Source: Asterias amurensis | Lineage: Eukaryota | Length of the DNA stretch: 64,000 nucleotides | Assembly (NCBI RefSeq): GCF_032118995.1 | Contig: NC_092661.1 | Span: 19,654,621 to 19,718,620 of the forward strand | Direction: 5' to 3' | Part shown: piece by piece, positions 1 through 64,000 of the stretch | Layout: every line of letters starts with the position of its first letter | Numbering within the stretch: position 1 is the first letter of the stretch | Position numbers and translations under genes: made by a program | Notes under the pieces: generated by a model | What the model was told of the DNA's origin: nothing | The model's input: only the letters and a program-made list of their open reading frames with translations | The model's database searches: none

Positions 1-106
1 CATGGGATCAGGCAACCTGGCAAACCACCATAAACAGCGTCCTATAGTTTGGACATTGAGTTACCATGGAGATTTGTAAATCATCAGAGCATGAGTCTTG
101 AATTTA

Positions 107-275
107 AAATGTGTGCACTACCAAGTCTGACAACTGCCCCTGACTAAGTAGACAAAACAGACTAGAGTTCCACGGGTCATTTGGTTGGTAGAACTTTGAT
201 ATAAAAACCAAAAGTAACATCATCTCAAAATGAACCAAGTAGATTAAGAATTCTTGAACTACTACTGTACCAACC
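107..275 (-). CDS. TRPA1: Probable TRPA1-like S4 exon (VGTVVVQEFLIYLVHFEMMLLLVFISKFYQ…); 3' boundary uncertain; gene continues beyond the window start
   Basis: Acceptor tcatgtttacag|; phase 0 matches the S3 exon; FLIYLVHFE resembles vertebrate FLLYLQRFE. Donor not resolved; the ORF reaches a stop at 104. Confidence 0.35.
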
Positions 276-1021
276 TGTAAACATGACAATATAAATGCCA
301 AACTGGGGGAACTTTCTCAGGAATAGGATAAGGTTTATCCAAGCTAAGAAGACAGCCACAGCGCCACACTGCCATTGCCACTCCTGAAAACAAACCATTC
401 CATCAACTAATGAATGTATTGCTCAGTGTTATTACAAATCTACATTATGGAAATTCAAGGGAGCATATTGGCAACAAAATCCGAACACAATTCAACTATC
501 CTGAATTTATGTAACATTTAACTTTGATGTTTCCTTCAGAATATATATTGACTGATCTAGTTCTGAAAGGACAACTAAAAGATAAAGGTTTGAATGTTGA
601 GCACTGACACTAACGTTACTTGCAACCAAGAACTTGCGTCCTTTCCACCATTCAAAACATTTTACCTGAAAATACAATATGATAAACTAATTTCTGTTCT
701 AACAAAAGAAGAACGTTGAGGATCTGTTTCAATAAGCTTGATGATTTTCATTTTAAAAAAATGACAGAGGACTCCTTAAATCCCTCCACTGGCATCTCGT
801 AAAAGATAGAATTCTCTTCAAAGTATTTTTGTTTGTTTTTAAAATGACCAGACGCCATTATATATATCAAGGATTGCTTTACCCATTTTTGCTTACCATT
901 TCTGGGACCCATGGCAAATCTGGCGATTCGCACATTCACTATAACTGCATCCACAGAATGGAACAACCTCATGTCTTTCATTAAAGCCGCAACATTTACT
1001 TCTGAAAACACATCTCTTCCC

Positions 1022-1399
1022 TGTTTAAAGCCATTGGACCCTTTCGGTAAACTGTGTTGTCCGAGGCCCACACTTTGTGTACCACAACTTCTATATCAAA
1101 TAACACACCTGTGAAGATTTAGGCTCATTCGGTCATCGGAGTTGGGAGAAAACTACGGAAAACCACACCCTTGTTTCCACGTGTTTCGCCGTGTCATGAC
1201 ATGTGTTAAAAATAAATCAGTAATTCTCGTTAACGAGAATTTATATTGTTTTGCTGTTTTCTCAAAAAGTAAAGCATTTCATGGACTAATATTTCAAGAG
1301 AAGTCTTTCACCATTGCCTTCTATAAACCCTGTAAGTTATTTGTAAATCTGTGAACTTTTATTTTTTTTCTGAACCGAAAAGGTCCAATGACTTTAAGC
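1022..1399. mobile_element. MITE, ~380 bp, TIR ttaaagccattggaccctttcggtaaac (copy A)
   Basis: Terminal inverted repeats; about 85% identical to the copy at 29927..30300. Confidence 0.7.
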
Positions 1400-1669
1400 T
1401 TTTCTCTTTTTCTCATTCTTTTCAAACCTTGTATGTAGCTTTTCCGGTAAGATTTCCTTACTTATTGTGCATTTTTAGTTTTTGTTAGCGCTTTTATGTA
1501 GTTTTCTAGGGAGAGTGTTTCTAAATACCTGGTTTTATTATTATTATTATTATTATTATTGTTATTGTTGTGCAACCCACACAAGGGGCATACAATCCTG
1601 GTGAAAATGAATGAGAAACATGACAATAAATATAACCTTGATAAATAAAGCTAGAGCAAAGAGCCATGC

Positions 1670-3852
1670 ATTGATAACCAACAATGACCAGTGGTCAAGA
1701 GGGATGAAGGCCCAGTAAGATTTGACCAGGATAGTAAAACGGTACCTTGATATTACCAACAATGACCAGTGGTCAAGAGGGATGAAGGCCCAGTAAGATT
1801 AGACCAGGATAGTAAAAGGGTACCTTGATATTACCAACAATGACCAGTGGTCAAGAGGGATGAAGGCCCAGTAAGATTTGACCAGGATGGTAAAACGGTA
1901 CCTTGATATTACAAACAATGACCAATGGTCAAGAGGGATGAAGGCCCAGTAAAATTTGACCAGGAAAGTAAGGGGGTACCTTGATATACCAACAATGACC
2001 AGTGGTCAAGAGGGATGAAGGCCCAATAAGATTAGACCAGGATAGTAAAAGGGTACCTTGATATTACCAACAATGACCAGTGGTCAAGAGGGATGAAGGC
2101 CCAGTAAGATTTGACCAGGATCGTAAAAGGGTACCTTGATATTACCAACAATGACAAGTGGTCAAGAGGGATGAAGGACCAGTAAGATTTGACCAGGAGA
2201 GTAAAAGGGTACCTTGATATTACCAACAATGACCAGTGGTCAAGAGGGATGAAGGCCCAGTAAGATTAGACCAGGATAGTAAAACGGTACCTTGATATTA
2301 CCAACAATGACCAGTGGTCAAGAGGGATGAAGGCCCAGTAAGATTAGACCAGGAGAGTAAAAGGGTACCTTCATATTACCAACAATGACCAGTGGTCAAG
2401 AGGGATGAAGGCCCAGTAAGATTAGACCAGGATAGTAAAAGGGTACCTCGATATTACCAACAATGACCAGTGGTCAAGAGGGATGAAGGCCCAGTAAAAT
2501 TTGACCAGGAAAGTAAGAGGGTACCTTGATATTACCAACAATGACCAGTGGTCAAGAGGGATGAAGGCCCAGTAAGATTAGACCAGGATAGTAAAAGGGT
2601 ACCTTGATATACCAACAATGACCAGTGGACAAGAGGGATAAAGCCCCAGTAAGATTAGACCAGGATAGTAAAAGGGTACCTTGATATTACCAACAATGAC
2701 CAGTGGTCAAGAGGGATGAAGGCCCAGTAAGATTAGACCAGGAGAGTAAAAGGGTACCTTCATATTACCAACAATGACCAGTGGTCAAGAGGGATGAAGG
2801 CCCAGTAAGATTAGACAAGGATAGTAAAAGGGTACCTCGATATTACCAACAATGACCAGTGGTCAAGAGGGATGAAGGCCCAGTAAAATTTGACCAGGAA
2901 AGTAAGAGGGTACCTTGATATTACCAACAATGACCAGTGGTCAAGAGGGATGAAGGCCCAGTAAGATTAGACCAGGATAGTAAAAGGGTACCTTGATATA
3001 CCAACAATGACCAGTGGACAAGAGGGATAAAGCCCCAGTAAGATAAGACCAGGATAGTAAAAGGGTACCTTGATATTACCAACAATGACCAGTGGTCAAG
3101 AGGGATGAAGGCCCAGTAAGATTTTACCAGGAGAGTAAAAGGGTACCTTGATATTACAAACAATGACCAGTGGTCAAGAGGGATGAATGCCCCGTAAGAT
3201 GAGACCAGGATACTAAAAGGGTACCTTGATATTACCAACAATGACCAGTGGTCAAGAGGGATGAAGGCCCAGTAAGATTAGACCAGGATAGTAAAACGGT
3301 ACCTTGATATTACCAACAATGAACAGTGGTCAAGAGGGATGAATGCCCCGTAAGATTAGACCAGGATAGTAAAACGCGGTACCTTGATATTACCAACAAT
3401 GACCAGTGGTCAAGAGGGATGAAGGCCCAGTAAGATTTGACGCGGATAGTAAAAGGGTACCTTGATATTACCAACAATGACCAGTGGTCAAGAGGGATGA
3501 AGGCCCAGTAAGATTTGACCAGGATAGTAAAACGGTACCTTGATATTACCAACAATGACCAATGGTCAAGAGGGATGAAGGCCCAGTAAAATTTGACCAG
3601 GATAGTAAAAGGGTACCTTGATATTACCAACAATGACCAGTGGTCAAGAGGGATGAAGGCCCAGTAAGATTTGACCAGGAGGGTAAAACGGTACCTTGAT
3701 ATTACCAACAATGACCAGTGGTCAATAGGGATGAAGGCCCAGTAAGATTTGACCAGGAGGGTAAAACGGTACCTTGATATTACCAACAATGACCAGTGGT
3801 CAATAGGGATGAAGGCCCAGTAAGATTAGACCAGGATAGTAAAAGGGTACCT
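1670..3852. repeat. Minisatellite, ~79-bp unit ×~28 (…accttgatattaccaacaatgaccagtggtcaagagggatgaaggcccagtaagatt(t/a)gaccaggatagtaaaagggt…)
   Basis: Periodicity read directly from the sequence; the six-frame track shows reiterated pseudo-ORFs (SYWAFIPLDHWSLLVISRYPFTILVK…) that are repeat artefacts; intronic in TRPA1. Confidence 0.9.
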
Positions 3853-3854
3853 TA

Positions 3855-4029
3855 CCAGAGTGACAGAGACACATTGTGCACCTGACACAGTGCAGTCTGC
3901 TCCGGGCATGTATGGATAGGATACTCCAGATAGAGGTAGCACAAACAAGATGGACAGTATGTAGATAAACCATTCAAGTATATTCACAAAGCCAATGTAG
4001 TTCAGTTTCTGATGGTACATCTGGATTAG
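3855..4029 (-). CDS. TRPA1: TRPA1-like S3 exon (LIQMYHQKLNYIGFVNILEWFIYILSILFVLPLSGVSYPYMPGADCTVSGAQCVSVTL)
   Basis: Matches vertebrate TRPA1 QIFQQKRNYFMDISNVLEWIIYTTGIIFVLPLF; acceptor cattcattttacag|, donor CACTCTG|gtaagg immediately followed by the minisatellite. Confidence 0.75.
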
Positions 4030-4585
4030 CTGTAAAATGAATGTGAGACAGAGTTCCAACTTAAAAATAACAGGTGCTGTTTCTATAGCCCAACAAAAAT
4101 AAGATGGATTTATACAACTCAATACTTTTAGTTGCCAGTTCTTTATCCTATCATGCACACATTAATTCTCTTGTCTAAGTCTTTTAAGATTGTCACTTGC
4201 AAACATTCTGTGCAATAACAGCATTCAACAAAATGAAGTCTTAAATTTCTCAGTATTGTGATCAGCATTTTTCAATATATGTTTGGCTTCGTGATGTTTT
4301 AGGGTAACTAACGACACGAATTACGAAATGGCTACCTGAGTTGTTATTCCCCCGAGTCTTTATTTCCAAGCTCGAGGGCGCACTTCAAGGTCAAACTATG
4401 ATAGGTTATGTGTAAAGATTGATGCTACTACTTATGTTTTTCCGACTATTTTTAAAAAGCCCCATACCAAAAGAATGTTTCAAATTCAATGGCCCTTAAA
4501 GCTGTGGTTTCCGAAGGACCTAGTTGCCATCTGTGATAAGCAGCAGACCTTGGTTATGTATTTATTAAAGTAACTCGACCTTACC

Positions 4586-4771
4586 TCCTTTAAGATGTTG
4601 AATCCAGATAACCCAATGATGACCCAATCACCGACTTTTCCAAATATGAGGTGAGTAGTGGGACTGAAACCATCTTCCCAACGCATCTTACCATCTGTAT
4701 TCCAAGTGACTGTCTTATTGTCCTCCATATTGAAATAAAAAGGAGGTGGGTTCGTTGTCACATAACCTGCG
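4586..4771 (-). CDS. TRPA1: TRPA1-like S1-S2 loop/S2 exon (GYVTTNPPPFYFNMEDNKTVTWNTDGKMRWEDGFSPTTHLIFGKVGDWVIIGLSGFNILKE)
   Basis: Acceptor ctctcatcgcag|, donor AAAGGAG|gtaagg; hydrophobic segment; position matches the TRPA1 S1-S2 region. Confidence 0.75.
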
Positions 4772-5054
4772 ATGAGAGGCAAAAAATGGTATTCTTGCAA
4801 TAACTACTAATTAGTCAAACAAGGGATTGAATCACATAGTGCCAAATTAAGTCAAACAGAAAAACCACTTCATCGTTTAAAAAAAATTCTTCAACATTTT
4901 ATAAAAGGCGTACATTACATTTTAGTGCTACAAATCACACACTTGCACTTCATAAATAGCGATGAAGATTTGTAAAACAAAACAAAACATGTACAAAAAC
5001 ACTTTATAAACTGAATACCAAAAAGCCCCATCCCAAACCAAACAAAAAACATAC

Positions 5055-5190
5055 CAGTCAGGAAGATGAGGTAAAGCGTGTAAAACATCAATGATATGTA
5101 GTAGAAAATTCTGCCGTAGCTGTCCCATTTATGCTGAAGTAAACTGGTGACTAATGGATGGCCTAGCAACTCATCCCGCCTAGAATTAAC
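5055..5190 (-). CDS. TRPA1: TRPA1-like pre-S1/S1 exon (VNSRRDELLGHPLVTSLLQHKWDSYGRIFYYISLMFYTLYLIFLT)
   Basis: Matches the conserved TRPA motif NHPVCKEYLLMKWLAYG; acceptor tcttgtttag|, donor CTGACTG|gtatgt. Confidence 0.8.
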
Positions 5191-7024
5191 CTAAACAAGA
5201 AATACAAAAACATATGTTTGAATAATAAGCAGCTCAAGTTTTGTTGATGACATGGTCTATTGTCACCAGAAAATACTGCTTGACTTAGTTATTTGCTGAG
5301 CAAAAATTTAGAAGGGCACCAGAAACTTAATGTAATTTTGGCTTGAAACCTATTTCTATTAAGCAATACTTTTCGGTGCTTATCAGGCTTAATGAAATTG
5401 GTCTCAGGTGAGGTGGTTCTACTGGTTAAGACATCTGATCTAGAATGTGGAAGGAAGGTAAATGGTTTTAGTTCCACCAAAGAAGCCATTTGATGTTTTT
5501 AACCCGCAAAGACTCGGAACATGCCCAGTATAGGCTACAGTTCTTATTCTATACCTGTGTAGGACAAACTTTATTATTTGTAACTTATTTTCTTTAAAAC
5601 ACGATTTCCTGTAAGGTTTATATGTCTATCAACTCATTAACGAAGACACCAAAAACATTCATGGAACAAACCATTATCGTCAGGGGGTGGTTCTTCCTCA
5701 AGATCTCTGCATCTGTTGTGTAAGGAGTGGCAGAGGAAATCAGATTTCCATTGTCATGAAACGGCGAGTCATCAGATCCTCCAGACTTCTCAGATGTGTT
5801 ATCTAGAAAACAAACAAAAAAAGATCATTTTAATAATTTCATTCATTCATTCATTCATTCATTCATTCATTCAAACTTACATTTATTTCCATATTTGGAC
5901 AAAAGCTTCCTAGGGTATTTAATTAACTGCTGATTTAGATGAGGGTAACGTTTCCGTATGGCGCCACCACTTTTTCATTCGATATGAAATAATATAGTAT
6001 CTAATTTACCTCAATGAGATATCCCTTTTTGTAAAAATGAGTGAAAAAGTGGTGGCGTCATACGGAAAGTTATCCTAGATGAGTGTTGAATTTATCAATG
6101 ACGAGGTCTTCATTGGAAATAAATGGTAACAAATAACAAATTTCAGTAACAAATGAAAATCACAAGCCCTAACACTTTAAAGACTTACTGTCAAAGCACA
6201 CGACTTACAATGACTTTACGATACACTCTTGTTTTCTACTGGCTTACTTGCTGCTTATTCATTTATTACTACAAGATGTGTACAATATCCAAGCAGCTGA
6301 CAATGAGGATCATATTGAAGTATCTAACCATACATTACAAAACAGCAAGGAATTGGCAAAAGAAAATGGGATTACATCGTCATTTAATTAACCATGCCAA
6401 GAAATTGATGTCAACTCATCTGTCTTTTGTATAAATTACTTTTCTCACATAGCCATTAGCCTACATGTACATTCCTTAAAATCAATGGGAAAAAAATGCT
6501 ACTATTACCAACAACTACAGTGACATTTAAACCATGCCAATCAACACATCAAAAATTAAAACATAAAATAAATGAATTGGAACTTGAAACAAACTATTCT
6601 ACAGACACAGTGTGGGAGGGCACAGTGGGGGAGGGCAGTTTGGGTCATTTAAACAAAAAATTTAGAGGTTTTTTTTTTTTTTTTTTTTTTTTTTGGGGGG
6701 GGGGGAATTGTGGAATGTATACCCCTAATGGGGGTGCACCAATTCAATAAAGGTATTGGTTGTGTGTTTTCATTTGAAGCAGTGAGAACCTGGTATGTTA
6801 CGAGTCATGGGTTATGGGTCATTGTCAGTACATATTTCTCAAAATAATGCTTGGATTTTCTAAGACAACGTACGTGTAAAGGGGCACCTTCCTGTAACCT
6901 TAGCAACGCCATGACAACACCATAGCTTTATGGCAACTCTACTGACTGGTTTTGAATTCCTTTCAGCTATGGTTTATGCTTTAATTACACTGTCAACAAA
7001 ACCTGAACCAAGGTTGTTTAATAC

Positions 7025-7059
7025 CATGGGGGTTTCTAATGTTGTAGTACTAATACTCC
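7025..7059 (-). CDS. TRPA1: TRPA1-like 35-nt micro-exon (GSISTTTLETPM), restoring phase between the linker exon and S1
   Basis: Acceptor tgtaaatttcaag|, donor CCCATG|gtatta. The only solution I found that joins phase 1 (from 8135) to phase 0 (into 5190). The product …LETPM|VNSRRDELL resembles vertebrate …LTALNAMVQNNRIELL. Confidence 0.45.
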
Positions 7060-8134
7060 CTTGAAATTTACAACAGGAAAAGACATGATAGACAAAATTG
7101 TACAAATGAAATATTACACAGCTCAACATGAGAGATACAAATACAGCAGTGAGAAACACTACTTAAAACAAAGGTGCAAGCAATACTATACAGGCTATAT
7201 TATCCTATCAAATGCAGACCATGAAATTAATACAAAATCAAATATAATGACTAAACCACCAAAGCGAGCAACTCAACGTTAGGGACGAGTTTTAGAATTG
7301 CTTTTTGGTAAAAAATAAAATGGAAGGGAATAATTAGTCTCCAATCAAGTCACAAATTAACTGGAATGTCACCATCGGTTACCTGAATCAAAGTGCGGGT
7401 GATTTTTACTTCCTAGAAAGGCATTTAGTTAGAGAAATAAACAGGCAATATTATTCAATGAGTTGAATAGCACATCTGACTTTAAAGTAATTAAACACAA
7501 CTTATTTCTGAAACAAAGTACAATATTCTTTTTAAAAACCTGTTTTTTTATCAAGCATAAAGCTAACCAGGGGCTTGTGTTTATCTGAGCACTGTATTTT
7601 CTTTAAAGTTGTAAATATTTATGCAGAAAATGTTCTTGGTATAAAACTATGTGATTACAATAAAGTGACAAACACACAGTAAGACCATGGTGGGATGCAG
7701 TTGTACAGTAAAGTGTCATGGTTGAGTGGTCAAGTGCACTGGAACCATGTTCTGGTTCATCAGAGTGCTTTCATGCTTTCTACCTCTCTTTTTATTTCTA
7801 TCCATCTAACTGTTTTTTGTTACACCAATATTTCTGTTACACCAATATTTCTGTTTGTGTGTTGTCATTTGTCTTTTCGAGAAAGACTCTGCCAGGGTTG
7901 AACAAAACCTGGTTTGCAGCTTGAAATAACACAATTTGTGGCATTAGCATACCATGTTAGACAAGAGTTTGATATGGACCAAGTAATATAAATGATAACA
8001 CTCTTGTTGCTATACGTATATCAACCAATCAAAATAAAGAATTAAAGTTTGCTTGAAGATAGTTATTATTGTCCTGCTTTCAGCATAACCCTGTTTGAAA
8101 AAGTTTCTTGTGGAACCAAGGTGAATTCTCTTAC

Positions 8135-8276
8135 CTGAAGAATTATCATCCCACTTGGAGAACATATCATCAAGAAGCTCATAGTCAAATGTAATGCAAT
8201 ACTTGTAATGCTCAGGTGGGTAGTCATTCTCCATCAAACACTTATTGAAAACCACCTCTGCAACATCTGCAAGAAA
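8135..8276 (-). CDS. TRPA1: TRPA1-like linker exon (DVAEVVFNKCLMENDYPPEHYKYCITFDYELLDDMFSKWDDNSSG)
   Basis: Aligns with vertebrate TRPA1 ECMKVLLDFCMLHSTEDKSCRDYYIEYNFKYLQCPLEF; acceptor tttcttgcag|, donor TCAG|gtaaga. A second copy sits at 60612..60743 on the plus strand. Confidence 0.75.
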
Positions 8277-8547
8277 AGCAAGATGCACACTTATAAATAA
8301 AACTTATAAATAAATCTTATCTTATCTTATCTTCTCTTCTCCATCAAACACTTATTGAAAACCAACTCTGCAACATCTGCAAGAATCTACACTTATAAAT
8401 AAAACACATTTCCAAAGGCAGTAAGGGGTAGGGGCCTGGGGAGTCCGCTTGGCAACACCTAATATCAGTAGGTATCTGTTTTATAAAATGTTCATCGAGA
8501 GGAAAAGGAGAAACAATGATACCATTTTAGGTTGGTGGATTTCTTAC

Positions 8548-8669
8548 CTGGCATCTTCTTGATAAGTTTCCTCATTGGAGTCAACCTCATCTTGGTATAT
8601 TTATCCTTACTAACTGAGCACATTGCATGAAGCCAGTTCTTCAGGCCGATAATAGCGAGGGCAACATTC
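8548..8669 (-). CDS. TRPA1: TRPA1-like post-ankyrin linker exon (NVALAIIGLKNWLHAMCSVSKDKYTKMRLTPMRKLIKKMP)
   Basis: Aligns with vertebrate TRPA1 EVVLTIIRSKRWDECLKIFSHYSPGNKCPITEMIEYLPE; acceptor ccatttgtag|, donor CCAG|gtaaga. Confidence 0.7.
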
Positions 8670-9051
8670 CTACAAATGGAAAAAGATAAAATGGTTGAAT
8701 GAGAATTCTTGAAGTAATCCAACCATCTCCACACAGTTGCAACTGTGGAAACTCTGATAAAAATAATGTCAACGTGATATTTCAAGTAAACAGAAGTATA
8801 TAAGATTTGAGGCATTGCATGGTGAGGCATCAATGTATATTTGGTTTGCAGTAACACCTTGTGTATATCTACTTGCCAGGTAGAGTTTGTTCTTAGGGAA
8901 CTGTCTTTCTTTATTATACTACCATGGAGTAGATTTACCAGAAGTAGATTTATCAGAAGTAGATTAAACAGAAGTAGATTTATCAAAAGTAGATTAAACA
9001 GAAGTAAGTGCAAACTTTTGTTGTTGTTGGATGTAATTTATTCAAACATAC

Positions 9052-9188
9052 TGATGTCCTTTGTCGACGGCCAAATCAAGGCAGTTACGATTATCGGCAT
9101 CCTTGAGCGATAGATCAGCTCCCCAGGTTGCAAGAAGCTTCACCATCTCAACATGGCCATTCCTGCAAGCAAGATGAAGAGGGGTCGT
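9052..9188 (-). CDS. TRPA1: TRPA1-like last ankyrin exon (TTPLHLACRNGHVEMVKLLATWGADLSLKDADNRNCLDLAVDKGH)
   Basis: Acceptor ctttttccttag|, donor ACATCA|gtatgt; phase 2 joins to Q+NVALAIIGLKNW. Confidence 0.75.
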
Positions 9189-9387
9189 CTAAGGAAAAAG
9201 TAAAGAAAATCATAAATTAAGGAAATAATCAAGAAAACATAAAATATTATAACAATGTGACAATGTATTAACTGATATTCATTGAAATGATCGGAGTTGT
9301 CAATAGTTACAGTGGGATAAAAAATTACAGCAATTATTTATAGCAAGCTGCCTTGTAAAAGAGAAGATGATAAGTAAGTTATCTAAC

Positions 9388-9499
9388 CTTGGATTTATCA
9401 GTGGGATCCACAGGGCTGTCATTCTCTAGGAGAGCAGTGGCACACTTCACCCATCCATTGGCAGCGGAACAATCCAATGGAGTCCATAAGGTCTGGTTT
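9388..9499 (-). CDS. TRPA1: TRPA1-like ankyrin exon (NQTLWTPLDCSAANGWVKCATALLENDSPVDPTDKSK)
   Basis: Acceptor ttgttgattag|, donor CCAAG|gttaga. Confidence 0.7.
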
Positions 9500-9689
9500 C
9501 TAATCAACAACAAAAAGAAATGCACTTCATTATGACTCGGATTTTGAAAATAATGCAGTATTTCTTCAACCATAAATCCTTGAGAAAATGAGCACAAAGG
9601 TAACCATGTAGCCCACTTTTATCAATATTAAAATATACTTGGCTAAAAACCAAGAATGCCTTTAAAAGCAAACTTTATCAATGTAAACT

Positions 9690-10775
9690 GCTCACAAAAA
9701 GTAAGGAAACTTTTTTCAATCCAGTATATTTGTTGGTATTTATTACTCTCTTTGTATATGGTATATATAAATGCAAAGCTGAACTGTTCCTCTTTAAAAT
9801 GATACCACATTTGCAATGATTACATGTTGCTGAACTTGGCTACACGAATAACAATGAGGCAAAGTCACAAATCAAATGTGCCAAAATTACCGTTGTCTGT
9901 GAATGGTCAATGCTCAATAATCAAACCGATCAAGCTTTTCAGAACCATTAGTGGTTTACACAAAGATTGCACCAGTGAGCTCATCAGAAACAATTAACCC
10001 TCATCTCTTGAAAAAACACCTTGTTTGGTGGGTATTTGCAAGACGATATTCTACAGCCGATTGCAGTCCCATACTTGCAGACTCTTGGACCAAAATGCCA
10101 TCTTTCAAGATGACAACGCTCGCCCCCATCGAGCCCGACTGGTGACTGACTACCTGAACAAGGTTGGGGTGCACCGGATGGATTTGCCCGCTAACAGTCC
10201 AGATCTGAATCCCATGGAACATCTGTGGGACCAGCTTGGCCTCGCTGTCCGCGCCAGAACCACCAACACATCAACTTTGGCTGACCTAACCAGGTTCCTT
10301 AATGAAGAATGGAACGCCATCCCTCATCATCAGCGCATCACAAGACTTTTGTGCAGCATGAGAAGAAGGTGCCAGGCTGTCATCAACGCCTTCGGATCAT
10401 CCACTCGTTACTGAACTTCTATCAATTAAGTGTATCAAGATCAGTAAGTTGTCTTGCTCTATACCAAACTTCTTGTCTCAATAAAGTGGATTATGATCAG
10501 TAAGTTGTCTTGCTTGTTTCAGTTACAGTGTCAATTTGATTGTTCACACGGTAACACAAAACTGCTAATTTTGGCACATTTGATTTGTGACTTTGTCTCA
10601 TTCTCATTAACGTGGTCAAGTCCAGCAACATGTAATCATTGCAAGTTTGATATCATTTTGAAGAGGAACATGTCAGCTTTGCAATGATATATACCATACA
10701 CAAATAGAGTATTAAATAATAAAAAATATACTGGATTGAAAAACGTTTCCTTACTTTTTGTGAGCAGTTTAGCTC
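9690..10775 (+). mobile_element. Internally deleted Tc1/mariner-type DNA transposon with long (~200 bp) TIRs and a C-terminal transposase remnant
   Basis: ORF 10025..10414 has DDE-type transposase motifs (DDNARPH…, NSPDLNPMEHLW). Terminal inverted repeats ctgctcacaaaaagtaaggaaac…caatccagtatat at 9690-9735 and 10728-10775, with a nested second inverted repeat at 9780-9900 and 10560-10690. Intronic in TRPA1. Confidence 0.75.
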
Positions 10776-10849
10776 AGAAGCGTCACAGAATGAGGATGCT
10801 TGCTTTGAACTGAAACGCATTGTACGTATAAGTAATAACAATCAAATGG

Positions 10850-11170
10850 CCTCTAGCCACTGGGCTAGCTCAGTGGTCTAGTGGTAAGACATCTGCTCTA
10901 GCAGTGTAAAGGTCATGGGTTTGAATCCCACCCGAGTGATTTGCCAACACATAGGATTCAAACTTCCTCTAGCCACTGGGCTAGCTCAGTGGTCTAGTGG
11001 TAAGACATCTGCTCTAGCAGTGTAAAGGTCATGGGTTTGAATCCCACCTGAGTGATTTGCCAACACATAGGATTCAAACTGCCTCTAGCCACTGGGCTAG
11101 CTCAGTGGTCTAGTGGTAAGACATCTGCTCTAGAATGCAAAGGTAGTGGGTTTGAATCCCACCTGCGTCA
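10850..11170 (+). repeat. Three tandem copies of a tRNA-derived SINE head (gggctagctcagtggtctagtggtaagacatctgctctag…ggtttgaatcccacc)
   Basis: A/B-box-like tRNA motifs without a valid cloverleaf; a ~113-bp unit reiterated; related copies at 5396-5480, 12480-12560, 40200-40480, 56290-56470, 60115-60190. Confidence 0.7.
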
Positions 11171-11272
11171 TGTGCCTGTGGAAATATATCGGTGTAAAAA
11201 GAGTATAAAACAAACAATAAACCACTCAGATACAATATAGGATGGACTGATTTGCTTAATACCTTGCTTCTA

Positions 11273-11409
11273 TATCAGCACCAGCTGCAATTAGAGCTAG
11301 CACACACTTCGCATGACCCTCTGTAGCTGCTAGATGTAACGGAGAATTAGAGTTTTCATCTTCATCATTGATTCCTGTAATGTCTTGACGTACAAGCTCA
11401 TTTAGAGTG
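11273..11409 (-). CDS. TRPA1: TRPA1-like ankyrin exon (TLNELVRQDITGINDEDENSNSPLHLAATEGHAKCVLALIAAGADIEA)
   Basis: Acceptor tttttctgttcacag|, donor GCAAG|gtatta; close to the vertebrate TRPA1 segment LLQDISDTRLLNEGD…PLHLAAKNGHDKVV. Confidence 0.75.
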
Positions 11410-11737
11410 CTGTGAACAGAAAAAACATATCTCAATAGAGGGTTGCACTGATGGGAGGAAAATCTTATCAATTTCTGCTGGGACTGAAGAGTGGAGAAAA
11501 ATGCAATTAAGACAACAACATAAGTATTGCAGTAGTGTAATTAAAATCTTTCACAAATCTTCAGAAAACTGTCAACTGTACAAAGTGATCCATTTTGTAA
11601 CTAACAGGTTTTTTTATTGAAAGCTAGTCCTTTCTGTGGCTGAAGCTGATGCTTTAAATAACCTCAATAAAAATAATCTACAAAAGAAAGACATTCCAAC
11701 AATGCTCCAAAATGCCATAAGTTTGATATTTGCTTAC

Positions 11738-11826
11738 TGGACTCGTCCATGCTTAGAAGCAAGGTGTAACGCTGTCTGCTCCTCCTCATTCTTAGCTTCA
11801 AGACTGGCTCCTCTTTCCAGTAAAAT
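11738..11826 (-). CDS. TRPA1: TRPA1-like ankyrin exon (ILLERGASLEAKNEEEQTALHLASKHGRV)
   Basis: Acceptor ctttcatgatag|, donor TCCA|gtaagc; phase 2 into the next exon gives H+TLNELVRQD. Confidence 0.7.
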
Positions 11827-12176
11827 CTATCATGAAAGTACACAAAAATATCACCATAAATTGAATAACCCCAAATCAATCGAGAAACTGGTATTAGCTG
11901 TTGCAAACAACTTACCAACCAAATTGCCCCATGGTTTAAAGGCAAACAATAGTTAATGGCCTGGCGTTTCGACCGACCCTAAAAGAGTCTTTCTCGAAGG
12001 CAAAATGACAACACAACAGACATGAACAGGTTGTAACATACCCAAAACAATTGATTAGTTGTAATACTTACACAACAAGTGATTTTATAAGTACAAAACT
12101 GCTCATTGTATGGTAACAAATTGCTTCTCACTTACCTCAAGCTCACATAATTAATGTTAAATGATTAAGGTAGTAC

Positions 12177-12290
12177 CTTGACTATTTGGATGTAACCTTT
12201 CTCAGCAGCAATGTGTAAGGGTGTGTTATTGTAGCGATCTGATTCCATCAATAGCTTCTTGGCTTTGTGTTTACGATGGTCAAGCAGAAC
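12177..12290 (-). CDS. TRPA1: TRPA1-like ankyrin exon (VLLDHRKHKAKKLLMESDRYNNTPLHIAAEKGYIQIVK)
   Basis: Acceptor tcgttgcag|, donor CAAG|gtacta. Confidence 0.7.
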
Positions 12291-12721
12291 CTGCAACGAA
12301 AGAAAACAAATTCAGTTCTCTTTTTAGATAGTTTAATTAGATTTGTTTGTTTCTTTTATATTCTTGGCAAACGGCCAAATTAAAGTAAAAACTACAGTTC
12401 ATACAAAAATTAGTTTACATACAAAAAAGTTACAATATAAAAATATACAGCTTACAATGAAATAGCTCAAACCTTGATCTGCAGATTGGCTTGGTGGTAT
12501 TTTTCCCAGCCTTTTACCCTGGTTCAAATCCCACCTTGGACAGAGCCTCCAATTTGGATTAAATTTTCAGTCCCAACCTGATTGAGTGTTTTTTTCTTCT
12601 AAAACTTAATATTTCTACATTGTTTCTCAACACAGGTATCTTCAGCCTATTGCTTGTTGCTTTCTTGGTTCAAGTACCCGAAAGATTGAAAATAAAATGA
12701 AAATAAATTAACTCAGCTTAC

Positions 12722-12905
12722 AGTTAAAGCCTGGACTTCATTTTCTTGAGCAGCCCAATAGACAGCACTCTTCTCATGTTTATCAACAGCTCGAATATTT
12801 CCACCACGTTTAAGGAGTTCAGCTATTGTTGCACTGTGTCCATTACTTGCAGCTATTAGCAATGGGGTGAAGTTGTCCTTATCACGACGCTCTAACTTGG
12901 CTCCA
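12722..12905 (-). CDS. TRPA1: TRPA1-like ankyrin exon (SGAKLERRDKDNFTPLLIAASNGHSATIAELLKRGGNIRAVDKHEKSAVYWAAQENEVQALT)
   Basis: Acceptor ttgttacag|, donor AACT|gtaagc; phase-consistent. Confidence 0.7.
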
Positions 12906-13385
12906 CTGTAACAATAACAAAATGATTCAAGTAAATTGATGTAAGCTACAACTGTAGTGGCGTGTTAAAAACTCAAATCCTGGAATTTCTGATCAGCAGA
13001 GTGTGGGTTTGAGTCCCGGTCATGAAACTTTTAAGCAAGAGTTAGACACTTAACCTAACCATTATTGCTTCGTCCTTCGAGTGGGACGCAAAGCCGTAGG
13101 TCTTGTGTGTTGTATAGGGCACATAGAAGAACCCAGTGCAACTACCGTTAAGAGAAGCGGTTCACTCTGGTGTTTCTAGTTTGATTGGCACTTTGATTTG
13201 ACAGCACCTTGGTCTCACACTTCAAAGCGTAGCTCTGCATACCTTGCAAGAAAAAATACTGGGTGCTTTCAGACACCCATCAGGTGCGATAGCTCTATAA
13301 CAACTGCCTAGTAATAGTTCATTATAAAGTCGAGAATCCGACATGTGAAGTTTTCTACGAGAATAAAACCTAGTCCAATATGTAC

Positions 13386-13589
13386 CTCTTTATCAGGAAC
13401 TCTACCACATGCTGCCGGTTGAATGCACAGGCACGATGAAGCGCTGTGGCTCGTTCTGCATTAAGGGCATCAATCCTTGCTCCTCGCTGCAGCAACAGCT
13501 TAACAATGTTAAGATGACCGGCGGCTGCTGCTACATGAAGGGATGTATTACGCTGATAATCAAAGGTGTTCACATTGGCACCTGTAAAT
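13386..13589 (-). CDS. TRPA1: TRPA1-like ankyrin exon (ANVNTFDYQRNTSLHVAAAAGHLNIVKLLLQRGARIDALNAERATALHRACAFNRQHVVEFLIK)
   Basis: Acceptor tttacag|, donor AAGAG|gtacat; ankyrin consensus. Confidence 0.75.
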
Positions 13590-13801
13590 CAACATCATGT
13601 AGAATAAGAGAGTGTAAACTTTGTGAACTATCTAAGACTAGTGTATGGAAAAGACAAAAGGCAGAGAATTTCAATTGGGGGGGGGGGGGTTATAAAGATA
13701 AGATAATATAAAAGTTAAAAATCAAGCTCTCTATAAGATAGATTTGGTTACAAGCAAAGAAGATAGTTAAAGATATACACTTGTTTAAAAATATTAGTTA
13801 C

Positions 13802-13895
13802 CTTTCTCCAGACACATCTGCACAATCTCCTGTTTCCCACTATCAACTGCAACATGGATGGCTGTGTTCAATTCCACATCACGGTCTGTTAACAT
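13802..13895 (-). CDS. TRPA1: TRPA1-like ankyrin exon (MLTDRDVELNTAIHVAVDSGKQEIVQMCLEKG)
   Basis: Acceptor gttacag|, donor GAAAG|gtaact; phase fits both neighbours. Confidence 0.7.
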
Positions 13896-14126
13896 CTGTA
13901 ACATTCACATAATGTGTATAAATCAACTCTCAAAATAAGTAAAAAAACAACACAGTCACAATCTGCTTTAAAGCATAATAGCAAACCTGTAGTCTTGTTT
14001 TGATTAAAAGTAATGAACAATGTCATAGACAAGAAAACCGACAAAAGTTTTCGCCAAACAGATTGCATAGAATTTGCTTCATATTATTTGCTGCCAGCCA
14101 TTAGGCTACTATTTCATGATTTTTAC

Positions 14127-14336
14127 CTGGCTCAATATTCCTTGGTTCTCCCCAGCAGCGAACAGCAGTTGGACGATTTTGATATGGCCTTCTGTGCAGG
14201 CAACTAACAATGGGGTATTGTTCTCCTCATCACAGCATCTCAGTTGCGCCCCTTTTTCGATCAGCATTTTGGCGACTTCCAGATTGCCATGGGTACAGGC
14301 CATATGAAGAGGAGTCATTAACTGCTTGTCTACTGC
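14127..14336 (-). CDS. TRPA1: TRPA1-like ankyrin exon (AVDKQLMTPLHMACTHGNLEVAKMLIEKGAQLRCCDEENNTPLLVACTEGHIKIVQLLFAAGENQGILSQ)
   Basis: Two ankyrin repeats; acceptor acctacag|, donor GCCAG|gtaaaa. Confidence 0.8.
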
Positions 14337-14444
14337 CTGTAGGTTAAAGGTCAGTCAAATACTTGAACTTGGTTTAACTATGGCATGTTTTATTCGAATA
14401 GCTTTTTTAAAGAAACTGAGAAAGACTATTTTAAACTGAGAAAT

Positions 14445-14748
14445 ACCTCAAAGAGAATCTTGTTGGAAGAAAGAAGTTCCTTCGCAGCGATATCATTTCC
14501 CCTCATAGCTGCAAAATGCAGCGGACTTTGACCATAGATATCTTGTGCGTTTATATCAGCACCAGCAGACTCCAAGAATGTAATGATACCAGTTGTTTCA
14601 TCAGTAGCATCTTCATCATCCTCATCATCGTCTTCGTTACCGCCATCTTGACCCGATACCACAGCCGTAGCCGTTGCTTTATTAGGACGCTTGCACCGAG
14701 CAGCAAAGTGGATAGGTGTTGTGTTATCATCACCTTTGTTTCCAGGGT
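14445..14748 (-). CDS. TRPA1: TRPA1-like ankyrin exon (DPGNKGDDNTTPIHFAARCK…acidic DDDEDDED insert…SPLHFAAMRGNDIAAKELL)
   Basis: Acceptor tccctag|, donor TTTGAG|gtattt; phase 1 in, phase 0 out; consistent with flanking exons. Confidence 0.75.
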
Positions 14749-15507
14749 CTAGGGATCAAAGATAATCCTGTATAATTAATCTCAATGTGTATTAGGATGG
14801 ATTGATTTGGATTATATCAACTGAATTAGTTGCTTAAACGAGGCTTTGAAATATGTAGGCTGTTTGACCCACTTCAGGACGCCCAGTGCACTTACAGGCA
14901 CCCGTCCTGTCTGTCATTTTGGGAGTCAAAACTTAGACAGAGGAGTCGATTCCCAAATGGCAGAAATTGTAGGTGCATTAGATGGAATGCATTCCGCGTT
15001 GTGCAAGGAACCAGTTGGATGGCAACAAACCATTTCCACAGAGTGATAATGTGTAGAGCAGTAAAATGGTACTTCTGATATCAGGCTTATGAACTTTGAA
15101 CTCAACAAACTGCTGAAGTTGCCAACAAGAAACTGAACAAACTGAAAGATTTTACCTAAAAAACAACACTCTGATCCCATATTGTAGTGTGTGCTCCAGC
15201 ATTGGGAACTTGTTAATGACTTTGTTCCCTTTTGACACCAAACAAAGATTGTTTGAATAATTCGCAAGACTTGAGTACATATCTAATGAGTTGGGAACAA
15301 GAAAATCATTCAGTTCAAGATGTGATGCCACTTACTGGAACTGTGGGAGACCTTTGGGGGCGCTAGAAGGCTCAGACTCACCAGGTTAATAAATACATTT
15401 TTAAAAGATGTGGTAAGTCTGCTGCCACCTAGCATTCAAAAGTCCCCCGTTAGTGAAATAAAGAAAGCTGAAGTGGAGACTCCCAATTGCCCAATAATGT
15501 TCTCTAC

Positions 15508-15676
15508 CTGCTTGGTGTTTGATGAGTAGTTTAACAATCTCGATGTGGTTGTAACGTGCTGCATAGTGGAGAGCACTCAGATTATTCTCATCTAGTTTGT
15601 TAACACGGCGACGTTTATTGGAGCCAATCTGCTCCAAATATCGCCGCATCGTCTCCACTTCTCCATCTCTGGCTGC
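15508..15676 (-). CDS. TRPA1: TRPA1-like ankyrin exon (AARDGEVETMRRYLEQIGSNKRRRVNKLDENNLSALHYAARYNHIEIVKLLIKHQA)
   Basis: Polypyrimidine-AG acceptor, CAG|gtagag donor; ankyrin consensus (LH-AA--GH---V-LL); resembles the start of the vertebrate TRPA1 ankyrin domain. Confidence 0.75.
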
Positions 15677-18521
15677 CTGAGGAATGAGGAGAACAATTTT
15701 ACAAAATAATGGTCGCTATTCATCCTATTCCATAAGAGTGTCAATTGGGAAGATTCTCTGCACCAAAAATTATGACATTGTTGGGGGTACATGTATGCTG
15801 CAAATGATTGTCATTAATACTTGCTTTATGATTGTAAAATGGGACAGTTACATCCAAGACTAATCTTGAACAGCCAGTTATTTCTACAGACACCCACACA
15901 CACCAACTTATTCTAACCCCATAAATTCTTTTTGTTCATCCATTGCCTGGACTTTTTGTTAGTGATGTCCCTACTGATTTTAGCGAGGTGCCCGGTTCCC
16001 TTTTGTTACAGTCTTCAGTATCAAGGAGTTGACACAACTTTCTAACTGTCATTTCTGAACAAAGAATGTTTCTTTGTGCTTCCGATTTGTTATAATCAAA
16101 CATATTATTTTATTTTCAGTTACACATCAAGTTATTTAAAAAATAAACTCTAACCAAATCAAATGAGTGTTTTCTCGTTGTAGGCTAAACCCAATAAATT
16201 GAAAATGATATAGTCTAAAATAAAACTTCTATTTGTTTGTGTGATGTTTTACATGCTCATTAGAGATGACTTGATAATTTGATCAACATACAAATATTTA
16301 AAACTGCCATCAATCAAATATGTGTGATAAACAATCTAAAAGTAGCCCCCTATTGACCCCTTGCACGTGCGTCACACGCGGCGACCATGTTGGTGGGCAG
16401 TTAGGTTTACGTGTATTAACGCCGCATCGCCTAAAATGCACACTTCACTGCATAACGCACAGCATAGAGTTATATAGAGATATATGAAAACGCACAGTGC
16501 AATTGCCCACCAGTATGGCGCATTCAAGATTTTTCTTCTTTGTCAGGTGAAATGGGTCAATAAACACTTCCCCAAATGAGCGTGTTTTCTATAAATCATT
16601 AGTCTCATACTCCTACTCTGACTAAGGACTAACAGAGAAGTAGATGTCTTTCCATGGTTCTTTCAAATTTGATTGAGGGCATCAACAGTATGCAATGGTT
16701 GGATGGGTGATCAAACATTAGTACAACAAGACTAATCTATCAAACTAATAAACCCCAGATGACTGTGGTTCTTCTCTGTATAAGGGTTTGTTTGTATAGG
16801 TATAACATCCCACTATCTCAAGGGGGCCATTGTATAATGTGTGGATATCATAGCATGCTCAATCATCAATGCTAAGATTAATGAGAAATGGACTTTGGTT
16901 TTTAATCATCTAAAGTGGCACCATCCATTTTTTGCTGTTTTTTAAACATTTTTAATGAATTTTGACAGATCATTGCTGATTTAAATTGAAAAGTATAAAA
17001 CAACTTTCGCATTCATGCTAAGGGCAATGCACAAAATATACAATCCATGTGCAGAATTATAAATTGTGAAGCAATGTTAATTAACTACCACTAATCATAT
17101 TGCATCCATGAACACTTTAATCTTTTCTGAACCTTGATGTAAATGTAGTACAGAACTGAAATCAATTTTGGGGGTCAAATCGGCCAAAAAGTTTACCTAT
17201 AACTTCTTTTTATTTATTATGTACACAGATTACCTTGTCTTACTAACTACTCTTATTAAAATTAATATGATAAGTTTAAAGATTATTTTCCTCATGGCCA
17301 CTTTAATGTGATTAATTTGTTCAAAAGCTGAATGCTAAATCTAATAGTGAATCCTTTTATCATGCAGCATATAAGCCTACTTTGAATTAATCATACTGAT
17401 GGCCATAACCCAAGTATCTAAATGAATTGGCAGTTGGCCTACATCACGTCCATTCATGTTACATTTGCAACCTGTTTATTTGACTAGACAGTTTGTTGGT
17501 ATGTTCAGGATATGAACTATTGGTTTCTAGCCAACAATTCCCTTTCATCTCACTGAGTCAGAATCTATACACAAACTTTTGTACCCTTGACCTCAAAAAT
17601 AAAAAAACACCAAATTGAATAAGTTCAACTAAGCATAAAATTGAAATCAGGAACTAAATCGAAACAAGTGTAAAGTAAACAGCGAATCCTATAAAATCAG
17701 TTTTTCAAAAGCTTTTTTGTTTTTTGTTTTTTTCCTGTAGTTTTTCTGTGCATGGCATCCATTTCGCATTTGAATGGCAGCCTTTGATTTCCAGCATTTC
17801 AAATACAACTTTGTGATTTGTATCACTTAATTTCATGGTTATTGTGGTTTTTAATTATATTTTGTGCATCTATTTGTGTAAAGCTACAAAGAGCTTGTTT
17901 TACTATAGTATTATTATTATTACTAATTTCATTGTGAATATTAGCATTTTCGTTGTTATGAAATATGCACCCATGGTAACAAATTGCAGGTAGACAGGAT
18001 GTCATGAATAAATTGCAAAACTTCCCTATTTCATGTGGAATATTGACTTGTGAAAAGCTAATGGACTAGTGAAATAACAAGTTATCCTGCTGGCTAGTTA
18101 CTAAGTAAGAAGGTTAAGGGCAAACCCTGTATCCATAGATGCATGGAGGAAGGAAAAGATAAATCAATTTTCAATGCCATATTTCCAGGTTATTTGATCT
18201 GTTACTTTAACTTGTATTTAATGAGCGTCTTCCCACCTTATTTAATCACATAAAATAATATTTTTCAAAAGGAGAAAAACATGCAATAATGTGGAAAACA
18301 TAACAGTTACCCTTCCTCAACACACTCTGTACTCCAAGGCATTAGTAGGCTATGATTCATGATCAGAATGAATCACATTTTCCATGCAGGTTGTATGCAA
18401 TCAGGGTTTACACAGTGATGGGGCATTTTATCAACGATCAATCATTGATATGAAGACAGTAAACCAGTGGCAGCTTGGTCAGTGATGGGGGGATTGCAAA
18501 GTAAAATGTTAAATGTTATAT

Positions 18522-20100
18522 TTAAGCTTGGGCGATATTGATTTATTTTATTCACGATATATTGCGGACAATATATCACGATCTTCGATATAATCGCGAT
18601 TAATTAAATTTGACATCATCAGTTCTCAAACTCCCAGTGAAAGTTGTAGAAGAGACAGTCTCAGCAAAAGAGAGGTGTTCTAATGACCTATTCTTCTGGT
18701 TTTACTCCAAACATATGGGGTGCAAGCAGCGGCGTAACTAGACATTTTCATTTGGTGGGGCAAGTGGGGGCAAAGATTTAATTTGGGGGGGGCCAAAGAA
18801 GTGCAAGATTATTATTAAATATGTTAACTGATATATAGTTGATACACACCAATGCAGTCCTAAAACAGTCTACCTGGTCAGCACAGCAGGTAACAAAAGA
18901 TTGCGAAAACAACAAAATCTTAGAGAACTTGTCATTTTGTATTTTATAAGATAAAACTTTTCGACTGTATAAAAGGATTAAATTACCAACTGTGATCAAC
19001 TGTGGGTGTGTAAATACCCAAAACATAATAATATTAGGCCAAGTAAAAATAGAAAAATAGAAATGTTTAGCGTCCCCGCCCGACACCTTTTTTTTCTTAA
19101 GTTTTTTTTATGCACATTATTCTTTTTGTTTTTGTTTTGAAAAAGGGTTACTTTAAATGATCTCAGCAAAAAAAAAACAATCTGTATGTCTTGTCTGAAT
19201 GCCTGGACCAAACTGTTTCATTAATGTTTTGTGTATTTCAGCAGCAGAAAATACAATGGATATTTGACATTCATGGCGGCCATCTTGAAATAAAAAATAA
19301 AAAGCCCCTCCTCCTTCCTTTTTTTGAGAAACCCAGATACTAAACATGTTTCTTTTTGTTACTCGGCCTTATTGTAACAAGTGTAAGCCATCAAAAAAAA
19401 AAAAAAAAAAATACAGGATTGAAATTGTGGGTGTTTAATAATCACATTTTAGTTATGAAACGGATATTTCAAATAGGCCTTCCTCTAAATTGCAGCGCTT
19501 GCTTCAAAGGAGAAGAAATGGTCTAAGCAACCTTATTCGCTGGCCATTTTGCTGTAGTAAATTTCTCTGTAGTGCATCGGACCATGGTTCTACCTCCATG
19601 ATCTGACTAAGTTGTGTTAACGGAGCTATTGGTCTGCATTCAGACCACTTTGTCACATCCTGTACTCTCTGTAACCGCAAAACCACAACAAACATTTACC
19701 GCCAATACGATCGCGCGCGCGTTTCCACGCATTTTTCATGTTATAGTCCACATACTGAAATGAATAAAAGTTTTCATTTTTATGGCAGCATTTTATGCAG
19801 TTTTAAACGATTTATATATTAGGAATATAAGAATATACTTTTCTCTGATTCCATATGGGGGGGCAAGAGGGGGGGGGGGCAAGGGTTCTGAGCGGGGGGG
19901 CGCCGGCCCACCCTGCCCCCCCTCTGGTTACGCCACTGGGTGCAAGATGTCTCACCTAGAAAATACATCCCGATATTGCGATATTTAATTGATATCGCGA
20001 TATATTGATATTTCGATTAAAAACAAATCGATCCGATATCGAAATCGTTTCCAAGTTATTATCGCGATATTCGATAATATCGTGATATCGCCCAAGCTTA
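18522..20100. mobile_element. Non-autonomous hAT-like DNA transposon (TIR taagcttgggcgatat…atatcgcccaagctta) with 8-bp TSD gttatatt
   Basis: Perfect 16-bp TIRs, identical 8-bp direct flanks at 18514-18521 and 20101-20108, no long ORF inside; G-rich internal repeats. Confidence 0.7.
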
Positions 20101-20851
20101 GTTATATTAATTGTATTGTAGATCACACTCAATGACTGTGTTTTCTTTTACAAACTGTTTGGTTAGTTTCTATCGAAAGTCACTTTTCCAGTCATAAGGA
20201 TTTTCAAAAATTCTTATCAGATTTCATTTTGGCTTTGGGGTTGTCATGGTTACTTTTTATTTGTGATATAATCAGAATTGATCCCTTGCACGCACGTCAC
20301 ACGCGGCGACTGTGCCACGCTCACCAAATTGGAGGGCAATAGGTTTAGGTGTAAACGCTATGTGGCCTAAAATGCGCACTTCTACCTTACATACACCCCA
20401 ACCACCGCTATCCCAACCCCGACCACGCCCCCACCAGCTTTCCCCAGCCTGCTCCATGAATATCATACAATAATACAGTAATGACAAGAATCACACAAAA
20501 ATTCCATTTAATATAAAAACTAATTCAAATCACAATATGGTTCAAAATACTTTTTTAAGCCTCCTGGGATAGGCCTACAAGGGGTTACCTACTAATTGAC
20601 TGGGTCGATGGTCTCGCAGCTGGTATGAACAATTATAAAGTGTTGCTGCACAGAAAAATGTGTGTTCCAAATGTGTGCAGTGAAACTGTTTTCGGTTAGA
20701 TATGCTTTAAAAATAATAATCAGTCAATTTTCCAAAGCAGACTGCCCCTTTTTCATTCATTCAAAAAACAAAATAGCATCTTTTATGATTGCTTTCGGTA
20801 ACAAATGAGTGAATAAATTTAGTTTATTTATTATGCATATATGATATATAC

Positions 20852-21505
20852 CTGATGTATACTGATGAGATTGGCAAGATCTTCAATACTTTCAGATGCT
20901 GCCAGTCCTCCTCCTAGACCATCTGCAGCATCCAGCTCTGCCTGTGTAGGCCAGTTACGAGCATAATTTTTGGCTCTACGATTCGAATCATCATCACTAT
21001 CTCCACTTCCATGCTGTCTCTGCCATGCACTCATCTCCACCGTGTCTTCACGGTCCAGTCCGCCGTTGAATGTCGGCATATTCCCGGTAGATGATGACAC
21101 GGATGCTAACCTGTTGTCACTACTCCTCGGGGAGCTCTCGCTGCGTGATGGCGATGGCGACGGGGCAACCTTACCAGACCTCACTGTTGACACTCTAGTC
21201 GGTCTTAAATCCACTTTACTTATGCTTGCAATACTACCCTTGGACGCAGAAGATCGTATTTCAGAACTACTAGAATCCTTGGCAGTTAGCCAAGCCTGAG
21301 TAATGGATTGTTTTCTTGATGTGTTTCCGGAAACGTCGCCAAAATCACCGGGAAGATCGTCGTCATCGACGGGTGCCGCGTAGGCGATAGGTGGTAGGTC
21401 CTTTGCTGCTTCGGCCACAAGCAATGCCTCTGTGTCACTGTCACAGGAAAGATCAGAGATAGGGCAATTTCCTTTATTATCGTCCTGTGAGAATATCTGG
21501 CTCAT
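20852..21505 (-). CDS. TRPA1: TRPA1-like channel, coding exon 1 (Ser-rich disordered N-terminus, MSQIFSQDD...ISIHQ); donor CATCAG|gtatat
   Basis: 218-aa ORF from ATG, ends at a canonical GT donor, phase-compatible with the next ankyrin exon (…IHQ|AARDGEVETMRRYLE). Confidence 0.5.
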
Positions 21506-22361
21506 GACCTCTGCTGCTGAATATTCAACGGCTAGTTGTTATAAATAAGGCGTGCCACTGCCAGCTAAACATAACACGATTATCTTATATCTTTCTCTAT
21601 GGTAATATGTGACACCAACATGATAGCGAATTTACTCAAGCGTTAAGTTATGAGGGTCATTGATTGGCAACCTGCACGGGACACCTGCACTGGGTACTGT
21701 AGTTGCACTCTGGACCTTTGCTGCCAACGTCATAGTTAGACTTGACCCAGTCTACCATCGTTTATCAACTCGTCTCTTTTGTGTGCCCCCACCCCCCCCC
21801 CCCCCCCCCCGGATTATGGTATACAAACTTAGAACTTATATTTAAAATAATAGACAAAATGTTTCGCAAATTGTCCCAATCCTCCATAATTTCACAACCC
21901 ATTCAACTATTGTGGACACCGCACTGTTTAGTGTTTCCATTGAGGTATTGTGTTACCATGGAGAACAAAGGCTCATCCAACTTGACCTTCACAATAAAAG
22001 CTCAGGGTAACTACGGGAAGAAGAACAAAATTTAACGTATTAATAATTGTTAATTTTAGCTGATGAAAAGGACAATCTATCAATAGTTGTTCCATAAGTT
22101 TAGTTTCCAATGGAGGTAGAAAAAGACAATAGCCAGGTTTAAGCCCTAAAATGCTCGGCCATCATTCATTAATCTAACCTGTGAACATTTAAATGGATCA
22201 GTTAATATGTCCACGTATATAGAGGAGAGGAAGAGTAATCTGTTAGAAACAGAAACGTTTCTCACATTGAAATGTTTTTTAATCCCTCTCTCTGAAGTTA
22301 TCATGGTCATTATTTTTCGGAGTAAGAAGGCTAATTAGGCAAATTGTGGCAAGTATAGTTT

Positions 22362-22742
22362 TTAAGACAGTGGACACTATTGGTAATTGTCATGTAAAAG
22401 ACCAGTCTTCTCACTTGGTGTATCTCAAGATATACATAAAATAACCAACCTGTGAAAATTTGAGCTCAATCGGTCGTCGAAGTTGCGGGATAACAATGAA
22501 AGAAAAAACACTCTTGTCACACGAAGTTGTGTGCTTTCAGATGCTTGATTTCGAGACCTCAAATTCTAAATCTGAGGTCTCGAAATCAAATTCGTAGTAC
22601 TGCTTTCTCGAAAACTATGTTACTTTAGAGGGAGCCATTTCACGACGTGTTTTATACTATCAACAGCTCCCCATTACTCGTTACCCAAGGTTTTATGCTA
22701 ATAATTATTTTGAGTAACTACCAATAGTGTCCACTGCCTTTA
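22362..22742 (+). mobile_element. MITE family 2 copy (TIR ttaaaggcagtggacactattggtaatt; central hairpin gatttcgagacctcagatttagaatttgaggtctcgaaatc)
   Basis: One of five copies in the window (22362, 41938, 52379, 53639 reverse, 63036 reverse). Confidence 0.8.
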
Positions 22743-25583
22743 ATTATTAGAAACATTTACGTTCCACCATATACATCACCCTCAATGCAGGTTCCTTTTT
22801 TTTTTAGTTCCCTCTTTTGACTCGAATGGTTTCTCAAACTAGACACTGGTTATTAGTTTCTATTTGTTTTGCTGAACCCTTATCTTACCTGTGTGCTTTG
22901 TGACCTCTACCACCGCGAGCCACCCTTAGAGGTCTCAGGATGACTTCTTCATCTTCCTCCATTATCACACACGAAATTGCCTCCTCGTCTAAACAAGAGA
23001 ATTACTCTAGAGTGAAGTACAACATCCTTCCCACAGCATGGTGTCTTTATTAACAAACCACTATTTATTAATAACTTGATATGATACCAACAAGTGGATT
23101 TTGATCACTCAGCTCATCTTGGTTTGGAGTGAATGAAGACGATGAGGTGCGGAAAGATGAATCTCCACTCGCTATAAGTAGCGTGTGAAGGCATGCACTA
23201 TGTGGGTGTTTCTCCTTATTATCCTCAGTGTGACGTTGTCTCAGCATCGCACACATATTTTATCTCATTTCGCTTGATTTACAGAATGTTCGCCCTCAAT
23301 GTGAAGGTTAATGCTTTCGGCAAGTTCACAATCAACATAACCATGTACATTATTCATTCCTCTGAGTCAGTTAGTACATAACGAAATGCAGTCTCTTTGA
23401 GCAAATTGTCCGCACACGACAAGATAATGTACAGCTTATGAATTGGCCTAGAAACTACCATCCTCAAGAGTGGTGTCAATCGCACCCTTGCACTCGCCAT
23501 TATTAGCCTGCCTCCCTGCAGTTACCATAGCAACTCTATTGATATGATGCCGCTGAGATGATTAGGATCGCAATTATGGCAATAATGACACCATCCACTG
23601 TGGACAGTTATCTTTGGAAAAAAACATCCTGCACTAAATGCAATAAAATCATATGACATTTAATATAATCGTGATACAGTTTACTTATGGGAGTCATCTA
23701 GAATCGCTTTTATTACATTTGGATGCTTGCTGCACCTAAATAATATTGAGGCCAAAGTGTTTATGCCTCGTTGACGATGGCATTTATACCGATAGGCCTA
23801 TTTGAGGTGAAATGCTTTCAATATGTTATGATTATAGTTTATTCATAGTTTGGTTTAACTCATACTCTCGTTTTCAATTCTGCATCATTCAACCATAAAT
23901 AAATCTTTAGCCGTCACGTTTAGGTTATTGATTTGAAGTTGAAACATCAAGAAATGGTGTTTGTATGTGTGGTTTTCATCGCGTTGTCAGGCTTATTTCG
24001 ATGGCGGCAATCGGAATATTTAAAGGAGGTTTTTGGGGCCCTCAATTACTTTTCTGACTTCACTTTTGATCTGACGAGAACATTTGCCAGAGAAATTAAG
24101 TAGTGGGCGTTCAGATTGGAGCTAACCATATTTTGGGGGTTTATTTTAAAACTATACATTTTTTCATGGTTTCGTGGGCGCCCGATTAGCCACATCGTCG
24201 CGTTATGTTAATTGATTTGTCAACTGGGCGTGGTTATTTGACCTATTTAAAATGGAGCAACGACACAACATGAATTACTAGTTGGCCTATAATATGTATA
24301 GCATTGTGCTTATGGGGATGAATCATACAGCTATAGCTCTATGGGGTGAATAGAAACATTTGTGTACTTGCTTCCAAGTGTTCTAAAAATATTGATAAAA
24401 AAAAAAGTTGATTTAGGATAGCAAAACTGAACAGTCGGAAAATTCAAAACAATCAAATTGTCATCCTATGTTAAACGTATGCAACAATGTGTTTTATTAA
24501 CAAATAATTGGGAGAAGTCAAAATAATAATCCAAAGTATGATAAATAAATTTGACAAATTGCAGGTCAGCTGCTAATAAGTTTTATTCACGCTCACATTT
24601 TAAAACACGGCCAAAAAGACAAATTTATGTTAATTCACACATGATGGTCAAAATGGTATAAAAACCTTTTATTCTAAAACAAAGCACACTTAGTGGTGTT
24701 CGATTGGTTTTGGGAAAGAAAAACGCTAAATACCGTTCCAGTATAGTCAACAGCATACAACATAGTTTAAAAACCTTTGCTATAAAGCCAGGTTTTCATC
24801 AAGACTATTGTGCGTTTTCAAATGTGTAAAATTAACTCAAACTTGGCGACATTTCAGATGGAAACACTTTAGTATTGGCAGGTAGAACACTTTTATGAAG
24901 TTTGTTAAAAGAAAACTTTCAAATGTTGTTTTACCAGCCAATAAAAATAAACATACAAGTATTTAGTGGTTTACAGTAAATGTTAATAAATCACTAGCTG
25001 TCAGGTGGAAACTAACTGTAATGTAATAAAATGTATTAAACTTAAACAAGTCCTTACACTTTCACTGACTTTAACACACACATAAATTTACTTAGAAACT
25101 GTTACAACAAAATGGTTATTGTGAAATTTGGGACATAATCATAAAATATTAAAGTACAGCAAAATTTATTTCTTAAAAATATTTAAAGAAGGTATCTTTG
25201 AAAACACTACGCAAACATGTTGTGTGTTTTGCTCCAGCAGTTTTTCTACGGGATACCACCCACCCAACCAGTCAAGTTCCAACACTCCACGGTTATGCTC
25301 TTTTTGAAGATTCATCTCACATTGACAGATACCATACTATCATGCCAAGAAATCCTCTTCATGATTTGTACAGACTTGTGTCAATGAGAGCCCACACATT
25401 TGTCGTAAGTCAATGTTCCCTGTGCAATGAAATGTAAATCCTGCATTTCTGACCGACAGGTATTAGTATATTATTGTACAGATACTATTCTACTATGAAC
25501 CAATTTCCTAGTGTAACCTCCAACACACTTGTATGAGGAATAGTAAGAAGAAATACAAAGTCACTGTCTACAGTCTTTATCAA

Positions 25584-25815
25584 GATCTACTTGACTCGTT
25601 TTGCGCCTTTATCAAAATCCTCCTTGTTTAACCGATATCCCCAATGCTGCAACGTTTGCCTTACTACCGGTGAAACACCAAAGTTGTCAAAGGCATTCCC
25701 GCTGCGTACACACTTTGCAATAAGGTTGTTCCTCCAGCGACCTTTGAACCCAGCACATCTTGACCATCGACCTATCTGTCTTTCATCATCATCACTGCGT
25801 CTTCCCAGGTAGAAT
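25584..25815 (-). CDS. Conserved hypothetical protein, last exon (RFYLGRRSDDDERQIGRWSRCAGFKGRWRNNLIAKCVRSGNAFDNFGVSPVVRQTLQHWGYRLNKEDFDKGAKRVK*)
   Basis: Acceptor ttgacatccag|; continuous ORF to stop; phase-compatible with the upstream exon. Confidence 0.6.
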
Positions 25816-26124
25816 CTGGATGTCAATATGGACAGAAATGTTCAAGATGTTGTTTCTGAAAACTGCATCATTATGAGCATGAGTAAACTTTTCTTTCATT
25901 AATTCTGCTTCCCCACACTGTTATTTGTTCTTGTTCACTGTGATAAGACTGAGGTACAAAGGAATATAAAGCCTTCCTTTAAAAAATAGGAATGAACAAC
26001 AAGATCAAGAAACAAAACAATAGTACAAATTTGCGCCTTGTTGTGTAGGTTCCTATGTAGTTATTTCTATATCTATCTCCTTGATAGTTCTTTTTCCTTA
26101 CGAGGCATCTTTAGAATTCTTACC

Positions 26125-26254
26125 TGCAATACCATTGGAACCAGCCATAGGGGTCTTGTTTACGCATCCAACCACTGCTCTCCCACATGTTTAAGTCTCC
26201 TCCACACTTGACTTTATATGTGTTGACTTCTGTGTTATAAGTTGCTGCTGATAC
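26125..26254 (-). CDS. Conserved hypothetical protein, exon 4 (VSAATYNTEVNTYKVKCGGDLNMWESSGWMRKQDPYGWFQWYC)
   Basis: Acceptor cttgtgtag|, donor TTGCAG|gtaaga. Confidence 0.6.
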
Positions 26255-26803
26255 CTACACAAGATGGCCAACAATTCATTATTATCAGCTGAATGGCCGA
26301 CATAGTTTACCATAGATGAGGTCTTACATGGGGAATGACAGAAATATAAATTAATTGTATAATCCCTCACTATGCTCTTGCAGATGAGCACAAGAGTTAC
26401 TTTACTAATTTATAGACTGTGTAAGTCTTGCACATTGGGCCAAATTGAAGTCTACAACTTTGTTTCCTTCGCACAACTTAAGTATGCTGATAGCGGAGAT
26501 AACTAAATGTTCAAATACATGCAGGTCTTGCCTTGTATATAGGCTTGGTGCTGTTTTTAACTTCCCATTTACCACAACCCTGTCACCCTAATAATAATTA
26601 ATAAGACTTGTAATGCGCACATATCCACCATGCTGGGTGTTCAAGGCACAGTAAAAACCCTGCCTGTCTGTTACTGATCCTTGTTTCCTTATTTTCCACC
26701 ATTTACCCTTTGAGGAATACTGTGCTAGTGTCAAAAAGTGAGGTCATTAACAATGACTTTGTAAAATGTAACAAATTATTGACAATCATCGCTCTATAGA
26801 TAC

Positions 26804-26866
26804 CTTTTTTGCTATATTGATACCCTCCAGCCAGTCTTGAGGCAGTTCTTTCCATACTCCAGAGTA
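26804..26866 (-). CDS. Conserved hypothetical protein, exon 3 (GEKYSGVWKELPQDWLEGINIAKK)
   Basis: Acceptor ttatttattccag|, donor AAAAAAG|gtatct; phase-consistent. Confidence 0.55.
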
Positions 26867-27308
26867 CTTCTCACCTGGAATAAATAATAACCATGAAATA
26901 ATTATTAGAAAAATCAACGTGTGTAAGTGCAGAAGGTTGTATTTTGATTTTGCAAAAAAGTCATAACTTGTGCATAACGAAAGGGCTATTTTGGGAGACA
27001 ATGTCTTTGCCAGAGAATTTGACCGGAAACTTTAAATTGTTATCATTAATAGAAGAATTACTTCTGTGCTAAATGGAGACTTTATTTTGACCCTAGGTGG
27101 CAGCAGATTTAAATCCATTGTTCTTGAAAATCAACACAAGCTGAGATACTGTGTATGTCTCATCTGATGCCACCTCTTGTTCCAAAGTCTCTCATTACCT
27201 CCCATTTTACTGCTCCGAAAGCTTTATGGTTCCCATGATTAGAATTATCGCAAGAGCATAATTGGGGGGGGGGGGGCGGGTGGAATTACAAGCATCACAA
27301 CACCTTAC

Positions 27309-27500
27309 CTGTGACACCTGATTTGATGGGACGATAGTAAGTCCCACCAAAGCTACCTGCTTGCAGTATCTCTGCTGGCGTCATATTAGGGTAGATATCT
27401 GGGCAGTCTTCAAAGATGCATTCTCCCTTTTTGTTTCGTTTTGGCATGGGTGCTGTGTAACCTTCTCTCTGGCGTACCTCCTCCTCAAATGCCGTTGGTC
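27309..27500 (-). CDS. Conserved hypothetical protein, exon 2 (GPTAFEEEVRQREGYTAPMPKRNKKGECIFEDCPDIYPNMTPAEILQAGSFGGTYYRPIKSGVT)
   Basis: Weak acceptor cataaaag|, strong donor GTCACAG|gtaagg; phase 1 in and out. Confidence 0.55.
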
Positions 27501-27951
27501 CTTTTATGAGAATGGAAACTTATTTCAGTTTAATCGTGCATATTTGAAAAGAATGGAATGAGTCAATGAACATTAAGAGGTTTTAAAGACAGGTTCTGAA
27601 GATAAACTAAATTGAAAAAAGTATTTTAGCCCTTACATTTTATTTGAAATGCGTCGGACAAAAACCCTACAGATAGAGCTATGTGCGACAAATTGCTATT
27701 TAAAAACAAAATGTCTGCCATTTTTGTTTATGATAGGTTAAGAAATAGGAATAACTTCTGGATGAACTCTTTGCAAGATTTTAAGCCTGTTACAAGTTAC
27801 GCAAGTTTTAGAAGTGAAACAAGAATAGATAATACATACATACAGACCTGGAATTCAATCTTTGAAAGGGCAAAGCCATTTTCATTTTGAAAGGGCAAGG
27901 CCATTTTAATTTTGAACAGGGCACTCAACATATTTCTTTCCCTGATTTTAC

Positions 27952-28117
27952 CTGAAGTTGTCTTGGCTTCTTTCTTGGCTATTTCTGTGGGTTTCTTATC
28001 AGCATCTGATGTACTCTTCTTCGCCTTCTTCTTTGGTTCTTCATCTGATTTACCAGATGCTTTTCTCTTTGTTGATGTCTGCGCTGTATCTGTGGATTTC
28101 TTAGTGGGACGTCCCAT
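27952..28117 (-). CDS. Conserved hypothetical protein, exon 1 (MGRPTKKSTDTAQTSTKRKASGKSDEEPKKKAKKSTSDADKKPTEIAKKEAKTTS; Lys-rich, NLS-like). An alternative in-frame ATG lies at 28180
   Basis: ATG-initiated ORF, donor ACTTCAG|gtaaaa; about 640 bp from the divergent SEC63 start. Confidence 0.55.
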
Positions 28118-28760
28118 CCTGATTAGTCTACAAACCAGATCAGAGATCAAAGTTGGATCAGGAGTGCAGCTATATGACAAGCCCTGAAGTCAACCCCCAC
28201 CCCCCCCCCGGGCCCCCAACAATGCCTCATCCCATGAATCCTCCCATGAGGTTCGTTCCGCTATCGTCTCCACGAAAGAGCCTATGGGGCATACGACAAG
28301 CTGTGCTGCTTTGTTCAACCTTACCATGAAGCAATACTGCTTTATGCAACGGGAATGCAGAGCACCCTTCCTTTACTCTTCAACAAGGGGTCAGCATTCA
28401 GGCTCAGGCATCACAAATAATCACTACGAAAGTAATATGAGACTGACTTCTAAAACATTGAATAGTTTTAATGATGGATTTTCTTACAATGTAAGTTACA
28501 TGTTACTTTACCTGTTTATATTTCCCCGGACACAAATGTAGCTCAAACACATTCGTCTTTTTTTGAAAACTGCAGTTATGTAACTTCAAGTTTTACCGCG
28601 TACCAGACGGAAGAGGGCGCTGTTTACATCGACGTGTAATTATTCTTTTTACATTAGTACGAACGGTTAGTGCATGCCGTCTGCACCATTCTAGATGCAT
28701 GTGTACATACATGCAAAAGAAGTAACCGCACGTAAACCACCATTCCTACTTTACGCATCT
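28118..28760. promoter_or_regulatory. Probable bidirectional promoter between SEC63 (plus) and the conserved hypothetical gene (minus)
   Basis: Divergent ATGs about 640 bp apart; locally CpG-containing (…accgcgtaccagacggaagagggcgctg…cgacgtg…). Confidence 0.5.
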
Positions 28761-28891
28761 GTCGTGCAAGATGTCTGCCCAGTTTGAGTACGACGAATCG
28801 GGTGGCACTTCTCTCTATTTTCTTGTTTCTTTCTATGCCTTGTTTCTGTTCCCACTTACATATTACTTGTGGCCTTCTAAGCAAAAGAAAG
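28761..28891 (+). CDS. SEC63: SEC63 exon 1 (MSAQFEYDESGGTSLYFLVSFYALFLFPLTYYLWPSKQKK)
   Basis: Matches the vertebrate SEC63 N-terminus (MAGQQFQYDDSGNTFFYFLTSF…YYLWP); donor AAAG|gtgagt. Confidence 0.85.
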
Positions 28892-29926
28892 GTGAGTATG
28901 AAATGCGACTAATATAAGTGTTTTTTTTGGATGAAATATAAAAAATGGTGACAAGTGAAGTTTTATCTTACTACTGCCCAACTCTGGTCTGCTGCTGATT
29001 GGCATGACACTCTTCTCCGTCCATCTGGTATTCATAATCAACATAAATTGATTGAGAAACCATGCCAATTTCATGTGTGTTTTCTGCCAGAAACTGGCAA
29101 CCTGTCATTTAGTTATTGTTTAGGGCCTACTTTTAGTTTTTTTTTTTTAGTATAGTCATTTTATTTCTAGCCACACTTGTGTGGTCAAGGATAGCTGAAT
29201 CCAGCTGTCCTTGGTCTTGGCCACACAAGTGGGGCTAAATCATTTCTTGACATTTCATATTTAATATAAATAATTTTCATAAATACATAGTTCGATAACC
29301 AAATCTTCTAGGAAGAGCACGGATTTGATCTTCAATGGTGTAATTAATCAGTTAACACTACACATAAAGAAAATATTTTGAATAAATTACCAGAATTTTC
29401 ATGAACCTAACTATTAACCTAAACGCTAGTTGATGTTTTTTTAACTTCTCACTTGCAACATATCTATCAATCACTTCAGTGTAAGAAAACTAATTGACGA
29501 GAGCCACACCTACACAGTGGTTTATTTTATCCTGGTTGGTTGAGTTGAGATTTCGTTCAGAAATCTGAGGTTCAAAAAAATACTTTTGTGCGCATAAATT
29601 GATTTTATTATCGTCACTTTTTTTCCCGAAATTGTTTTTCTAACATAACAAATAAATCAATCAAATTTAAAATTCAAACAAGTTTAACAATATGAGGCAA
29701 AGGTTTATAGAAAATTTTGGTACTTTTTTTTTTGGGGGGGGGGATAATACCCCCACAACTATGCCTCTATTTGTGAGATTATTTTGCAATGAGATTGCAA
29801 AATTAGAAAGGTTAATTGTGGAGGCAGACAGTTCACTTGTGTCAAAGGTAATTGTATGACAAAAAACTAAAGAAACAACTTCAAGTTTAAAAAAAATGTA
29901 TGTAACGGAAATTAAAGAATTTCACT

Positions 29927-30300
29927 TAAAGCCATGTTACACTTTCGGTAAACAGTATTGTCCAAGTCCCACACTTCGTGTATCACAACTAATATATAAA
30001 ATGACAATCCTGTGGAAATTTAGGCTCAATCGGACATCGGAGTCGGGAGAAAATAACGGGAAAACCCACTCCTGTTTTCGCGCGCTTCGCGATGTTATGA
30101 CATGTGTTTATAACAAATCCGTAATTCTCGCTAACGAGAATTTATATTGTTTTACCGTTTTCTCAAAAAGTAAAGCATTTCATGGACTAATATTTCAAGA
30201 GAAGTCTTTCACCATTACCTTCTGTAAACCCTGTAAATTATTTGTAAATCTGTGAACTTTTTTTTTTTTTTCCTGTACCGAAAGGGTCCAATGGCTTTAA
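29927..30300. mobile_element. MITE copy B of the same family (TIR …ccgaaagggtccaatggctttaaag)
   Basis: Aligns along its length with 1022..1399; sits in SEC63 intron 1. Confidence 0.7.
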
Positions 30301-30731
30301 AGTTCAACAAGTTAGCCTAAATGCACCATATAGCAAATCTTTTCAACACAAAAGGACCACAATATGTAGTTTGGTTAGACGGTTACACATTTGTGAGTTC
30401 AATGAACAATCATGGTGTTTTGAGAGCAACTATCTATATGCTGAATCTGTCAATGATTAGTCTGAAGTTTTATTTTATACATAATCTACATGTAGTATAA
30501 GGGAACAAAAACTAAGGACAAAGGAACATCAATCATGGTTCATCAGGCAATTTTTACTCTGAAGTCTGTACTTGATGTGATGGGTTGCATGCTGCTAGGA
30601 GCTGTCAATATAGATGGACTCTATTATATCAAAAGTGGTAGAAGGAATATGGAAAATAACGGATAACTATTAACATTGTTTGTTTGTAAACTGTTCAATG
30701 ATTGTTAATGCTATTTTTTGTTTTTCATCAG

Positions 30732-30837
30732 ATGATCCAGAGAAGCTCAAGAAACAATGCCAATGTCATCCCTGCCTGGTCAAGAAAGCCAAACTCCAGG
30801 CAAAGAAACCCACTCAGAAACTTCGACATCTTCTGAA
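30732..30837 (+). CDS. SEC63: SEC63 exon 2 (DDPEKLKKQCQCHPCLVKKAKLQAKKPTQKLRHLLK)
   Basis: Acceptor tttttcatcag|, donor CTGAA|gtaagt; phase-consistent. Confidence 0.7.
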
Positions 30838-31059
30838 GTAAGTTGCATTGATGTCAAGTATTGTGTTAAAATCAAGCAGCTGGCATAGACATATCTATGG
30901 TAACGACCCTGTTTATTGAAATTTCAATAATTTGTTGGATTATCTGGCATTTTATGTTTGCATTTAGACTATTTTGTTCTTAGTAAAATTACATGTGCTT
31001 GATTACCATGAACATAAAATTAAGTTAAGTTTGAACTAAGTTTTTTTCCATTCCTGTAG

Positions 31060-31179
31060 GTGGGGTTTGTTATTTGGCGCTTGGGTATTGTTCATATATC
31101 TTGCAGTCCGGGCATCTCAAGTGGAACGAGATCATGTGGAATATGATCCATATGACATCTTGGAACTCGACCGAGTAAG
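31060..31179 (+). CDS. SEC63: SEC63 exon 3 (TM2 WGLLFGAWVLFIYLAVRASQVERDHVEYDPYDILELDR)
   Basis: Acceptor ttccattcctgtag|, donor GACCGA|gtaagt; matches vertebrate …EYQEYNPYEVLNLD. Confidence 0.8.
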
Positions 31180-31999
31180 TTTTCTCAATTATCAAAATTA
31201 CTCATGACTATTTATGACTCGTCGTTATTATATTTATATGTAGTATGTATTAACACTTCCTTGAAAAAATGTCTGTTTCATTGTTACAGACCTTTTGGCA
31301 AGTACCCATTTGGCATGCCCTAACTGTTGGATGAGAATTGTGCTTGTCTAGTTAGCGATCAAACTTGATCGCTGGCTAAACCAGCATGCACCTCATTCCA
31401 TGCCTATTATGCGCGTACCGAGTATTTGCGATGGATGACAGAATTGCGAAGGCTACCAATAAGAACAAATATTCCTGTCTGTATCGTGTAACTGGACTTT
31501 TGAATTGTGGGTGACACCTTCCCTTTCAGCCTTATCAATGAGTTTCATATCTAGAGTTCTCTCTATGCTTATCAAACCATTATGCACACGTTACGCCAAG
31601 CTAATGACCTTAGTTTCAATCCTTTGAATCCTAAGTCGTTAATCCTTAAATAATGTTAAAGAAAGGTGTATTTATCTTTGTAAGTATCTACTGTTTGAAT
31701 GGGTCAATGGAGATAACTGTTAACCCTCCTATAGGTTTATACACCAAGAAGCCTCAAAATCTCCCACATGGTACACACCAAGCAGTGATTTAACTCTTAT
31801 ACTTTCCTGTCATTGTGTTTGCATGTGATCCATCAGTACCACAGATTGCCACTGCAGAAACTGACTGAGGTTGAGAACCTTATCTCTTCCAATAGTTGCC
31901 CCCAATTCCATTGCAGTTGTGCACGGCTCATGGCTTCTCCAATTTAACACTCTCAATGAAGAACCTTGAGCAGTAGCTTTACTCTGTGTGCCTTATAGG

Positions 32000-32575
32000 C
32001 CTGGGCGAATTATTCGAATATCCGGTTAATGGCGAATAGGTTTTCCTATCTGTAACCACGAATGCCTTTTTTTCTTAACCGTATATCCGTATAGGGCGCG
32101 AATACCTATTTATAAACCAGATAGTTCTGTAATTACAACCAAGTAACCGGATATTCTTTAATATCCGAATATCCGCGGATGCCGGGCGACAACTGATATG
32201 AATGTTTTATCTGAATCCTTATGAAACTTCTATTAAGACAGCATAAAACAGCATAAATTAAGTATTTAACTATGCTCACCTCTGTGAAGAGTTAAAACAA
32301 TGACATTTCCGACGTATTTTGTTCAAAGATTACAAAAGTTTTTCCTTCACGTAGAGTCAATCACGATCAAAAGAAAAAATCGCCATCTTTAAATTAGATC
32401 CGGTCATTTTTATGAATGAACCGAGTGACACTGTCTAAAACTAATAATATATATATATTTTTTTTAATAGCGCCCTCTAGCGGCGAAAAAAACTATTCGA
32501 ATATCCAGTTAATTTCGGATAGTTGGCCAGCGGTATCCGAATAACAAAATTTCACTATTCGCCCAGAACTAGTGC
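32000..32575. mobile_element. Non-autonomous DNA element with TIR ggcctgggcgaat…attcgcccagaac and internal cgaatatccg reiterations
   Basis: Inverted termini read from the sequence; SEC63 intron 3. Confidence 0.5.
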
Positions 32576-32665
32576 CTTAAAATGCCACTGTTGTGCCATA
32601 ATGAGGTATGGGTTGGTATGGATAGTAGGATGGTTTTAATCCAGATGTATTTCTCTTCTATTCAG

Positions 32666-32777
32666 GGGGTAACACAAGCAGAGATTAAGAGGAAGTACCG
32701 TCTCCTGACTAAGACCAAACATCCTGATAAAGGAGGAGATCCAGTGGAGTTTATGAGAATAGCCAAGGCATACGCAG
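32666..32777 (+). CDS. SEC63: SEC63 exon 4, J-domain core (GVTQAEIKRKYRLLTKTKHPDKGGDPVEFMRIAKAYAA)
   Basis: HPD motif; near-identical to vertebrate SEC63 AEIKKQYRLLSLKYHPDKGGDEVMFMRIAKAYAA. Confidence 0.9.
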
Positions 32778-33295
32778 CGTAAGATACTTTCAGCTTTCTG
32801 TCATGACGTATTTATCTAAACTGTGAGAAAACTATTGTGTGATGATGTTTGGAGAAATGTTAGCCACAGTGTTTTGAGATGACCAGTTAAGGATTAAGCA
32901 TAACTTATGTAGACCATTTATTATGTGTGATATAGTGCACAGGTTCAATGTAACGAAGGTTTTTCAAGAAGGTGTTATATCCAGCATGTCTGAGTTGAAA
33001 CCATCAGTGTTGCATAATTAAGTACGTCAGTCTAAGTACACAGCTTAGTAGTTTAATTATTAACTGATTAACTTATTTACTAGTCTCACTCAAGTATAGC
33101 CCTCGTCATTGCCCAAGCTCTCTGTATCAACTGTCATGTTTTGAAAGGATCAAAAGTGACACTTCTCTGTTTTCTAACATGACTAGTCTGTTCATGCAAC
33201 AAACCTATTTTATTTGATATTTATTTTGCTTAGGCTTTCGCTATGGCAGTATGGGCAACTCATCTTCGAATGACTGGTAGTGGTTTTTTATCACC

Positions 33296-33466
33296 AAAAC
33301 CAGGGGTTGATTTCACAAAGAGTTAGGACTAGTCTTATCTCAAGTTAGGACGAGTTACTAGTCCTAACTTAGGACTAGCTGTACGTTTTTGATATCTCTT
33401 AGGACTGGTCCTAAGTTAGGACCAGTCCTAACTCTTTGTGAAATCGACCCCAGACCTTTAAACTTG
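33296..33466. mobile_element. Small palindromic MITE (TIR ggggttgatttcacaaagagttaggact…)
   Basis: Near-perfect inverted halves; shares the GGGG(T/C)CGATTTCA terminus with the elements at 44748, 61440 and 63768. Confidence 0.6.
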
Positions 33467-33503
33467 CCATAATTGTAACATAATTTCATCCTCCTTGATG
33501 TAG

Positions 33504-33565
33504 ATTAACAGATGATGAATCAAGAGAAAACTGGGAGAAGTATGGCAATCCTGATGGCCCTACAG
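33504..33565 (+). CDS. SEC63: SEC63 exon 5 (LTDDESRENWEKYGNPDGPT)
   Basis: Matches LTDEESRKNWEEFGNPDGPQ; acceptor cttgatgtag|, donor TACAG|gtgagt. Confidence 0.85.
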
Positions 33566-34047
33566 GTGAGTGCAACTAGACTAGTTTATCCAGTCCATTT
33601 AACTTTCCACCCTCGTAAGTTCTTATACAAAGCGCTTCTTACTTTATTGATGGGGTTAAGTTTGAATGATGAGAATTGTGAGACCAGTCTATAAAGCACT
33701 TTGAAAGGGTTTATAAGGTGATGTGGTTGCAATCTACCACCAACCATGCAACAAATCAAGTGTACTGGGTTCTTTTACATGCATTACAGAAGAGATGCAG
33801 AGGACTTATGGTTAGATGTCAATGACACAAGTATCTTAGCCAGGACCTGAACCCACACTCTGACAAGACCAGAACTGAAGTTCATTTTCTTTTGATTTGC
33901 CACTCCATATTCTTCACCATATATCTGTCTTCAAGTGTAGGCAAAGTAAAATGTATCTTCATCACCATTTTAGTAATTGTGTTATACACTGTTGACCATA
34001 TACTTTCTGTTTGTGTCTTATATAAGCGTTTTATCTTTTGATTTCAG

Positions 34048-34106
34048 CTACCAGTTTTGGAATTGCTTTGCCAGCATGGGTTGTGGATCAAAATAACTCC
34101 ATTCTG
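34048..34106 (+). CDS. SEC63: SEC63 exon 6 (ATSFGIALPAWVVDQNNSIL)
   Basis: Near-identical to vertebrate ATSFGIALPAWIVDQKNSIL. Confidence 0.85.
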
Positions 34107-34489
34107 GTAATGTAGTCACAAGCCTTATTTATTTATAATTCAGTGTTATGTTAAGGGAAATTGATTTCAGACACTCTGCATTTATACCAGCATTGTTACC
34201 TTCAATTTGTGTGATTGGGTAAGAACTACATCTGAACTGTGGACATGAGAACAAATGAAGTCCACATAAGGATAGGTTTTGAAACACTATGTATAAAATA
34301 TTAAGTTTTCTACCTTGTAAAAAATGCTTTTCTTTTTTGTTACTTCTTTAAATGTAATTTTGGGGCAATATTCTGTTTGCAAAGAATATGATCTTTCTTC
34401 AGTGTAAAAAAGAACGGAATGTCCACAAAGTGACTGCAACACAGAGCTGTATGTTCTAATATAACTTGTTTTTCTTCTTTGGATATTAG

Positions 34490-34540
34490 GTACTTGGTGC
34501 ATATGGATTAGCGATAATGGTTATCTTACCCATTGCTGTG
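34490..34540 (+). CDS. SEC63: SEC63 exon 7 (VLGAYGLAIMVILPIAV)
   Basis: Acceptor ggatattag|, donor GCTGTG|gtgagt. Confidence 0.8.
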
Positions 34541-34705
34541 GTGAGTTTTAATTCATAAATCTTCTAACATTTTTATTAAGGTTCAAGCTGAGGTAGTTTG
34601 TCTAAATATTTAGTGAGACAAAATGTGTTGAGTTTTCACCCTCAAGCTGGATCCAATCTTGAATCTTTGTTGATGTTTGTATGTCTGATATACACTTTCT
34701 TCCAG

Positions 34706-34814
34706 GGTACATGGTGGTATCGCTCTATTCGTTACAGTGCAGTTGAAGTACTTCTTGATACATCTCAACTCTTTCTTCACTTCATCTACAAGACACCATG
34801 CTTGAATCTTAAAA
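34706..34814 (+). CDS. SEC63: SEC63 exon 8 (GTWWYRSIRYSAVEVLLDTSQLFLHFIYKTPCLNLK)
   Basis: Matches vertebrate GSWWYRSIRYSGDQILIRTTQIYTYFVYKT. Confidence 0.85.
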
Positions 34815-35364
34815 GTAAGCTGTATTTCTACAAATATAACATGGTTTGAGGATGAACAATTGGTATCAGCTCCTTGAGGTATTGGAAGATGACAAACTAA
34901 TCTGTCAACTTCCTATACCCATGAGGAGAGCTTATATCGATTGTCCACCTGAATTGAACCCTGATGTTTTCTTTTATTGTAGTGCATCTTTATTGTCCAC
35001 TATTTTCTCTAGCAGATTGACGTTTAGAAGTAATGCGATGCATCTTTTTATTTGTACTTGGCTGGCTAGGGCAGAAAGTGCGCTCATAGTAGAATGTTGT
35101 TCGTGCATCCCATAGGACAGTATTGTTTGTTTCTGCTTTAGTGTATGTGTGTTTTCTTTGTTCATGAATATGCGTGCCAAGCTTGGTAAACAGCTCAAAT
35201 AGCATCTGGCCTGTGATGGTGAATGGCCTAGTTAGAATTCAACTCTTGATCATGAATATATATGAGCTATAGTTATTTTGATCTGTCATTGTTTGATTTT
35301 AAATGGATTTTCCCTTTTGATAATGCCTTGTTGTATGACTTGAGTTGTCTGTATTTTTCTTCAG

Positions 35365-35459
35365 GAGCTTTGATGATATTATCAGGATCTTTTGAGTTTG
35401 AGGAGAAGCATAACAGTGAGATTGTGCTTCGGCCGAGTGACAATGAAGAACTTCCTCCG
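35365..35459 (+). CDS. SEC63: SEC63 exon 9 (ALMILSGSFEFEEKHNSEIVLRPSDNEELPP)
   Basis: Acceptor tttttcttcag|, donor CCTCCG|gtaagc. Confidence 0.75.
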
Positions 35460-35689
35460 GTAAGCGCTTACAATTCCATCTAACCCAAACTCACACAGTC
35501 TTATGTTGAATGACAATTTTATTCTCCAGTTTGTAGCATTTAAAAGCTTTAAGAGAGAAGACTTGAGTGAATTTATGGTCCTTAATGTTTCTGTTGTCAT
35601 TTCTTCAAGGGTATCGTCTACTAAGCACTGTCCTTCATAAGGCTTGTGAGTTTAGCATACCTCTGATACAATAGATTGTAGTTATACTA

Positions 35690-36760
35690 CATATCTATTA
35701 ACCCTCCTTGTGCTGTTTGTCCTTTCAATGTCATTCACTGTGGTTTGGAATGATAGATGAAGTAGAAGTAGGTCTTCCTGCAATATGATATCATGTCCAT
35801 TGTCCACAAAGCTCTAAATGGCAAGGCTCCCCACTATATTTCTGAACTGCTTCAAGTTTACACTCCATCAAGGAATCTTCGATCAAGTTCCATGCTTCTC
35901 CTCATTGAACCCAAGTCTCGACACTCATGGGGTGACAGGTCTTTTTCTTCAGCCGCCCCACGCATCTGGAACTCTCTACCACTTAATCTTCGATCTTGTG
36001 TTAGTACCGCAAAATTCAAGTCTCTTCTCAAAACTTATCTTATGTCACAGGTTTTCAATGACTAATTTTGTTGTGTCTGTTTTTCTTTGTGTTGTGTTTT
36101 GTTTTTGTTTTGTTTTTGGTTTTTACTGCGCCTTGAACACCCAGCAGGGTGGATATGTGCGCATTACAAGTCTTATTATTATTATTATTATGTATTGAAT
36201 GTATCAATGCAGTACATAGTCAACCCTCCTACTGTCTGATCATTAAATGTCATCCACTGTGGTTTGGAATGATGGATGAAGTATGTCTTCCTGCAATATG
36301 ATATGTGTTGAATGTATCAATGCAGCACATAGTCAACCCTCCTACTGTCTGATCACTAAATGTCATCCACTGTGGTTTGGAATGATAGCTGAAGTATGTC
36401 TTCTTGCAATATGATATCATGTGTTGAATGTATCAATGCAGTACATAGTCAACCCTCCTACTGTCTGATCATTAAATGTCATCCACTGTGGTTTGGAATG
36501 ATAGATGAAGTATGTCTTCCTGCAATATGATATGTGTTGAATGTATCAATGCAGCACATAGTCAACCCTCCTACTGTCTGATCACTAAATGTCATCCACT
36601 GTGGTTTGGAATGATAGCTGAAGTATGTCTTCTTGCAATATGATATCATGTGTTGAATGTATCAATGCAGCACATAGTCAACCCTCCTACATTTCAACCA
36701 CTAAATGTCATCCACTGTGGTTTTGAATGATAAATAAACTGTATAAGCCTGGTATATGAT
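35690..36760. repeat. Tandem repeat, ~120-bp unit ×~5 (…gtcaaccctcctactgtctgatcattaaatgtcatccactgtggtttggaatgatagatgaagtatgtcttcctgcaatatgatat…)
   Basis: Direct periodicity; SEC63 intron 9; interrupted by the SINE insertion. Confidence 0.85.
35793..36200 (+). mobile_element. SINE-like element with an (ATT)n tail, inserted into a 120-bp tandem-repeat unit
   Basis: Carries the widely dispersed pseudo-ORF motif …PSRNLRSS…GDRSFSSAAPRIWNSLP…FKSLLKTYL typical of Deu/CORE-type SINEs; interrupts a repeat unit between …gatatcatgt and gttgaatgtatc…. Confidence 0.55.
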
Positions 36761-37031
36761 GTGGTGAATGTATATCTATACAGCACACTGTCAACCCTCC
36801 TACTGTAATGCAATGTTTTGTAAGGCGCATAAACTAGACCACTCTGCAATATGATATGTACACAGTTAGTTCCATGCCTAGTTGTGCCACCATACACAAC
36901 CCTTGCTGCTGAATGGTTTTAAATGGTGGGTCAACTTAGTGGAAATGTTACACAGAGTAGGAGAGTTTTAATTTGAGATGACTTGACTATAAGGATGTAC
37001 ATGACATAACTGTTTTGTGATGTGTGTTTAG

Positions 37032-37170
37032 CTGATGCGTGAATTTGACAGCGAGTATGGGAAGAAGAGTAAGGAGAAACCCTTTGTGTATCCATACAGC
37101 CGTAAAGCAAGGATTCTTCTCTATGCTCACTTAGCTAGGACTGAACTCCCACTAGAAACTCTGGATGTTG
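37032..37170 (+). CDS. SEC63: SEC63 exon 10 (LMREFDSEYGKKSKEKPFVYPYSRKARILLYAHLARTELPLETLDV)
   Basis: Matches vertebrate …CPYSLKARVLLLSHLARMKIPETLE. Confidence 0.8.
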
Positions 37171-37456
37171 GTAAGTCACCTCAAATCAAACTTTGATAAT
37201 GCACCTATTTGTAACTTATTCACAACTTGAATGATGCTTGTGGCACCTAAACATTATTACTCCTTTCATTCAGCCATTTGAAGAACTGAAACTCACACTT
37301 ACCACATGTAGTTTATTGTCTAGCTGTTTTACTAATTGATTAAATTACCATAAATGAACTTGGACATGGCTTGTGACATCTACGTTACAACCTTCTTGCT
37401 TACAACACTGTTAGTGTGAACATCTTACCCTAATGTTTTGCTTTGATTGGTTACAG

Positions 37457-37549
37457 ACAAGAAGTACATCGTCAGCAAATGTCCGCAGTTGATTCAAGAA
37501 ATGATCAATACTGCCTCTCAGCTTGTCACATGGAAAAACTATGGCAGAG
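37457..37549 (+). CDS. SEC63: SEC63 exon 11 (DKKYIVSKCPQLIQEMINTASQLVTWKNYGR)
   Basis: Matches DQQFMLKKCPALLQEMVNVICQLI. Confidence 0.8.
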
Positions 37550-38010
37550 GTAAGAAGGCTTATATCAAGGGTTGCCAAAATAATACCAGAGCCTGTTTGA
37601 ATTGTTATACTTCATAACGGAGTGCTTTGTGGCAAAGTGAACGTGCACTTTGGTTTGAATTCTGGTCATGACTCTTGTGTCTTTGAGAAAGACACTTTAC
37701 TGTAATTGCTTCTCTTCACCCGGGAGTTAATGAGGCACCTGTTAGGGTTGAGGTTGTTGTTGTGAATGATTAGCAATCTGTGCACCCATTTGCAATGGTT
37801 CAGGGAAAGATTTAAGTCTGATAAACAGCTGTATCAAATGGTGCAAATTGCTTGGCAGACTATTTCTATTCAAATAATTTCTGTCATAAGCAACTGTGCT
37901 TAGAACTTTTTAATTTACAGGAGCAAGGCATTAGATTTGTTGTTATTGCTATGGCTGCAGTGTTCATGGTGCATTTTATAAATGATTGTAATTTGTTATT
38001 TTTTTATTAG

Positions 38011-38141
38011 TGGCTAAAGAGCCTCGTCTTGAGTCCATAGAGTTCCTGATGCGTCAGAGCCCAATGATTGTCCAAGCTTGCTGGGACAAAACACCTCTAC
38101 TACAACTGCCACATTTTAATGAAGATACACTGCGAAAAAAG
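38011..38141 (+). CDS. SEC63: SEC63 exon 12 (VAKEPRLESIEFLMRQSPMIVQACWDKTPLLQLPHFNEDTLRKK)
   Basis: Matches …SPLLQLPHIEEDNLRRV. Confidence 0.8.
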
Positions 38142-38349
38142 GTACAGTTTGGATTCAGCAAAATCTTGTTATTGTATTTTCTCAAGCTGTCAACTTTGGC
38201 CCTTCAAACCTGTTTCTAAATACTCAACAATTTGATTGTAATAAGTATTCAACTCATCAACCTTTGTTATCATCCATACTTACAATGGAGATGCATGTTC
38301 CTGCTGCATCAGAGATTCAGCTAATTTTCTATATCTGTTATCTTTCCAG

Positions 38350-38402
38350 CGCCACATTAAAGCCATTAGTCAGTTCGTCAAAATGAAGGATGCCGATAGA
38401 AG
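38350..38402 (+). CDS. SEC63: SEC63 exon 13 (RHIKAISQFVKMKDADRR)
   Basis: Acceptor tctttccag|, donor GAAG|gtaaga. Confidence 0.7.
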
Positions 38403-38759
38403 GTAAGAGTAAATAAAGAAAACAATCAAGATGAATTAAACTGCAGGTCCAAAACTAAACTCCCTGTTCCCAAACTTCAGTCTTTGCATTCAAAGAAGTA
38501 AACGCATATGAGGGATCCTTCCTTTACTGTAGCTGCACCTAGGATTTGGACAAACATTTTCCCCAACGTCAGACAATCTTCTGCAAAAGCCATTTTCAAA
38601 ATAAGTCCTACCTTTTTTACGAGAGCTTACTGTAGGGTGCTATGAGTAATGACCATTAGACTGGCACCTTAGAAATTGATTGACTTATTGAGTGATTGAC
38701 TGATTGGTCTTTATTTACAGCAATGGTTTATTGTTGATCCATAAATTTGTTTCTTGCAG

Positions 38760-38854
38760 GAACATTCTTCGTCATCTTCATGAGAAGCAATATCAGGACA
38801 TTCTGAACGTCTTGAAGTCACTGCCCAAATTGGATGCAGATGTGGAGCTAGAAG
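38760..38854 (+). CDS. SEC63: SEC63 exon 14 (NILRHLHEKQYQDILNVLKSLPKLDADVELE)
   Basis: Matches vertebrate HTLLHFLEDEKYEEVMAVLGSFP. Confidence 0.75.
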
Positions 38855-39080
38855 GTAACAATAATTGAGTAACATTTTGTTATTCCCAACTATTGGCACT
38901 TTAATAATCAAAACCTACTATCCCAACAAAATGTTACTCATTATGTGTCATCCCAAGTGGCAATTATTTTATAAACTTATTATTTATGTCCTTTGAGAAA
39001 ATCTCCGTCTGCCATTTGATGAGACAATTGTGTTTGGATTTAACTGACTTGTGATTGTTTTTTTTTGATGATTTATTTAG

Positions 39081-39163
39081 TTCTTGCTGATGAGGACAAG
39101 AAGTCGATAACTGCAGGGTCTTTGGTAACGGCCACAGTCACCCTGAGGAGAGGCACATTTCAG
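39081..39163 (+). CDS. SEC63: SEC63 exon 15 (VLADEDKKSITAGSLVTATVTLRRGTFQ)
   Basis: Matches VLDDEDSNNITVGSLVTVLVKL. Confidence 0.8.
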
Positions 39164-39694
39164 GTCAGTTACCATGGAAATACTTACATTTTCACAAATT
39201 ATATCAGGAACACAGATTGAATCCTCAGGATTATGGAGTTTTTAAGTTTCTATTAACCCTAACCCTTCAAAATCCGGTGTCGTCTGATTTCAGATGATTA
39301 AGAACTGTAGTGAATAACGATTGCTAAGGTATACCAATCTTACCTTGGTCCAGTTTGTTGTGGAGTACCAGTGAATGTGGAATGGGGGATAGTGGAAGGT
39401 TTAGGTCACCTGTGGCCAATTTGGCCTAGGGACTCAAGGGTTAATGAGTACTTCATTGGCACCAGGCCTGGAATTTCTTCTTAGAAAGGGCAAGGCCATT
39501 TTCATTTTTTGCAAAGGGAAAACTTTTGAAGGGGCACAAAGGCCAAGACCAGGGGCACTGAAGCCATGGCCTCCGTGGCCTGTGTGTAACTCTAGGCCTG
39601 TGGCACCGTGCACAAAGAGAATAGAATGCAAGTTTTGTGTTGGCTTGTTACACTAGTAATAAAGTGATGAGTGTTTTTCTTGTTTTCTATGTAG

Positions 39695-39772
39695 GTGTTG
39701 GATGATGAAAGCAATGATCCAGTAGATGCTGTGGAAGACGCTGTTGTAGAAGACACATTAGATGAAGATAAA
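39695..39772 (+). CDS. SEC63: SEC63 exon 16 (VLDDESNDPVDAVEDAVVEDTLDEDK)
   Basis: Acceptor ttttctatgtag|, donor ATAAA|gtaaga. Confidence 0.65.
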
Positions 39773-40129
39773 GTAAGACTAGAACCTAATTGTCTTGATA
39801 AGAACTAAATCTTCAAGTTAGACTTCACAAACAAGATCTTCAACTTTCTCAATTGCAACTTTTTAATTTAGATTGACGAGGGTTGTTGTTAACACGCATA
39901 CCCCATATCCACCTGACTTGTCACAGAACATGAAAACCAATCCTGGCTAAGCCCATTGAGGGCTTTATTACTGCATTTCAAGAAACACTCATTATTAACT
40001 GCTTTGCAAATAAACATATCCCAACAAACTGTGTACTGTTGGAAAGAGTACATAAATCTCTCTTATGTGATAAGTATATTTTATAAGAGATGTTAGATTT
40101 GCATCCGGGATAAAGAATATTAATTTTGG

Positions 40130-40575
40130 TTTTACCCATACACCGATGTGTGTTAGCACTGTATATTCAGTACTTTCCCGAGTCCTGTGAAAAATAAAAA
40201 TCACAGGCATGTTACTCGGGTGGGATTCGAACCCACGACCCTTGCAATTCTAGAGCAGTGTCTTACCAACTAGACTACAAAGGTTGCCCGGTAGCTGGAG
40301 GCAGTTTGAATCCTATGTTTTGGCAGTGGGTACCGCAACGATATAAGAGATGTTAAATTTGCAGGTACCCGCTGCCAAAACATAGGATTCAAACTGTCTC
40401 TACCTACCGGGCAACCTTGGTAGTCAAGTTGGTAAGACACTGCTCTAGAATTGCAAGGGTCGTGGGTTAGAATCCAACCCGAGTTTACATGCCTGTGATA
40501 TTTTTTTACAGGACTCGGGAAAGTACTGAGTATACAGTGCTAACACACATTGGTGTATGGGTAAAAACAAAAATT
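40130..40575. repeat. ~440-bp near-perfect palindrome built from two head-to-head tRNA-SINE copies
   Basis: Left arm 40130-40335 is the reverse complement of right arm 40365-40575, with very few mismatches; SEC63 intron 16. Confidence 0.85.
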
Positions 40576-40749
40576 AATATTCTTTATCCCCGATGCAAAG
40601 TATATTTGAGCAAGTCGGCTAATTTTGATTTACAGATTTGACTGTCTGAAGAATCGAGTGAATAACAAAAACCAATATTTCATGTTGACACCAACTTGAC
40701 TGCAATCAAATCTTGAGTTGTTGATGATTCATGTTGCATTCCTCATCAG

Positions 40750-40965
40750 ACTGATTCACCAGTACCACACAAACCCAAGACTCATGTTTGGGAGAAACAC
40801 AGAAGAAAAAAGAACAAAGGAGGAGGAGGAGGAGCTAAGAACAAAGCCCAGAAGAAGCAGGCTACTAAGAAAGCAGCCGCAGCAGCAGCACTGAAAGCAG
40901 CGGAGGAATCACCTCAACACAATGGCAAAGGAGCCGCTAACCATGTTAGCAATAATACTAAAGGG
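40750..40965 (+). CDS. SEC63: SEC63 exon 17, basic Lys/Ala-rich segment (TDSPVPHKPKTHVWEKHRRKKNKGGGGGAKNKAQKKQATKKAAAAAALKAAEESPQHNGKG…)
   Basis: Corresponds to the basic KSKKKKPLKKK region of vertebrate SEC63. Confidence 0.7.
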
Positions 40966-41613
40966 GTAGGTTGTTGCCCAGAATAATATTGCACTGAGTT
41001 TCCATACGGCTATATGGATTCACTTAGGGAAAGAATATTCCAATGTTGGTTCATCAACCTTAACCACCCCAACCCATTGAAATCCAACTGCGTGTTTTGT
41101 TTGATTCTGTTGGACTAAGGACTGTGCTGTGCTCCCTTAACATGAGATCAGGCATACCACCATAATCAGAGTCCAACTTTGGGTTTTGAGTTACCATGTG
41201 GTATTGGATTTTCTTAGAGTTAAAAAGGCAGTGTACACAGATTGCCTGAACGCAGATACGCACAGATAAATACTATTACAGCATACTCTTTTCAGGTTCC
41301 ATACGCCTCTCTTAATATTTATGCATGAGGTTCGTCACAATCTAACCCAAAACGAGGCTAAAGGCGCAGCACTGCAAGTGGTGGCAGACTTGCGCCCATA
41401 GCCTCATTTTGGACAAAAATTATGATAAATATTAAGAGATGTGTATAGATGTGGAACTATAACTAGAATTGAAGAAAAAAATTCATGATCTTTACTGAGA
41501 ATCGAATTGAAAATCATTGTCCTTTAAAAAAAAAAAAAAAAATTATGACTTATTAAAATTTATCAAAACTACTCCAAAATTAATGAAGATGAATCTGATG
41601 TTTTTGTATTCAG

Positions 41614-41702
41614 GCTATCCAGGAGCTGGATCCCAATAAAGACTCGGGTGACAGTGGAAGTGAAAGTGACAATGAACAGGAGGATAACAGTAAACATTCA
41701 AG
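41614..41702 (+). CDS. SEC63: SEC63 exon 18, acidic (AIQELDPNKDSGDSGSESDNEQEDNSKHS)
   Basis: Acceptor tgtattcag|, donor CAAG|gtcagt; phase 2. Confidence 0.7.
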
Positions 41703-41937
41703 GTCAGTTTGTAAAACTTACCCTTAGATTTTTTTTTGTCAACAAGTTCACCAATTTGCTTATAAGTGTTTGCATCTATAGTTGAGATGTTATGCAAAAT
41801 AAATTTTGAGTTTTGTTGATACGCCTTGACGCCAAAGAAGAATGATCGTTTGTTGTGTATTCTTTCCGGAAGTGCATGTCGGATTCAAGGAGTTCAACAG
41901 TGACTAACATGGTTGAGTATTCATTTTAGATGGTGAC

Positions 41938-42328
41938 GGTTTTTAAAGACACTGGACACGATTGGTAATTATCAAAGACTAGTCTTCCCGCTTGGTGTAT
42001 CTCAACAAATGCATAAAATAACAAACTTATGAAAATTTGAGCTCAAACGGTTGTCAAAGTTGCGAGAAAAAAATGGAAGAAAAAACACCCTTGTCACACA
42101 AAGTTTTGTGCTTTCAAACGCTTGATTTCAAGACCTCAAATTCTAAATCTGAGGTCTCGAAATCAAATTCGTGGAAAATTACTTATTTCTCAAAAACTAC
42201 GTTACTTCAGAGGGAGCCGTTTCACACAATGTTTTATACTATCAACCTCTCCCCATTACTCGTTACCAAGTAAGGTTTTATGCTAATAATTATTTTGAGT
42301 AATTAACAATAAAGTCCACTGCCTTTAA
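41938..42328 (+). mobile_element. MITE family 2 copy (SEC63 intron 18)
   Basis: Same TIRs and internal hairpin. Confidence 0.8.
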
Positions 42329-42439
42329 GGCAATGTGTGATGGCGCACGTCTGCCTTTTATTTAACACTGGCAGGTGGGCTAATCTAGCCCCAGCTGTCA
42401 CCGTTTTGGACACAGCCTAACTTTAAAATCAGAAGAAAT

Positions 42440-43019
42440 CATTTTTTACCAAGAGAAGATATTAATAGCATATTTGTATCTCTCTGTTGCCGTGACAGTG
42501 ATGATAATAAAGGAAGATATTAATAGCATATTTGTATCTCTCTGTTGCCATGACAGTGATGATAATAAAGGAAGATATTAATAGCATATTTGTATCTCTC
42601 TGTTGCCATGACAGTGATGATAATAAAGGAAGATATTAATAGCATATTTGTATCTCTCTGTTGCCATGACAGTGATGATAATAAAGGAAGATATTAATAG
42701 CATATTTGTATCTCTCTGTTGCCATGACAGTGATGATAATAAAGGAAGATATTAATAGCATATTTGTATCTCTCTGTTGCCATGACAGTGATGATAATAA
42801 AGGAAGATATTAATAGCATATTTGTATCCCTCTGTTGCCATGACAGTGATGATAATAAAGGAAGATATTAATAGCATATTTGTATCTATCTGTTGCCATG
42901 GCAGTGATGATAATAAAGGAAGATATTAATAGCATATTTGTATCCCTCTGTTGCCATGACAGTGATGATAATAAAGGGGATATTAATAGCATATTTGTAT
43001 CTCTCTGTTGCCATGACAG
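42440..43019 (+). repeat. Minisatellite, 55-bp unit ×~10 (gaagatattaatagcatatttgtatctctctgttgccatgacagtgatgataataaag)
   Basis: Each unit reproduces the SEC63 exon-19 acceptor (ccatgacag|TGATGATAATAA); only the last copy opens a reading frame. Confidence 0.9.
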
Positions 43020-43161
43020 TGATGATAATAACAGCAGCGATGGTGGAGAGCAAGAGGAAGAAGAATGGGAAAGGTTACAGTCTGGGATCACAAGGAAAGA
43101 GAAAGTTCTAGAAGGAACATCTAAGACTTCTCATGAGGTCCATTGTCCATACTTCCCGGAG
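43020..43161 (+). CDS. SEC63: SEC63 exon 19 (DDNNSSDGGEQEEEEWERLQSGITRKEKVLEGTSKTSHEVHCPYFPE)
   Basis: Matches …EAEWQELQQSIQRKERALLETKSKITHPVYSLYFPEE; the acceptor is the last copy of a 55-bp tandem unit. Confidence 0.75.
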
Positions 43162-43794
43162 GTAAGATATTATCATTGTGTGTCCTGTAGATTGTGAAGC
43201 ACATTAGAATGTTGTGACTGTCAGAGTGATGGTTCTAGTTACATGGACCACTCAGAGATTGTGTTATATTGTCTGTTCAACTTTGTTACTACTGGGAACT
43301 AGAGCTTGATCATCTACAGTATCGTTCACTCTAGGTTCTGAGAATCAGATTAGGCTATGATAAAAGTAGTCTGGTGTTAGCGCAAATATCACTTGCAGTG
43401 AAATCAAGGCATTGACATTTTGCTGTGACTAGAGGCAGGTATTTTCAAATACTACAACGATATAGTAAGGTTTGTGGTAACAGCATGTAATGATAATCTC
43501 TAAATGAGTTGGAGTGGTTCTGAAAAGAAGATGATCAGAGCATACTGATTGAAGCGTCAAATTGAAACCAGCGGTTCTTTTCAGAACCACCCCAACTCAT
43601 TTACAGATTATCATTACAGGGTGTTACTGCAAACCTTACTATGTTGTATTTCAACCATGCAGAGTTTCTAATCCTACAAATACTTCAACATTGATTCAGC
43701 CAACTGCCACAGACATAGCCCAACACTTCCTTAGCCCAAAACCCTCAGTTCATACAAAGCCTTAGACTAACATTCCTTTATTATTTATCACCAG

Positions 43795-43893
43795 GTAAAG
43801 CAGGAATGGTGGTGGATCTACCTAGCTGATAGGAAGACACATCGTATTATCACTTTACCTCAGATGATTTATGACCTTGTTGATGAAAAAGAT
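43795..43893 (+). CDS. SEC63: SEC63 exon 20 (VKQEWWWIYLADRKTHRIITLPQMIYDLVDEKD)
   Basis: Near-identical to vertebrate KQEWWWLYIADRKEQTLISMPYHVCTL. Confidence 0.9.
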
Positions 43894-44526
43894 GTAAGTA
43901 TACAAATCGTATCAAATACCTAGGTGCAAATTAGCTTAACGTTTCTGTGCACAAATATTGGACAATCTTTCCATTAATTGGCCCAGGTTGACCATAAATT
44001 TGCACAAATATTAACAAAGCACAGTATAACAACAAGTGCTATATAGCAGAGGCAAAACATAATTAATGTAGTAATAAGGGACTTACAGTTGTGTAGTGGC
44101 TAAGATATATGCTTTGGAATGTGCAGGTTGCGAGTTCAAATCCTACCTTAGGCATAAATAAGAATATGTTAGGGTAGGTGGGTAGGGATTTTTTTCTTAT
44201 TTTTTTCCTCGCAGCAACGAAAATTACATGTTTTCTAATTGTTTAACACAATAACAAAAGAAAACACACAACAAATAGTATATTTTTAACCTCTTGATGA
44301 AAATTATTTTATTTATATGTCTTTAATAGATTTAAATCATTAAATTTCTTCCCTTGAAAAAATAAAAATATCCAGGGTCGGCCATATTTTTAGGGTAGGT
44401 CGGGTTACGCCAACATAACATTTTTTTGTATGCCTTAGTTGCCTAGCCTGAAGTGTAAAGTGCTTATTCAGACAGTCTTTTGAAACATTTATTTGAGTCG
44501 TTACAATTGATCTTTTCCTCCCTTAG

Positions 44527-44628
44527 ATCGAGTTGAAGTTCCCTGCACCTGTTAAAGGGTTGTATCAATACCAGCTCTGTGTTCGCTCTGACTGCTATCT
44601 AGATCTGGATTACATCAAATCAATCAAA
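44527..44628 (+). CDS. SEC63: SEC63 exon 21 (IELKFPAPVKGLYQYQLCVRSDCYLDLDYIKSIK)
   Basis: Matches VELKFPAPGKPGNYQYTVFLRSDSYMGLDQIKPLK. Confidence 0.9.
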
Positions 44629-44747
44629 GTAAGCGTAGCATTAAATACTCATTCATTACTCTCTTCACTAATATGGATAAAGAAAGCCCCTCAAATAGGA
44701 GTAGACCCTCTAAAAGTTGCCTGCTTTCTAGAATGTTGGGTTGAAAT

Positions 44748-44936
44748 CTGGCCCCGATTTCATAGAGCTGCTTAAGCAGAAAGTATTGCCTTACATTTTT
44801 CAATAAGCAGGTTACCAGTTACATTTTGAACATGTAAAATGGTGTTTTAGTTGGTAACATTATTCTGGTGAGCATAATTTTGTTGTGCTTAGCCACTTTT
44901 ATTGCTTAAGCAGCTCTATGAAATTGGGCCGTGCCC
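44748..44936. mobile_element. MITE (TIR ggccccgatttcatagagctgcttaagcag…)
   Basis: Inverted termini; SEC63 intron 21. Confidence 0.6.
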
Positions 44937-45005
44937 TTAACTTCCATAGAGATGTAAACAAACTGATTGCTGATTGCATTATAATCAAATTCTGATTTCC
45001 TCCAA

Positions 45006-45144
45006 GGTGGATGTGAAAGAAGCCAAGAAGGTAGAAGAGATGCATCCTCAATGGGACATCTCAGATGATGAAGATAAAGAAGAGGAAGGAGATAGTGATG
45101 TTTCTGATTATACCACCGATGATGAAGGTAGTGATGAAGAATAG
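45006..45144 (+). CDS. SEC63: SEC63 last exon (VDVKEAKKVEEMHPQWDISDDEDKEEEGDSDVSDYTTDDEGSDEE*)
   Basis: Matches the vertebrate …HPQWDTAIEGDEDQEDSE acidic tail; stop TAG at 45142-45144. Confidence 0.85.
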
Positions 45145-45757
45145 ATGGAGAACAACCTCCCAAATGACGACAACCTACATCCTCATCATGTTTGTCTTCA
45201 TTCCTAAAGAAAACATCAATACTTGACACCAATAGACCTTATCCACATGATGTCATACCAGTAGGGCGCCCTCACCTAGAGTAGAGTTAGAACAGCAGCT
45301 GTTCATTGGCCGAACCTGTGTGTTGCGCATACAAATCTGTACGTTTTGATTGCTTCGTCATGGTTTTACCTCTAAGATGGTGGCTGAATGAGTGGATGAC
45401 ATCAATGCATAAGTTCTATGTCTAAAAGTTACAGACCTATCCTGCATGTATAAAATGCTTTATTTAGGCTCTGGGGTTGAAAATGCGCTATATGCCTTCT
45501 ATCCATTTTAGGTTGTAAATGTTCTGTTATAATGTAGGAGACGGAAAACACTGTCATGTTTTGTACCGTAACAGTCATCTTTATTGCTGCCATTTCAACC
45601 CAAAGTGCTGTTTAACACTGTGTTATGATGACCCTTATGAGGACATTGGATTTAAGGATTGAGTTAGTGTCATTATGAGGTGTGATGATGAAATAAACCA
45701 GGCTCTTAGCCCTGGGTGTTTGACTGCAGCGAGGACGCTCCTAAGGGAGACAATAAA

Positions 45758-45920
45758 GCATGGTTCATACTTCCTGCGAATGCAAAGCAAATTTTCGTTA
45801 CAGGGCTGTTTTCGTAGCAAATGTTTCGCACAACTGAACTGTTGCAAATTATTCGTTTTGAATTTGTGATGTAAAAATAAAGTTCACTTCGCATTCATAT
45901 TTGCAGGGTGTATGAAATTG
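45758..45920. mobile_element. MITE (TIR ttcatacttcctgcgaatgc…), related to 61250..61432
   Basis: Imperfect inverted termini; similar to the copy at 61250. Confidence 0.45.
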
Positions 45921-48382
45921 GGCTTTAGGGATGGTTCCAGTTATTTTAAGCTTACCAATGGACTGGCAGTGTGTCATGATTTGTGGAATACATGTAGATT
46001 GGGTAGGTTTATATTGGACAGCAGGAGAGGGTAGGTTTATATTGGACAGCAGAAGAGGAGATTCATCACAATCCTTTCCAAACAGATAAATGTATGATGA
46101 TTAGTCATTTTAGAATAGTCCAGGTGAAAAGTAGTACTTTAGATGATTTCAGATTTTATTTGGTTTTTCCCGGCAGATTTTTTTCTTCATGTCAGTTTGA
46201 CATTTCTTATTGATGGTTTTTGTGAATACCATTCAAAAACAAATTTAATCTAAAAAAAACAATTACTGCAACGAAGCTGCAATTATCTTGACAACTTGTG
46301 TCTTCTATGTAAATTAAAATATGTATGACTATTTTTGGGAGTATGTTGTGTTGAAACTGTATTTTGAGCTTGTTTACTTTATTAGTCCATAGAGTTTGAC
46401 CCAAAGGAAATTGTTGTTTTAGAAAACATCCAAACATGTACCAGATGTACTGGTCTTACATAAATCTATATTTGATGTCTACTGAGTGTATGAAGATGGT
46501 AGGACTGCTGTATTGTACATCCCTTGTTAATCAAGTTTTGGGTTTCAAATTTGTCAAAGTCAAAACCCATATAAAGTTATGATAATATTTTGAAGCATTT
46601 TTTTAAATAATGATGATCTAAATGTATGTATAATGTTTAACTAGCAATGCGTAAAATTTTCAATGTCTCTTGACTTTTAATCATAAGTGAAAATGGGCTT
46701 TGATTTTGGGTATACAACCAACAGTGAAGCATCGTTTGAGCATCTGTTATATTAATAGAAATCACAAATGCTGTTCAGGTTAACTTGCCAACAAACACTG
46801 GTGAGACTGTTTTGTAGTGAATATGGCATTCTGTAATTGACTTTTACCCAACAAAATGATAGGAAAAGATGCTTGACAATAAACCCAATTAATACTTACT
46901 TGCCTTCAGCACGTTTGAGTGTCCATTAAATACTATAGTTTTTTCTGAAACCCTATAATTGTGATGATTATCACATGAACATAAAGAATTGTACCTATTT
47001 AAGAATGAGGTGTGCAAGGTTATACTTTGTTAGCTTGGGGAAGGAGTCTTTGCTGTTTTATCCAATTGTGGCATTAGTTAAAAGTAACATGTTTTTTAAG
47101 GTATTTATTATCAACAAAACGGGGATTATCAGTGAGAATTTCTTAGAGATAAGGAATTCTGTGAAATAGATGTTAATTTAATAAGCTACTGTTGGCAATA
47201 GGTGACTGCAGGTTTTACCAGGTAACAGAATTGTTCTTAGAAATGCGTGCACGCTCAAAACTGTGCAAACAACTGAAATTTACCTGGTATTTAAGTCTGC
47301 TGCCACCTTGTGTTTCAAAGTATCCCAATCTGATCTATGTGTCTCATAAGCTGCTTTTAAGTATTTATCGGTTATCGATTGTGTAAGTTAGGACAGTGAA
47401 GTCCTAAAATGTAATCAGTTTAATTTCTGACCCACTATCAGTATAAATTATAATGCTTCAATCAATAATGTTTTCATTTCAATGTTTTCAATCTTTCAAA
47501 ACTTTTTTGCCACATTAGTTGTGTTCCTTCATAACTGTGAAATTGCTGAGCTCATGTTTCATCCTTAATTCTTAGCAATTAATTAATAATATTGTACTAG
47601 TCAAAATATACTTGTAACTTTTTATTTTTCTGGATAATGATTGTATAACACACTTGATGTTTTGATGTAAGCTTCCTTCCCCATGAATTATTAATGAAGA
47701 AAATAAATGAGCACGCTTCCAATAATAGAGTGTGAAATCTTGTTGTCATTTGAAATTAGTCTTTGTTCGTTGAATATTATTGGCTATTCCGTGATTTAAA
47801 AAAAAATGTTTCTGTTTTTCTACTTTTGTTTGTTTTCTTTCTTTAGGGAAAACCTCTTTGAAATTATTGTACATCCTGCTCGCATTGTCGGGGTAAATCA
47901 TGACTAATACACGTGTGAGGGTGTGTAATTTGGGAGACTGTGTTGTATGTAGGGCGCCCTCAATAGTTACCGTTTTACATGTTCTTAAACAGGTAGTTCA
48001 TGGTAAAATATTTTTAGTGTTCTTGTAGAAGTTTAATGTAAAAACTGAATATTTTGTACTTTGGAAATATTGCAATGATAAATTTAGTATTGGTTGCAAT
48101 TAGAATTTAAAACTTTATAAAAGTTAAAATTAAATGGAATTTTTGGTTATCATCATCTGCACTACAAAATTGCAGTTATTAAGCATTGAAATTTATTAAG
48201 TTTAGTACCTCGACTGGTATAACATGTTACAAACGCATTATGTTGAAGGTGACCTGATTATTCTGAGGAGGAAATCTCGAGATCGCATAATGCGAAAAAA
48301 TGCATACGTATCGTTTTAGAAGAACTTGTTGATAGAGTTAGTAACTACTGTATATTGATTAAAAACTTTCACTCAACAAATA

Positions 48383-48451
48383 ATGGAAAAACTTAAGAAA
48401 GTCTTGAATGGAAAAGAAGAAGAGGAGGATGAGCAGGGTATCGTGACACAG
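48383..48451 (+). CDS. SFT2-domain vesicle transport protein (SFT2D1/2-like), exon 1 (MEKLKKVLNGKEEEEDEQGIVTQ)
   Basis: Matches vertebrate SFT2D1 [21 protein letters not shown]; donor ACACAG|gtttgt. Confidence 0.8.
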
Positions 48452-50803
48452 GTTTGTTTGGATTACATTTTATGTAGTCAACCAACCAGTTCGTAAAAAC
48501 AATTTGGCAGCTGTCGTTGTATTTATACTAGTCATATATAGTACACACGCACTTGCACTTGCAGCTATGTTGAACATTGATTATTTAATGAATGTGTGTT
48601 TCTCGTGGTTTCATGTCAACCAGTTGGCATTAGTAAAATAGGAAAATAAATGCCAAACCAATTTTTCTTTAATATATGCTTTGCATGGGCTAAATAATGT
48701 TCACTACTTTATATCAGGTGAGGTATGACAATGTCAATGAATGACATAAAATAAATAACCCATTGATTGAGTCTTTTGACATTATCATGACATTAACGAC
48801 ATGACTGACGTTTTTTTTGGATAACTGAAATTATTTCATATCGAATGAAAAAGTGGTGGCGCCACACAGAAACTCTCTGTACTGACTGTGTCAACCAGTA
48901 ACATGAGTTGCAATAACTAATATTAGCCTATAAAATAAGTGTAAAACCCCCATTCTTCCCTGGCCTATGGTGAATCAATCGAAGGGTTGGTTGTGATGAA
49001 TTTTCAACATTTTGGTGGGGACCAAGGCTGTTTGAATTCATGCTAAACTTTACAACTAATGTGTCATTTGTTTTTGTTTTGTTTTTATGTTATTTTTTCC
49101 CATGGATACATTTGTCACGGAGTGATATAAGTTTTTTAAAGAATTACTTAAGTTTCCTCAGTTTGCTGGCCATTATGTATAATACAGGAAGAAACAAGGT
49201 TTTAAATAGTTATGGCCAAAGCGCCGCCATCATGACTTGGCATTTTCTTTTCATTGTGTTCAAGTTCTGTAAAGGTTAGTAAACTTTTGGGGCAGTTTAA
49301 AGGTTCTGATTGGCCAAGAAGGCATCAGACCAATAGCTCTTTTATGTTAAAGGTTTGGAATGCGTGCAAGTCACGAGATCTTACAGCGGGAAGTTATTTT
49401 GTGTTAATTTAAGGGGAACAGAAATTTAGGTGTGTCACTTTGCATTTTGAGATTCCCGAGGAGAGGACTCTGTCAGCCTCGACGATCGAGTTATTGAGAA
49501 CTCCTGTATTTTGCTTATGGGTTATTGAGAGCCCTAAGTATACAGTCATCCAGCCTTAGTTGCTGAGTTTTTGCAAAAGCAGTTTATTCTGGCGAGTGAG
49601 ACACACCGAAATTTTGTTGAAGAGATCCGCCACTGTAGAAACCAGGATCGACAAATCGACCTGTAAGTAGCTATTGATAATGTTATTTATTTCAAAGAGA
49701 TTGTGTTAATGAAATTCAGTTTTGTTGTATTTAATTGTGGAACTTCTTCTCAATAGAACTGTGATTTACTTTGATTTAATTGTTCGAGGAAGTCGTGAAA
49801 AGAAAGTTTTGTACATAGCATTGATTTGAATTTATGCGTTAAAGATGGAAGTGCGTTGTCGAACTTCCGTAAAGAAAACATTGATCATAAGTTGATAATG
49901 TGCTATTTTACTTTAAGTTTTGTAAATGTAGATTTGGGTTTATTTGCTTATTGCAGGGTTTTTCCCACACCACACTTGAAGTTGATGTGCTAAACTGAGG
50001 GCTAACAGAAGGCCGGGCAGAGATACGACCCAGTGCCAAAGACTAATCTAAACTTAAAGAATACTCGAAAGACGTGATGGGAGTGATGTTAAACTAGGAA
50101 CCGAAAGAGACACACAGAGAGAGCAAGAGAAGATTGTAATATTAACCGGCAACCATTATTGAAAGTCATTGATAGGACAACGTTTATTTTATTAATTTTG
50201 TGAAGACACACTTAATGTAAATTGTAAATAAATCTGTATATTTTCTTGTAAATACAAACTTGTTTCCCTTGCCTTCAATTCTCTGTTTGTCCAACAACTA
50301 CCGAAGGTCATGGCCGCCGAGGTCGGGGAAAGACTCGGGGCATGACAACATTGTAGTTTGACAGGATTAGGAATAACAGAAAAATACATGCAGTTGCTGA
50401 CCAAAAGAAAATTCTGCACACAATTTTAATTGTACTTAGTACTTAACAGTACAGTAGAACATGTGTGTGTGTCATTCATACATATTTTGTATGAAATATG
50501 ATTAAGAGAAGTAAAGTGGCTCTTGATTCAGGATACCTTCAGCATGTTACCTGCAATAACCACACTCATTTTTTTAAATGTCAGCCAAGTTGGTCAGTAT
50601 ATTTCTGATGTGTGTCTAGACAAATCCACACTGTATTAAACACGTTCACTCCATTGGCTCAAATGTCACAAAACAGACTGCCACAAAAAGCCACCCACAA
50701 GTCACGTGCCAGTATCTATTAAATAATAATAATAACATTAATTTTTATTGTCTAGCAAAGCTAGCAAAGCTAGCAAAGGTAGATTTTAACAAGCCTGTAT
50801 TGT

Positions 50804-50900
50804 TTGACACCAGATTTATGAGGGGTCTTCGTTGAGCTGGTCTACGAGACTGAAAGGGTTCGTTATCTGCTTTGTGCTTGGATGTCTCCTGTCTGTATTG
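50804..50900 (+). CDS. SFT2D-like exon 2 (IYEGSSLSWSTRLKGFVICFVLGCLLSVL)
   Basis: Matches [28 protein letters not shown]; acceptor gacaccag|, donor TATTG|gtgaga. Confidence 0.75.
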
Positions 50901-51059
50901 GTGAGATATTCTCAACTGTTTTTGTTGTAACAATCTTTTAACAAATCAATAGTAAACATTCCACCATCTTTCATTATTCATAAACAGATGAAAAATCCAA
51001 AACATCCTTGCGAGAACACGCTTGTAAATTAACTTGAGTGTAATCTTTTGCAAAGTGTT

Positions 51060-51770
51060 CTTTGGTGAAAAAGAAATGATAAGTTTTTAAATTCAACCTT
51101 TCAAAGAAAGTCGTATAGCTTTTTGCAGTTTATTTATAATGACTCAATATGATAGTTCTTAAATTGTTGGCGTGTCATGGTAGAGTGGTTAAGAGCACTG
51201 GATTCAAGCTCTGGTGTTTCTGATCAGCAGAGTGTTGGTTCGATTCCCGGTCGTGACACTTGTAACCTTCAGCAAGATACATTACCATGATTGCTTTGTC
51301 ATTCAGATGGGACATTGAATCGTTGGTAGTGCACACAAAAAACAGAACACTTATCAAGAAAGATTAGGGGTTAACCCTGGTGTTTCTGTTTGACATAGCT
51401 GTGATTGAAATACCGTTTATTATTATAGCAACCTTTCAAAGAAAGTCGTATAGCTTTTTGCAGTTTATTTATAATGACTCAATATGATAGTTCTTAAATT
51501 GTTGGCGTGTCATGGTAGAGTGGTTAAGAGCACTGGATTCAAGCTCTGGTGTTTCTGATCAGCAGAGTGTTGGTTCGATTCCCGGTCGTGACACTTGTAA
51601 CCTTCAGCAAGATACATTACCATGATTGCTTTGTCATTCAGATGGGACATTGAATCGTTGGTAGTGCACACAAAAAACAGAACACTTATCAAGAAAGATT
51701 AGGGGTTAACCCTGGTGTTTCTGTTTGACATAGCTGTGATTGAAATACCGTTTATTATTATAGCAAGCAC
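51060..51770. repeat. Tandem duplication, ~335 bp ×2, each containing a tRNA-SINE fragment
   Basis: Identical 60-aa artefact ORFs at 51175-51357 and 51510-51692; SFT2D intron 2. Confidence 0.85.
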
Positions 51771-52378
51771 CCTTGTTTACAGGTTTCCTCAGGCTTACAA
51801 GCTACAGTGAATATGTTCATTTATGAGGTATCCTTGGTTTTAATACCAGAAATGTGTTTACCATACTATTATTAAAGAAAACTGAATTGTAGTTCCCAAA
51901 CCATCACTGATGCAAGTTTACTCAAACAATTTCAAAAGTGCTAAACAACAAAGAAAAAAACAAGTCATTGTTTGTTTAGATCCATGATTTAAAGATGAGC
52001 GTGCTAGAGTTTATCTGACATTGTGAACTTTCCACCACCTGACAGTCCACTGTAGCATTGATATTCCCAACGTCCAGTAACATCAAGTTATTTGCTGTGC
52101 TCTACTCATTTGGTAATCTCACAGCAATGTCAGGGTAAGTACGGAGGTAGCAGCATTCTTTCCTGGTGGCTTGACTGTGTTGCTTGGAATAGCTGCTGTG
52201 GTTCCTGGTGGCTGGGTTTAATTGCTTACAATGATTTGAACTAGCAGCCTTAATTTCTGTTTTGTTTTGTTTGTTTCTATTATATGCTGCCAAAACAACA
52301 ATTGTTGTGCATGCATGACTGCACATTAATTAGAGCATTATATACTAACTTCAAACCACTTTATTATTATTAACCACT

Positions 52379-52738
52379 TAAAGGCATTGGACACTATTGG
52401 TAAATGTCAAAGACCAGTCTTCTCACTTGGTGTATCTCAACATATGCATAAAATAACAAACCAGTCTAACAGTGAAAATTTGAGCTCAATTGGTCGTCAA
52501 AGTTGCGAGATGAAGGAAGTCAGATGCTTGACTTTGAGACCTCACAAACTTATTCTGAGGTCTCAAAATCAAATTCGTGGAAAGATACTTCTTTCTTGAA
52601 AACGATGTTACTTCAGAGGGAGCCGTTTCTCGCAATGTTTTATACTATATCAACCTCTGCCCTTAACTCGTTACCAAGTAAGGTTTTATGCTAATAATTA
52701 TTTTGAGTAGGTACCAATAGCGTCCACTGCCTTTTATG
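52379..52738 (+). mobile_element. MITE family 2 copy (SFT2D intron 2)
   Basis: Same TIRs and internal hairpin. Confidence 0.8.
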
Positions 52739-53638
52739 TTTGCTGTGTAAGTTTTTACATTGCAATTTCTTCACAATAACTGACATCTAACATGTATTTT
52801 CTATTTCTTTCTTTGCACAAGTAGTTGCTTCATCTTTTCACTGGCAAGCTTTTAGACAAAGAACAGGAGTGGTAGTTATCGCCGCAATAAACAAATTAGT
52901 TTCAATCTGACGGCTCACTGATTCTTACCAGCACCAACTCTCCGGAGAAATTTGTCCGACTGAATTCATTAAAATCCAGAGAAAGGCATTGAAAGACCTC
53001 CTAAACCACTGCTGCTTATTTTGATTGCCATAATGGAAATGAGCCCAATGTGAATTTGCACAAACAATCAATGATAAAGTGTACACCAATTTTTTCTCAC
53101 TTTTTTATTTTCTGAAACACAAATTTTTTTGAATTTTCACAAGTTGTTTGTATAGTTTAGGCCTGTTGTCGCATGGAGGCCCCAAAGTTCACAGCCAGAC
53201 TTTTCCCATGGAAATGCTTTCTGCAAATGAAATTGGGTCTGCCCTACCCCTTTACAGATGAAATTCCAGGCATGCTGGTGTGATTGTTATAAACTAAGAG
53301 TCTGGGAAGGGAATGTATTTTCCTGATAACCATGGTGATGATATTTAGCTGATTTATATTGTTCCATGCACGGCTTGCTTTGAGTTTTTACTTTCAACCA
53401 ACAGACAATTTTTAAAGGTGGGATCATCGTTTGGTTTTTGTGAACAAAATACCTACTTATAGCCAAAATATTACAGGAACTCACCTATTAAACATCAACT
53501 GAAAACAGTGCTTCCTTGCAGAGAAAACAGCAACAAAAAGTGTTACAATATTTTCACATGAACATCAATTCCTGAACATGACAGTTTTTTGGATAGCAAT
53601 CACATTTCTGGTAACGGCATGCTTGAAAGAACAACAAC

Positions 53639-54027
53639 CTTAAAGGCAGTGGACACTTTTGGTAATTACTCAAAATAATTTTTAGCATACAACCTTACTT
53701 GGTAACAAGTAATGGAGAGCTGTTGATAGTATAAAACATTGTGAGAAATGACTCCATCTGAAGGAACATAGTTTTTGAGAAAGAAGTAATTTTCCATGAA
53801 TTTGATTTCGTGACCTCAGATTTAGAATTTGATGTTTCAAAATCAAGCATCTGAAAGCACACAACCTCGTGTGACAGGGGTATTTTTTGTTTCGTTATTA
53901 TCTCGCAACTTCGACGTCCAACTGAGCTCAAATTTTCACAGGTTTGTTATTTTATGCACATGTTTAGATACACCAAGTGAGAGACTGGTCTTTGACAATT
54001 ACCAATGGTGTCCAGTGTCTTTAAGAA
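53639..54027 (-). mobile_element. MITE family 2 copy, reverse orientation
   Basis: Same TIRs and internal hairpin. Confidence 0.8.
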
Positions 54028-54274
54028 ATCTGACAGACGGTTCAGGCATGAACTGTTTCTGAGATTCGAAAGTTTTTATTGATTAATGAGAGCACTTCAA
54101 ATGACATAATTTTGCAGCATGCTTTTCTACTATTAACATCTTTATAAGAAGAAAGTGTTCAGATAGAAATTACCAAATGATGACCCTTTCTTTAAAAACT
54201 GAAATGTGGGTGTTGCATGAAGATACTAGTCATTTTGTTATTTTTTTGTTTGTATTGGTTATCCGTGTACACAG

Positions 54275-54363
54275 GGTAGCATGTTTCTGTTCATCTCCTT
54301 TGGCACAGGGCTAACTCTCTTTGCTGTCTGCTACACCTTTGGTACTCTCTTTAGTTTAATCAG
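54275..54363 (+). CDS. SFT2D-like exon 3 (GSMFLFISFGTGLTLFAVCYTFGTLFSLI)
   Basis: Matches [26 protein letters not shown]. Confidence 0.75.
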
Positions 54364-55069
54364 GTACCTTAAGTTCAGTCTCATGTTTGTAAACCTTGAA
54401 GAAAGTATTGAAAGTCAGGAAGTCGTGTCAAGAGAAGTTGATCCAACTTGACTGCATTCGTTTTATTCCCACTTAAGTGACATTTTTTTAAATGGAAAAA
54501 CCCAACCCACTTGCAAAGCTCCAGTCCGGGCTCAAACAGAGTGTAAGGCATGGAGAGAAGCCAGCGTACCACCCTGACTGCCCAAATGCATTTTCCATAT
54601 TGATCACAACTTGAAGCAAGCAATTTAATTCAAGTTTGTCAATAGCACACTGTTTGAAATGTCAAGACTCTACTATATCGAACACTGGTTCTGCTCAAAA
54701 CACACTTTTAAAGGGATTTTATTGACATGGTTCTTACAAGGGTCCAATTTCATAAAACTGTTAAGCATAAAATACTGCCTAGCAAACTTCTTTTTTGCTA
54801 AGCAAAATATGAGTGGGGCAACAGTTGCAAACATTGTACAGTCTTGCTTTGTCATTAGCTCAGCAAGATTTGTCTGTGCTTTAAGGCCTTATGAAATGGG
54901 ACCTGTTAACCTACTTTTGATAGCTTGAAGAATTTGTGAAATCTGCTCACAATTCTTCACTCCTAAGCATTCAAATTTAACGCTGCTATTACAAATAAAC
55001 AAAACACTGATCTTTTTGGCTAAGAATTTTAAAAGTTTATTTTATAAATGACGTTCTTTAATTGTATGA

Positions 55070-55240
<171 letters not shown>

Positions 55241-55505
55241 TGATTTCTTTTTACAGCGCAAATGGCTGGTTAGCATATCTAGCTATATACATAGAGAAGG
55301 AAACTCGATCACTCATTCTCTTTCTCTTGGCTTTGCTTTGGGAATGTAGATTGGATGAAGGTGTTCCTCCTCTGGTACATCTCTAGTGACTGACAAGGCC
55401 TATATGCAAAATATGCAGTTCTTGTGACATTACCTTTTCACTATGGCCTTTATAGTTGCACCCACTTTATATTAACTGTTAAATGTTTGTGCTCTTTCAT
55501 TTCAG

Positions 55506-55564
55506 TGGGGGGTAGCTATTTTGGCAATAGTGTTTTGTGTCCTACAGTTTCTGGCGTTGATATG
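55506..55564 (+). CDS. SFT2D-like exon 5 (WGVAILAIVFCVLQFLALIW)
   Basis: Matches GLAVLFCILQFLSMTWY. Confidence 0.8.
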
Positions 55565-56639
55565 GTGAGTGTGTGACTATATATTCCCTCAGGTTTTGTT
55601 TAGTTGTATTTCATTCCTAAAGCTCTAACATGCATTGTAACCGATGAAGATTGTTTGCAAACTGTTGCCTCAGCTCCTAGTGTTGTACTAACCAAGTCAA
55701 CCAAAAAATAAATAATAAAATGAAAATTTTCAAGAGCATTTCACTTCTATCAAATTTTTACAAAATGCCCATTGCGATTTGTGTTCTCCAATATTTAGTT
55801 CAGAAAAGGTCATATTCTGGAATCTACATTCATGCAAATTGCTTTCTTATTAACTCCGAGCTCAGAAATTCTATTACCTTGAAAAAAAAACACCCCACAT
55901 TGTTCTCAATCTCAGTATTTTCCTCAAGATTGGACCCAGAGAGATTATGAAAAAAAATCCTTTTGTTCAGTTAGAACATTCATCAGGATTTGGAATGTTC
56001 AAACCCTCATCTGTTATGAGCTTGGTACAATGCTTCTTTCTCATGTTGCTTTTCTCCCGGCCAAATGAGTACCTAATCACTTTTCGTCTTTTCAGACCAT
56101 CTTACGCATAAGCCAATAAGATACCTTTAATTAATTTTGCATCAATCTCCTCTAGTTCATGTTAGATGACCTGAATCTAATTTAAAAACCTCCCATTGTG
56201 TTCGTGAGCAAGAATATAATGTAATAAATCTAATTTATCAAGAACAGACAACAAGGGAAACTGACTGAACTAATACATGTTCAGCAATATTGGCTTCTTG
56301 TCACTGGGCGCACTCGGATGTCTAGTGGTTAAGACATCTACTCTAGAATCCAGTATTGTAACTGGCTTCTTGTCACTGGGAGCACTCAGTGGTCTGGTGG
56401 TTAACACACCTGCTCGAGAATGTAGGGGTCCTGGGTTTGAATCCAAGCCGAGTAGTTTGACATTAGACTTTTTCACAGTACCCAGGAACTGCTGATTATA
56501 GAGTGCTTATCACACATCGGTATAGGGTAAAACACCATGACAATATACCTAACGATATGTCAAACTAGCTGTGACATGTTTGGTTAAATCAACCCCTTGC
56601 CATTGTTTATCTTACATTTATTTATTTAATCTATTTCAG

Positions 56640-56712
56640 GTATTCATTGTCGTATATCCCATATGCGAGGGACGCAGTGACTAAATGTTGTCGTGGATGC
56701 TTGGATGTTTAA
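56640..56712 (+). CDS. SFT2D-like last exon ([23 protein letters not shown])
   Basis: Matches the vertebrate SFT2D1 C-terminus [21 protein letters not shown]; stop TAA. Confidence 0.85.
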
Positions 56713-57994
56713 AGAACCCGCCCCAATCTAGGACCTGAGTTACCATCATGCCTTCAGACCATAGCTCTATCCAAAATATGAAATAGTAAAAATGACCAAC
56801 TTTGCTGTAAATTACAAAATATGGTGTCTAAAGCTGTGTTCCAATTGGACCTTTTTCTTCCGCGGCCATGCGTAAAATACCATGACTGGCTTTGGTGTCA
56901 TTCTACCATGCGTTCCCACCTGGACTTATAGTCCCAGCGTTTGCACAGCGTTTTACAGGGTGGTCATTCTAGGTTTACAGTGCGGAGCCGTTCCCAATTG
57001 TACTTTTAGCAGCCCTGTTGTTTAGTTACTGTGGCTGCAGGGAAGTCTTCTGCAAACTAAGTAAGTGGACAGGGAGGGCATTTTACTCTGCGTACCCATT
57101 CAATTTAAATTTGTTAATCCACAGAAAAGTCATTGTATTTCAACCAAAAAAAGGTTTAAAGGGCACACGGCTCAAATTACTTTGTAAATGGATGGCCGGT
57201 GTTATCCTTACATGGCTAATGCTAAGGTTTAGACCAGCTGTGTTGCTACTGTATGATATTATAAATCCTTGTACAAAGTTATATATTACTTTAAGTTAAG
57301 TGGTCTGTATTTTGTCTGCACTGTTGCTGGTGTAGATGGTTTATGTATGTTTGCCTTGAAGATTTTGGTAATGAAGTGGTTTTTTTGCAATAACAAAATG
57401 GTTCTATTTAGGTTTTTCTTTATTGAAGAGGTTTAAAAGAAATGTTTTTGCCTTTTGTCATTTTATAGTTAAGTGGAGGATGACATTTTTGAAGTCGAAA
57501 GAAAGAGGAATTCCTTAAATGTGTAGGTCATAACATGTTCTTTTTTTTCATGTTTCCGTTTAAATTGTAATACCTTGTATAGACATTTGCATTGAAATGA
57601 TCTATGAAGATAGTAAAATTTAACTGGAACAAATTTGGTTGTTTTCCTAGATAGCCCAGAATAGATTGAATCAAATGTACTTTTGATAGTGACCAATGAA
57701 ATTTTAGTTGACATAGCTGAAAGATGTGCCATAAAAGTCTCCATTACTCACCGTCCTTTGGCTGAAATAAGGCTAAATACTTTTGCAGAAGCAAGAGTTT
57801 ATTTTTGTACAATAGTGTGCATCAGCACTCCGCACATGTTTTGCTGGTTGGTAGCTTTCAGGAGACTTTAAAAAAGAAATGCTTCTTTATTTTACTGTGA
57901 TGTTGTTTTACTACCGTGTTTTACCTGTTGAAACAAAAACTTTATGAAATCTGCCTTATCCAATTGAATTGTTTTTGTAAAGTCAAGGTATCTA

Positions 57995-58395
57995 TAAAGG
58001 TTAAAGGAACACGTTGCCTTGGATCGGACGAGTTGGTCTTTGAAAAGCCTTTGTAACCGTTTGTTATAAAATGCATATACATGTAATTAGAAAGACATTT
58101 TAAAAGTATAATATAATGATCCACACAAGTATCACTCGAAATTACTTGGATTTCCTTTTAACTCGTCGACAAACACGGTCGCCATTTATGGGAGTCAACT
58201 TTTTGACTCCCATAAATGGCCTACCGTGTTAGTTCGCAAAGTAAAAGGAAAACCACGCAACTTCGAGGCAAATTTGTGTCGATCATTGTATTCTACTTTC
58301 AAATTATCTTTCTACCCATATGCATTTTATAACAAATGGTTGTAAACGCTTTCAAAGACCAACTCTTCCAATCCAAGGCAACGCGTTCCTTTAAT
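57995..58395. mobile_element. MITE with ~80-bp TIRs (aggaacacgttgccttggat…), a central 17-bp perfect hairpin, and TTAA flanks
   Basis: Inverted termini and TTAA at both ends, read directly from the sequence. Confidence 0.6.
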
Positions 58396-59514
58396 AATGA
58401 GAGAGACCATGCAAACAGAACATGGGATTCAGAAGAAAAAATACTTCATGGCACCATATGATTTGTATCAACTTTTGTATGAAAAAGGGGAAATATCTCT
58501 CGGTAAACTTATTCAGTTGGAACTTTTTATAATTCTTTATTTTATTTAGTAACAACAGTTGACACTATTTCAGTTTACCAGTGTAGTATCTTGCCTGCCA
58601 GAAAATGCATGGGAATGCAGATGCACAAGGTTTGTCAACAATGTGACTGACATGGTAGTTACCTTGGCATGTAGTTGTTGATAACAGTTTCAGGTTAGAC
58701 AATTTGGTTTGAGTTCATGGACTATAGAATTAATCTGAATGCAAGGGCATGTGTAGAACTTCATATTTAGCTTATAAAGTCTATATAAATATTTTGAGTG
58801 GCTTAAAGGCCAAGCCTATAGGCAACAGAGAATTTGGTTTAATTACAGGTTGATCAGGAAATCCAGAACAATTTAGTGATAATTTTGTTTTCTTTGAGAA
58901 AGTTCCTGACATTTAAAAAGAAAAACTGGCCCTTGTGTACAAAAAATAATTGATGCCAAAATATTTCGCCTTAGAGGGTGCCTTGATTTTGTCGTTCTGT
59001 TAAAACAAAATGATTGAAAAAGTACTATTTATATTTTCACATCTTAATTGCAATTTAGAATGATTTAATTAATATATTTAAAGAAAATAAACTTGCTTTA
59101 GAAGCACTGTTTCGTTGTAAATATTGACAAATTTGTGTTGCCTTTTCATTTGTTTCTTTTCAATTATCACAGCATATATACATACAATGTACATACATGT
59201 ACTACACCTTCACCCACAGTACCACATAACTTTGTGACTAGATGCAGAGATGATCTCGCAAAAAAACTGAGCACCCCCCCCCCCTTTCCCGGCCAGTCTA
59301 TCCAAGACGCCTCTCCCTCCACTCACCAATTATGCCCTTACCCTAAGCCCAGCAAACTTTGTTATCATGAAAGCAAACTTTATAATTTATCGTTAAGTGT
59401 GGACAAATCCTATCAACAAGTTGGTTTCGCATCTAGAAATTGTGAGGTTCCACATGGTCAACGCTTGTTTTTATACTTTTCGTTATCTGACCCCCCCGCC
59501 CCGCCCAAGCAATG

Positions 59515-59600
59515 ACAACAACACCACTTGCAATGCACATGCGCAATACATTACATTGCACATGCGCAATAATGCATTACGCATGCGCACAGACAACGCT
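59515..59600. promoter_or_regulatory. Cluster of three GCGCATGCGC-like palindromes (NRF-1-type motif)
   Basis: tgcacatgcgcaata ×2 and acgcatgcgcacag, read directly; preceded by a C-tract/CpG segment at 59270-59290 and 59490-59510. Confidence 0.3.
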
Positions 59601-60611
59601 GACAAAGTGACAATATTTTTATCGTCTGCTAAACTCTGCTTTTACGAAAACATTGTTAATTTCTGAGAGATTGTTTGCACAATTCGTCCTGGTCCAACGA
59701 CAGTTTGGTGTTTCATTGTAAGTAGAATTTACATAGTGTGATTCAGGAGTCAATGTAGTTACGTTTGACGAGTTTATTTCGACAATGAAGTAGCGAAAAT
59801 CTGGTTTTGTTTTGTGGCCGAGATGCACCACACTACAGTCATGACAGTGTTACACACTGACATTGTTACTGGTGTAAGCTAGATCGTAGATGCCTATATC
59901 GATATATTAATATTTGCATTCTTGAATGACTTAAATTGCTACATAAACATCTATGGTTACTTGTCAGTCAAAGCCTTTTCAGCATCTAGAAAAGGTGAGA
60001 AGACAATGTAGACATTTCATTTTTAGAAGTGGGAGGAAAACCCCAGAGAATTGTTCCAGGGAAAACCCACGCAGTCAAGTAGGGACTGATGAAAAACCCA
60101 ATCCACGTGATAGTGCCCGGTTAGGCATGGTAGGATTCGAACCGGGGTCCCCAGAGGTGGAAGGCGAGGCTAGACACACCACTGCGCCAACCTGACTTCC
60201 AAGAAGTTTCTTTTTTGTGAAATTCTTTTTTGTCATAATGAAAGGGGTTTCCATTTTTACAGCTGTTGTCATTTTCCAAGTTGCTTGCTAAGTCCAAGTC
60301 CAGCCTTTGTTTATTTAATTGTGATGTAGGCCTATTTTTGTACAGGACTGTTGTACTCAGTGTTGTGCTTGTTGGGAAAAAAATGGTTTCTTGCAATTTG
60401 CACAGATAGAGGCCCAGGGTTAATATACAAAGATTAAGATAACACAATGAAGAAACTGGTTCTCCTTTTCCTTCTGGGGAAAGTTTTTATAAAACACATA
60501 CCTATAGGCCTGTTGATAGTATAGGTGTTACCAAGCAGACCCTATGCCCCTACACCCCATTTTGAAAATGTGTTTTATATTTATTAATAGTGCATATTGC
60601 ATTTCTTGCAG

Positions 60612-60743
60612 ATGTTGCAGAGGTGGTTTTCAATAAGTGTTTGATGGAGAATGACTACCCACCTGAGCATTACAAGTATTGCATTACATTTGACTATGAG
60701 CTTCTTGATGATATGTTCTCCAATTGGGATGATAATTCTTCAG
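60612..60743 (+). pseudogene. Isolated duplicate of the TRPA1 linker exon (…DVAEVVFNKCLMENDYPPEHYKYCITFDYELLDDMFSNWDDNSSG) with intact acceptor and donor
   Basis: About 96% nucleotide identity to 8135..8276 (minus strand), including ~25 bp of the upstream intron; flanks diverge immediately downstream; no other TRPA exons found nearby on the plus strand. Confidence 0.6.
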
Positions 60744-61249
60744 GTAAGATTCCTGTCATAAGGCTGTATCCGGATCCATGATACAAACTCATTTTGAGTA
60801 TTATTTTTTAGAGTCTCAGCCCCCATCAGATTGTGTACATTGCACTAAGATTTTCATATCACCGTAGACCTAAGTTTTATTGGACTACATATGGCTTGCT
60901 GCTTGGTTTACCTTTTCCCATAATTAATCATTTGTTGGGAGTTAAACATTGTTTGGATTTCTCAGTTTTTAATGGTTTCCCCTTTTAAATTGTTAACAGT
61001 AAGCCTTGGCCATTTGTGTGTTTCTTTACAATCAATTATGATTTGCTAATAGTTAAAGCTTAAAGTGAATATTCTTTAATCAAAATTCCCCTGGCAATGT
61101 CTGATCAATGGATTTGTTGAACTATGTAACTCTAGAACCAAGGTTGAGTCTCTGATTAGCTTTTGGTTTTCATGTTATTTAGCAAATTTATCTCAATGAT
61201 TATGTACCGTATCCATAACAACATTTTGAAATCACTTTTTGAAAAGCCT

Positions 61250-61432
61250 GATTCATACTTCCTGAGAATGCGAATGCGATGCGAATTGGACATGAATTTG
61301 CTGTCACAACTTTTCGCTGCAATATTTGCAAGACAGTTGAGCACGTACAACTCAACTGCTGCGAATTATTCGTTGCGAATTTGTGACGTCATCGTTCGTA
61401 TCGCATTCGCAGGAAGTATGAACCGGTTAAGT
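61250..61432. mobile_element. MITE (TIR ttcatacttcctgagaatgcgaatgcga…)
   Basis: Inverted termini. Confidence 0.5.
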
Positions 61433-61439
61433 GTTCAAC

Positions 61440-61645
61440 ACCCTCTGGGCCACATTTTGATAGAGCTGCTTAAGCAGGAAGTATAATTGCCTAACAATTT
61501 TCTGCTCAGCAAATAGGAGCCGGATACCTGTCATAAACTGTCCAATTGTGATATGGTATTTTTACTTGTATCCTTAGTCCGGTTGGCAAGCATAATGTTG
61601 GGTGCCCCTTAGTGCTTTAGCAGCTTTATGAAACCTGGCCTTCAT
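61440..61645. mobile_element. MITE (TIR ggccacattttgatagagctgcttaagcag…ctttagcagctttatgaaacctggcc)
   Basis: Inverted termini related to the element at 44748. Confidence 0.5.
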
Positions 61646-63035
61646 CAAATAATTTTGTTCATTGGGTGCCAAGAGAAGGGGCAAGTTTCGAGCACCCTCA
61701 TGCTCAGAGCTCAATGCAAATATTGAGTCCCTGTCACCTGCATTATAACTTACTCATCAGAGGTCAGGGATTCACCTGAGATCATTAGGTTTAATTTGTG
61801 GTATGGCTACATCTTACAAACTGCTCTACCACACCCCCCCCCCCTCCTCTCGCAGTCTCTCTCTCTAATGATGTGATTCTGCAACTGTACTAAGATGCAT
61901 CATTGTGAATCTGACTTACAACAGAACATTATCAATTGTTAAACAAAAGTAATTATGCTTCCCTCTCTAAATATTTGAAATCGGTACTATCTGTCATATT
62001 TATCACAGGTTGGTCTTGCTGATAACAAAAAGTTGAGGAACCAGTCAAGTTGAACTGCCTTGTTATGTAGGTAAGTGAAATTAATAACTGATATGATTGT
62101 GAAGTAAAATAAGACATGTGTCCATAATAGACTGGTGCTTTGTCAACAATGTCTTTAGTATCAATTTAGAAACCACAAGGGAAACTTGTACATTTGAAAT
62201 ATTTGAGGTTGAACAAAGAAAAACTGACTAGTGGGATTTGAACCAAACATAAAGTTTACTGCGCCGGCACTCTTTAAACTGAGCTATCTAACCCTTGACA
62301 GTCTCCCTATTTTGTCAACTTGGTGTACATAACTTCCAATTTCCAAATCGATCAGAACTTTAACTATATTTTCTATGTAATTGTAATTCGTTGTTTACTG
62401 GTTTTTCTCAATTATTCATTCCTTAGTAGGCCCTATTTGGTGTTCTGCTTTTCAATGTCTTAACATACAAATAGTTGATGAATAATTGATGGGGTGTAAA
62501 AAATAAAGGTCGTGAAGAATACGGGTTAAAGGTCTAGAGGAAGTTGCGGAGTAAAGGTCATGAGGAGTTTGGGAGTAAAGGTCAAGAAGAATTCGTTGGG
62601 GTAAACAAAAAACTCTGTCCCAAAATTATCTTGATTTTCTGAGGTATTTTATTCTGTTCCTGAGTTCTTTAAAAATTATGCTCCAAGGGTATTATTCATC
62701 CAAGGGACTTGCTGTAATAACAATGTATGGCTTATCAAAATACTTTCAATCGGCTTGCAACCCTGACTTTTTTTTTATGAGATTGGTGAATTATGATTTC
62801 TGCATAATAAGCAAAACTTTTAATTACTAAAATTTGTCTTTCTACAATCTCTCAAACACTTGTGCAAAGCTGTAACATGCCATCGTGCCAAGGCTTATGT
62901 CTTTTTTTTTACGTTAGCACTGCTGATAATATGTCGTACAATTAAAAAAATTCACATTTTATTTAATTAAATTTGAAGAATTTTAGCGCCGAAATTATAC
63001 AAAACTACCTTTTATGTTTGATATTCTTAGCCTTT

Positions 63036-63422
63036 AAAGGCAGTGGACACTATTGGTAATTACTCAAAATAATTATTACAATAAAACCTTTCTTGGTGAC
63101 GAGTAATGGGGAGAGGTTGTTGATGGTATAAAACATTGTGAGAAACGGCTCCCTCTGAAGTGCCATAGTTTTCCATAAAGAAGTAATTTTCCACGAATTT
63201 GATTTCGAGACCTCGGATTTAGAACTTGAGGTCTCGAAATCAACCATCAAACGCATACAAGTTCATGTGACAAGGGTGTTTTTTCTTTCACTATTATCTC
63301 GCAAGTTCGATAACCGATTGAGCTCAAATTTTCACAGCTTTATTATTTTATGCATATGTTGAGATACACCAACTGTGAAGGCTAGTCTTTGACAATTACC
63401 AATAGTGTCCACTGCCTTTAAA
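63036..63422 (-). mobile_element. MITE family 2 copy, reverse orientation
   Basis: Same TIRs and internal hairpin. Confidence 0.8.
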
Positions 63423-63767
63423 TTTGAAAAATTTAAGCACCGAAAATATACACAACCATGTTTGATATTCTTAGCCTTTAAGATGGGTCACCAGTTACGA
63501 TGGCTGTTGACATATGGAATTACGGGAAGATATAATTGCATTAGATAACCTCGTAACGTACTGTAAAGTGGTTCCACAATGTACCGAATAAAATGCGTTC
63601 CTCGCCGTTTCTAACATTATCAAATTTGTCTTTCAAGAGATGGAAAGAAAAGATCATTTGAATTGTTTGTTTAAAGTGGTTCACTGTACGTGACGTCAGA
63701 CGTTAATCAATACTCTCCCCGCGTGCAATACTATAAGCTCCTTTGCAGTAGTAGCCCTGACCCCGAT

Positions 63768-63927
63768 TTCACGAAACTCATCGCAAGTAGCGACGCATCG
63801 TAGGGTTTGCGAACTCGTCGCCAGACCTATAAGACACGCTGCGGCTGCGACGAGTTCGCAACTTACGACGTGTAATCGGTCGCAACTTGCACTTGCAACG
63901 CGTCGCAGCGCGTCGTGAAATCGGGGG
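63768..63927. mobile_element. MITE (TIR ccccgatttcacgaaactcatcgcaagtagcgacg…cgtcgcagcgcgtcgtgaaatcggggg)
   Basis: Inverted termini; CpG-rich. Confidence 0.55.
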
Positions 63928-64000
63928 CTGGAACGATGCTAGCTGCCAATCTTCCCAAACGAATATCACCACAGCTTTTAGTGTCAGTGCGGATTATGCA

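Follow-up and report, generated by a model that had tools for sequence, protein, structure and literature searches.

A 78-bp minisatellite adjoining the S3-exon splice donor of a sea-star-like TRPA1 homolog

The closest described system to the locus reported here is the intron-18 VNTR of human ABCA7, a 25-bp repeat that flanks an exon and overlaps the splice-donor consensus, the canonical GT being the first two bases of its first unit (De Roeck et al. 2018, PMC5954066). In ABCA7, splicing makes use of a cryptic donor in unit 2, and both exon skipping and lower expression correlate with the length of the array; use of a unit GT retains the repeat, which leads to a frameshift and a premature stop and hence to nonsense-mediated decay (NMD) (PMC5954066). 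More widely, associations with splicing are known for thousands of human tandem repeats, which have been collected in the spl-TR catalogue (Hamanaka et al. 2023, PMC10078293). Here we describe a minisatellite at a 5′ splice site of a TRPA1 homolog, in a window of 64 kb (the whole stretch of 64,000 nucleotides that was analysed). The ABCA7 VNTR is a direct precedent for this array, for which any effect on splicing is putative. In the literature we found neither a report of TRPA1 with an intronic minisatellite nor the repeat unit as a printed sequence.

Host gene and anatomy of the array

The host gene, a TRPA1 homolog, is encoded on the minus strand. Nineteen of its exons align with the protein of its nearest named relative, Acanthaster planci XP_022100689.1, which is named 'TRPA1 homolog', and its nine best PDB sequence matches were all TRPA1 (phmmer; best E = 2e-16, and 8e-13 for the 1119-residue chains, which have the length of the human protein). 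With these matches the gene fits a TRPA1 channel, defined by N-terminal ankyrin repeats, a six-helix channel domain after them and closest similarity to TRPA1; S5-S6 lie beyond the window. These relatives came from an exhaustive search; a word-indexed protein search returned one distant match only. The name TRPA1 is taken from the NCBI labels of the nearest relatives and denotes sequence similarity, not clade placement. A 'TRPA basal' clade, set apart from the TRPA1 clade, has been described in starfish (PMC5438368).

In the initial annotation, the array separates the S3 and S4 exons in a channel gene of the TRPA1 type; both exons are supported by homology and translation. The features are as follows, with a slash marking an exon-intron boundary or its equivalent in motifs here and below.

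3856..4029, minus strand: S3 exon, 58 codons, LIQMYHQKLNYIGFVNILEWFIYILSILFVLPLSGVSYPYMPGADCTVSGAQCVSVTL (phmmer against PDB TRPA1 chains, tblastn, translation)
3854..3855, minus strand: GT of the S3-exon 5′ splice site, CTG/GTAAGG (sequence, phase-0 junction, top GT score at and near the exon end, same junction in homologous proteins and in a relative's scaffold)
384..3855, minus strand: S3-S4 intron, 3472 nt, GTAAGG...TTTTCAG (flanking exon alignment, translation)
275..383, minus strand: S4 exon, EWQWQCGAVAVFLAWINLILFLRKFPQFGIYIVMFT plus 1 nt, donor CAG/GTTGGT (95% identity to the Acanthaster protein)
1677..3853, no strand assigned: 78-bp minisatellite (Tandem Repeats Finder, anchored matches, unit table and alignment)

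The S3 exon is 174 nt long with phase 0/0, and tblastn with the Acanthaster protein stops exactly at its end, 3856. The position of the S3 donor is supported by this phase, by the only strong GT there and by the protein junction, which is kept in homologs (...RL/DWQWQ in Acanthaster, ...RL/EWQWQ in Diadema and ...RE/AWQWQ in Strongylocentrotus purpuratus).

Tandem Repeats Finder called a single array with a period of 78, 27.9 copies, 93% matches, 0% indels and a score of 3811. A 39-nt core of the unit gave 28 matches (≤3 mismatches), all within the array, against 0 expected from shuffles, and there are 28 anchored units of 77-80 nt (mode 78), of which the donor-adjacent one is without its last 6 nt. 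The array is thus a minisatellite by its structure, with many head-to-tail copies of a unit within the range of 10-100 bp, at high identity, over ~2.2 kb; that it is real and of this length had been noted before, with a unit of 79 bp that Tandem Repeats Finder corrects to 78 bp. It occupies intron positions +3 to +2179, or 62.7% of the S3-S4 intron, which is larger because of it: the array lengthens the intron 2.7-fold, and the remaining 1295 nt are near the length of the orthologous Acanthaster intron.

Tandem Repeats Finder also called a 389-bp, 5-unit higher-order period within the array.

2300..3077, no strand assigned: two adjacent 389-bp, 5-unit blocks, units 9-13 and 14-18 (389-bp period of Tandem Repeats Finder, unit-by-unit variant pattern)

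The second block (2689-3077) differs from the first (2300-2688) at 2 positions. Unit-to-unit differences across the array have a minimum at lag 5, an effect that is modest, and private variants are common to the neighbouring units u26/u27 and u27/u28. A block pair and private variants shared between neighbours are the expected trace of growth by unequal exchange, and the block pair points to a recent exchange that involved several units at once. No array-wide higher-order periodicity was found; the 2.2-kb array holds this one block duplication only.

At the right end of the array, the plus strand reads ...agtaaaagggtacctt/ac/cagagtg, and the coding (minus) strand at the S3 donor reads CACTCTG/GTAAGGTACCCTTTTAC, letter for letter as in the initial annotation. 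The donor GT (3855-3854) adjoins the last array base, 3853, so that the array begins at intron +3 and supplies donor positions +3 to +6 (AAGG, 3853-3850). The donor had been described as part of the first repeat unit, which is true only from intron +3 onward; the GT itself lies outside the strict periodicity, which ends at 3853. Together with the last two exon bases, the GT (TGGT) matches the unit's TTGGTAA only with a 6-nt gap. When the right flank (3854-3900, and also the complete exon) was aligned locally with a trimer of the unit, it scored no better than shuffles, 690 of 2000 of which reached the score, and a periodicity running into the S3 exon was rejected on these alignments. The left flank gave only a 9-nt match to the trimer, ACCTTGATA, whose score was reached by 93 of 2000 shuffles.

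As 78 is a multiple of 3, a 159-aa ORF stays open through the array. This ORF matched no Pfam family (best 0.077, below the cut-off) and had no homologs among 5.8 billion proteins. No Rfam family was found in 1-6000 at E ≤ 1, and the RNA folding of the donor with three units was unremarkable (z = -0.7). With these results, a structured RNA and a coding repeat were both set aside.

Relatives and lineage distribution

A metagenome scaffold from a relative (L002; 93% identical, 6.7% diverged) has the same exon/repeat junction and breaks off inside unit 2, as short-read assemblies do at repeats. Its second unit reads TTGGTAAGATCAAGGTACCC, with 7 nt (TGGTAAG) in common with the real donor. The position and phase of the S3-S4 intron are conserved in Acanthaster (L003, ~1.15 kb) and in S. 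purpuratus (L004, 479 nt), and no tandem repeat is present in the orthologous intron at either of these two loci; the array is therefore lineage-specific. No progenitor of the unit was recovered in Acanthaster, where the introns are too diverged to align, and no other copy of the unit was found in the 64-kb window or in the Acanthaster locus. An exact 25-mer of the unit had no match in JGI metagenome contigs.

Intronic arrays are common in these TRPA1-type genes: counting distinct arrays with a period of at least 10, the gene in the window has 8, that of Acanthaster 5 and that of S. purpuratus 30, of which one is 7.2 kb long. In the orthologous Acanthaster gene, a different array, with a 38-bp unit, starts at intron +5 of the next donor, right after CAG/GTAAG (L003 32924-33462), and the Acanthaster RefSeq model runs into this array and terminates there (...FTGKPDPRS). 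Among the 35 distinct arrays of Acanthaster and S. purpuratus, which were not preselected, one starts within 5 nt of a donor, where ~0.09 would be expected by a rough estimate from ~50 donors and 4 positions each in ~80 kb of intron; with P ~0.09, a link between arrays and donors is not significant.

The unique part of the S3-S4 intron holds an unrelated repeat that is not part of the array.

1025..1397, no strand assigned: MITE-like repeat (self-BLAST)

A copy of it at 29926-30300 is 86% identical. A Tc1/mariner remnant and tRNA-like SINE tandems are also present, and at a distance of 110 nt from the array there is a (TTA)10.7 microsatellite.

Probable origin of the array and possible effects on splicing

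The array appears to be an ordinary intronic minisatellite that is specific to its lineage, and it is probably a neutral or nearly neutral passenger that grew by slippage and unequal exchange. A ~78-bp stretch from +3 of the S3-S4 intron would have been tandemly duplicated in a sea-star-like TRPA1 homolog and would then have expanded to 28 copies through unequal exchange and slippage during replication, the recent 5-unit block duplication included. The array would be transcribed in the pre-mRNA and spliced out together with the intron. The authentic donor at its edge takes from it only the bases at +3 to +6; the boundary on the donor side would be set by selection on the GT and the exon, and the weak GTs of the array would give rise to at most a low level of unproductive, stop-codon transcripts. 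Several observations count against a passenger. A random array would be unlikely to start exactly at intron +3 (~0.3% per array, by our own estimate), a relative at 6.7% divergence has the same exon/array junction, and the 38-bp array of Acanthaster sits at +5 of the next donor. Furthermore, two real donors of the gene have an AG/GTAC core, and ABCA7 arrays can alter splicing and expression (PMC5954066).

The motif AG/GTACC occurs on the coding strand in all 28 units (26 AAG, 2 GAG), which bears out the earlier claim of a donor-like motif in every unit.

3850..3851, minus strand: first of the 28 AG/GTACC pseudo-donor GTs (GT scan, consequence analysis)

This first GT lies 5 nt downstream of the real one, and the rest are spaced 77-80 nt apart (usually 78) as far as ~1744. 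At the level of sequence, it is fair to call them potential pseudo-donors: the host gene has two genuine donors, GAG/GTACAT and AAG/GTACTA, with the AG/GTAC core of the repeat motif, so that the pseudo-donors may not be inert.

It is nonetheless unlikely that the array acts on splicing as the ABCA7 VNTR does, its AG/GTACC and TTG/GTAA sites binding U1 and being used at times, or its length disturbing the pairing across the intron, with a length-dependent diversion to stop-containing or exon-skipped transcripts that would tune TRPA1 dosage. Such an activity would be in keeping with the overlap of the array with the donor consensus at +3 to +6, with the motif being present in 28 of 28 units and with the genuine donors, which show that the AG/GTAC core can be spliced. 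The human examples also speak for it, namely the used second-unit donor of ABCA7, with its length tied to skipping and lower expression (PMC5954066), and the thousands of splicing-associated tandem repeats (PMC10078293). By a generic 5′ splice-site matrix, whose scores are indicative only, the real donor has 10.2 bits, AAG/GTACC 4.3-4.7 bits and TTG/GTAATA 2.0 bits; in favour of an active array, the second unit of the relative has a better site, TTG/GTAAGA, at 6.8 bits. The authentic donor is thus ~6 bits stronger than the repeat sites, which are without +4A and +5G. Moreover, the unique part of the S3-S4 intron has stronger cryptic GTs (10.4 and 8.95 bits on the same matrix), which means that the array does not stand out as a supplier of decoys. 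The predicted products also argue against an active role, as every one of them would be non-functional: a premature stop is predicted from every repeat site (28 of 28 AG/GTACC and 22 TTG/GTAA). Read-through of the intron reaches a stop after 9 codons.

We are just as doubtful that a duplication taking in the splice donor itself seeded the array, the unit's TTG/GTAATATCAAG/GTACCC being a decayed CTG/GTAAG/GTACCC, which is what the initial annotation says if taken literally. The junction, read as TGGTAA and GGTACCC on either side of a 6-nt gap, does align with the unit's TGGTAATATCAAGGTACCC, and the TGGTAAG of the relative's second unit resembles the real donor over 7 nt. However, similarity between exon and unit is absent beyond 4-7 bases, the flank score being reached by 690 of 2000 shuffles as given above, and the strict-register periodicity ends at 3853. 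A match of 4-7 nt after a free gap is within chance, and it could equally be a trace of the short direct repeats by which slippage is reportedly seeded in the model of Haber and Louis.

It is very improbable that the array belongs to a transposable element (MITE or Helitron-type) as its internal tandem repeat, or that it is a dispersed satellite that landed beside the exon. The genome is rich in mobile elements, as the MITE in the same intron, the Tc1/mariner remnant and the tRNA-like SINE tandems illustrate, and the (TTA)10.7 microsatellite lies near the array. Nevertheless, no second copy of the unit turned up in the 64 kb, the Acanthaster locus or the metagenome scan, no terminal inverted repeats flank the array, and an insertion at +3 would have needed to recreate the AAGG of the donor. 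Least credible of all is an assembly artefact, be it in the length of the array or the array as such: tandem arrays are prone to mis-assembly, but many distinct variant patterns are seen among the 28 units, the 389-bp blocks differ at 2 sites, and the independently assembled scaffold of the relative has the same junction and the start of a second unit.

Comparison with known systems

If the array is a passenger only, it matters for annotation and assembly. It accounts for the enlarged intron, and it marks a spot where short-read assemblies break and where gene models may extend into repeats, as happens to the Acanthaster RefSeq model in the neighbouring intron. Should it prove to affect splicing, it would be the equivalent of the ABCA7 VNTR in an invertebrate, and a naturally occurring modifier of a sensory ion channel that varies in length. 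Highly speculative is the wider reading in which echinoderm minisatellites nucleate preferentially at 5′ splice sites and the 28 units form a length-variable U1 decoy, or NMD 'rheostat', for the dose of a thermosensory/chemosensory TRPA1. Its basis is the pair of arrays that two sea stars have at neighbouring donors of their orthologous TRPA1 genes, and homogenisation of the repeat would keep the decoys weak (GTAATA here versus GTAAGA in the relative).

Recursive (ratchet) splice sites have the form (Y)nAG/GTAAGT. The units resemble them in that the only transcribed-strand AG of each directly precedes the GT (CAAG/GTACC), but the array is without an adjacent polypyrimidine tract, the regenerated donor would be weak and the intron is short; nothing suggests that recursion would be needed in this intron. 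Like satellite higher-order repeats, the array has had a whole multi-unit block duplicated (5 units, 389 bp), although it has one such duplication only and is without an array-wide period. The 38-bp array at the S4-exon donor of Acanthaster planci TRPA1 shares with it an orthologous gene and a start right after a donor; it differs in having an unrelated unit, in lying in the next intron and in being followed by an assembly gap.

By its structure, as an intronic tandem repeat near a splice junction, the TRPA1 array belongs with ordinary intronic minisatellites or VNTRs and the members of the spl-TR catalogue, but the latter are mostly short-unit repeats that act via RNA-binding proteins or spacing, whereas the TRPA1 array is known structurally. 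The ABCA7 VNTR is closer. Both are intronic minisatellites that adjoin an exon, overlap the donor consensus and have a GT in every unit, and use of a unit GT leads to a premature stop in ABCA7 and is predicted to do so in TRPA1. The TRPA1 array, too, immediately flanks its exon, the last array base, 3853, being intron +3. The two differ in the unit (25 bp versus 78 bp), in the strength of the repeat GTs, which are weaker in TRPA1 (no +5G), and in the host, human for the one and an echinoderm for the other, where the array is known from its sequence alone. Finally, the canonical GT is part of the first unit in ABCA7, whereas in TRPA1 it stands just outside the strict periodicity, which begins at +3.

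The array and its host intron

The host gene is encoded on the minus strand. Downstream of the array, translation reads LIQMYHQKLNYIGFVNILEWFIYILSILFVLPL...VSVTL, and 383..275 translates to EWQWQCGAVAVFLAWINLILFLRKFPQFGIYIVMFT. When the joined S1-S4 peptide was compared with PDB, TRPA1 chains were matched (best 7ykr, E = 2e-16), including several of 1119 residues, which we take to be the length of human TRPA1, at 8e-13. The two exons align to ...NVLEWIIYTTGIIFVLPL and LQWQCGAIAVYFYWMNFLLYLQRF of the TRPA1 chain, segments that, given TRPA1 topology, are presumably helices S3 and S4. The top match in an exhaustive protein search was a 'TRPA1 homolog' of Acanthaster planci (XP_022100689.1, 71% identity), followed by sea-urchin and hemichordate homologs, which points to an echinoderm, probably a sea star, as the source of the window. 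By tblastn, the Acanthaster protein was placed in 19 exons from ~21505 down to 275, with 3856 as the exact end of the S3 alignment and 383 as the first position of that of S4. These edges and the TRPA1 matches bear out the initial annotation, which had set the array between the S3 and S4 exons of an ion-channel gene:

4029..3856, minus strand: S3 exon, 174 nt, both ends in phase 0
3855..384, minus strand: S3-S4 intron, 3472 nt, GTAAGG...TTTTCAG
383..275, minus strand: S4 exon, 109 nt

The S3-exon donor, CTG|GTAAGG, was the sole strong GT near the exon end in a GT scan and, by codon reading, the only one in phase with the S4 exon. A long S3-S4 loop and this very S3/S4 junction recur in homologous proteins (IMLRL|DWQWQ in Acanthaster, IMVRL|EWQWQ in Diadema, IMVRE|AWQWQ in S. 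purpuratus), and the Acanthaster and S. purpuratus genomic loci have an intron exactly at this junction. Thus, donor strength, phase and conservation in homologs lend good support to the predicted S3 donor, at the position first proposed. Elsewhere, a TRPA-like ORF (P0001) at 4660-5127 of a contig from ENA ERZ19433661 runs uninterrupted from S2 to S5, with ...CWCPTSWQWQMGAVAVFLAWINLILFL at the S3-S4 boundary, and the S3-S4 intron is therefore absent from this eukaryote.

Internal structure and junction with the donor

Tandem Repeats Finder delimited the array at 1677..3853 (period 78, 27.9 copies, 93% matches, 0 indels, score 3811), with a second period of 389 bp, equal to five units, in the same array. 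It had originally been described as a 79-bp minisatellite at 1670-3860; these coordinates were correct within a few bases, and the unit was one base too long, as units range from 77-80 nt with 78 the commonest length. A search with the 39-nt unit core at ≤3 mismatches gave 28 matches, all 28 within the array, with 0 expected from shuffles. The G+C content is 43.8%, against 37.2% for the window. Unit u28, adjacent to the donor, carries one substitution relative to the consensus and lacks the last 6 nt. Units u9-u13 (2300-2688) are repeated as u14-u18 (2689-3077) with 2 differences, private variants are common to the neighbours u26/u27 and u27/u28, and one variant set is common to u4, u11, u16 and u25. 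Judged from the units, this pattern is the likely trace left by slippage or unequal exchange involving one unit or several at a time, and it argues against a naive assembly artefact. Two palindromes also recur in each unit, the perfect TGACCAGTGGTCA and the KpnI site GGTACC (e.g. 3790-3802, 3815-3826).

No further copies of the unit were found in the rest of the window, the Acanthaster locus or a JGI metagenome scan, and no inverted repeats were found flanking the array. The array region yielded no Rfam family and no unusual RNA folding (z = -0.7), and the ORF open through several units had neither family nor homologs.

On the + strand, the right end of the array reads ...GGGTACCTT|AC|CAGAGTG, and its last base, 3853, falls on +3 of the intron. 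The array contributes AAGG (+3..+6) and all that lies downstream. Strict periodicity includes neither the GT (3855-3854) nor the exon. GGGTACCTT is followed by GATATT-ACCAAC inside the array versus ACCAGAG directly at the junction, and when a 6-nt gap is allowed, the junction TGGTAA------GGTACCC aligns to TGGTAATATCAAGGTACCC of the unit. When aligned with the unit, the exon flank scored no better than shuffles (690/2000 reach the score). From +3 onward, the donor thus belongs to the first unit, as had been claimed; the GT itself, which aligns only across the gap, may belong to it. A comparable brief echo is seen at the left edge (GCATTGATA|ACCAAC versus CCTTGATATT|ACCAAC). Models in which arrays originate by slippage predict short direct repeats of this sort at the edges.

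Age of the array and its repetitive surroundings

An exhaustive search returned a 105-aa ORF on a 1089-bp metagenome scaffold of a close relative (ENA ERZ23498486), which is 93.3% identical to 4825..3741 over its whole length. It has the same S3 exon (7 differences in 174 nt), the same donor and the same 72-nt truncated first unit, and it then enters a second unit and stops within it; this second unit has TTG|GTAAGA versus TTG|GTAATA in the window units. The exon/array junction was therefore assembled independently and is older than the 6.7% divergence. The orthologous intron measures ~1.15 kb in Acanthaster and 479 nt in S. purpuratus, the window intron less the array 1295 nt, and no tandem repeat was found in the S3-S4 intron of either Acanthaster or S. 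purpuratus. In this comparison, the array is a putative lineage-specific insertion by amplification. The introns of the two sea stars can no longer be aligned, and hence no progenitor of the unit was recognisable in that of Acanthaster.

With random placement in an intron of this size, we estimate that a start ≤5 nt from the donor would occur in a few cases per thousand, a probability to be read with the array having been picked for abutting the donor. The 35 distinct arrays in the Acanthaster and S. purpuratus loci were not preselected, and 1 begins at +5 of a donor where ~0.09 were expected (P ~0.09, a rough estimate), so that an association of arrays with donors in the two loci is at best suggestive. 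These genes are very rich in intronic arrays: 8 in the gene of the window, 5 in the Acanthaster locus and 30 in that of S. purpuratus. One adjoins the S4-exon donor, CAG|GTAAGC, of the orthologous Acanthaster gene:

32920-33462 of the Acanthaster planci locus (DF978614.1): 38-bp minisatellite, at least 14.4 copies, then a run of N; begins at +5 of the intron

The RefSeq model XP_022100689.1 runs into this array (...FTGKPDPRS) and ends there; the model is thus truncated after S4. Among the 30 distinct arrays in introns of the sea-urchin homolog is one of 7.2 kb with a 384-bp period (13923-21134 of the S. purpuratus locus), and several of the small ones follow an exon at a distance of 30-60 nt. 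In the window, two small tandem repeats come close to acceptors. One, 28 bp x 2 (12758-12811 in gene orientation, 9190-9243 on the + strand), stops 2 nt upstream of where the exon 12 alignment begins; the other, 13 bp x 2.5 (13681-13712 in gene orientation, 8289-8320 on the + strand), stops 16 nt upstream of where that of exon 14 begins. Outside the TRPA1 gene, minisatellites occupy 42455-43031 (58 bp x 10, 97% matches) and 36189-36806 (113 bp x 5.4).

Other elements were also seen. Exon 14 of TRPA1, together with some flank, has an inverted copy 52 kb upstream of the original (60575-60749, +, versus 8129-8302, -; 96% identical), with a weaker extension (60457-60651, 74% identical to 8337-8515); from its sequence it is a candidate isolated duplicated exon or paralog fragment. 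A 375-bp repeat has two copies, 86% identical, at 1025-1397, within the S3-S4 intron but outside its array, and at 29926-30300; the 26-nt start of one is the reverse complement of the other's end, MITE-like with terminal inverted repeats. Within a TRPA1 intron, an ORF (10025-10414, +) carries the motif DDNARPHRA...PDLNPMEHLWD, which we take to be the C-terminal region of a Tc1/mariner-type transposase, presumably a remnant. tRNA-like tandems at 10842-11163 (116 bp x 2.8) and 51094-51766 (335 bp x 2), with related copies near 40202-40497 and 56352-56462, were called by ARAGORN as tRNA-Ala(agc) (10982-11056) and tRNA-Leu(caa) (51174-51259, 51509-51594), and are probably tRNA-derived SINEs.

Predicted splicing consequences and known systems

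The array was initially said to carry an AAG|GTACC motif in every unit, and indeed AG|GTACC is found on the coding strand of 28/28 units, with TTG|GTAA in 22. On a generic 5' splice-site matrix, with scores that are indicative only, the real donor reached 10.2 bits, AAG|GTACC(C/G) 4.3-4.7 and TTG|GTAATA 2.0; stronger cryptic GTs (10.4 and 8.95 bits) are present in the same intron, in its non-repeated portion. The AG|GTAC core is common to two donors of the gene, GAG|GTACAT (exon 6) and AAG|GTACTA (exon 8), as placed from alignment ends and phase, which makes the repeat motif not implausible as a weak donor. Use of the first array GT, 5 nt downstream of the real donor, would cause a frameshift; every other array site would take in an in-frame TAA 9 codons past the exon end, the same TAA at which plain intron retention would stop. 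A productive isoform from the array is thus predicted to be impossible, and we consider a modest, unproductive effect on splicing unlikely. CUUACUGG occurs in each unit on the transcribed strand and is able to pair with CUGGUAAG of the donor; in the minimum-energy fold, which is no more stable than in shuffles (z = -0.7), the real donor is paired with the first such motif.

The best explanation, and in our view a probable one, takes the array to be an intronic minisatellite specific to this lineage, which would have been enlarged by unequal exchange and would be removed with the intron by splicing. Overall, the initial observation was confirmed and its interpretation partly supported.

In humans, a genome-wide catalogue lists thousands of splicing-associated tandem repeats (PMC10078293). 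The closest documented case is the ABCA7 intron-18 VNTR, in which the cryptic donor of the next unit is used at a low level, the resulting transcripts are frameshifted and subject to nonsense-mediated decay, and array length is correlated with skipping of exon 19 and with lower expression (PMC5954066). Unlike in ABCA7, the donor GT at the window array is out of strict register, the unit is longer, and any use of the array sites is hypothetical. The architecture is the same, and the window array belongs to this already known kind of repeat.

What the first reader, a model, noticed from the sequence alone, without database searches (positions are those of the whole stretch)
25584..28117. Unidentified conserved gene sharing a bidirectional promoter with SEC63
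A five-exon gene can be assembled with fully phase-consistent GT-AG junctions. It encodes a Lys-rich, NLS-like N-terminus (MGRPTKKSTDTAQTSTKRKASGKSDEEPKKKAKK…). Downstream is a globular domain carrying the motifs CIFEDCPDIYPNMTPAEILQAGSFGGTYYRPIKS, TYKVKCGGDLNMWESSGWMRKQDPYGWFQWYCRFYLGRR and GFKGRWRNN. I cannot assign it to a named family from memory. Its start lies about 640 bp from the divergently oriented SEC63 start, so co-regulation is plausible.
Basis: partly seen in the sequence, partly recalled or inferred. Interest (0 to 1): 0.7.

Follow-up and report, generated by a model that had tools for sequence, protein, structure and literature searches.

The report
Unnamed conserved nuclear protein gene
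This is a real starfish gene, head-to-head with SEC63, whose protein belongs to a very large, highly conserved family found in animals, protists, giant viruses, jumbo phages and bacteria. The family has no name, no curated model, no similar solved structure and no known function.

Summary
Five GT-AG, phase-consistent coding exons on the minus strand (28117-25587) give a 262-aa protein. It is 98% identical to RefSeq 'uncharacterized protein LOC117296450 [Asterias rubens]'. One extra 5' exon (28512 to about 28556) places the transcript start about 146 bp from SEC63's, inside a CpG-rich patch. The divergent SEC63 pairing also holds in a brittle star and a hemichordate but is broken in sea urchins and a sea cucumber.

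The family ('zgc:113208' in fish) is very large. It includes:
- eukaryotes, with recurrent TFIIS-N fusions in protists;
- hundreds of giant-virus contigs, where it recurs next to RFC1 and FEN1;
- jumbo phages, near RNR, dUTPase and thymidylate synthase;
- a minimal ~145-aa bacterial form with more than 8000 clusters, recurrently in a tspO operon.

My best inference, at low to moderate confidence, is a nuclear factor or enzyme of a new fold that acts on DNA or another nucleic acid, linked to replication, repair or stress. No function has been shown.

The parts
28512..28556 (-). 5' exon of the gene. It is probably untranslated. It holds a non-conserved upstream in-frame ATG at 28552, which RefSeq uses as the start codon.
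   Evidence: P0001 carries 17 extra N-terminal residues encoded here. Donor GTAAAG lies after 28512 and the splice goes to the acceptor at 28127. The 5' end near 28556 comes from mapping the reference annotation onto the window.
27952..28127 (-). Exon with the likely true start codon (ATG at 28117). It encodes the Lys-rich, NLS-like tail, residues 1-55.
   Evidence: The tail has pI 10.1 with 15 Lys in 56 residues. It is disordered in the model. MG[RK]P is conserved in Acanthaster and Amphiura.
27309..27500 (-). Coding exon 2. It holds the eukaryote-specific helix and the start of the conserved core (FEDCPDIYPNMTPAEILQAGSFGGTYYRPIKS).
   Evidence: AG|GACCAA acceptor and CACAG|GTAAGG donor. Invariant columns F85 to I114.
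26804..26874 (-). Coding exon 3 (EKYSGVWKELPQDWLEGINIAKK).
   Evidence: The junctions are ungapped against a cDNA-like homologue.
26124..26254 (-). Coding exon 4 (VKCGGDLNMWESSGWMRKQDPYGWFQWYCR), the most conserved Trp-rich block.
   Evidence: The motif continues across the exon 4/5 junction exactly as in intronless homologues.
25587..25815 (-). Coding exon 5 with the stop codon. It holds GRRxx[DE]DxRQIxRW, GRWRNNL and SPVVRQTLQHWGY, the possible HTH-like C-terminal helices.
28557..28702 (.). Interval of about 146 bp between the two divergent transcript starts, i.e. the putative shared bidirectional promoter.
   Evidence: The reference annotation has SEC63 ending at 9854 and the target starting at 10001 of L174, mapped to the window. 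CpG o/e is 1.29-1.38 in 28500-28800 against 0.47 for the whole window.
28703..28891 (+). SEC63 first exon (ATG at 28771; MSAQFEYDESGG...SKQKK).
   Evidence: The exon-1 peptide is found in the same divergent position in Asterias, Amphiura and Ptychodera.
28703..45141 (+). SEC63 gene body: a J-domain exon near 32.6 kb, Brl-domain exons, and an acidic C-terminus ending near 45141.
   Evidence: Pfam DnaJ 1.2e-10 and Sec63 Brl 7.6e-12 and 4.9e-7 on concatenated exon peptides.

Best explanation
Shown: this is a real, intron-containing, protein-coding gene, the Asterias orthologue of fish 'zgc:113208'. It is transcribed divergently from SEC63, and a small CpG-rich interval separates the two transcript starts. 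Shown: its 262-aa product has a disordered Lys-rich tail and a compact, mostly helical, strongly basic core of about 180 aa. That core belongs to a very large unnamed family shared by eukaryotes, giant viruses, jumbo phages and bacteria, with no similar solved structure. Inferred: the tail is a nuclear-localisation signal, and the core acts on DNA or another nucleic acid in the nucleus. It could be a binding factor, or more likely an enzyme. A candidate active site is the universally conserved acidic and basic cluster (D177, [DE]196, D197, R192, R193, R199, Q200, R203, R239, Q240, H244) together with the Trp/Tyr-rich surface. Inferred: the role is connected to replication, repair or stress-damage handling. 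The biochemical activity itself is unknown.
For: Gene reality:
- GT-AG exons in consistent phase.
- 98% identity to RefSeq LOC117296450.
- Ungapped alignment to a cDNA-like contig.
- 59 invariant columns among 34 eukaryotic sequences.

Promoter:
- 146 bp between annotated divergent gene ends.
- CpG o/e 1.3-1.4 in that interval.
- The pairing is conserved in Amphiura and Ptychodera.

New family and fold:
- No Pfam, NCBIfam, PHROG or PADLOC hit.
- No PDB hit by sequence or profile.

Breadth:
- 3435 eukaryote-type hits and 2517 representatives at 50% identity.
- 93 and 454 IMG/VR loci.
- At least 8000 bacterial clusters.
- Eukaryotic and bacterial profiles align at 100% probability, E 3e-44.

Nucleic-acid or nuclear role:
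- Core pI 9.3-10.0 and net charge +8 to +14 in all three clades.
- Lys-rich tail.
- TFIIS-N/Med26 fusion recurs in many protist clusters.
- An RFC1-like gene lies within the fetched flanks in 50 of 154 giant-virus loci, always on the opposite strand, with X identity as low as 27%.
- FEN1 lies about 2 kb away in 39 of 84 loci.
- Phage copies lie beside RNR and dUTPase (YerA41) and thymidylate synthase (pVa-21).
- One photolyase fusion exists.
Against: - No biochemical or genetic evidence exists. Literature searches found nothing.
- Giant-virus gene order is not operonic, and many of the loci come from related viruses.
- The photolyase and Cu/Zn-SOD fusions are singletons.
- The clearest bacterial linkage is to TspO, a membrane porphyrin-binding stress protein. 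It occurs as a 4-nt overlapping operon in Rhizobium and Sinorhizobium, and in 7 of 59 assessable independent metagenomic loci. That linkage does not obviously point to DNA.
- E168 of the 'WE' motif is Gln in the bacterial branch.
- Nuclear localisation is inferred from composition only.
- Co-regulation with SEC63 is untested, and the tight spacing is seen only in Asterias.
Confidence: 0.4

Rival explanations
1. The domain is a small-molecule enzyme or binding protein for a tetrapyrrole or porphyrin, or for a damaged or modified nucleotide. It would work with TspO in oxidative or photo-oxidative stress. On this reading the basic charge and nuclear-type tail in animals are secondary.
For: - The tspO-X operon has a 4-nt overlap in R. 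etli and S. medicae and appears in all annotated rhizobial records.
- It also occurs in Mesorhizobium beside an ECF sigma/anti-sigma pair.
- Seven independent metagenomic loci carry it, with GC 0.36-0.65 and X proteins 58-76% identical.
- Other neighbours include DUF1295, SDR+DUF2867, SOUL haem-binding protein, MsrA and glyoxalase.
- There is a Cu/Zn-SOD fusion.
- Phage copies sit among nucleotide-pool enzymes.
- There are 11 universally conserved aromatic positions and a [DE]D/Arg cluster that could hold a phosphate-metal ligand.
Against: - TspO linkage is present in only about 12% of assessable bacterial loci. Most neighbours are unrelated (138 different Pfam families among 118 neighbours).
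- The recurrent eukaryotic TFIIS-N fusions and the RFC1/FEN1 neighbourhood in giant viruses point to chromatin or DNA rather than to a metabolite.
- No similarity to any known haem, porphyrin or NTP-pyrophosphatase fold.
Confidence: 0.22
2. It is a non-enzymatic, HTH-type, sequence-specific DNA-binding transcription regulator.
Confidence: 0.12
3. The gene is a recent horizontal acquisition from a giant virus, an assembly contaminant or a decaying pseudogene, and is not a functional host gene.
For: Close intronless homologues (45-60% identity) are abundant in giant-virus contigs.
Against: - It has four coding introns plus a 5' intron with canonical sites, and an intact ORF.
- Orthologues exist throughout Metazoa.
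- Its position next to SEC63 is conserved in starfish, brittle star and hemichordate.
- The window and the reference differ by about 5% in DNA but only 2% in protein.
Confidence: 0.02

Closest known systems
RefSeq 'uncharacterized protein LOC117296450' (Asterias rubens) and its orthologues, 'zgc:113208' in fishes
   Same: 98% identical and the same exon structure and locus next to SEC63. Fish, salamander, lungfish, coelacanth, mollusc, annelid, cnidarian, crustacean and hemichordate proteins are 53-75% identical over the core.
   Different: The RefSeq model starts at a non-conserved upstream ATG, adding 17 aa. The window is a 93-96% identical haplotype or close relative. It lacks a 62-bp duplication that the reference carries at the exon-4 donor. 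None of these entries has a name or function.
Minimal bacterial and phage form (e.g. R. etli CFN42 RHE_RS25990 / WP_011428229.1; Yersinia phage YerA41_065)
   Same: Homologous over the whole 137-column core (hhalign 100%, E 3e-44). It shares 35 conserved positions, including DPxGWFxWYCR, GRRxx[DE]DxRQIxRW and RQxLxHWxY.
   Different: It is 145-170 aa with no tail. It lacks the eukaryotic insert between the GG motif and the PxxW motif. It has Q for E168 and an extra Cys/His set (H112, C120, C127 in CPR numbering). It is often co-transcribed with tspO. In YerA41 it is annotated as a 'structural protein'.
Tri-helical HTH / Myb / homeodomain-like DNA-binding modules
   Same: About 40 residues superpose at 1.7-2.7 Å on TRF1, GcrA, Tc3, IstA, TetR and small-terminase DNA-binding domains. 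The domain is basic.
All-alpha DNA-repair or DNA-modification enzymes (HhH-GPD, AlkC/AlkD, T4 endonuclease V, HTH_42 glycosylases). This is an analogy from general knowledge only.
   Same: Small, basic and helical, with conserved acidic and aromatic residues. Present in viruses and cells. Genomic company with replication, repair and nucleotide-metabolism genes.
   Different: No structural or sequence similarity was detected. No activity has been shown. I recalled this resemblance; no test supports it.

Membership tests
Unnamed 'zgc:113208 / LOC117296450' family (this domain) | Full-length similarity, including the motifs FxDxPxFxPNxTP, GSFGGTY, WExxGW, DPYGWFxWYCRFYxGRR, DDxRQIxRW, GRW and SPVxRQTLQHWxY | tested here: met
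   E 4e-176 to the Asterias entry and 3435 hits. All motifs are invariant columns.
Any curated protein family (Pfam-A, NCBIfam, PHROGs, PADLOC) | Score above the family's gathering or curated threshold | tested here: not met
   No hit for the starfish protein or for the bacterial and viral forms. A scan of 108 diverse members at E <= 5 gave only sub-threshold noise.
Cdc73 C-terminal domain (PF05179) | Pfam score of at least 32.8 bits and a Ras-like fold | tested here: not met
HTH / Myb-like DNA-binding domains | Three-helix bundle with a recognition helix, at significant structural similarity | tested here: inconclusive
Bidirectional (head-to-head) promoter gene pair | Divergent orientation with less than 1 kb between transcript starts | tested here: met
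   146 bp between the annotated gene ends in the reference, mapped to about 28556 and 28703 in the window.
Bidirectional (head-to-head) promoter gene pair | CpG-rich, presumably unmethylated promoter patch | tested here: met
   CpG o/e 1.29-1.38 at 28500-28800 against 0.47 window-wide.
Bidirectional (head-to-head) promoter gene pair | Correlated expression of the two genes or shared regulatory elements | not testable with these tools
   No expression data are available here.
Bidirectional (head-to-head) promoter gene pair | Evolutionary conservation of the pairing | tested here: inconclusive
   Divergent SEC63 lies upstream in Asterias (213 bp from the target's annotated 5' end to the SEC63 ATG), Amphiura (about 5 kb) and Ptychodera (about 6.8 kb). 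It is absent within 10 kb in Diadema, Lytechinus and Apostichopus.
SEC63 (neighbour) | N-terminal TM segments, a luminal J domain and a Sec63/Brl domain | tested here: met
   DnaJ 1.2e-10 and Sec63 Brl 7.6e-12 and 4.9e-7 on exon peptides. The reference annotation agrees.

The most novel reading that the evidence does not exclude
The ~145-aa core is a previously undescribed enzyme fold, for example a new class of DNA- or nucleotide-damage-processing or base-modification enzyme. It would be shared by bacteria, jumbo phages, giant viruses and most aquatic eukaryotes, and apparently missing from amniotes, insects, nematodes, fungi and plants. Its bacterial coupling to TspO would then reveal a link between porphyrin or photo-oxidative stress sensing and nucleic-acid protection.
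Probability: 0.25. Interest if true: 0.85.

Novelty: categorically new. Interest (0 to 1): 0.62.

Why it matters
The gene's existence is not new. It is already predicted in RefSeq as 'uncharacterized'.

What the evidence shows is that it represents one of the larger protein families still lacking any curated model, name, solved structure or published function. The family has well over 10,000 sequence clusters. The animal and bacterial profiles align at 46% identity, and 35 positions are conserved across all three clades.

The family spans cellular life and two unrelated groups of large DNA viruses. Its fold is predicted with near-certainty yet matches nothing solved.

Families like this usually turn out to be enzymes or core nucleic-acid machinery. 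The conserved charged cluster gives direct mutagenesis targets. The cultivable hosts (Rhizobium etli, Sinorhizobium medicae, Vibrio and Yersinia phages, zebrafish zgc:113208) make the function directly testable. The tspO-X operon also offers a new handle on the long-debated function of bacterial TspO.

The SEC63 pairing is an example of microsynteny that predates the echinoderm-hemichordate split.

Tried and rejected
- **Curated libraries.** Pfam, NCBIfam, PHROGs and PADLOC scans of the starfish, viral and bacterial forms gave nothing.
- **Photolyase fusion (P0160).** It is a real single ORF on one 2.6-kb contig, but it is absent among the 120 nearest relatives. I treat it as anecdotal. The same applies to the Cu/Zn-SOD fusion.
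- **Thymidine hypermodification.** YerA41 and Carin-5 both have T-hypermodified DNA and both carry the gene. However, they and GN1 are one phage group, and SP-15 and RP13 were not among the tblastn hits. This is a weak lead only.
- **Bacterial operon analysis.** 118 immediate neighbours gave 138 Pfam families with no dominant partner. Only TspO, SDR+DUF2867, DUF1295 and YbgA-like proteins recur.
- **Restriction to CPR bacteria.** I rejected this: locus GC spans 0.30-0.69, and rhizobial and Phaeobacter replicons carry the gene.
- **Viral contaminant or pseudogene.** I rejected this because of the introns and the conserved synteny.
- **Literature.** Searches for zgc:113208, PTHR37948, the motif strings and a TspO partner found nothing relevant. 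Davey & de Bruijn 2000 on S. meliloti tspO is not held.
Full report
**1. The observation**

The region 25584-28117 carries, on the minus strand, five open exon segments. They join through canonical GT donors and AG acceptors and keep one reading frame:
- 28117-27952
- 27500-27309
- 26874-26804
- 26254-26124
- 25815-25587 (stop included)

Together they total 789 nt and encode 262 aa (raw sequence). The product is 98% identical over its full length to NCBI 'uncharacterized protein LOC117296450 [Asterias rubens]' (E 4e-176).

That RefSeq protein is 17 residues longer at the N-terminus. The extension is not conserved in the Acanthaster orthologue, whereas MG[RK]P is conserved.

Three of the four coding junctions fall inside blocks that align without gaps in two independent comparisons. 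The first is a 1093-nt cDNA-like contig with an uninterrupted 267-aa ORF from a related species. The second is the set of intronless viral and bacterial homologues. The invariant motif DPYGWFQWYCR|FYLGRR spans the exon 4/5 junction. The gene model is therefore confirmed well beyond chance.

**2. The SEC63 pairing**

The plus-strand neighbour is SEC63. Concatenated exon peptides hit DnaJ (1.2e-10) and the Sec63 Brl domain (7.6e-12 and 4.9e-7). Its ATG is at 28771, which is 654 bp from the target's ATG.

In the A. rubens reference (LR699102.1), the two annotated genes are divergent and only 146 bp apart. The window is 93-96% identical in DNA to that reference, so it is another haplotype or a very close relative. 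Mapping the annotation onto the window places the 5' ends at about 28556 (target) and 28703 (SEC63). Exactly this interval has CpG o/e of 1.29-1.38, against 0.47 for the whole window. That is the signature of a small unmethylated promoter island.

The divergent pairing is conserved in some relatives. SEC63 exon 1 lies about 5 kb upstream in the brittle star Amphiura and about 6.8 kb upstream in the hemichordate Ptychodera, with no annotated gene between. It is not found within 10 kb in the urchins Diadema and Lytechinus, where SAM decarboxylase lies upstream in Lytechinus, or in the sea cucumber Apostichopus.

The linkage is therefore ancient, at least ambulacrarian, but it is not universal. 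The very tight spacing is documented only for Asterias. Co-regulation is plausible but untested.

**3. The protein**

Residues 1-56 are Lys-rich (15 Lys, pI 10.1), disordered in the model and variable between species. They contain KRK...KKKAKK, which resembles a classical nuclear-localisation signal. That reading is an inference.

From about residue 76 the sequence is extraordinarily conserved, with 59 invariant columns among 34 sequences from echinoderms, molluscs, annelids, cnidarians, crustaceans, hemichordates, fishes, amphibians and protists.

A first AlphaFold model built from 34 close relatives had pLDDT 77.6. A second model of residues 76-262, built from 108 diverse eukaryotic, viral and bacterial sequences, reached pLDDT 97.7 and pTM 0.92. 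It is mostly helical, with ten helices and a few short strands.

**4. No known family or fold**

Every comparison with known families came back empty:
- Pfam, NCBIfam, PHROGs and PADLOC gave no hit for the starfish, viral or bacterial forms.
- phmmer and a 108-sequence profile found nothing in the PDB.
- Foldseek against the PDB gave a best E of 5.5.

**5. Distribution**

*Eukaryotes.* There are 3435 hits with the starfish query. A profile search of 1.84 billion representatives gave 2517 hits, of which 405 were below 1e-30. Named organisms in the two lists of 120 are marine and freshwater invertebrates, fishes, salamanders, lungfish and coelacanth. No amniote, insect, nematode, fungus or plant is listed. 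This is only suggestive of loss, because only the top hits are shown. Many protist clusters carry an N-terminal TFIIS-N/Med26 domain (PF08711). A diatom protein has two tandem copies.

*Giant viruses.* 93 and then 454 IMG/VR loci encode intronless copies. Some are fused to the giant-virus domains DUF5872 or DUF5824, and one is fused to Cu/Zn-SOD.

*Jumbo phages.* Copies occur in phages of Vibrio, Flavobacterium, Yersinia and Cobetia.

Listed hits are 68-86% identical to the query, and all are labelled 'hypothetical'. It was first seen in CPR/Patescibacteria MAGs. It is also present on replicons of Rhizobium, Sinorhizobium, Mesorhizobium and Phaeobacter. It also occurs in metagenomic loci spanning GC 0.30-0.69.

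The eukaryotic and bacterial profiles align over 137 columns at 100% probability (E 3e-44, 46% identity). Thirty-five positions are conserved in all three groups. They include Y110, N154, D177, R192, R193, [DE]196, D197, R199, Q200, R203, R239, Q240 and H244, plus eleven aromatic positions.

**6. Contextual clues to function**

(a) The core is strongly basic everywhere, with median pI 9.3-10.0 and net charge +8 to +14.

(b) In giant viruses, an RFC1-type clamp-loader subunit (E 1.5e-34 to yeast RFC1) lies within the fetched flanks, at a median gap of 645 bp, in 50 of 154 loci. It is always on the opposite strand to X, and the domain itself has diverged to as little as 27% identity among these loci. 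FEN1 (E 2e-51) lies about 2.2 kb away in 39 of 84 loci of the first set. Further neighbour clusters that look by eye like a YqaJ-type exonuclease and ThyX also recur, but I did not verify those two.

(c) In phage YerA41 the gene sits between the RNR alpha and beta subunits and dUTPase, and it is annotated 'structural protein'. In pVa-21 it is about 150 bp from a thymidylate-synthase-like gene. YerA41 and Carin-5 have hypermodified thymidine. However, they form one phage group, and related phages were not among the hits, so this is only a lead.

(d) In bacteria, neighbours are very diverse, with 138 Pfam families among 118 immediate neighbours. One linkage does recur, with TspO/MBR directly upstream on the same strand:
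- A 4-nt ATGA overlap in R. etli p42e and S. medicae.
- Every annotated rhizobial record.
- Mesorhizobium, next to an ECF sigma/anti-sigma pair.
- Seven of 59 assessable metagenomic loci that are mutually only 58-76% identical.

Other recurrent neighbours are SDR+DUF2867, DUF1295, a TudS/DUF1722 (YbgA-like) protein, SOUL, MsrA and DUF1801. I recall several of these from bacterial photo-oxidative stress regulons. That association is from my own knowledge and was not tested here.

(e) One eukaryotic transcript-like contig fuses a photolyase FAD-binding domain to the core. The fusion does not recur.

**7. Interpretation**

Shown:
- A real, conserved gene.
- Divergent from SEC63 across a CpG-rich interval of about 146 bp.
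- A product with a disordered basic tail and a confidently predicted, basic, helical core.
- A core belonging to a very large family with no curated model and no similar solved structure.

Inferred, in decreasing confidence:
- Nuclear localisation.
- Action on DNA or another nucleic acid.
- An enzymatic rather than purely structural role. The arguments are the extreme conservation across cellular domains and viruses, and a universally conserved cluster of three acidic and five or six basic or polar residues.
- A link to replication, repair or damage handling.

The TspO operon does not fit this picture easily. It supports a rival in which the domain handles a small molecule (porphyrin or a damaged nucleotide) under oxidative or photo-oxidative stress. 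A unifying idea would be protection or repair of nucleic acids or nucleotide pools from photo-oxidative damage. That idea is speculation.

I give about 0.97 to gene reality, about 0.85 to 'no known family or fold', about 0.4 to the nucleic-acid-directed nuclear function and about 0.2 to the small-molecule rival.

**8. Novelty and score**

The locus is already predicted in RefSeq, so the gene as such is not a discovery. The bidirectional arrangement is an ordinary genomic feature, although it is nicely conserved.

The family is a real known unknown of unusual size, conservation and phyletic breadth, with a confidently predicted fold that matches nothing solved. On the evidence available it lies outside every known kind of protein family. 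For that reason I rate it 'categorically new' at the family and fold level.

This rating carries an explicit caveat. AFDB, ESM and HHsearch-level comparisons could not be run here and might still connect it to a known superfamily. Interest is 0.62.

Noticed in passing
window 26124-26185 (minus strand); reference locus L174 12613 and 12675: The A. rubens reference assembly carries a 62-bp tandem duplication of the 3' end of coding exon 4 together with its GT donor. The window has a single copy. Use of the second donor in the reference would shift the frame.
   Followed up: yes
window 26589-26659 and 36118-36187: A 71-bp dispersed repeat (96% identical, inverted) is shared by intron 3 of the gene and a SEC63 intron. 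The SEC63 copy abuts a tandem array of 113 bp x 5.4 at 36186-36806.
   Followed up: partly
window 42455-43031: A nearly perfect tandem array (58 bp x 10, 97% matches) lies inside SEC63, immediately upstream of an exon that starts near 43060.
   Followed up: partly
window 27861-27923; about 27262-27275; about 28196-28215: A 25-bp x 2.5 tandem repeat lies in the first coding intron. There is a G homopolymer run in intron 2 and a C-rich run in the 5' intron.
   Followed up: no
window below about 22985, minus strand: Per the reference annotation, the next gene downstream of the target is a large ankyrin-repeat protein (1396 aa).
   Followed up: no
S. meliloti 1021 pSymA NC_003037.1 589919-590233 (hit H65): In S. 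meliloti strains, the copy next to tspO (SMa1079) matches only residues 14-118 of the S. medicae protein. It is probably a truncated pseudogene, whereas S. medicae and Rhizobium copies are intact.
   Followed up: partly
L179 (R. etli p42e) 4641-6432; L182 (S. medicae) 3639-5429: Gene order is conserved: fasciclin (nex18-like), then TspO, then X, with a DUF378 gene between fasciclin and TspO in R. etli. tspO and X overlap by 4 nt. In S. meliloti, nex18 and tspO are reported as stress- or symbiosis-induced (PMC2651895, PMC2848241).
   Followed up: partly
L186 (Phaeobacter sp. G2 plasmid) 4977-5489: Here the domain gene overlaps the 3' end of the plasmid replication-initiation gene by 4 nt rather than following tspO.
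   Followed up: no
L081 and L048: A contig binned as 'Candidatus Neomarinimicrobiota' in GTDB has the same length and the same coordinates as an IMG/VR viral contig that encodes the eukaryote- or giant-virus-type domain. It is probably a viral contig mis-binned into a bacterial MAG.
   Followed up: partly
P0122 (Nitzschia sp., 657 aa): This diatom protein contains two tandem copies of the domain. The first copy is truncated after the WYCRFYQ motif.
   Followed up: no

Follow-up and report, generated by a model that had tools for sequence, protein, structure and literature searches.

Insertions of LINE-1 (L1) elements that are inverted at their 5' end were reportedly attributed by Ostertag and Kazazian in 2001 to twin priming. 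In twin priming, one end of a staggered break primes at the 3' terminus of the RNA and the other end at an internal position of that RNA; joining of the two cDNAs leaves the 5' portion inverted relative to the 3' portion. One target-site duplication encloses both portions, and microhomology and a minor overlap or deletion are frequent (PMC2912911). In a survey of 5'-inverted L1s, inversion was found in about 31% of human L1 insertions, versus only one 5'-inverted Alu (PMC2912911). Where retrotransposed pieces are joined, a same-orientation junction is read as template switching or ligation, and an opposite-orientation junction as twin priming (PMC13174262). Twin priming and inverted intronic SINE pairs are already well known; twin priming of SINEs mobilised in trans is less common, and a search of the searchable literature returned no description of twin-primed copies of a tRNA-derived SINE. 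Here we describe a palindrome in a 64-kb stretch of genomic DNA, analysed as a whole and called the window below. It was probably produced by one LINE-mediated retrotransposition of a tRNA-derived SINE, by twin priming on a two-monomer template. The locus is a fresh instance of a known mechanism, not a new kind of element, and a two-monomer template that turns the inversion into a nearly complete palindrome is unusual.

The inverted repeat spans 502 bp and lies far above chance, with arms of ~240 nt each (Table 1) and a loop of 20-29 nt between them. The repeat finder resolved four ungapped collinear blocks of 121 nt (93%), 71 nt (94%), 36 nt (94%) and 21 nt (90%). A gapped alignment of the two arms matched at 224 of 244 columns (91.8%), the remainder being 14 mismatches and 6 gap columns. 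An earlier reading of this DNA, made from its letters alone and called here the sequence-only reading, had described a near-perfect palindrome of ~440 bp at 40130-40575 with arms of ~205 bp. The inverted repeat is real, but "near-perfect" overstates an identity of ~92%, and both the span and the arms proved longer than given. That reading had also proposed that arms far below 95% identity would count against it; at ~92% they fall slightly under this value, not far under. The feature is a genuine imperfect palindrome, larger and less perfect than first described. The expectation of a long hairpin was borne out by fold prediction, which gave one long hairpin both as RNA (−407.3 kcal/mol, z = −41.4) and as DNA (−252.6 kcal/mol, z = −43.6); in neither case did any of 100 shuffled sequences reach that stability.

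Table 1. Coordinates, in window positions, of the composite SINE insertion and its host intron.
Feature	Position	Strand	Basis or remarks
SEC63 host intron, 977 nt	39773-40749	+	AG/GT exon boundaries, spliced peptide alignment
Left target-site duplication AAGTATATTT	40072-40081		Adjoins canonical 3' end of antisense monomer
Full-length antisense SINE monomer, 260 nt	40082-40341	−	TCGTTGC-GGTACCC...tRNA-like...body...GATGCAAATCTAACATCTCTTATA; collinear with independent consensus
tRNA-like region, antisense monomer	40219-40278	−	Rfam RF00005, 40.7 bits (gathering score 29)
3' tail fragment of upstream monomer, 22 nt	40342-40363	−	Minus strand TGCAAATTTAACATCTCTTATA, unit positions 230-251; head-to-tail with antisense monomer
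Sense SINE segment, 236 nt	40364-40599	+	Unit positions 1-236; aligned to independent consensus
tRNA-like region, sense segment	40414-40486	+	Rfam RF00005, 39.3 bits
Right target-site duplication AAGTATATTT	40598-40607		First two bases (AA) overlap sense-segment end
Imperfect palindrome, whole	40098-40599		Arms 40098-40338 and 40359-40599; repeat finder, gapped alignment, folding

The palindrome lies in an intron of a SEC63 homologue encoded on the + strand at ~28.8 to 45.1 kb of the window, where the sequence-only reading had placed it. Collinear exons were revealed by tblastn with two queries, human SEC63 (its first ~397 residues identical to database protein P0001) and SEC63 of a closer relative (P0079). 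The joined exon peptides matched named SEC63 proteins at E ~1e-96 and contained DnaJ and Sec63 Pfam domains; the best named matches were only 50-57% identical and were spread over several phyla. The exons on either side of the palindrome (39695-39772 and 40750-40965) have canonical AG/GT boundaries, and their spliced translation was collinear with residues 211-281 of P0079 (E = 5e-14). The location in SEC63 is upheld by the named homologues, the Pfam domains, the splice sites and the spliced translation. The insertion, at 516-518 bp, makes up 53% of the intron, and the palindrome ends 150 nt upstream of the SEC63 3' splice site. The window as a whole is eukaryotic, with a GC content of 37%, a CpG observed/expected ratio of 0.47 and interrupted exons. 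A search for the orthologous site yielded a single contig of a relative (L001, from ENA); it aligned with the window at exon 1 only (81% identity) and is without a SINE copy.

Other repeats were observed in and around the same gene. A minisatellite at 42455-43031 (58-nt unit, 10.0 copies, 97% identity) runs into the SEC63 exon at ~43020-43160, and each unit combines a pyrimidine tract and CAG with ~12 nt from the start of the exon that follows (...tctctctgttgccatgacag / TGATGATAATAA). Because the unit includes the splice site, the 3' splice site of this exon is multiplied ~ten times in tandem, and because 58 is not a multiple of 3, an upstream copy of the splice site would shift the frame. Another SEC63 intron contains a LINE-like C-terminal ORF (35793-36065; ...FKSLLKTYLMSQ...) followed by a 113/229-nt tandem repeat (36186-36806). 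The two may possibly represent the 3' end of a LINE with a tandem-repeat tail; a BLAST search with the SINE against the window yielded no match of its tail to this region (35793-36806). A dispersed repeat family with near-identical spurious ORF translations has inverted members at 42037-42273 and 53695-53931, ~11 kb apart, one of them in a SEC63 intron, and a separate dispersed family, likewise with near-identical spurious ORF translations, occurs at 1142-1354 and 29896-30255. Upstream of SEC63 and on the opposite strand lies an ankyrin-repeat (TRPA-like) gene (9379-21505, minus strand), with a Tc1/mariner transposase remnant (10025-10414, + strand) in one of its introns. A 78-nt satellite at 1677-3853 (27.9 copies, 93% identity, 389-nt higher-order period) contains long spurious minus-strand ORFs.

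The arms had been read as head-to-head copies of a tRNA-derived SINE, and both the Rfam tRNA scores and alignment to family copies and a consensus agree with this. Each arm exceeded the Rfam tRNA gathering score, the two on opposite strands with their 5' ends facing the centre (Table 1); ARAGORN made no tRNA call in either arm. In the antisense copy the A box (TAGTCTAGTTG) and B box (GGTTCGAATCC) are intact and consensus-like, and in the sense copy the B box is mutated to GGTTAGAATCC. By the Rfam scores and these motifs, the arms contain the tRNA-related part of a tRNA-derived SINE, including the A and B boxes recognised by RNA polymerase III, and a leader of ~57 nt lies 5' of the tRNA-like part. 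The unit also conforms to a SINE in being short, non-coding, dispersed and multi-copy, with variable 5' truncation and target-site duplications.

Inside the window we found only partial relatives of the SINE, namely a tandem array at 10842-11163 and a 74%-identical copy at 56389-56532, and the family's true ends are thus not definable from the window. Public metagenome contigs scanned with a 25-nt pattern from the SINE body gave a family set of 16 loci (L002-L017), all in GenBank assembly JACSEG01, with copies 83-95% identical to the palindrome arms; viral contigs scanned for the SINE body gave no match. The JACSEG01 contigs share at least one further repeat family with the window, which argues that they derive from a related organism, one not demonstrably of the same species. 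A consensus was built from these 16 loci only and is therefore independent of the palindrome. A LINE carrying the SINE's tail was found neither in the 64-kb window nor in the recovered loci.

The family data defined a SINE unit of 258-260 nt. The full-length 5' start, at ~TCGTTGC, was seen in L005 with a 10-bp duplication. The 3' tail reads ...GATGCAAAATTAACATCTMTTA and has two natural termini, a short one (...AAAATTAATAT(T), ~unit position 218) and a long one (...CATCTMTTA(A), ~251-253), the latter seen in L004, L007, L015, L003 and L010. The 5' ends of the family copies lie at unit positions 19-162, and duplications of 9-13 bp flank the copies in L004, L005, L008 and L012. In five of the 16 loci (L016, L014, L013, L009 and L003), two monomers are joined tail to head (...CATCTMTTAWA / TCGTTGC GGWACCC): the sense end of one monomer, ...GATGCAAATYTAACATCTMTTA(WA), is followed directly by the TCGTTGC-GGWACCC start of the next. 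This junction is the same as the internal junction in the window.

Two further tRNA-like arrangements were observed in the window. The array at 10842-11163 (116 nt x 2.8, 95%) consists of tRNA-like units with linkers homologous to the SINE leader; its third unit runs into an internally deleted SINE body, and the array lies inside the minus-strand ankyrin-repeat gene. At 51094-51766, a 335-nt unit is repeated 2.0 times at 100% identity, and ARAGORN called a tRNA-Leu(CAA) in each copy (51174-51259 and 51509-51594); Rfam at its gathering score did not report these two calls. Because positions 12-334 of L006, in the JACSEG assembly, are 72-77% similar to the 335-nt unit, it is more than a local duplication and belongs either to a repeat family that is dispersed or to a conserved neighbourhood of tRNA genes.

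Alignment of the insertion to the independent consensus revealed two pieces that abut. The minus strand of 40084-40363 gave one collinear alignment of 280 nt, running from unit position 230 across the monomer junction to 249 (91.4%, E = 1e-113), and the + strand of 40364-40599 aligned with unit positions 1-235 (90.3% identity). The sequence-only reading had two SINEs split by a spacer of ~30 bp. This claim did not hold, because the supposed spacer (40335-40363) by itself matches consensus positions 258-230 (E = 8.5e-7) and is made up of tail sequence from an upstream monomer and the 7 nt with which the antisense monomer begins. At the inversion junction, between 40363 and 40364, no target DNA separates the antisense piece from the sense piece. 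Next to the duplication, the antisense piece ends in the family's canonical long 3' terminus (...CATCTCTTATA / AAATATACTT), which is also found at the window's internal monomer junction. The sense segment begins 7 nt short of the monomer's 5' end and stops at ...GATGCAAA, a non-canonical 3' terminus shared by 0 of 13 other 3' ends examined in family copies. In template coordinates, the sense segment corresponds to 1-236 of an upstream monomer, and the antisense piece to 230-251 of the same upstream monomer plus a complete downstream monomer. That is, a two-monomer template is covered once, with a 6-nt overlap (TGCAAA) and just its first 7 nt missing.

A direct repeat of 10 bp, AAGTATATTT, brackets the whole composite. 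It is identical in both copies, short and AT-rich, and too short for dating the insertion. On the + strand of the 64 kb this 10-mer occurs just twice, at 40072 and 40598, and as a measure of chance, a shared flank 10-mer at such spacing is seen at 0.12% of the positions in the window, or at 0.39% when only AT-rich flanks are counted. The repeat fits the family, because simple copies are 5'-truncated to varying degrees and carry 9-13-bp duplications, as in LINE-mediated target-primed reverse transcription. Taken singly, the two pieces lack flanking duplications: sequence at 40081 does not match that at 40364, nor does sequence at 40363 match that at 40600. Because a single target-site duplication surrounds the composite, the data indicate one insertion event, not two. 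At the internal priming site, GATGCAAA and AAGTATATTT share only 2 nt (AA) of possible microhomology. A 22-mer at 40082-40103 (TATAAGAGATGTTARATTTGCA) recurs as a direct repeat at 40342-40363 (21/22 identical). We ruled this 22-nt repeat out as a target-site duplication of the left copy, whether from nested insertion or from 5' transduction, because it is the element's 3' tail as found at the monomer junctions of family members.

We propose the following course for twin priming at this locus. Both ends of a staggered target break would have primed reverse transcription on two head-to-tail SINE monomers, present either as a dimeric transcript or as two RNAs linked when the reverse transcriptase switched templates. 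Priming at the canonical 3' terminus (...CUCUUAUA) would have been by the + strand 3' end at ...AAGTATATTT, and the first cDNA would have run through the entire downstream monomer and on into 22 nt of tail from the upstream one, yielding the antisense sequence at 40082-40363. The other target end would have primed internally at GCAAA of the upstream monomer, with AA as possible microhomology, and the second cDNA would have extended almost to the 5' end of that monomer, giving the sense sequence at 40364-40599. The cDNA ends would then have been joined between 40363 and 40364, and the 10-bp staggered cut would have left the flanking duplication. With one event, the site before insertion would have read ...GTGATAAGTATATTTGAGCAAG... 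with a single AAGTATATTT. Because each piece holds nearly a whole monomer, such an insertion would be an inverted repeat with arms of ~240 bp.

A single duplication lies around the composite and none around either segment, one segment ends at the canonical 3' terminus beside that duplication, and the segments would be neighbours in one template, with a small overlap, provided that the template was a two-monomer RNA. Support for such a template comes from the dimer junctions in 5 of 16 loci. Twin priming is favoured because the locus matches both the published definition (PMC2912911) and the junction-orientation rule (PMC13174262), and because the same architecture recurs in three members of the family set. 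In L015 (338-591), inverted unit positions 19-139 and direct positions 142-251 are contiguous in the template and lie within one perfect 12-bp duplication (TGGCATATTCTT). In L003 (882-1288), 1.17 units are inverted relative to direct positions 164-251, again with one perfect 12-bp duplication (AAGGCTAGGCGT), and in L006 (1317-1340) a 15-nt inverted tail fragment is found directly upstream of a full-length head. The junctions differ between these loci, which indicates separate events and not copies of one composite master. The reverse assignment, in which the sense piece is primary, fits twin priming as well; it is less likely because it calls for a template of >2.1 units, for the loss of 7 nt where the pieces meet and for a primary priming event away from the canonical terminus.

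Inverted SINE pairs from independent insertions are common in SINE-rich genomes, and two such insertions, head to head and ~30 bp apart, were the implicit model of the sequence-only reading. The arms differ by 8%, as two family members would, and the 22-nt direct repeat (40082-40103/40342-40363) resembled a duplication of the left copy before the family data. However, the 22-mer is element sequence and is present at the tail-to-head junctions of five other loci, and one duplication brackets both copies in place of one per copy, with no target DNA between their 5' ends. In template coordinates, moreover, the non-canonical end of the sense copy falls within 6 nt of the antisense 5' limit. We consider independent insertions improbable, and that model is largely refuted. 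Less probable still is an inverted duplication of one older SINE at the DNA level, through replication or repair fold-back or template switching, or through snap-back self-priming of cDNA. Although fold-back mechanisms give palindromes with short unique loops, and the 8% divergence could reflect age, they would copy an arm symmetrically, whereas here the outer ends differ, the left one being 16 nt longer and reaching the canonical terminus. The centre is the family's tail-to-head junction and not arbitrary loop sequence, a flanking direct repeat of 10 bp is not expected around an inverted duplication, and partial, non-palindromic inversions with single duplications, as in L015, cannot be fold-backs.

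A DNA transposon of the foldback or MITE type, with the ~240-bp arms as its terminal inverted repeats and a 10-bp duplication made on insertion, is a very unlikely reading of the locus. Long inverted arms and a short flanking duplication would suit one, the duplication length being known for some DNA transposon superfamilies, but the termini are not mutual inverted repeats, the left 16 nt (TATAAGAGATGTTAGA) being without a counterpart on the right. Each arm is instead a normal copy from a retroposed family whose members are 5'-truncated to varying degrees. The composite junction did not recur at any of the 16 loci, a small sample from a related organism in which the L006 junction differs. Palindromes can arise from amplification or from long-read library chimeras, and a chimeric fold-back read or a collapsed repeat could place one in an assembly. 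Fold-back chimeras, however, give essentially identical arms, and those observed here differ at 20 columns including indels; the coherent ends, the duplication, the canonical splice sites around the insertion and the analogous structures in an independent assembly make an artefact more unlikely again. We give the least credence to a functional hairpin under selection, whether as the gene for a miRNA or endo-siRNA precursor or as a structure that regulates splicing. The hairpin is predicted to be very stable and lies 150 nt from a 3' splice site, and Rfam miRNA-precursor matches were seen at its centre, but these were sub-threshold (mir-942, 47 bits versus gathering 100; MIR399, 35.7 versus 57) and reflect generic hairpin shape. 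In an Rfam search at a permissive threshold, no curated miRNA-precursor family reached its gathering score at the palindrome. Every arm mismatch breaks a pair, and the origin of the hairpin is fully explained as a by-product of insertion.

Comparison with the independent consensus assigns the 20 alignment columns at which the arms differ to private changes, 7 in the antisense copy and 13 in the sense copy. At 11 more positions the two arms are alike against the consensus, so both monomers belong to the same sublineage. The differences between the arms were either already present in the template or accumulated after an old insertion.

In SEC63 pre-mRNA, the predicted fold should yield a ~240-bp duplex with ~92% pairing, so that over half of the intron would sit in a self-contained hairpin that is spliced out. 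Inverted Alu pairs suggest, by analogy, that the SEC63-intron hairpin is a candidate substrate for ADAR editing or for Dicer. Fragility, recombination and endo-siRNA production, which had been raised in the earlier reading, are plausible on the same kind of analogy. For inverted Alus in yeast with a 12-bp spacer, rearrangement falls ~15-fold at 94% identity and ~58-fold at 86%, and recombination is down 300-fold as the spacer grows from 12 to 100 bp (PMC10164571). At ~92% identity, the palindrome is probably much less fragile than a perfect one, by 15-58-fold if the yeast data apply. Most likely the palindrome has no adaptive function, and the locus is probably neutral.

On this reading, the locus shows at base-level resolution how twin priming on a multimeric SINE template can turn a single retrotransposition into a long palindrome. 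The usual interpretation of such palindromes is a pair of insertions or a rearrangement of the DNA. The correct reading matters for the dating of insertions, for event counts and for the origin of intronic sequences that form hairpins and are potentially fragile or dsRNA-producing. We also raise, tentatively and with more doubt than confidence, the idea that this SINE family and its LINE partner make head-to-tail and 5'-inverted composites far more often than known SINEs mobilised in trans. Inversions were present in 2-3 of the 16 sampled loci and dimer junctions in 5 of the 16; in human and chimpanzee, by comparison, a single Alu out of thousands is inverted. If true, the family would systematically seed the introns of this genome with long hairpin-forming palindromes and would offer a natural system for twin priming in trans and for dsRNA load. 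This family-level frequency of composites, if confirmed, would be more interesting than the single locus.

Set beside the known systems, the locus shares features with several. Multimeric tRNA-derived SINE families likewise join a tRNA-like head, which contains A and B boxes, to a body unrelated to tRNA and a tail that is not poly(A), together with dispersed 5'-truncated copies, 9-13-bp duplications and tandem tRNA-like arrays related to the SINE (here 10842-11163); the leader of ~57 nt before the tRNA-like part sets the present family apart. As with inverted Alu pairs (IRAlus) in human introns and UTRs, two SINE copies in opposite orientation share a Pol II transcript, where their pairing into a long RNA duplex is predicted. 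IRAlus, however, normally come from independent insertions, each with its own duplication and hundreds of bases away from the other, whereas the locus described here points to one event and has effectively no spacer. As DNA, the locus resembles the quasi-palindromes whose fragility has been studied (PMC10164571, PMC3855049). The same-orientation junction within the antisense piece, from tail to 5' start, is like those of U6/L1 and Alu/L1 template-switch chimeras (PMC13174262), as would follow if the reverse transcriptase had passed from the 5' end of one RNA to the 3' end of a second, except that both partners here are the same SINE and that a transcribed genomic dimer would give the same junction.

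The closest likeness is to 5'-inverted L1 insertions. In both, a single duplication surrounds two oppositely oriented segments, one of which ends at the canonical 3' terminus; the other would have been primed internally, perhaps with microhomology, and in the template the two would be neighbours that overlap slightly (by 6 nt here). The differences lie in the template, which in SEC63 would have been a short tRNA-derived SINE mobilised in trans, with a 3' terminus that is not poly(A). Importantly, a template of two monomers would make the two segments homologous and their inversion a palindrome, whereas an inverted L1 forms none.

Follow-up and report, generated by a model that had tools for sequence, protein, structure and literature searches.

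Ten near-identical 3′ splice sites in tandem at exon 19 of a SEC63 gene: a further example of the boundary-spanning minisatellites known as mirages

The stretch of DNA analyzed here (64,000 nucleotides in full, hereafter the window) contains a complete SEC63 orthologue. The exons were mapped via tblastn, using the human SEC63 protein as a lead only and the database protein P0001 in a second round, and the splice sites were set by the reading frame and GT-AG rules. The assembled coding sequence (2289 nt) is free of internal stops, and all introns are GT-AG (Table 1). The translation displayed Pfam matches to the DnaJ domain (PF00226, 5.9e-14, aa 105–162) and to Sec63 Brl (PF02889, 1e-16, in two stretches), its top solved-structure matches were Sec63 chains (e.g., 7kak_D at 3.1e-36), and it carries an acidic C-terminus; the J-domain and Sec63 Brl features that mark a SEC63 protein are thus both present. 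The protein is ~50% identical to human SEC63 and 49–57% identical to its best database match. The human SEC63 query gave no tblastn match to exon 2, so the Cys-rich stretch encoded there (KKQCQCHPC) is apparently absent from it. Intron 16 harbors a near-perfect palindrome of ~500 bp, consisting of two inverted tRNA-like (SINE-like) copies with Rfam tRNA matches on both strands, which could form a very long hairpin in the pre-mRNA; its arms measure 121, 71, and 36 nt (93%, 94%, and 94% complementary, respectively).

The feature of interest lies at the boundary between intron 18 and exon 19. The Ser codon at aa 603 is split across these exons (AG from exon 18, T from exon 19), and the junction made with the acceptor at 43020 would read ...TTCAAG/TGATGATAATAAC in cDNA. 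This join, from the donor at 41702, is in frame within the complete ORF of 762 aa and 22 coding exons, which bears out the original prediction that the last copy of a tandem array serves as the acceptor of exon 19. The junction falls in an acidic, Ser-rich linker whose length and sequence vary in every sequence of the alignment (seven homologues); strong conservation begins at EWERLQ (aa 618) and takes in the C-terminal domain, and exon 19 aligns to the homologues from EWERLQ on.

We did note a NAGNAG-like site (AACAG/CAG/C, AACAGCAG) 15–18 nt inside exon 19. Both of its AGs are in frame, dropping 5 or 6 codons (frame worked by hand), and small in-frame acceptor variation at the authentic copy is possible via this site. 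As these two CAGs keep the frame, one of them (AG ending at 43034 or 43037) could instead be the true acceptor of exon 19, in which case the repeat unit described below would be wholly intronic and its "gacag" not authentic. We regard this as highly improbable, given that the spliceosome, scanning downstream from the branch point and tract, normally picks the AG that it reaches first (the scanning rule), and that the 20 nt preceding the two AGs are purine-rich. Furthermore, SSDD is likewise found at the corresponding position of P0001, the closest homologue, in agreement with the codons from TGATGAT, which supports this heptamer as coding.

Upon inspection of this boundary, we found one strong tandem array of head-to-tail units (TRF: period 58 bp, 10.0 copies, 97% matches, score 1105, and no indels within TRF scoring). 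The unit joins the 3′-terminal 46 nt of intron 18 to the opening 12 nt of exon 19, and cag/TGATGATAATAA is present in 10/10 copies. A 33-nt core of the unit gave 10 matches in the window, all in the array, against 0 expected from dinucleotide-preserving shuffles. The prediction of ten tandem units at this acceptor was thereby confirmed, as was the reiteration of the authentic 3′ splice site together with the first 12 nt of exon 19, which follows from the register of the units and the frame of the last copy. The predicted unit length of 55 bp was incorrect: both TRF and the register give 58 bp, and only the final spacing, between copies 9 and 10, differs (57 bp), because the last unit has AAAGGGGATATT in place of the AAAGGAAGATATT of the other units. 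Likewise, the string ttgccatgacag, expected in every unit, occurs in 8/10 copies, the exceptions being copy 1 (ccGtgacag) and copy 8 (catgGcag).

The pyrimidine tract of the unit carries a T>C change in copies 7 and 9 and a C>A change in copy 8. Four point differences aside, the interval −46..+12 is the same in all ten copies, and each unit contains a branch-point-like TTAAT (A at −34), a moderate pyrimidine tract, and CAG. Units 2–6 are 100% identical, with variants confined to units 1 and 7–10. Copy 10 is the sole copy that runs on into exon 19 sequence, such that the authentic copy sits at the edge of the array adjoining the exon body. We rejected the notion that the array is part of a transposable element, as the unit core occurs nowhere else in the window and a nearby dispersed repeat stops 125 bp before the array. 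The latter belongs to a family of ~400 bp with five copies in the window (77–86% identity).

Table 1. Coordinates of the SEC63 gene, the acceptor array, and other repeats in the window.
Feature	Position	Strand	Details
SEC63 orthologue, ATG to stop	28771..45144	+	22 coding exons, 762 aa
SEC63 exon 2	30732-30837
SEC63 intron 9 minisatellite	36189-36806
SEC63 intron 16 palindrome	40098-40599
Rfam tRNA match in palindrome	40219-40278	-
Rfam tRNA match in palindrome	40414-40486	+
Exon 18	41614..41702	+	ends with AG (two bases of split Ser codon); donor AAG/gtcagt
Intron 18	41703..43019	+	1317 nt; 796 nt minus nine extra units
Tandem array	42455-43031	+
Exon-side first bases, copies 1-5	42499, 42557, 42615, 42673, 42731	+
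Exon-side first bases, copies 6-10	42789, 42847, 42905, 42963, 43020	+
Pseudo-acceptors 1-8	42497..42904	+	use would give SDDNKGRY-stop, exon of 257-663 nt
AG ends, pseudo-acceptors 1-8	42498, 42556, 42614, 42672, 42730, 42788, 42846, 42904	+
Pseudo-acceptor 9 and 57-nt last unit	42961..43019	+	AG 42961-42962; exon 199 nt
Exon 19	43020..43161	+	142 nt, aa 603-650; acceptor AG 43018-43019; donor GAG/gtaaga
NAGNAG-like site in exon 19	43030-43038
Purine-rich GAR stretch, GGAGAGCAAGAGGAAGAAGAATGGGAAAGG	43045..43074	+	follows copy 10 only; enhancer-like by composition
Dispersed ~400-bp repeat, copy in intron 18	41906-42330
Dispersed ~400-bp repeat, other copies	22359-22743; 52378-52734	+
Dispersed ~400-bp repeat, other copies	53638-54027; 63034-63462	-
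78-bp minisatellite	1677-3853
DDE_3 transposase remnant	10025-10414
Tandem tRNA-like SINE units	10842-11163
Rfam tRNA matches in SINE units	10983-11055, 11099-11170
335-bp tandem duplication	51094-51766

According to the original prediction, every copy but the last would lead to an immediate stop. This stands for copies 1–8, where exon 18 spliced to the array would read ...NSKHS-SDDNKGRY-stop. As three further exon junctions follow the stop, such transcripts would, if made, be typical substrates of nonsense-mediated decay (NMD). The stop-introducing potential of regulated unproductive splicing (of the AS-NMD or poison-exon type) is accordingly present for these eight copies. Copy 9 departs from the pattern: use of this copy (42963) would remain in frame, meet no stop, and insert 57 nt, or 19 aa (DDNKGDINSIFVSLCCHDS), because the last unit is 57 nt long and its altered start takes the TAA out of frame.

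Given that the ten sites are alike over −46..+12, discrimination between them must rest mainly on context beyond +12. The pyrimidine tract of the unit is 65% Y over −23..−4, compared to a mean of 72% in the 19 other SEC63 acceptors, with 3/19 of these as weak or weaker; being on the weak side, it suggests that copy 10 probably depends on exonic help. The 60 nt that follow copy 10 are 77% purine and contain 7 GAR triplets and 3 GARGAR, compared to 53–55% purine and at most one GAR after copies 1–9 (53% and 0 GAR after copy 9). By its composition alone, the GAR stretch downstream of copy 10 looks like an exonic splicing enhancer. The GC content of the unit (31%) is close to that of SEC63 introns (35%), and that of exon 19 (44%) to that of SEC63 exons (43%). 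SEC63 exons range from 51 to 216 nt, a range that includes the exons begun at copy 10 (142 nt) and copy 9 (199 nt), with copies 1–8 giving exons of 257–663 nt. On this compositional evidence, exon-adjacent copy 10 is most likely the acceptor used, via exon definition and enhancer proximity.

The splice signals are intact in all ten copies, and we found no sequence feature actively silencing the upstream ones. RNA structure masking the upstream copies was considered and rejected: the fold of 42900–43170 is no better than that of shuffled sequences (z = −0.83), and intron 18 and exon 19 contain 0 inverted repeats of ≥14 nt. The units are also poor candidates for mini-exons, as the best GT within the unit matches 4/9 donor consensus positions. 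A second, recursive round of splicing following use of an upstream copy was set aside too, since the first round would regenerate only CAA/GTGATG, which is one base off register and would shift the frame (by inspection). A search of a 5.8-billion-protein collection with the C-terminal 314 aa, including exon 19, returned no transcript or ORF from the same species or a close relative, the best match being 49% identical.

The in-frame outcome at copy 9 raises the question of whether this copy is a genuine alternative acceptor, giving an isoform with 19 additional residues, and whether the frame-restoring change was selected to disarm the most competitive pseudo-acceptor. The last unit is indeed open in frame at 57 nt, the 199-nt exon lies inside the range of the gene, and the added residues would enter a linker whose length differs among homologues, where they would likely be tolerated, though their hydrophobic core (INSIFVSLCC) is unlike the acidic linker that surrounds it. 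With regard to chance, an in-frame open unit results from 25/58 of the possible single-base deletions per unit. A random 1-nt deletion among the nine units that could be hit would thus produce an open last unit in 25/522 cases (~5%), which is mildly suggestive of selection; given an indel in that very unit, the figure is 43%, and the outcome calls for little explanation. Edge units of arrays also normally gather variants anyway, and the sequence past copy 9 is still intron-like in its purine and GAR content. We therefore treat the 57-nt frame-restoring last unit as a hint, mildly suggestive at most and no evidence of selection, and consider an isoform from copy 9 unlikely.

Tandem repeats that span exon–intron boundaries are known in amphioxus, where they have been termed "mirages" (PMC3087553). 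The original description concerned Adh3 (Canestro et al. 2002, as cited in PMC3087553), and further mirages have been seen in the globin genes BflGb6 and BflGb9, in troponin C (TnC), and in PGBD5 (PMC3087553, PMC3902484). The term is not known to have been used outside cephalochordates. Many mirage units keep AG/GT signals, and yet splicing was regular by RT-PCR, with no aberrant mRNAs (PMC3087553, PMC3902484). Mirage arrays are unstable in length (PMC3087553, PMC3902484), and in the globin genes the inner units are homogenized and the edge units divergent (PMC3087553).

The SEC63 array is a mirage in every structural respect. Like those of amphioxus, it has a unit of minisatellite size lying across an exon–intron boundary, splice signal included and duplicated (the boundary being set here by the frame of the 762-aa ORF and by homology), and homogenized inner units with diverging edge units. 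The layout is the same as that of BflGb6, whose mirage unit runs from the 3′ end of an intron into the 5′ part of exon 2, with haplotypes of 6 and 3 units (PMC3087553) and the authentic copy at the array edge. The SEC63 array differs in its host gene, in its unit length (58 bp, compared to 10–72 bp in Adh3 and 150–160 bp in BflGb6), and in that its penultimate unit is in frame. For the published mirages, normal splicing and haplotype differences in copy number are on record. Searches of the literature turned up no other natural minisatellite that reiterates a 3′ splice site, except in amphioxus.

The identical inner units and divergent edges are typical of a young array homogenized by unequal exchange, which is the mode of origin that we infer. 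The 16.4-kb SEC63 gene has 42 exon–intron boundaries, and a founding unit of 58 bp placed in it at random would straddle a boundary ~15% of the time; the boundary location therefore needs no special explanation. The window is rich in such repeats, with no fewer than four further minisatellites or tandem duplications (78 bp × 28, 113 bp × 5.4, 116 bp × 2.8, and 335 bp × 2). The first of these (93% matches) has a higher-order period of 389 bp and, on its minus strand, a repetitive 159-aa ORF that is probably meaningless. The second, which may also be described as 229 bp × 2.7, is a further minisatellite in SEC63 itself, wholly within intron 9 and touching no exon boundary. The 116-bp units are tRNA-like SINE units adjoined by a DDE_3 (Tc1/mariner-type) transposase remnant. 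The 335-bp duplication is 100% identical, and thus very recent, and has tRNA-like sequence within its unit.

Tandem arrays are error-prone in assemblies, and the amphioxus globin study noted that a mirage was misassembled in the draft genome and that two haplotypes had 6 and 3 units (PMC3087553); the copy number or arrangement seen here could by the same token be an assembly artifact, or belong to one unusual, possibly deleterious haplotype. We think this very unlikely, as the surrounding gene is intact and the distinct variants in consistent order, together with the clean 57-nt last unit, are hard to obtain by assembly error. An exact search of metagenome contigs with the 27-nt junction gave 0 matches, and a second allele was not found there. 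A protein-guided search of the same type of contigs identified JACSEG010014907.1 (positions 1–1771), which is collinear with positions 44644–46633 of the window at 75–84% DNA identity, with 98% aa identity in the last exon, and which therefore derives from a related species. This contig covers the last exon and 3′ flank of SEC63 only; the JACSEG01 project should hold the orthologous intron 18/exon 19 boundary. A protein-guided search of prokaryotic genome contigs gave 0 matches.

Outside amphioxus, a close parallel is the 37-bp VNTR in intron 7 of human F7 (Borensztajn et al. 2006), where, as in the SEC63 array, an edge unit lies across an exon–intron boundary of an essential gene, in this case that of exon 7, resulting in 5–9 identical donors in a row (PMC1557585). 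Splicing takes place at the exon-adjacent donor alone; the remaining donors, though functional, stay silent, which neither structure nor frame explains (PMC1557585). The F7 array repeats a 5′ splice site downstream of its exon, whereas the SEC63 array repeats a 3′ splice site upstream of its exon, and each repeated acceptor brings its own branch point and pyrimidine tract; the rules of selection need not match those of F7. Internal tandem repeats at human exon–intron boundaries, known from segmental duplications, are also comparable, in that minisatellite expansion alters the length of an exon or intron and can unmask cryptic splice sites (PMC2812944). The human repeats were found as differences between paralogues, many with alternative transcripts or new introns (PMC2812944), whereas SEC63 presents a single gene with an uninterrupted array. 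Lastly, acceptors of the NAGNAG type share with the SEC63 array the competition of several AGs at one exon start; their AGs lie 3 nt apart behind one branch point and tract, whereas the SEC63 acceptors lie 58 nt apart with a full signal set each.

These systems bear on the functional reading put forward in the original prediction, in which the upstream copies act as cryptic acceptors that send transcripts to NMD and array length could modulate splicing fidelity. Spelled out, this would mean that the upstream copies are used at appreciable rates and that array length tunes SEC63 output or splicing fidelity. The signals of copies 1–8 are intact and the same as those of the authentic site, their stop comes after 8 codons with three junctions downstream, and they are transcribed ahead of the authentic site. 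Early work in which donors or acceptors were duplicated is contradictory, as summarized in the discussion of PMC1557585, with some experiments favoring the copy first met in the 5′-to-3′ direction, and alternative transcripts are often seen at human boundary repeats (PMC2812944). Against this, splicing was unaffected in the published mirages and in the F7 VNTR (PMC3087553, PMC3902484, PMC1557585). The upstream copies also lack exon-like downstream sequence, the exons begun at copies 1–8 would exceed any in the gene, and the array looks very young (five identical units), with no sign of conservation or of selection for regulation. Heavy loss of SEC63 product would moreover be costly, because SEC63 is a core translocon component. 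Such a role for the array is possible, though unsupported by the data obtained here and with published precedent against it, and we judge appreciable use of the upstream copies to be distinctly unlikely.

The reading that we favor, with a probability of roughly 70%, is that of a mirage-type minisatellite in which the exon-adjacent copy is spliced, the nine upstream copies are largely silent, and the array is functionless. A 58-bp segment across the intron 18/exon 19 boundary would have been duplicated in tandem, after which slippage or unequal exchange would have raised the copy number to ten, in minisatellite-prone genomic surroundings. The spliceosome would pick the copy adjoining the exon body, copy 10 being favored because GC-, purine-, and GAR-rich exon sequence follows it alone, because it gives a normal exon of 142 nt, and because its weak tract probably needs help. 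The nine upstream copies would then persist as largely silent pseudo-acceptors within an intron lengthened from 796 to 1317 nt. Splicing may still leak at a low level and so give rise to NMD substrates; leakage via copies 1–8 would yield stop-containing transcripts, and leakage via copy 9 would add 19 aa to a disordered linker without harm. We infer that the array itself would be neutral or mildly harmful.

The SEC63 array is thus a further example of the known mirage category in a new host gene, and should the host not be a lancelet, it would extend mirages beyond the cephalochordates. It is a caution for annotation, as predictors and aligners can start exon 19 at any of ten positions, nine of them wrong or alternative. 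It also illustrates that ten near-identical 3′ splice sites, each with its full complement of signals, can follow one another in an essential housekeeping gene, and amounts to a natural experiment in which ten acceptors, alike over −46..+12 with four point differences, differ in position and downstream context. Junction counts at the array could weigh exon definition and enhancer proximity against a first-come-first-served rule, as an acceptor-side counterpart of the F7 study. In the doubtful event that the array is not silent, with a copy-number-dependent share of pre-mRNA lost to NMD and the 57-nt last unit selected to neutralize the strongest competitor, a hypervariable minisatellite would set the dosage of an essential translocon gene in a heritable manner, and the locus would provide a natural assay in which ten sites compete to serve as the 3′ splice site.

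Follow-up and report, generated by a model that had tools for sequence, protein, structure and literature searches.

The closest described systems are the human pairs CYP21A2/CYP21A1P and GBA1/GBAP1. In these textbook cases, an unprocessed pseudogene is homogenized with its parent gene by interlocus gene conversion. In Drosophila TrpA1, exons 10a and 10b are mutually exclusive, and exon duplication is documented in this region of the gene (PMC11471635). We describe a locus of Asterias amurensis in which one exon of a TRPA1-like gene recurs in inverted orientation. The second locus is probably an old, inverted, unprocessed pseudogene fragment, with an exon tract that was lately homogenized with the gene by interlocus gene conversion.

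The window is the whole stretch of DNA that was analyzed, 64,000 nucleotides of contig NC_092661.1 with a G+C content of 37%. It contains part of a TRPA1-like gene on the minus strand. The ankyrin-repeat exons run from about 15600 down to 9045. They are followed by two linker exons, here called N-1 and N, and then by the S1-S4 exons at 273..5190, with S4 at 273..386. The gene runs off the start of the window, and S5-S6 lie beyond it. The functional exon N within the gene is named copy B, the partial tandem copy beside it is copy A, and the copy at 60.6 kb is copy C (Table 1).

The gene exons were joined into a composite protein. Its best named relatives are a Lymnaea stagnalis protein, with 44% identity, and TRPA1 of Mytilus coruscus. 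Precomputed annotations list PF00520 and ankyrin domains for each of them. Solved TRPA1 chains also match the composite, with E values of 3.7e-38 for 7ykr and about 3e-37 for the human chain. Pfam Ank families match it as an N-terminal ankyrin array, and the six-transmembrane channel domain with TRPA1 similarity is represented in the window by S1-S4. The motif encoded by exon N is also found in the homologues P0004, P0007, P0008, and P0009, and it falls within the alignment to the TRPA1 chain 7ykr.

On the minus strand upstream of the ankyrin exons lies an open frame of 235 codons with many Ser, Asp, and Ala residues (20834..21538). It may be an N-terminal exon of the TRPA1-like gene or a separate gene. 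An intron of the TRPA1-like gene contains a minisatellite (1677..3853) with about 28 copies of a 78-nt unit at 93% identity. It has a higher-order period of 389 nt and long open frames on the minus strand.

The SFT2/Got1-like (vesicle-transport) gene lies head-to-head with the TRPA1-like gene. Further exons of this gene were placed near 50826, 54308, and 55090, with approximate borders. Its ORF at 55070..55240 matches Pfam PF04178 (E 3.3e-10). One of its introns contains a perfect 335-bp tandem duplication (51094..51766; 2.0 copies, 100% identity).

Table 1. Positions in the window of the TRPA1-like exon copies, the segments around them, and the neighboring features.
Feature	Position	Strand	Description
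Copy B, functional exon N	8135..8266	-	Encodes DVAEVVFNKCLMENDYPPEHYKYCITFDYELLDDMFSKWDDNSS, between the ankyrin repeats and S1
Copy B acceptor region	8267..8303	-	Second tandem unit; part of the B unit
Filler between tandem units	8304..8336	-	33-nt (GATAA)n-like sequence, GAGAAGATAAGATAAGATAAGATTTATTTATAAG
Copy A	8337..8405	-	Acceptor and first 40 nt of exon N (8337..8376), no donor
Exon N-1 of the TRPA1-like gene	8548..8669	-	Parent of the pseudo-exon at 60337..60457
SFT2/Got1-like gene	48383..56712	+	Nearest same-strand neighbor of copy C; ATG at 48383, last coding exon to 56709, then stop
C-type upstream flank	60217..60336	+	Common to copy C and L001; no significant similarity to the gene
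Decayed exon N-1 copy (pseudo-exon)	60337..60457	+	Aligns to 8676..8565; five indels, stops in all three frames
Intron-derived segment	60457..60589	+	Homologous to gene intron 8515..8399, between N-1 and N
High-identity tract, putative conversion tract	60590..60749	+	From the polypyrimidine tract (-22) through the exon to donor +6 (GTAAGA)
Copy C of linker exon N	60612..60743	+	132 nt, phase 1-1, open reading frame
C-type downstream flank	60750..60796	+	Unrelated to the gene's downstream intron; first 9 nt (TTCCTGTCA) identical in L001
MITE-like family copies	63034..63462, 53640..54024, 52378..52734, 41906..42328, 22360..22743	both orientations	

An earlier note, made from the sequence of the window, had reported that exon N recurs about 52 kb away on the plus strand together with its upstream intron flank and GT donor. 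The alignment bears this out. Copy C is identical to exon N at 131 of 132 bases, and the sole difference changes AAG to AAT and thereby K to N. By blastn, 60574..60749 on the plus strand aligned with 8302..8129 on the minus strand at 96.0% identity over 176 columns (E 1e-78). The range given in the note for the gene exon, 8135..8276, does hold the exon and runs 10 bases into the intron.

The two loci have intron flank in common, and identity is not confined to the exon. On the acceptor side, copy C and the gene have about 38 nt of intron in common, interrupted by 4 mismatches and 2 indels. At the donor, the common sequence is GTAAGA alone, and homology breaks off sharply at +7. Within the high-identity tract, the matches are 20/22 on the acceptor side, 131/132 in the exon, and 6/6 at the donor. 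Both splice sites of copy C are intact and identical to the functional ones. The downstream flank of copy C had no homology to the gene's downstream intron (z -0.8). An exact look-up of the copy C ORF in public assemblies returned nothing on record.

Copy C belongs to a fragment of about 0.4 to 0.6 kb that contains a dead exon N-1, an intron, and exon N. The earlier note had detected no neighboring TRPA exons at 60.6 kb, a statement overturned by the decayed exon N-1 and the homologous intron that are present there. One of its suggestions, that the copy is a degenerate paralogue, was essentially right, as all three parts lie in one fragment. The fragment spans 60337..60749 and is contained in a conserved block at 60217..60796. 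The 5' end of the original duplication is poorly defined.

The pseudo-exon had a local alignment score of 39.5, against 17.0 +/- 2.2 for shuffled sequences with a maximum of 23.5. Relative to the gene it lacks about 47 nt, which comprise the last 17 exon nt, the donor, and the first intron bases. The intron-derived segment matched the gene intron at 75-78% by blastn. Its global alignment contained 93 matches, 16 mismatches, and 32 gap columns, with 85% of the ungapped columns matching. Homology to the intron between N-1 and N extends over 60457..60611, which corresponds to 8515..8377. The fragment is thus unprocessed, and it is also disabled and incomplete, with lesions in the pseudo-exon and no further TRPA exon nearby. 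No other TRPA exon was found in 50-64 kb by tblastn with eleven exon peptides or by nucleotide local alignment with shuffle controls. In the nucleotide alignments, the ten other exons scored at the shuffle background and N-1 alone scored above it. A processed retrocopy is ruled out, because the intron is retained and intron bases are present on both the acceptor and the donor side.

Just upstream of the C-type block, 60100..60200 contains a tRNA-like B-box (GGATTCGAACC) and a GC-rich stem region. This segment, possibly a SINE inserted on the minus strand, had no match in Rfam or among the other repeats of the window.

Copy A is a second, partial copy of exon N within the gene itself. Its exon part is identical to the exon start at 39 of 40 positions, and its acceptor looks intact. 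The B unit (8303..8227) and the A unit (8405..8337) match at 66 of 69 positions, with one 8-nt gap. The earlier note had placed this partial copy at 8336..8400. The acceptor and exon start that it described are real and lie at 8337..8405, and the exon part measures 40 nt instead of about 50. A transcript spliced at the copy A acceptor would include a 242-nt exon, out of frame, with a stop after 16 codons. From its position 110 nt upstream of the real acceptor, copy A may act as a decoy and could be a source of defective transcripts. A mutually exclusive tandem exon pair was considered and rejected, given the frameshift and stop that follow from the copy A acceptor and the position of copy C, inverted and outside the gene. 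Neither copy A, which is incomplete, nor copy C, which is inverted and lies beyond the gene, can be an alternative exon of the gene. Templating of copy B from copy C was also rejected, because the copy B acceptor has the gene-type sequence TTTATTTATAAGTGT and not the C-type sequence ATTTATTAATAGT. Copy C is collinear with the gene minus the A/B tandem duplication. It therefore stems from a gene version in which that duplication was absent.

Related loci were retrieved from independent contigs. A protein search with the two linker exons returned three ORFs only, out of 5.8 billion proteins. When metagenome DNA was scanned for a conserved 22-mer, the sole informative contig was L005, L006 was a chance match, and no C-type copy turned up. 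The contigs were sorted by the sequence beyond donor +6. The window gene, the contigs of the SOLA series, and L005 are G-type, and copy C and L001 are C-type. A three-sequence comparison of the gene, copy C, and L001 gives branch lengths only and no topology, and the sharing of flanks was used instead.

L001 is a Logan assembly contig from another species. Positions 204..803 of this contig align end to end with 60217..60796 around copy C, including the upstream flank and the bases past the donor (TTCCTGTCA). The upstream flanks of copy C and L001 align with a score of 27.5 (z 8.9), and the corresponding comparison of copy C with the gene intron gave z 0.4. The downstream flank of copy C matches the sequence after the first exon copy of L001 with z 3.3. 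Further out, L001 1..203 and 885..966 had no homology to the window. L001 is probably orthologous to copy C, judged on flank similarity alone. It is disabled, with frameshifts and stops in exon N-1. Its exon N measures 140 nt and has lost the frame, with a 3-nt deletion and a rearranged 3' part. About the first 100 nt of this exon are conserved at about 90-92%, above its flanks.

L001 also contains a second tandem partial copy at 775..884, which covers the 3' half of exon N and lies about 110 nt after the first. It has its own donor and the same GTAAGATTCCTGT flank, and it is independent of the A/B duplication in the window.

L003, a marine-metagenome contig, contains the C-type upstream flank 60372..60611 at 94.7% identity, followed by the acceptor and the exon start. 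With C-type flanks in L001 and L003, the C-type locus exists outside this assembly. Its presence in another species makes it older than at least one speciation event. Since L001 shares these flanks and is disabled, the fragment is old and has not been maintained as a coding exon.

The gene locus was recovered at 95-97% identity from three marine-metagenome contigs of the SOLA series (L002, L004, and L007). They include the A/filler/B structure, with a slightly shorter filler, so this structure is no assembly error. L005 (JACSEG010043452.1) is a more distant G-type orthologue with 7 differences in 168 nt and the gene-type downstream flank GTAAGAGAATTC... It has a single exon copy joined directly to the intron, without the 5' partial tandem copy. 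The A/B duplication is therefore lineage-specific. The view that this exon is duplication-prone gains some support from the independent tandem partial copy of L001 and from the absence of the 5' partial tandem copy in L005.

L007 (ENA SOLA22-1 SAMEA7060540 scaffold_309020) is 99.9% identical to L002 until about nt 108 of exon N, and unrelated sequence follows. Its positions 733..1608 are 870 bp of AT-rich DNA without a match in the window. The junction may reflect a chimera, an allele with an insertion, or a further breakpoint within this exon.

The similarity between the gene and the fragment is unevenly distributed. Mismatches number 1/132 in the exon, 17/76 in the pseudo-exon, and 16/109 in the intron, and the pseudo-exon and intron alignments also contain many gap columns. 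The exon differs from the pseudo-exon (Fisher P = 1.3e-7) and from the intron (P = 1.7e-5), so the tract is significantly more similar to the gene than the homologous sequence that flanks it. The near identity reported in the earlier note is real. The note overlooked that the exon is far more similar than its flanks, a contrast that points to gene conversion.

Synonymous sites are consistent with this reading. Copy C and the gene exon have no synonymous differences over about 23 synonymous sites, and the single change is nonsynonymous. At an independent divergence of 20-30%, the chance of observing no synonymous difference is 0.005 to 0.0002. Long-term purifying selection alone does not account for the identity, given that synonymous differences are absent. 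The flanks and the exon tract also group differently. Across species the flanks group by locus, and the tract groups with the paralogue from the same genome, a comparison made on short contigs. Copy C has the base of the window gene at 5/5 exon sites where L005 differs. Every G-type sequence has AAG, encoding K, as does the second partial copy of L001. The AAT of copy C is therefore derived and arose as a later change.

These observations suggest the following history. A DNA-level duplication would have moved exon N-1, the intron, and exon N, in inverted orientation, beyond the SFT2/Got1-like gene to a position now 52 kb off. The fragment would then have decayed. Its N-1 copy would have gained indels and stops and lost its donor, and its intron would have diverged to mismatches at 15-24% of aligned columns with many indels. 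Much later, nonallelic (interlocus) gene conversion probably transferred the exon N tract from the working gene to the fragment. This conversion tract would be about 150-175 bp long. Its 3' end would coincide with the end of homology at donor +6, and its 5' end would lie within the polypyrimidine tract. Conversion would have made the tract nearly identical to the gene again and thereby repaired both splice sites. Copy C would since have gained one substitution (K>N). Taken from one assembly and a set of short contigs, the evidence suggests that conversion took place, that it ran from gene to fragment, and that copy C is without function. The conserved tract may nevertheless have a function at the DNA or RNA level.

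A different origin of the fragment was considered, as the remnant of a complete inverted TRPA paralogue with its other exons deleted. This reading concerns the origin only and leaves the conversion step unchanged. TRPA genes have multiplied in lophotrochozoans, as TRP surveys also indicate, and the fragment is old. Any exon of the same age as the pseudo-exon N-1 should still be recognizable, however, and none was found in 50-64 kb. The homology also ends sharply 6 nt past the donor. We consider a complete paralogue rather unlikely.

The fragment could also have been captured and carried by a transposon (Pack-MULE, Helitron, or similar), possibly with many copies genome-wide. It is small and includes intron sequence, the same fragment and flanks are found in a second species, and the region is rich in repeats, including the MITE-like family and tRNA-like elements. 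No terminal inverted repeats or target-site duplications bracket 60217..60796, however, and the window contains a single copy. Among 5.8 billion proteins there is one C-type ORF only (P0003, on the L001 contig), and the metagenome DNA scan contained no C-type copy. Transposon-borne capture therefore appears quite unlikely.

The repeats of the window were surveyed separately. The MITE-like elements form a dispersed family with lengths of about 390-430 bp, 77-85% identity, and members in both orientations. In the 63-kb copy, the two ends are inverted repeats of each other (63033..63068 versus 63388..63422). An Rfam scan of the whole window returned four tRNA-like matches only, none of them near copy C. 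Two lie in a 116-nt tandem array in an intron of the TRPA1-like gene, and two form an inverted pair near 40.3 kb. The matches at 10842..11163 and 40219..40486 pass the Rfam tRNA threshold and are probably the heads of tRNA-derived SINEs. Sequence related to these elements is also present at 56257..56462. Among the minisatellites, one has 10 copies of a 58-nt unit at 97% identity, and another has about 5 copies of a 113/229-nt unit at 89-92% identity (42455..43031, 36186..36806).

Under a further explanation, copy C would be a captured or functional exon, either spliced into a plus-strand transcript or acting at the RNA level, for example as an antisense partner that regulates the TRPA1-like gene. 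Both of its splice sites are undamaged and match functional ones exactly, and it is a symmetric 132-nt phase 1-1 exon with an open frame on the same strand as the SFT2/Got1-like gene. The better conservation of the first 100 nt or so of the L001 exon would also fit a function. Copy C lies 3.9 kb past the stop codon of that neighbor, however, outside any recognizable host intron. No coding exon was recognized around it among ORFs of at least 55 codons in 52-64 kb. The reading frame is not conserved between species, as the copy in L001 has 140 nt, is shifted out of frame, and is rearranged in its 3' part. The pattern of no synonymous and one nonsynonymous difference is the opposite of long-term coding constraint. 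Exon capture is very unlikely on this evidence.

The inverted copies at 8.2-8.4 kb (A/B) and 60.6 kb (C) could serve as substrates for nonallelic homologous recombination, and L003 could then be a real inversion junction. L003 runs from the C-type upstream flank through the exon start and on into sequence of the gene, namely the A junction, exon B, and the downstream intron. This is one of the two junctions expected from an inversion between the inverted copies. The contig passes through a 62-nt stretch that is common to both loci, and from GTGCATC on it is identical to the G-locus contig L004. L003 is more likely a short-read chimera across the exact repeat than an inversion junction, and the latter seems highly unlikely. 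If it were real, the inversion would break the TRPA1-like gene in two and amount to a structural null allele of a sensory channel that segregates in a wild marine population. The pseudo-exon would then matter as the partner that enables the rearrangement. More generally, inverted repeats could mediate inversion and are a possible source of defective sensory-channel alleles.

It is extremely unlikely that the assembly misplaced the 60.6-kb copy or that gene reads "corrected" a diverged paralogous site to near identity: there is a single assembly, its high-identity tract is inverted and short (about the length of a short read), and error correction with multimapping reads could in principle mimic a conversion tract, but the flanks of copy C recur in L003, which covers about the first 40 exon nt only, and on both sides in L001 (z 8.9 upstream and 9 bases past the donor), and simple overwriting by gene reads would not yield the private AAT of copy C, which is absent from the gene. 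The earlier suggestion of an assembly artefact is thus disfavored.

An old pseudogene fragment with a recently converted exon has practical consequences. Annotation should list the 60.6-kb copy as a pseudogene fragment rather than a TRPA exon or novel gene. Because the inverted tracts are nearly identical, read mapping, variant calling, and short-read assembly can go astray across this exon, and L003 may be an example. The locus appears to be a clean, small case in which a gene and a relic fragment evolved in concert, with gene conversion as an ordinary process.

Three kinds of known systems can be compared with this locus. As in exon shuffling or exonization, copy C is a symmetric phase 1-1 exon with intact splice sites outside its parent gene. 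In contrast to exon shuffling, no host intron or transcript was identified, and the copy in the second species is out of frame. Drosophila TrpA1 exon 10 belongs to the same family and appears to lie in broadly the same region, between the last ankyrin repeat and S1. Unlike exons 10a and 10b, copy A consists of an acceptor and 40 nt without a donor, and copy C is inverted and lies 52 kb away outside the gene.

The locus appears to behave like the human pairs CYP21A2/CYP21A1P and GBA1/GBAP1. It differs from them in that its fragment contains two exons only, is inverted, and is separated from its parent by another gene, and the direction of transfer is deduced. There is also no evidence here of donation from fragment to gene, unlike in gene/pseudogene pairs that exchange sequence. 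Like those pairs, it has a DNA-level copy with an intron, disabling lesions, and a short near-identical tract in otherwise diverged sequence. The copy also lies on the same chromosome, tens of kilobases from its parent. The feature is real and well explained, and it is a further instance of the known phenomenon of gene/pseudogene conversion.
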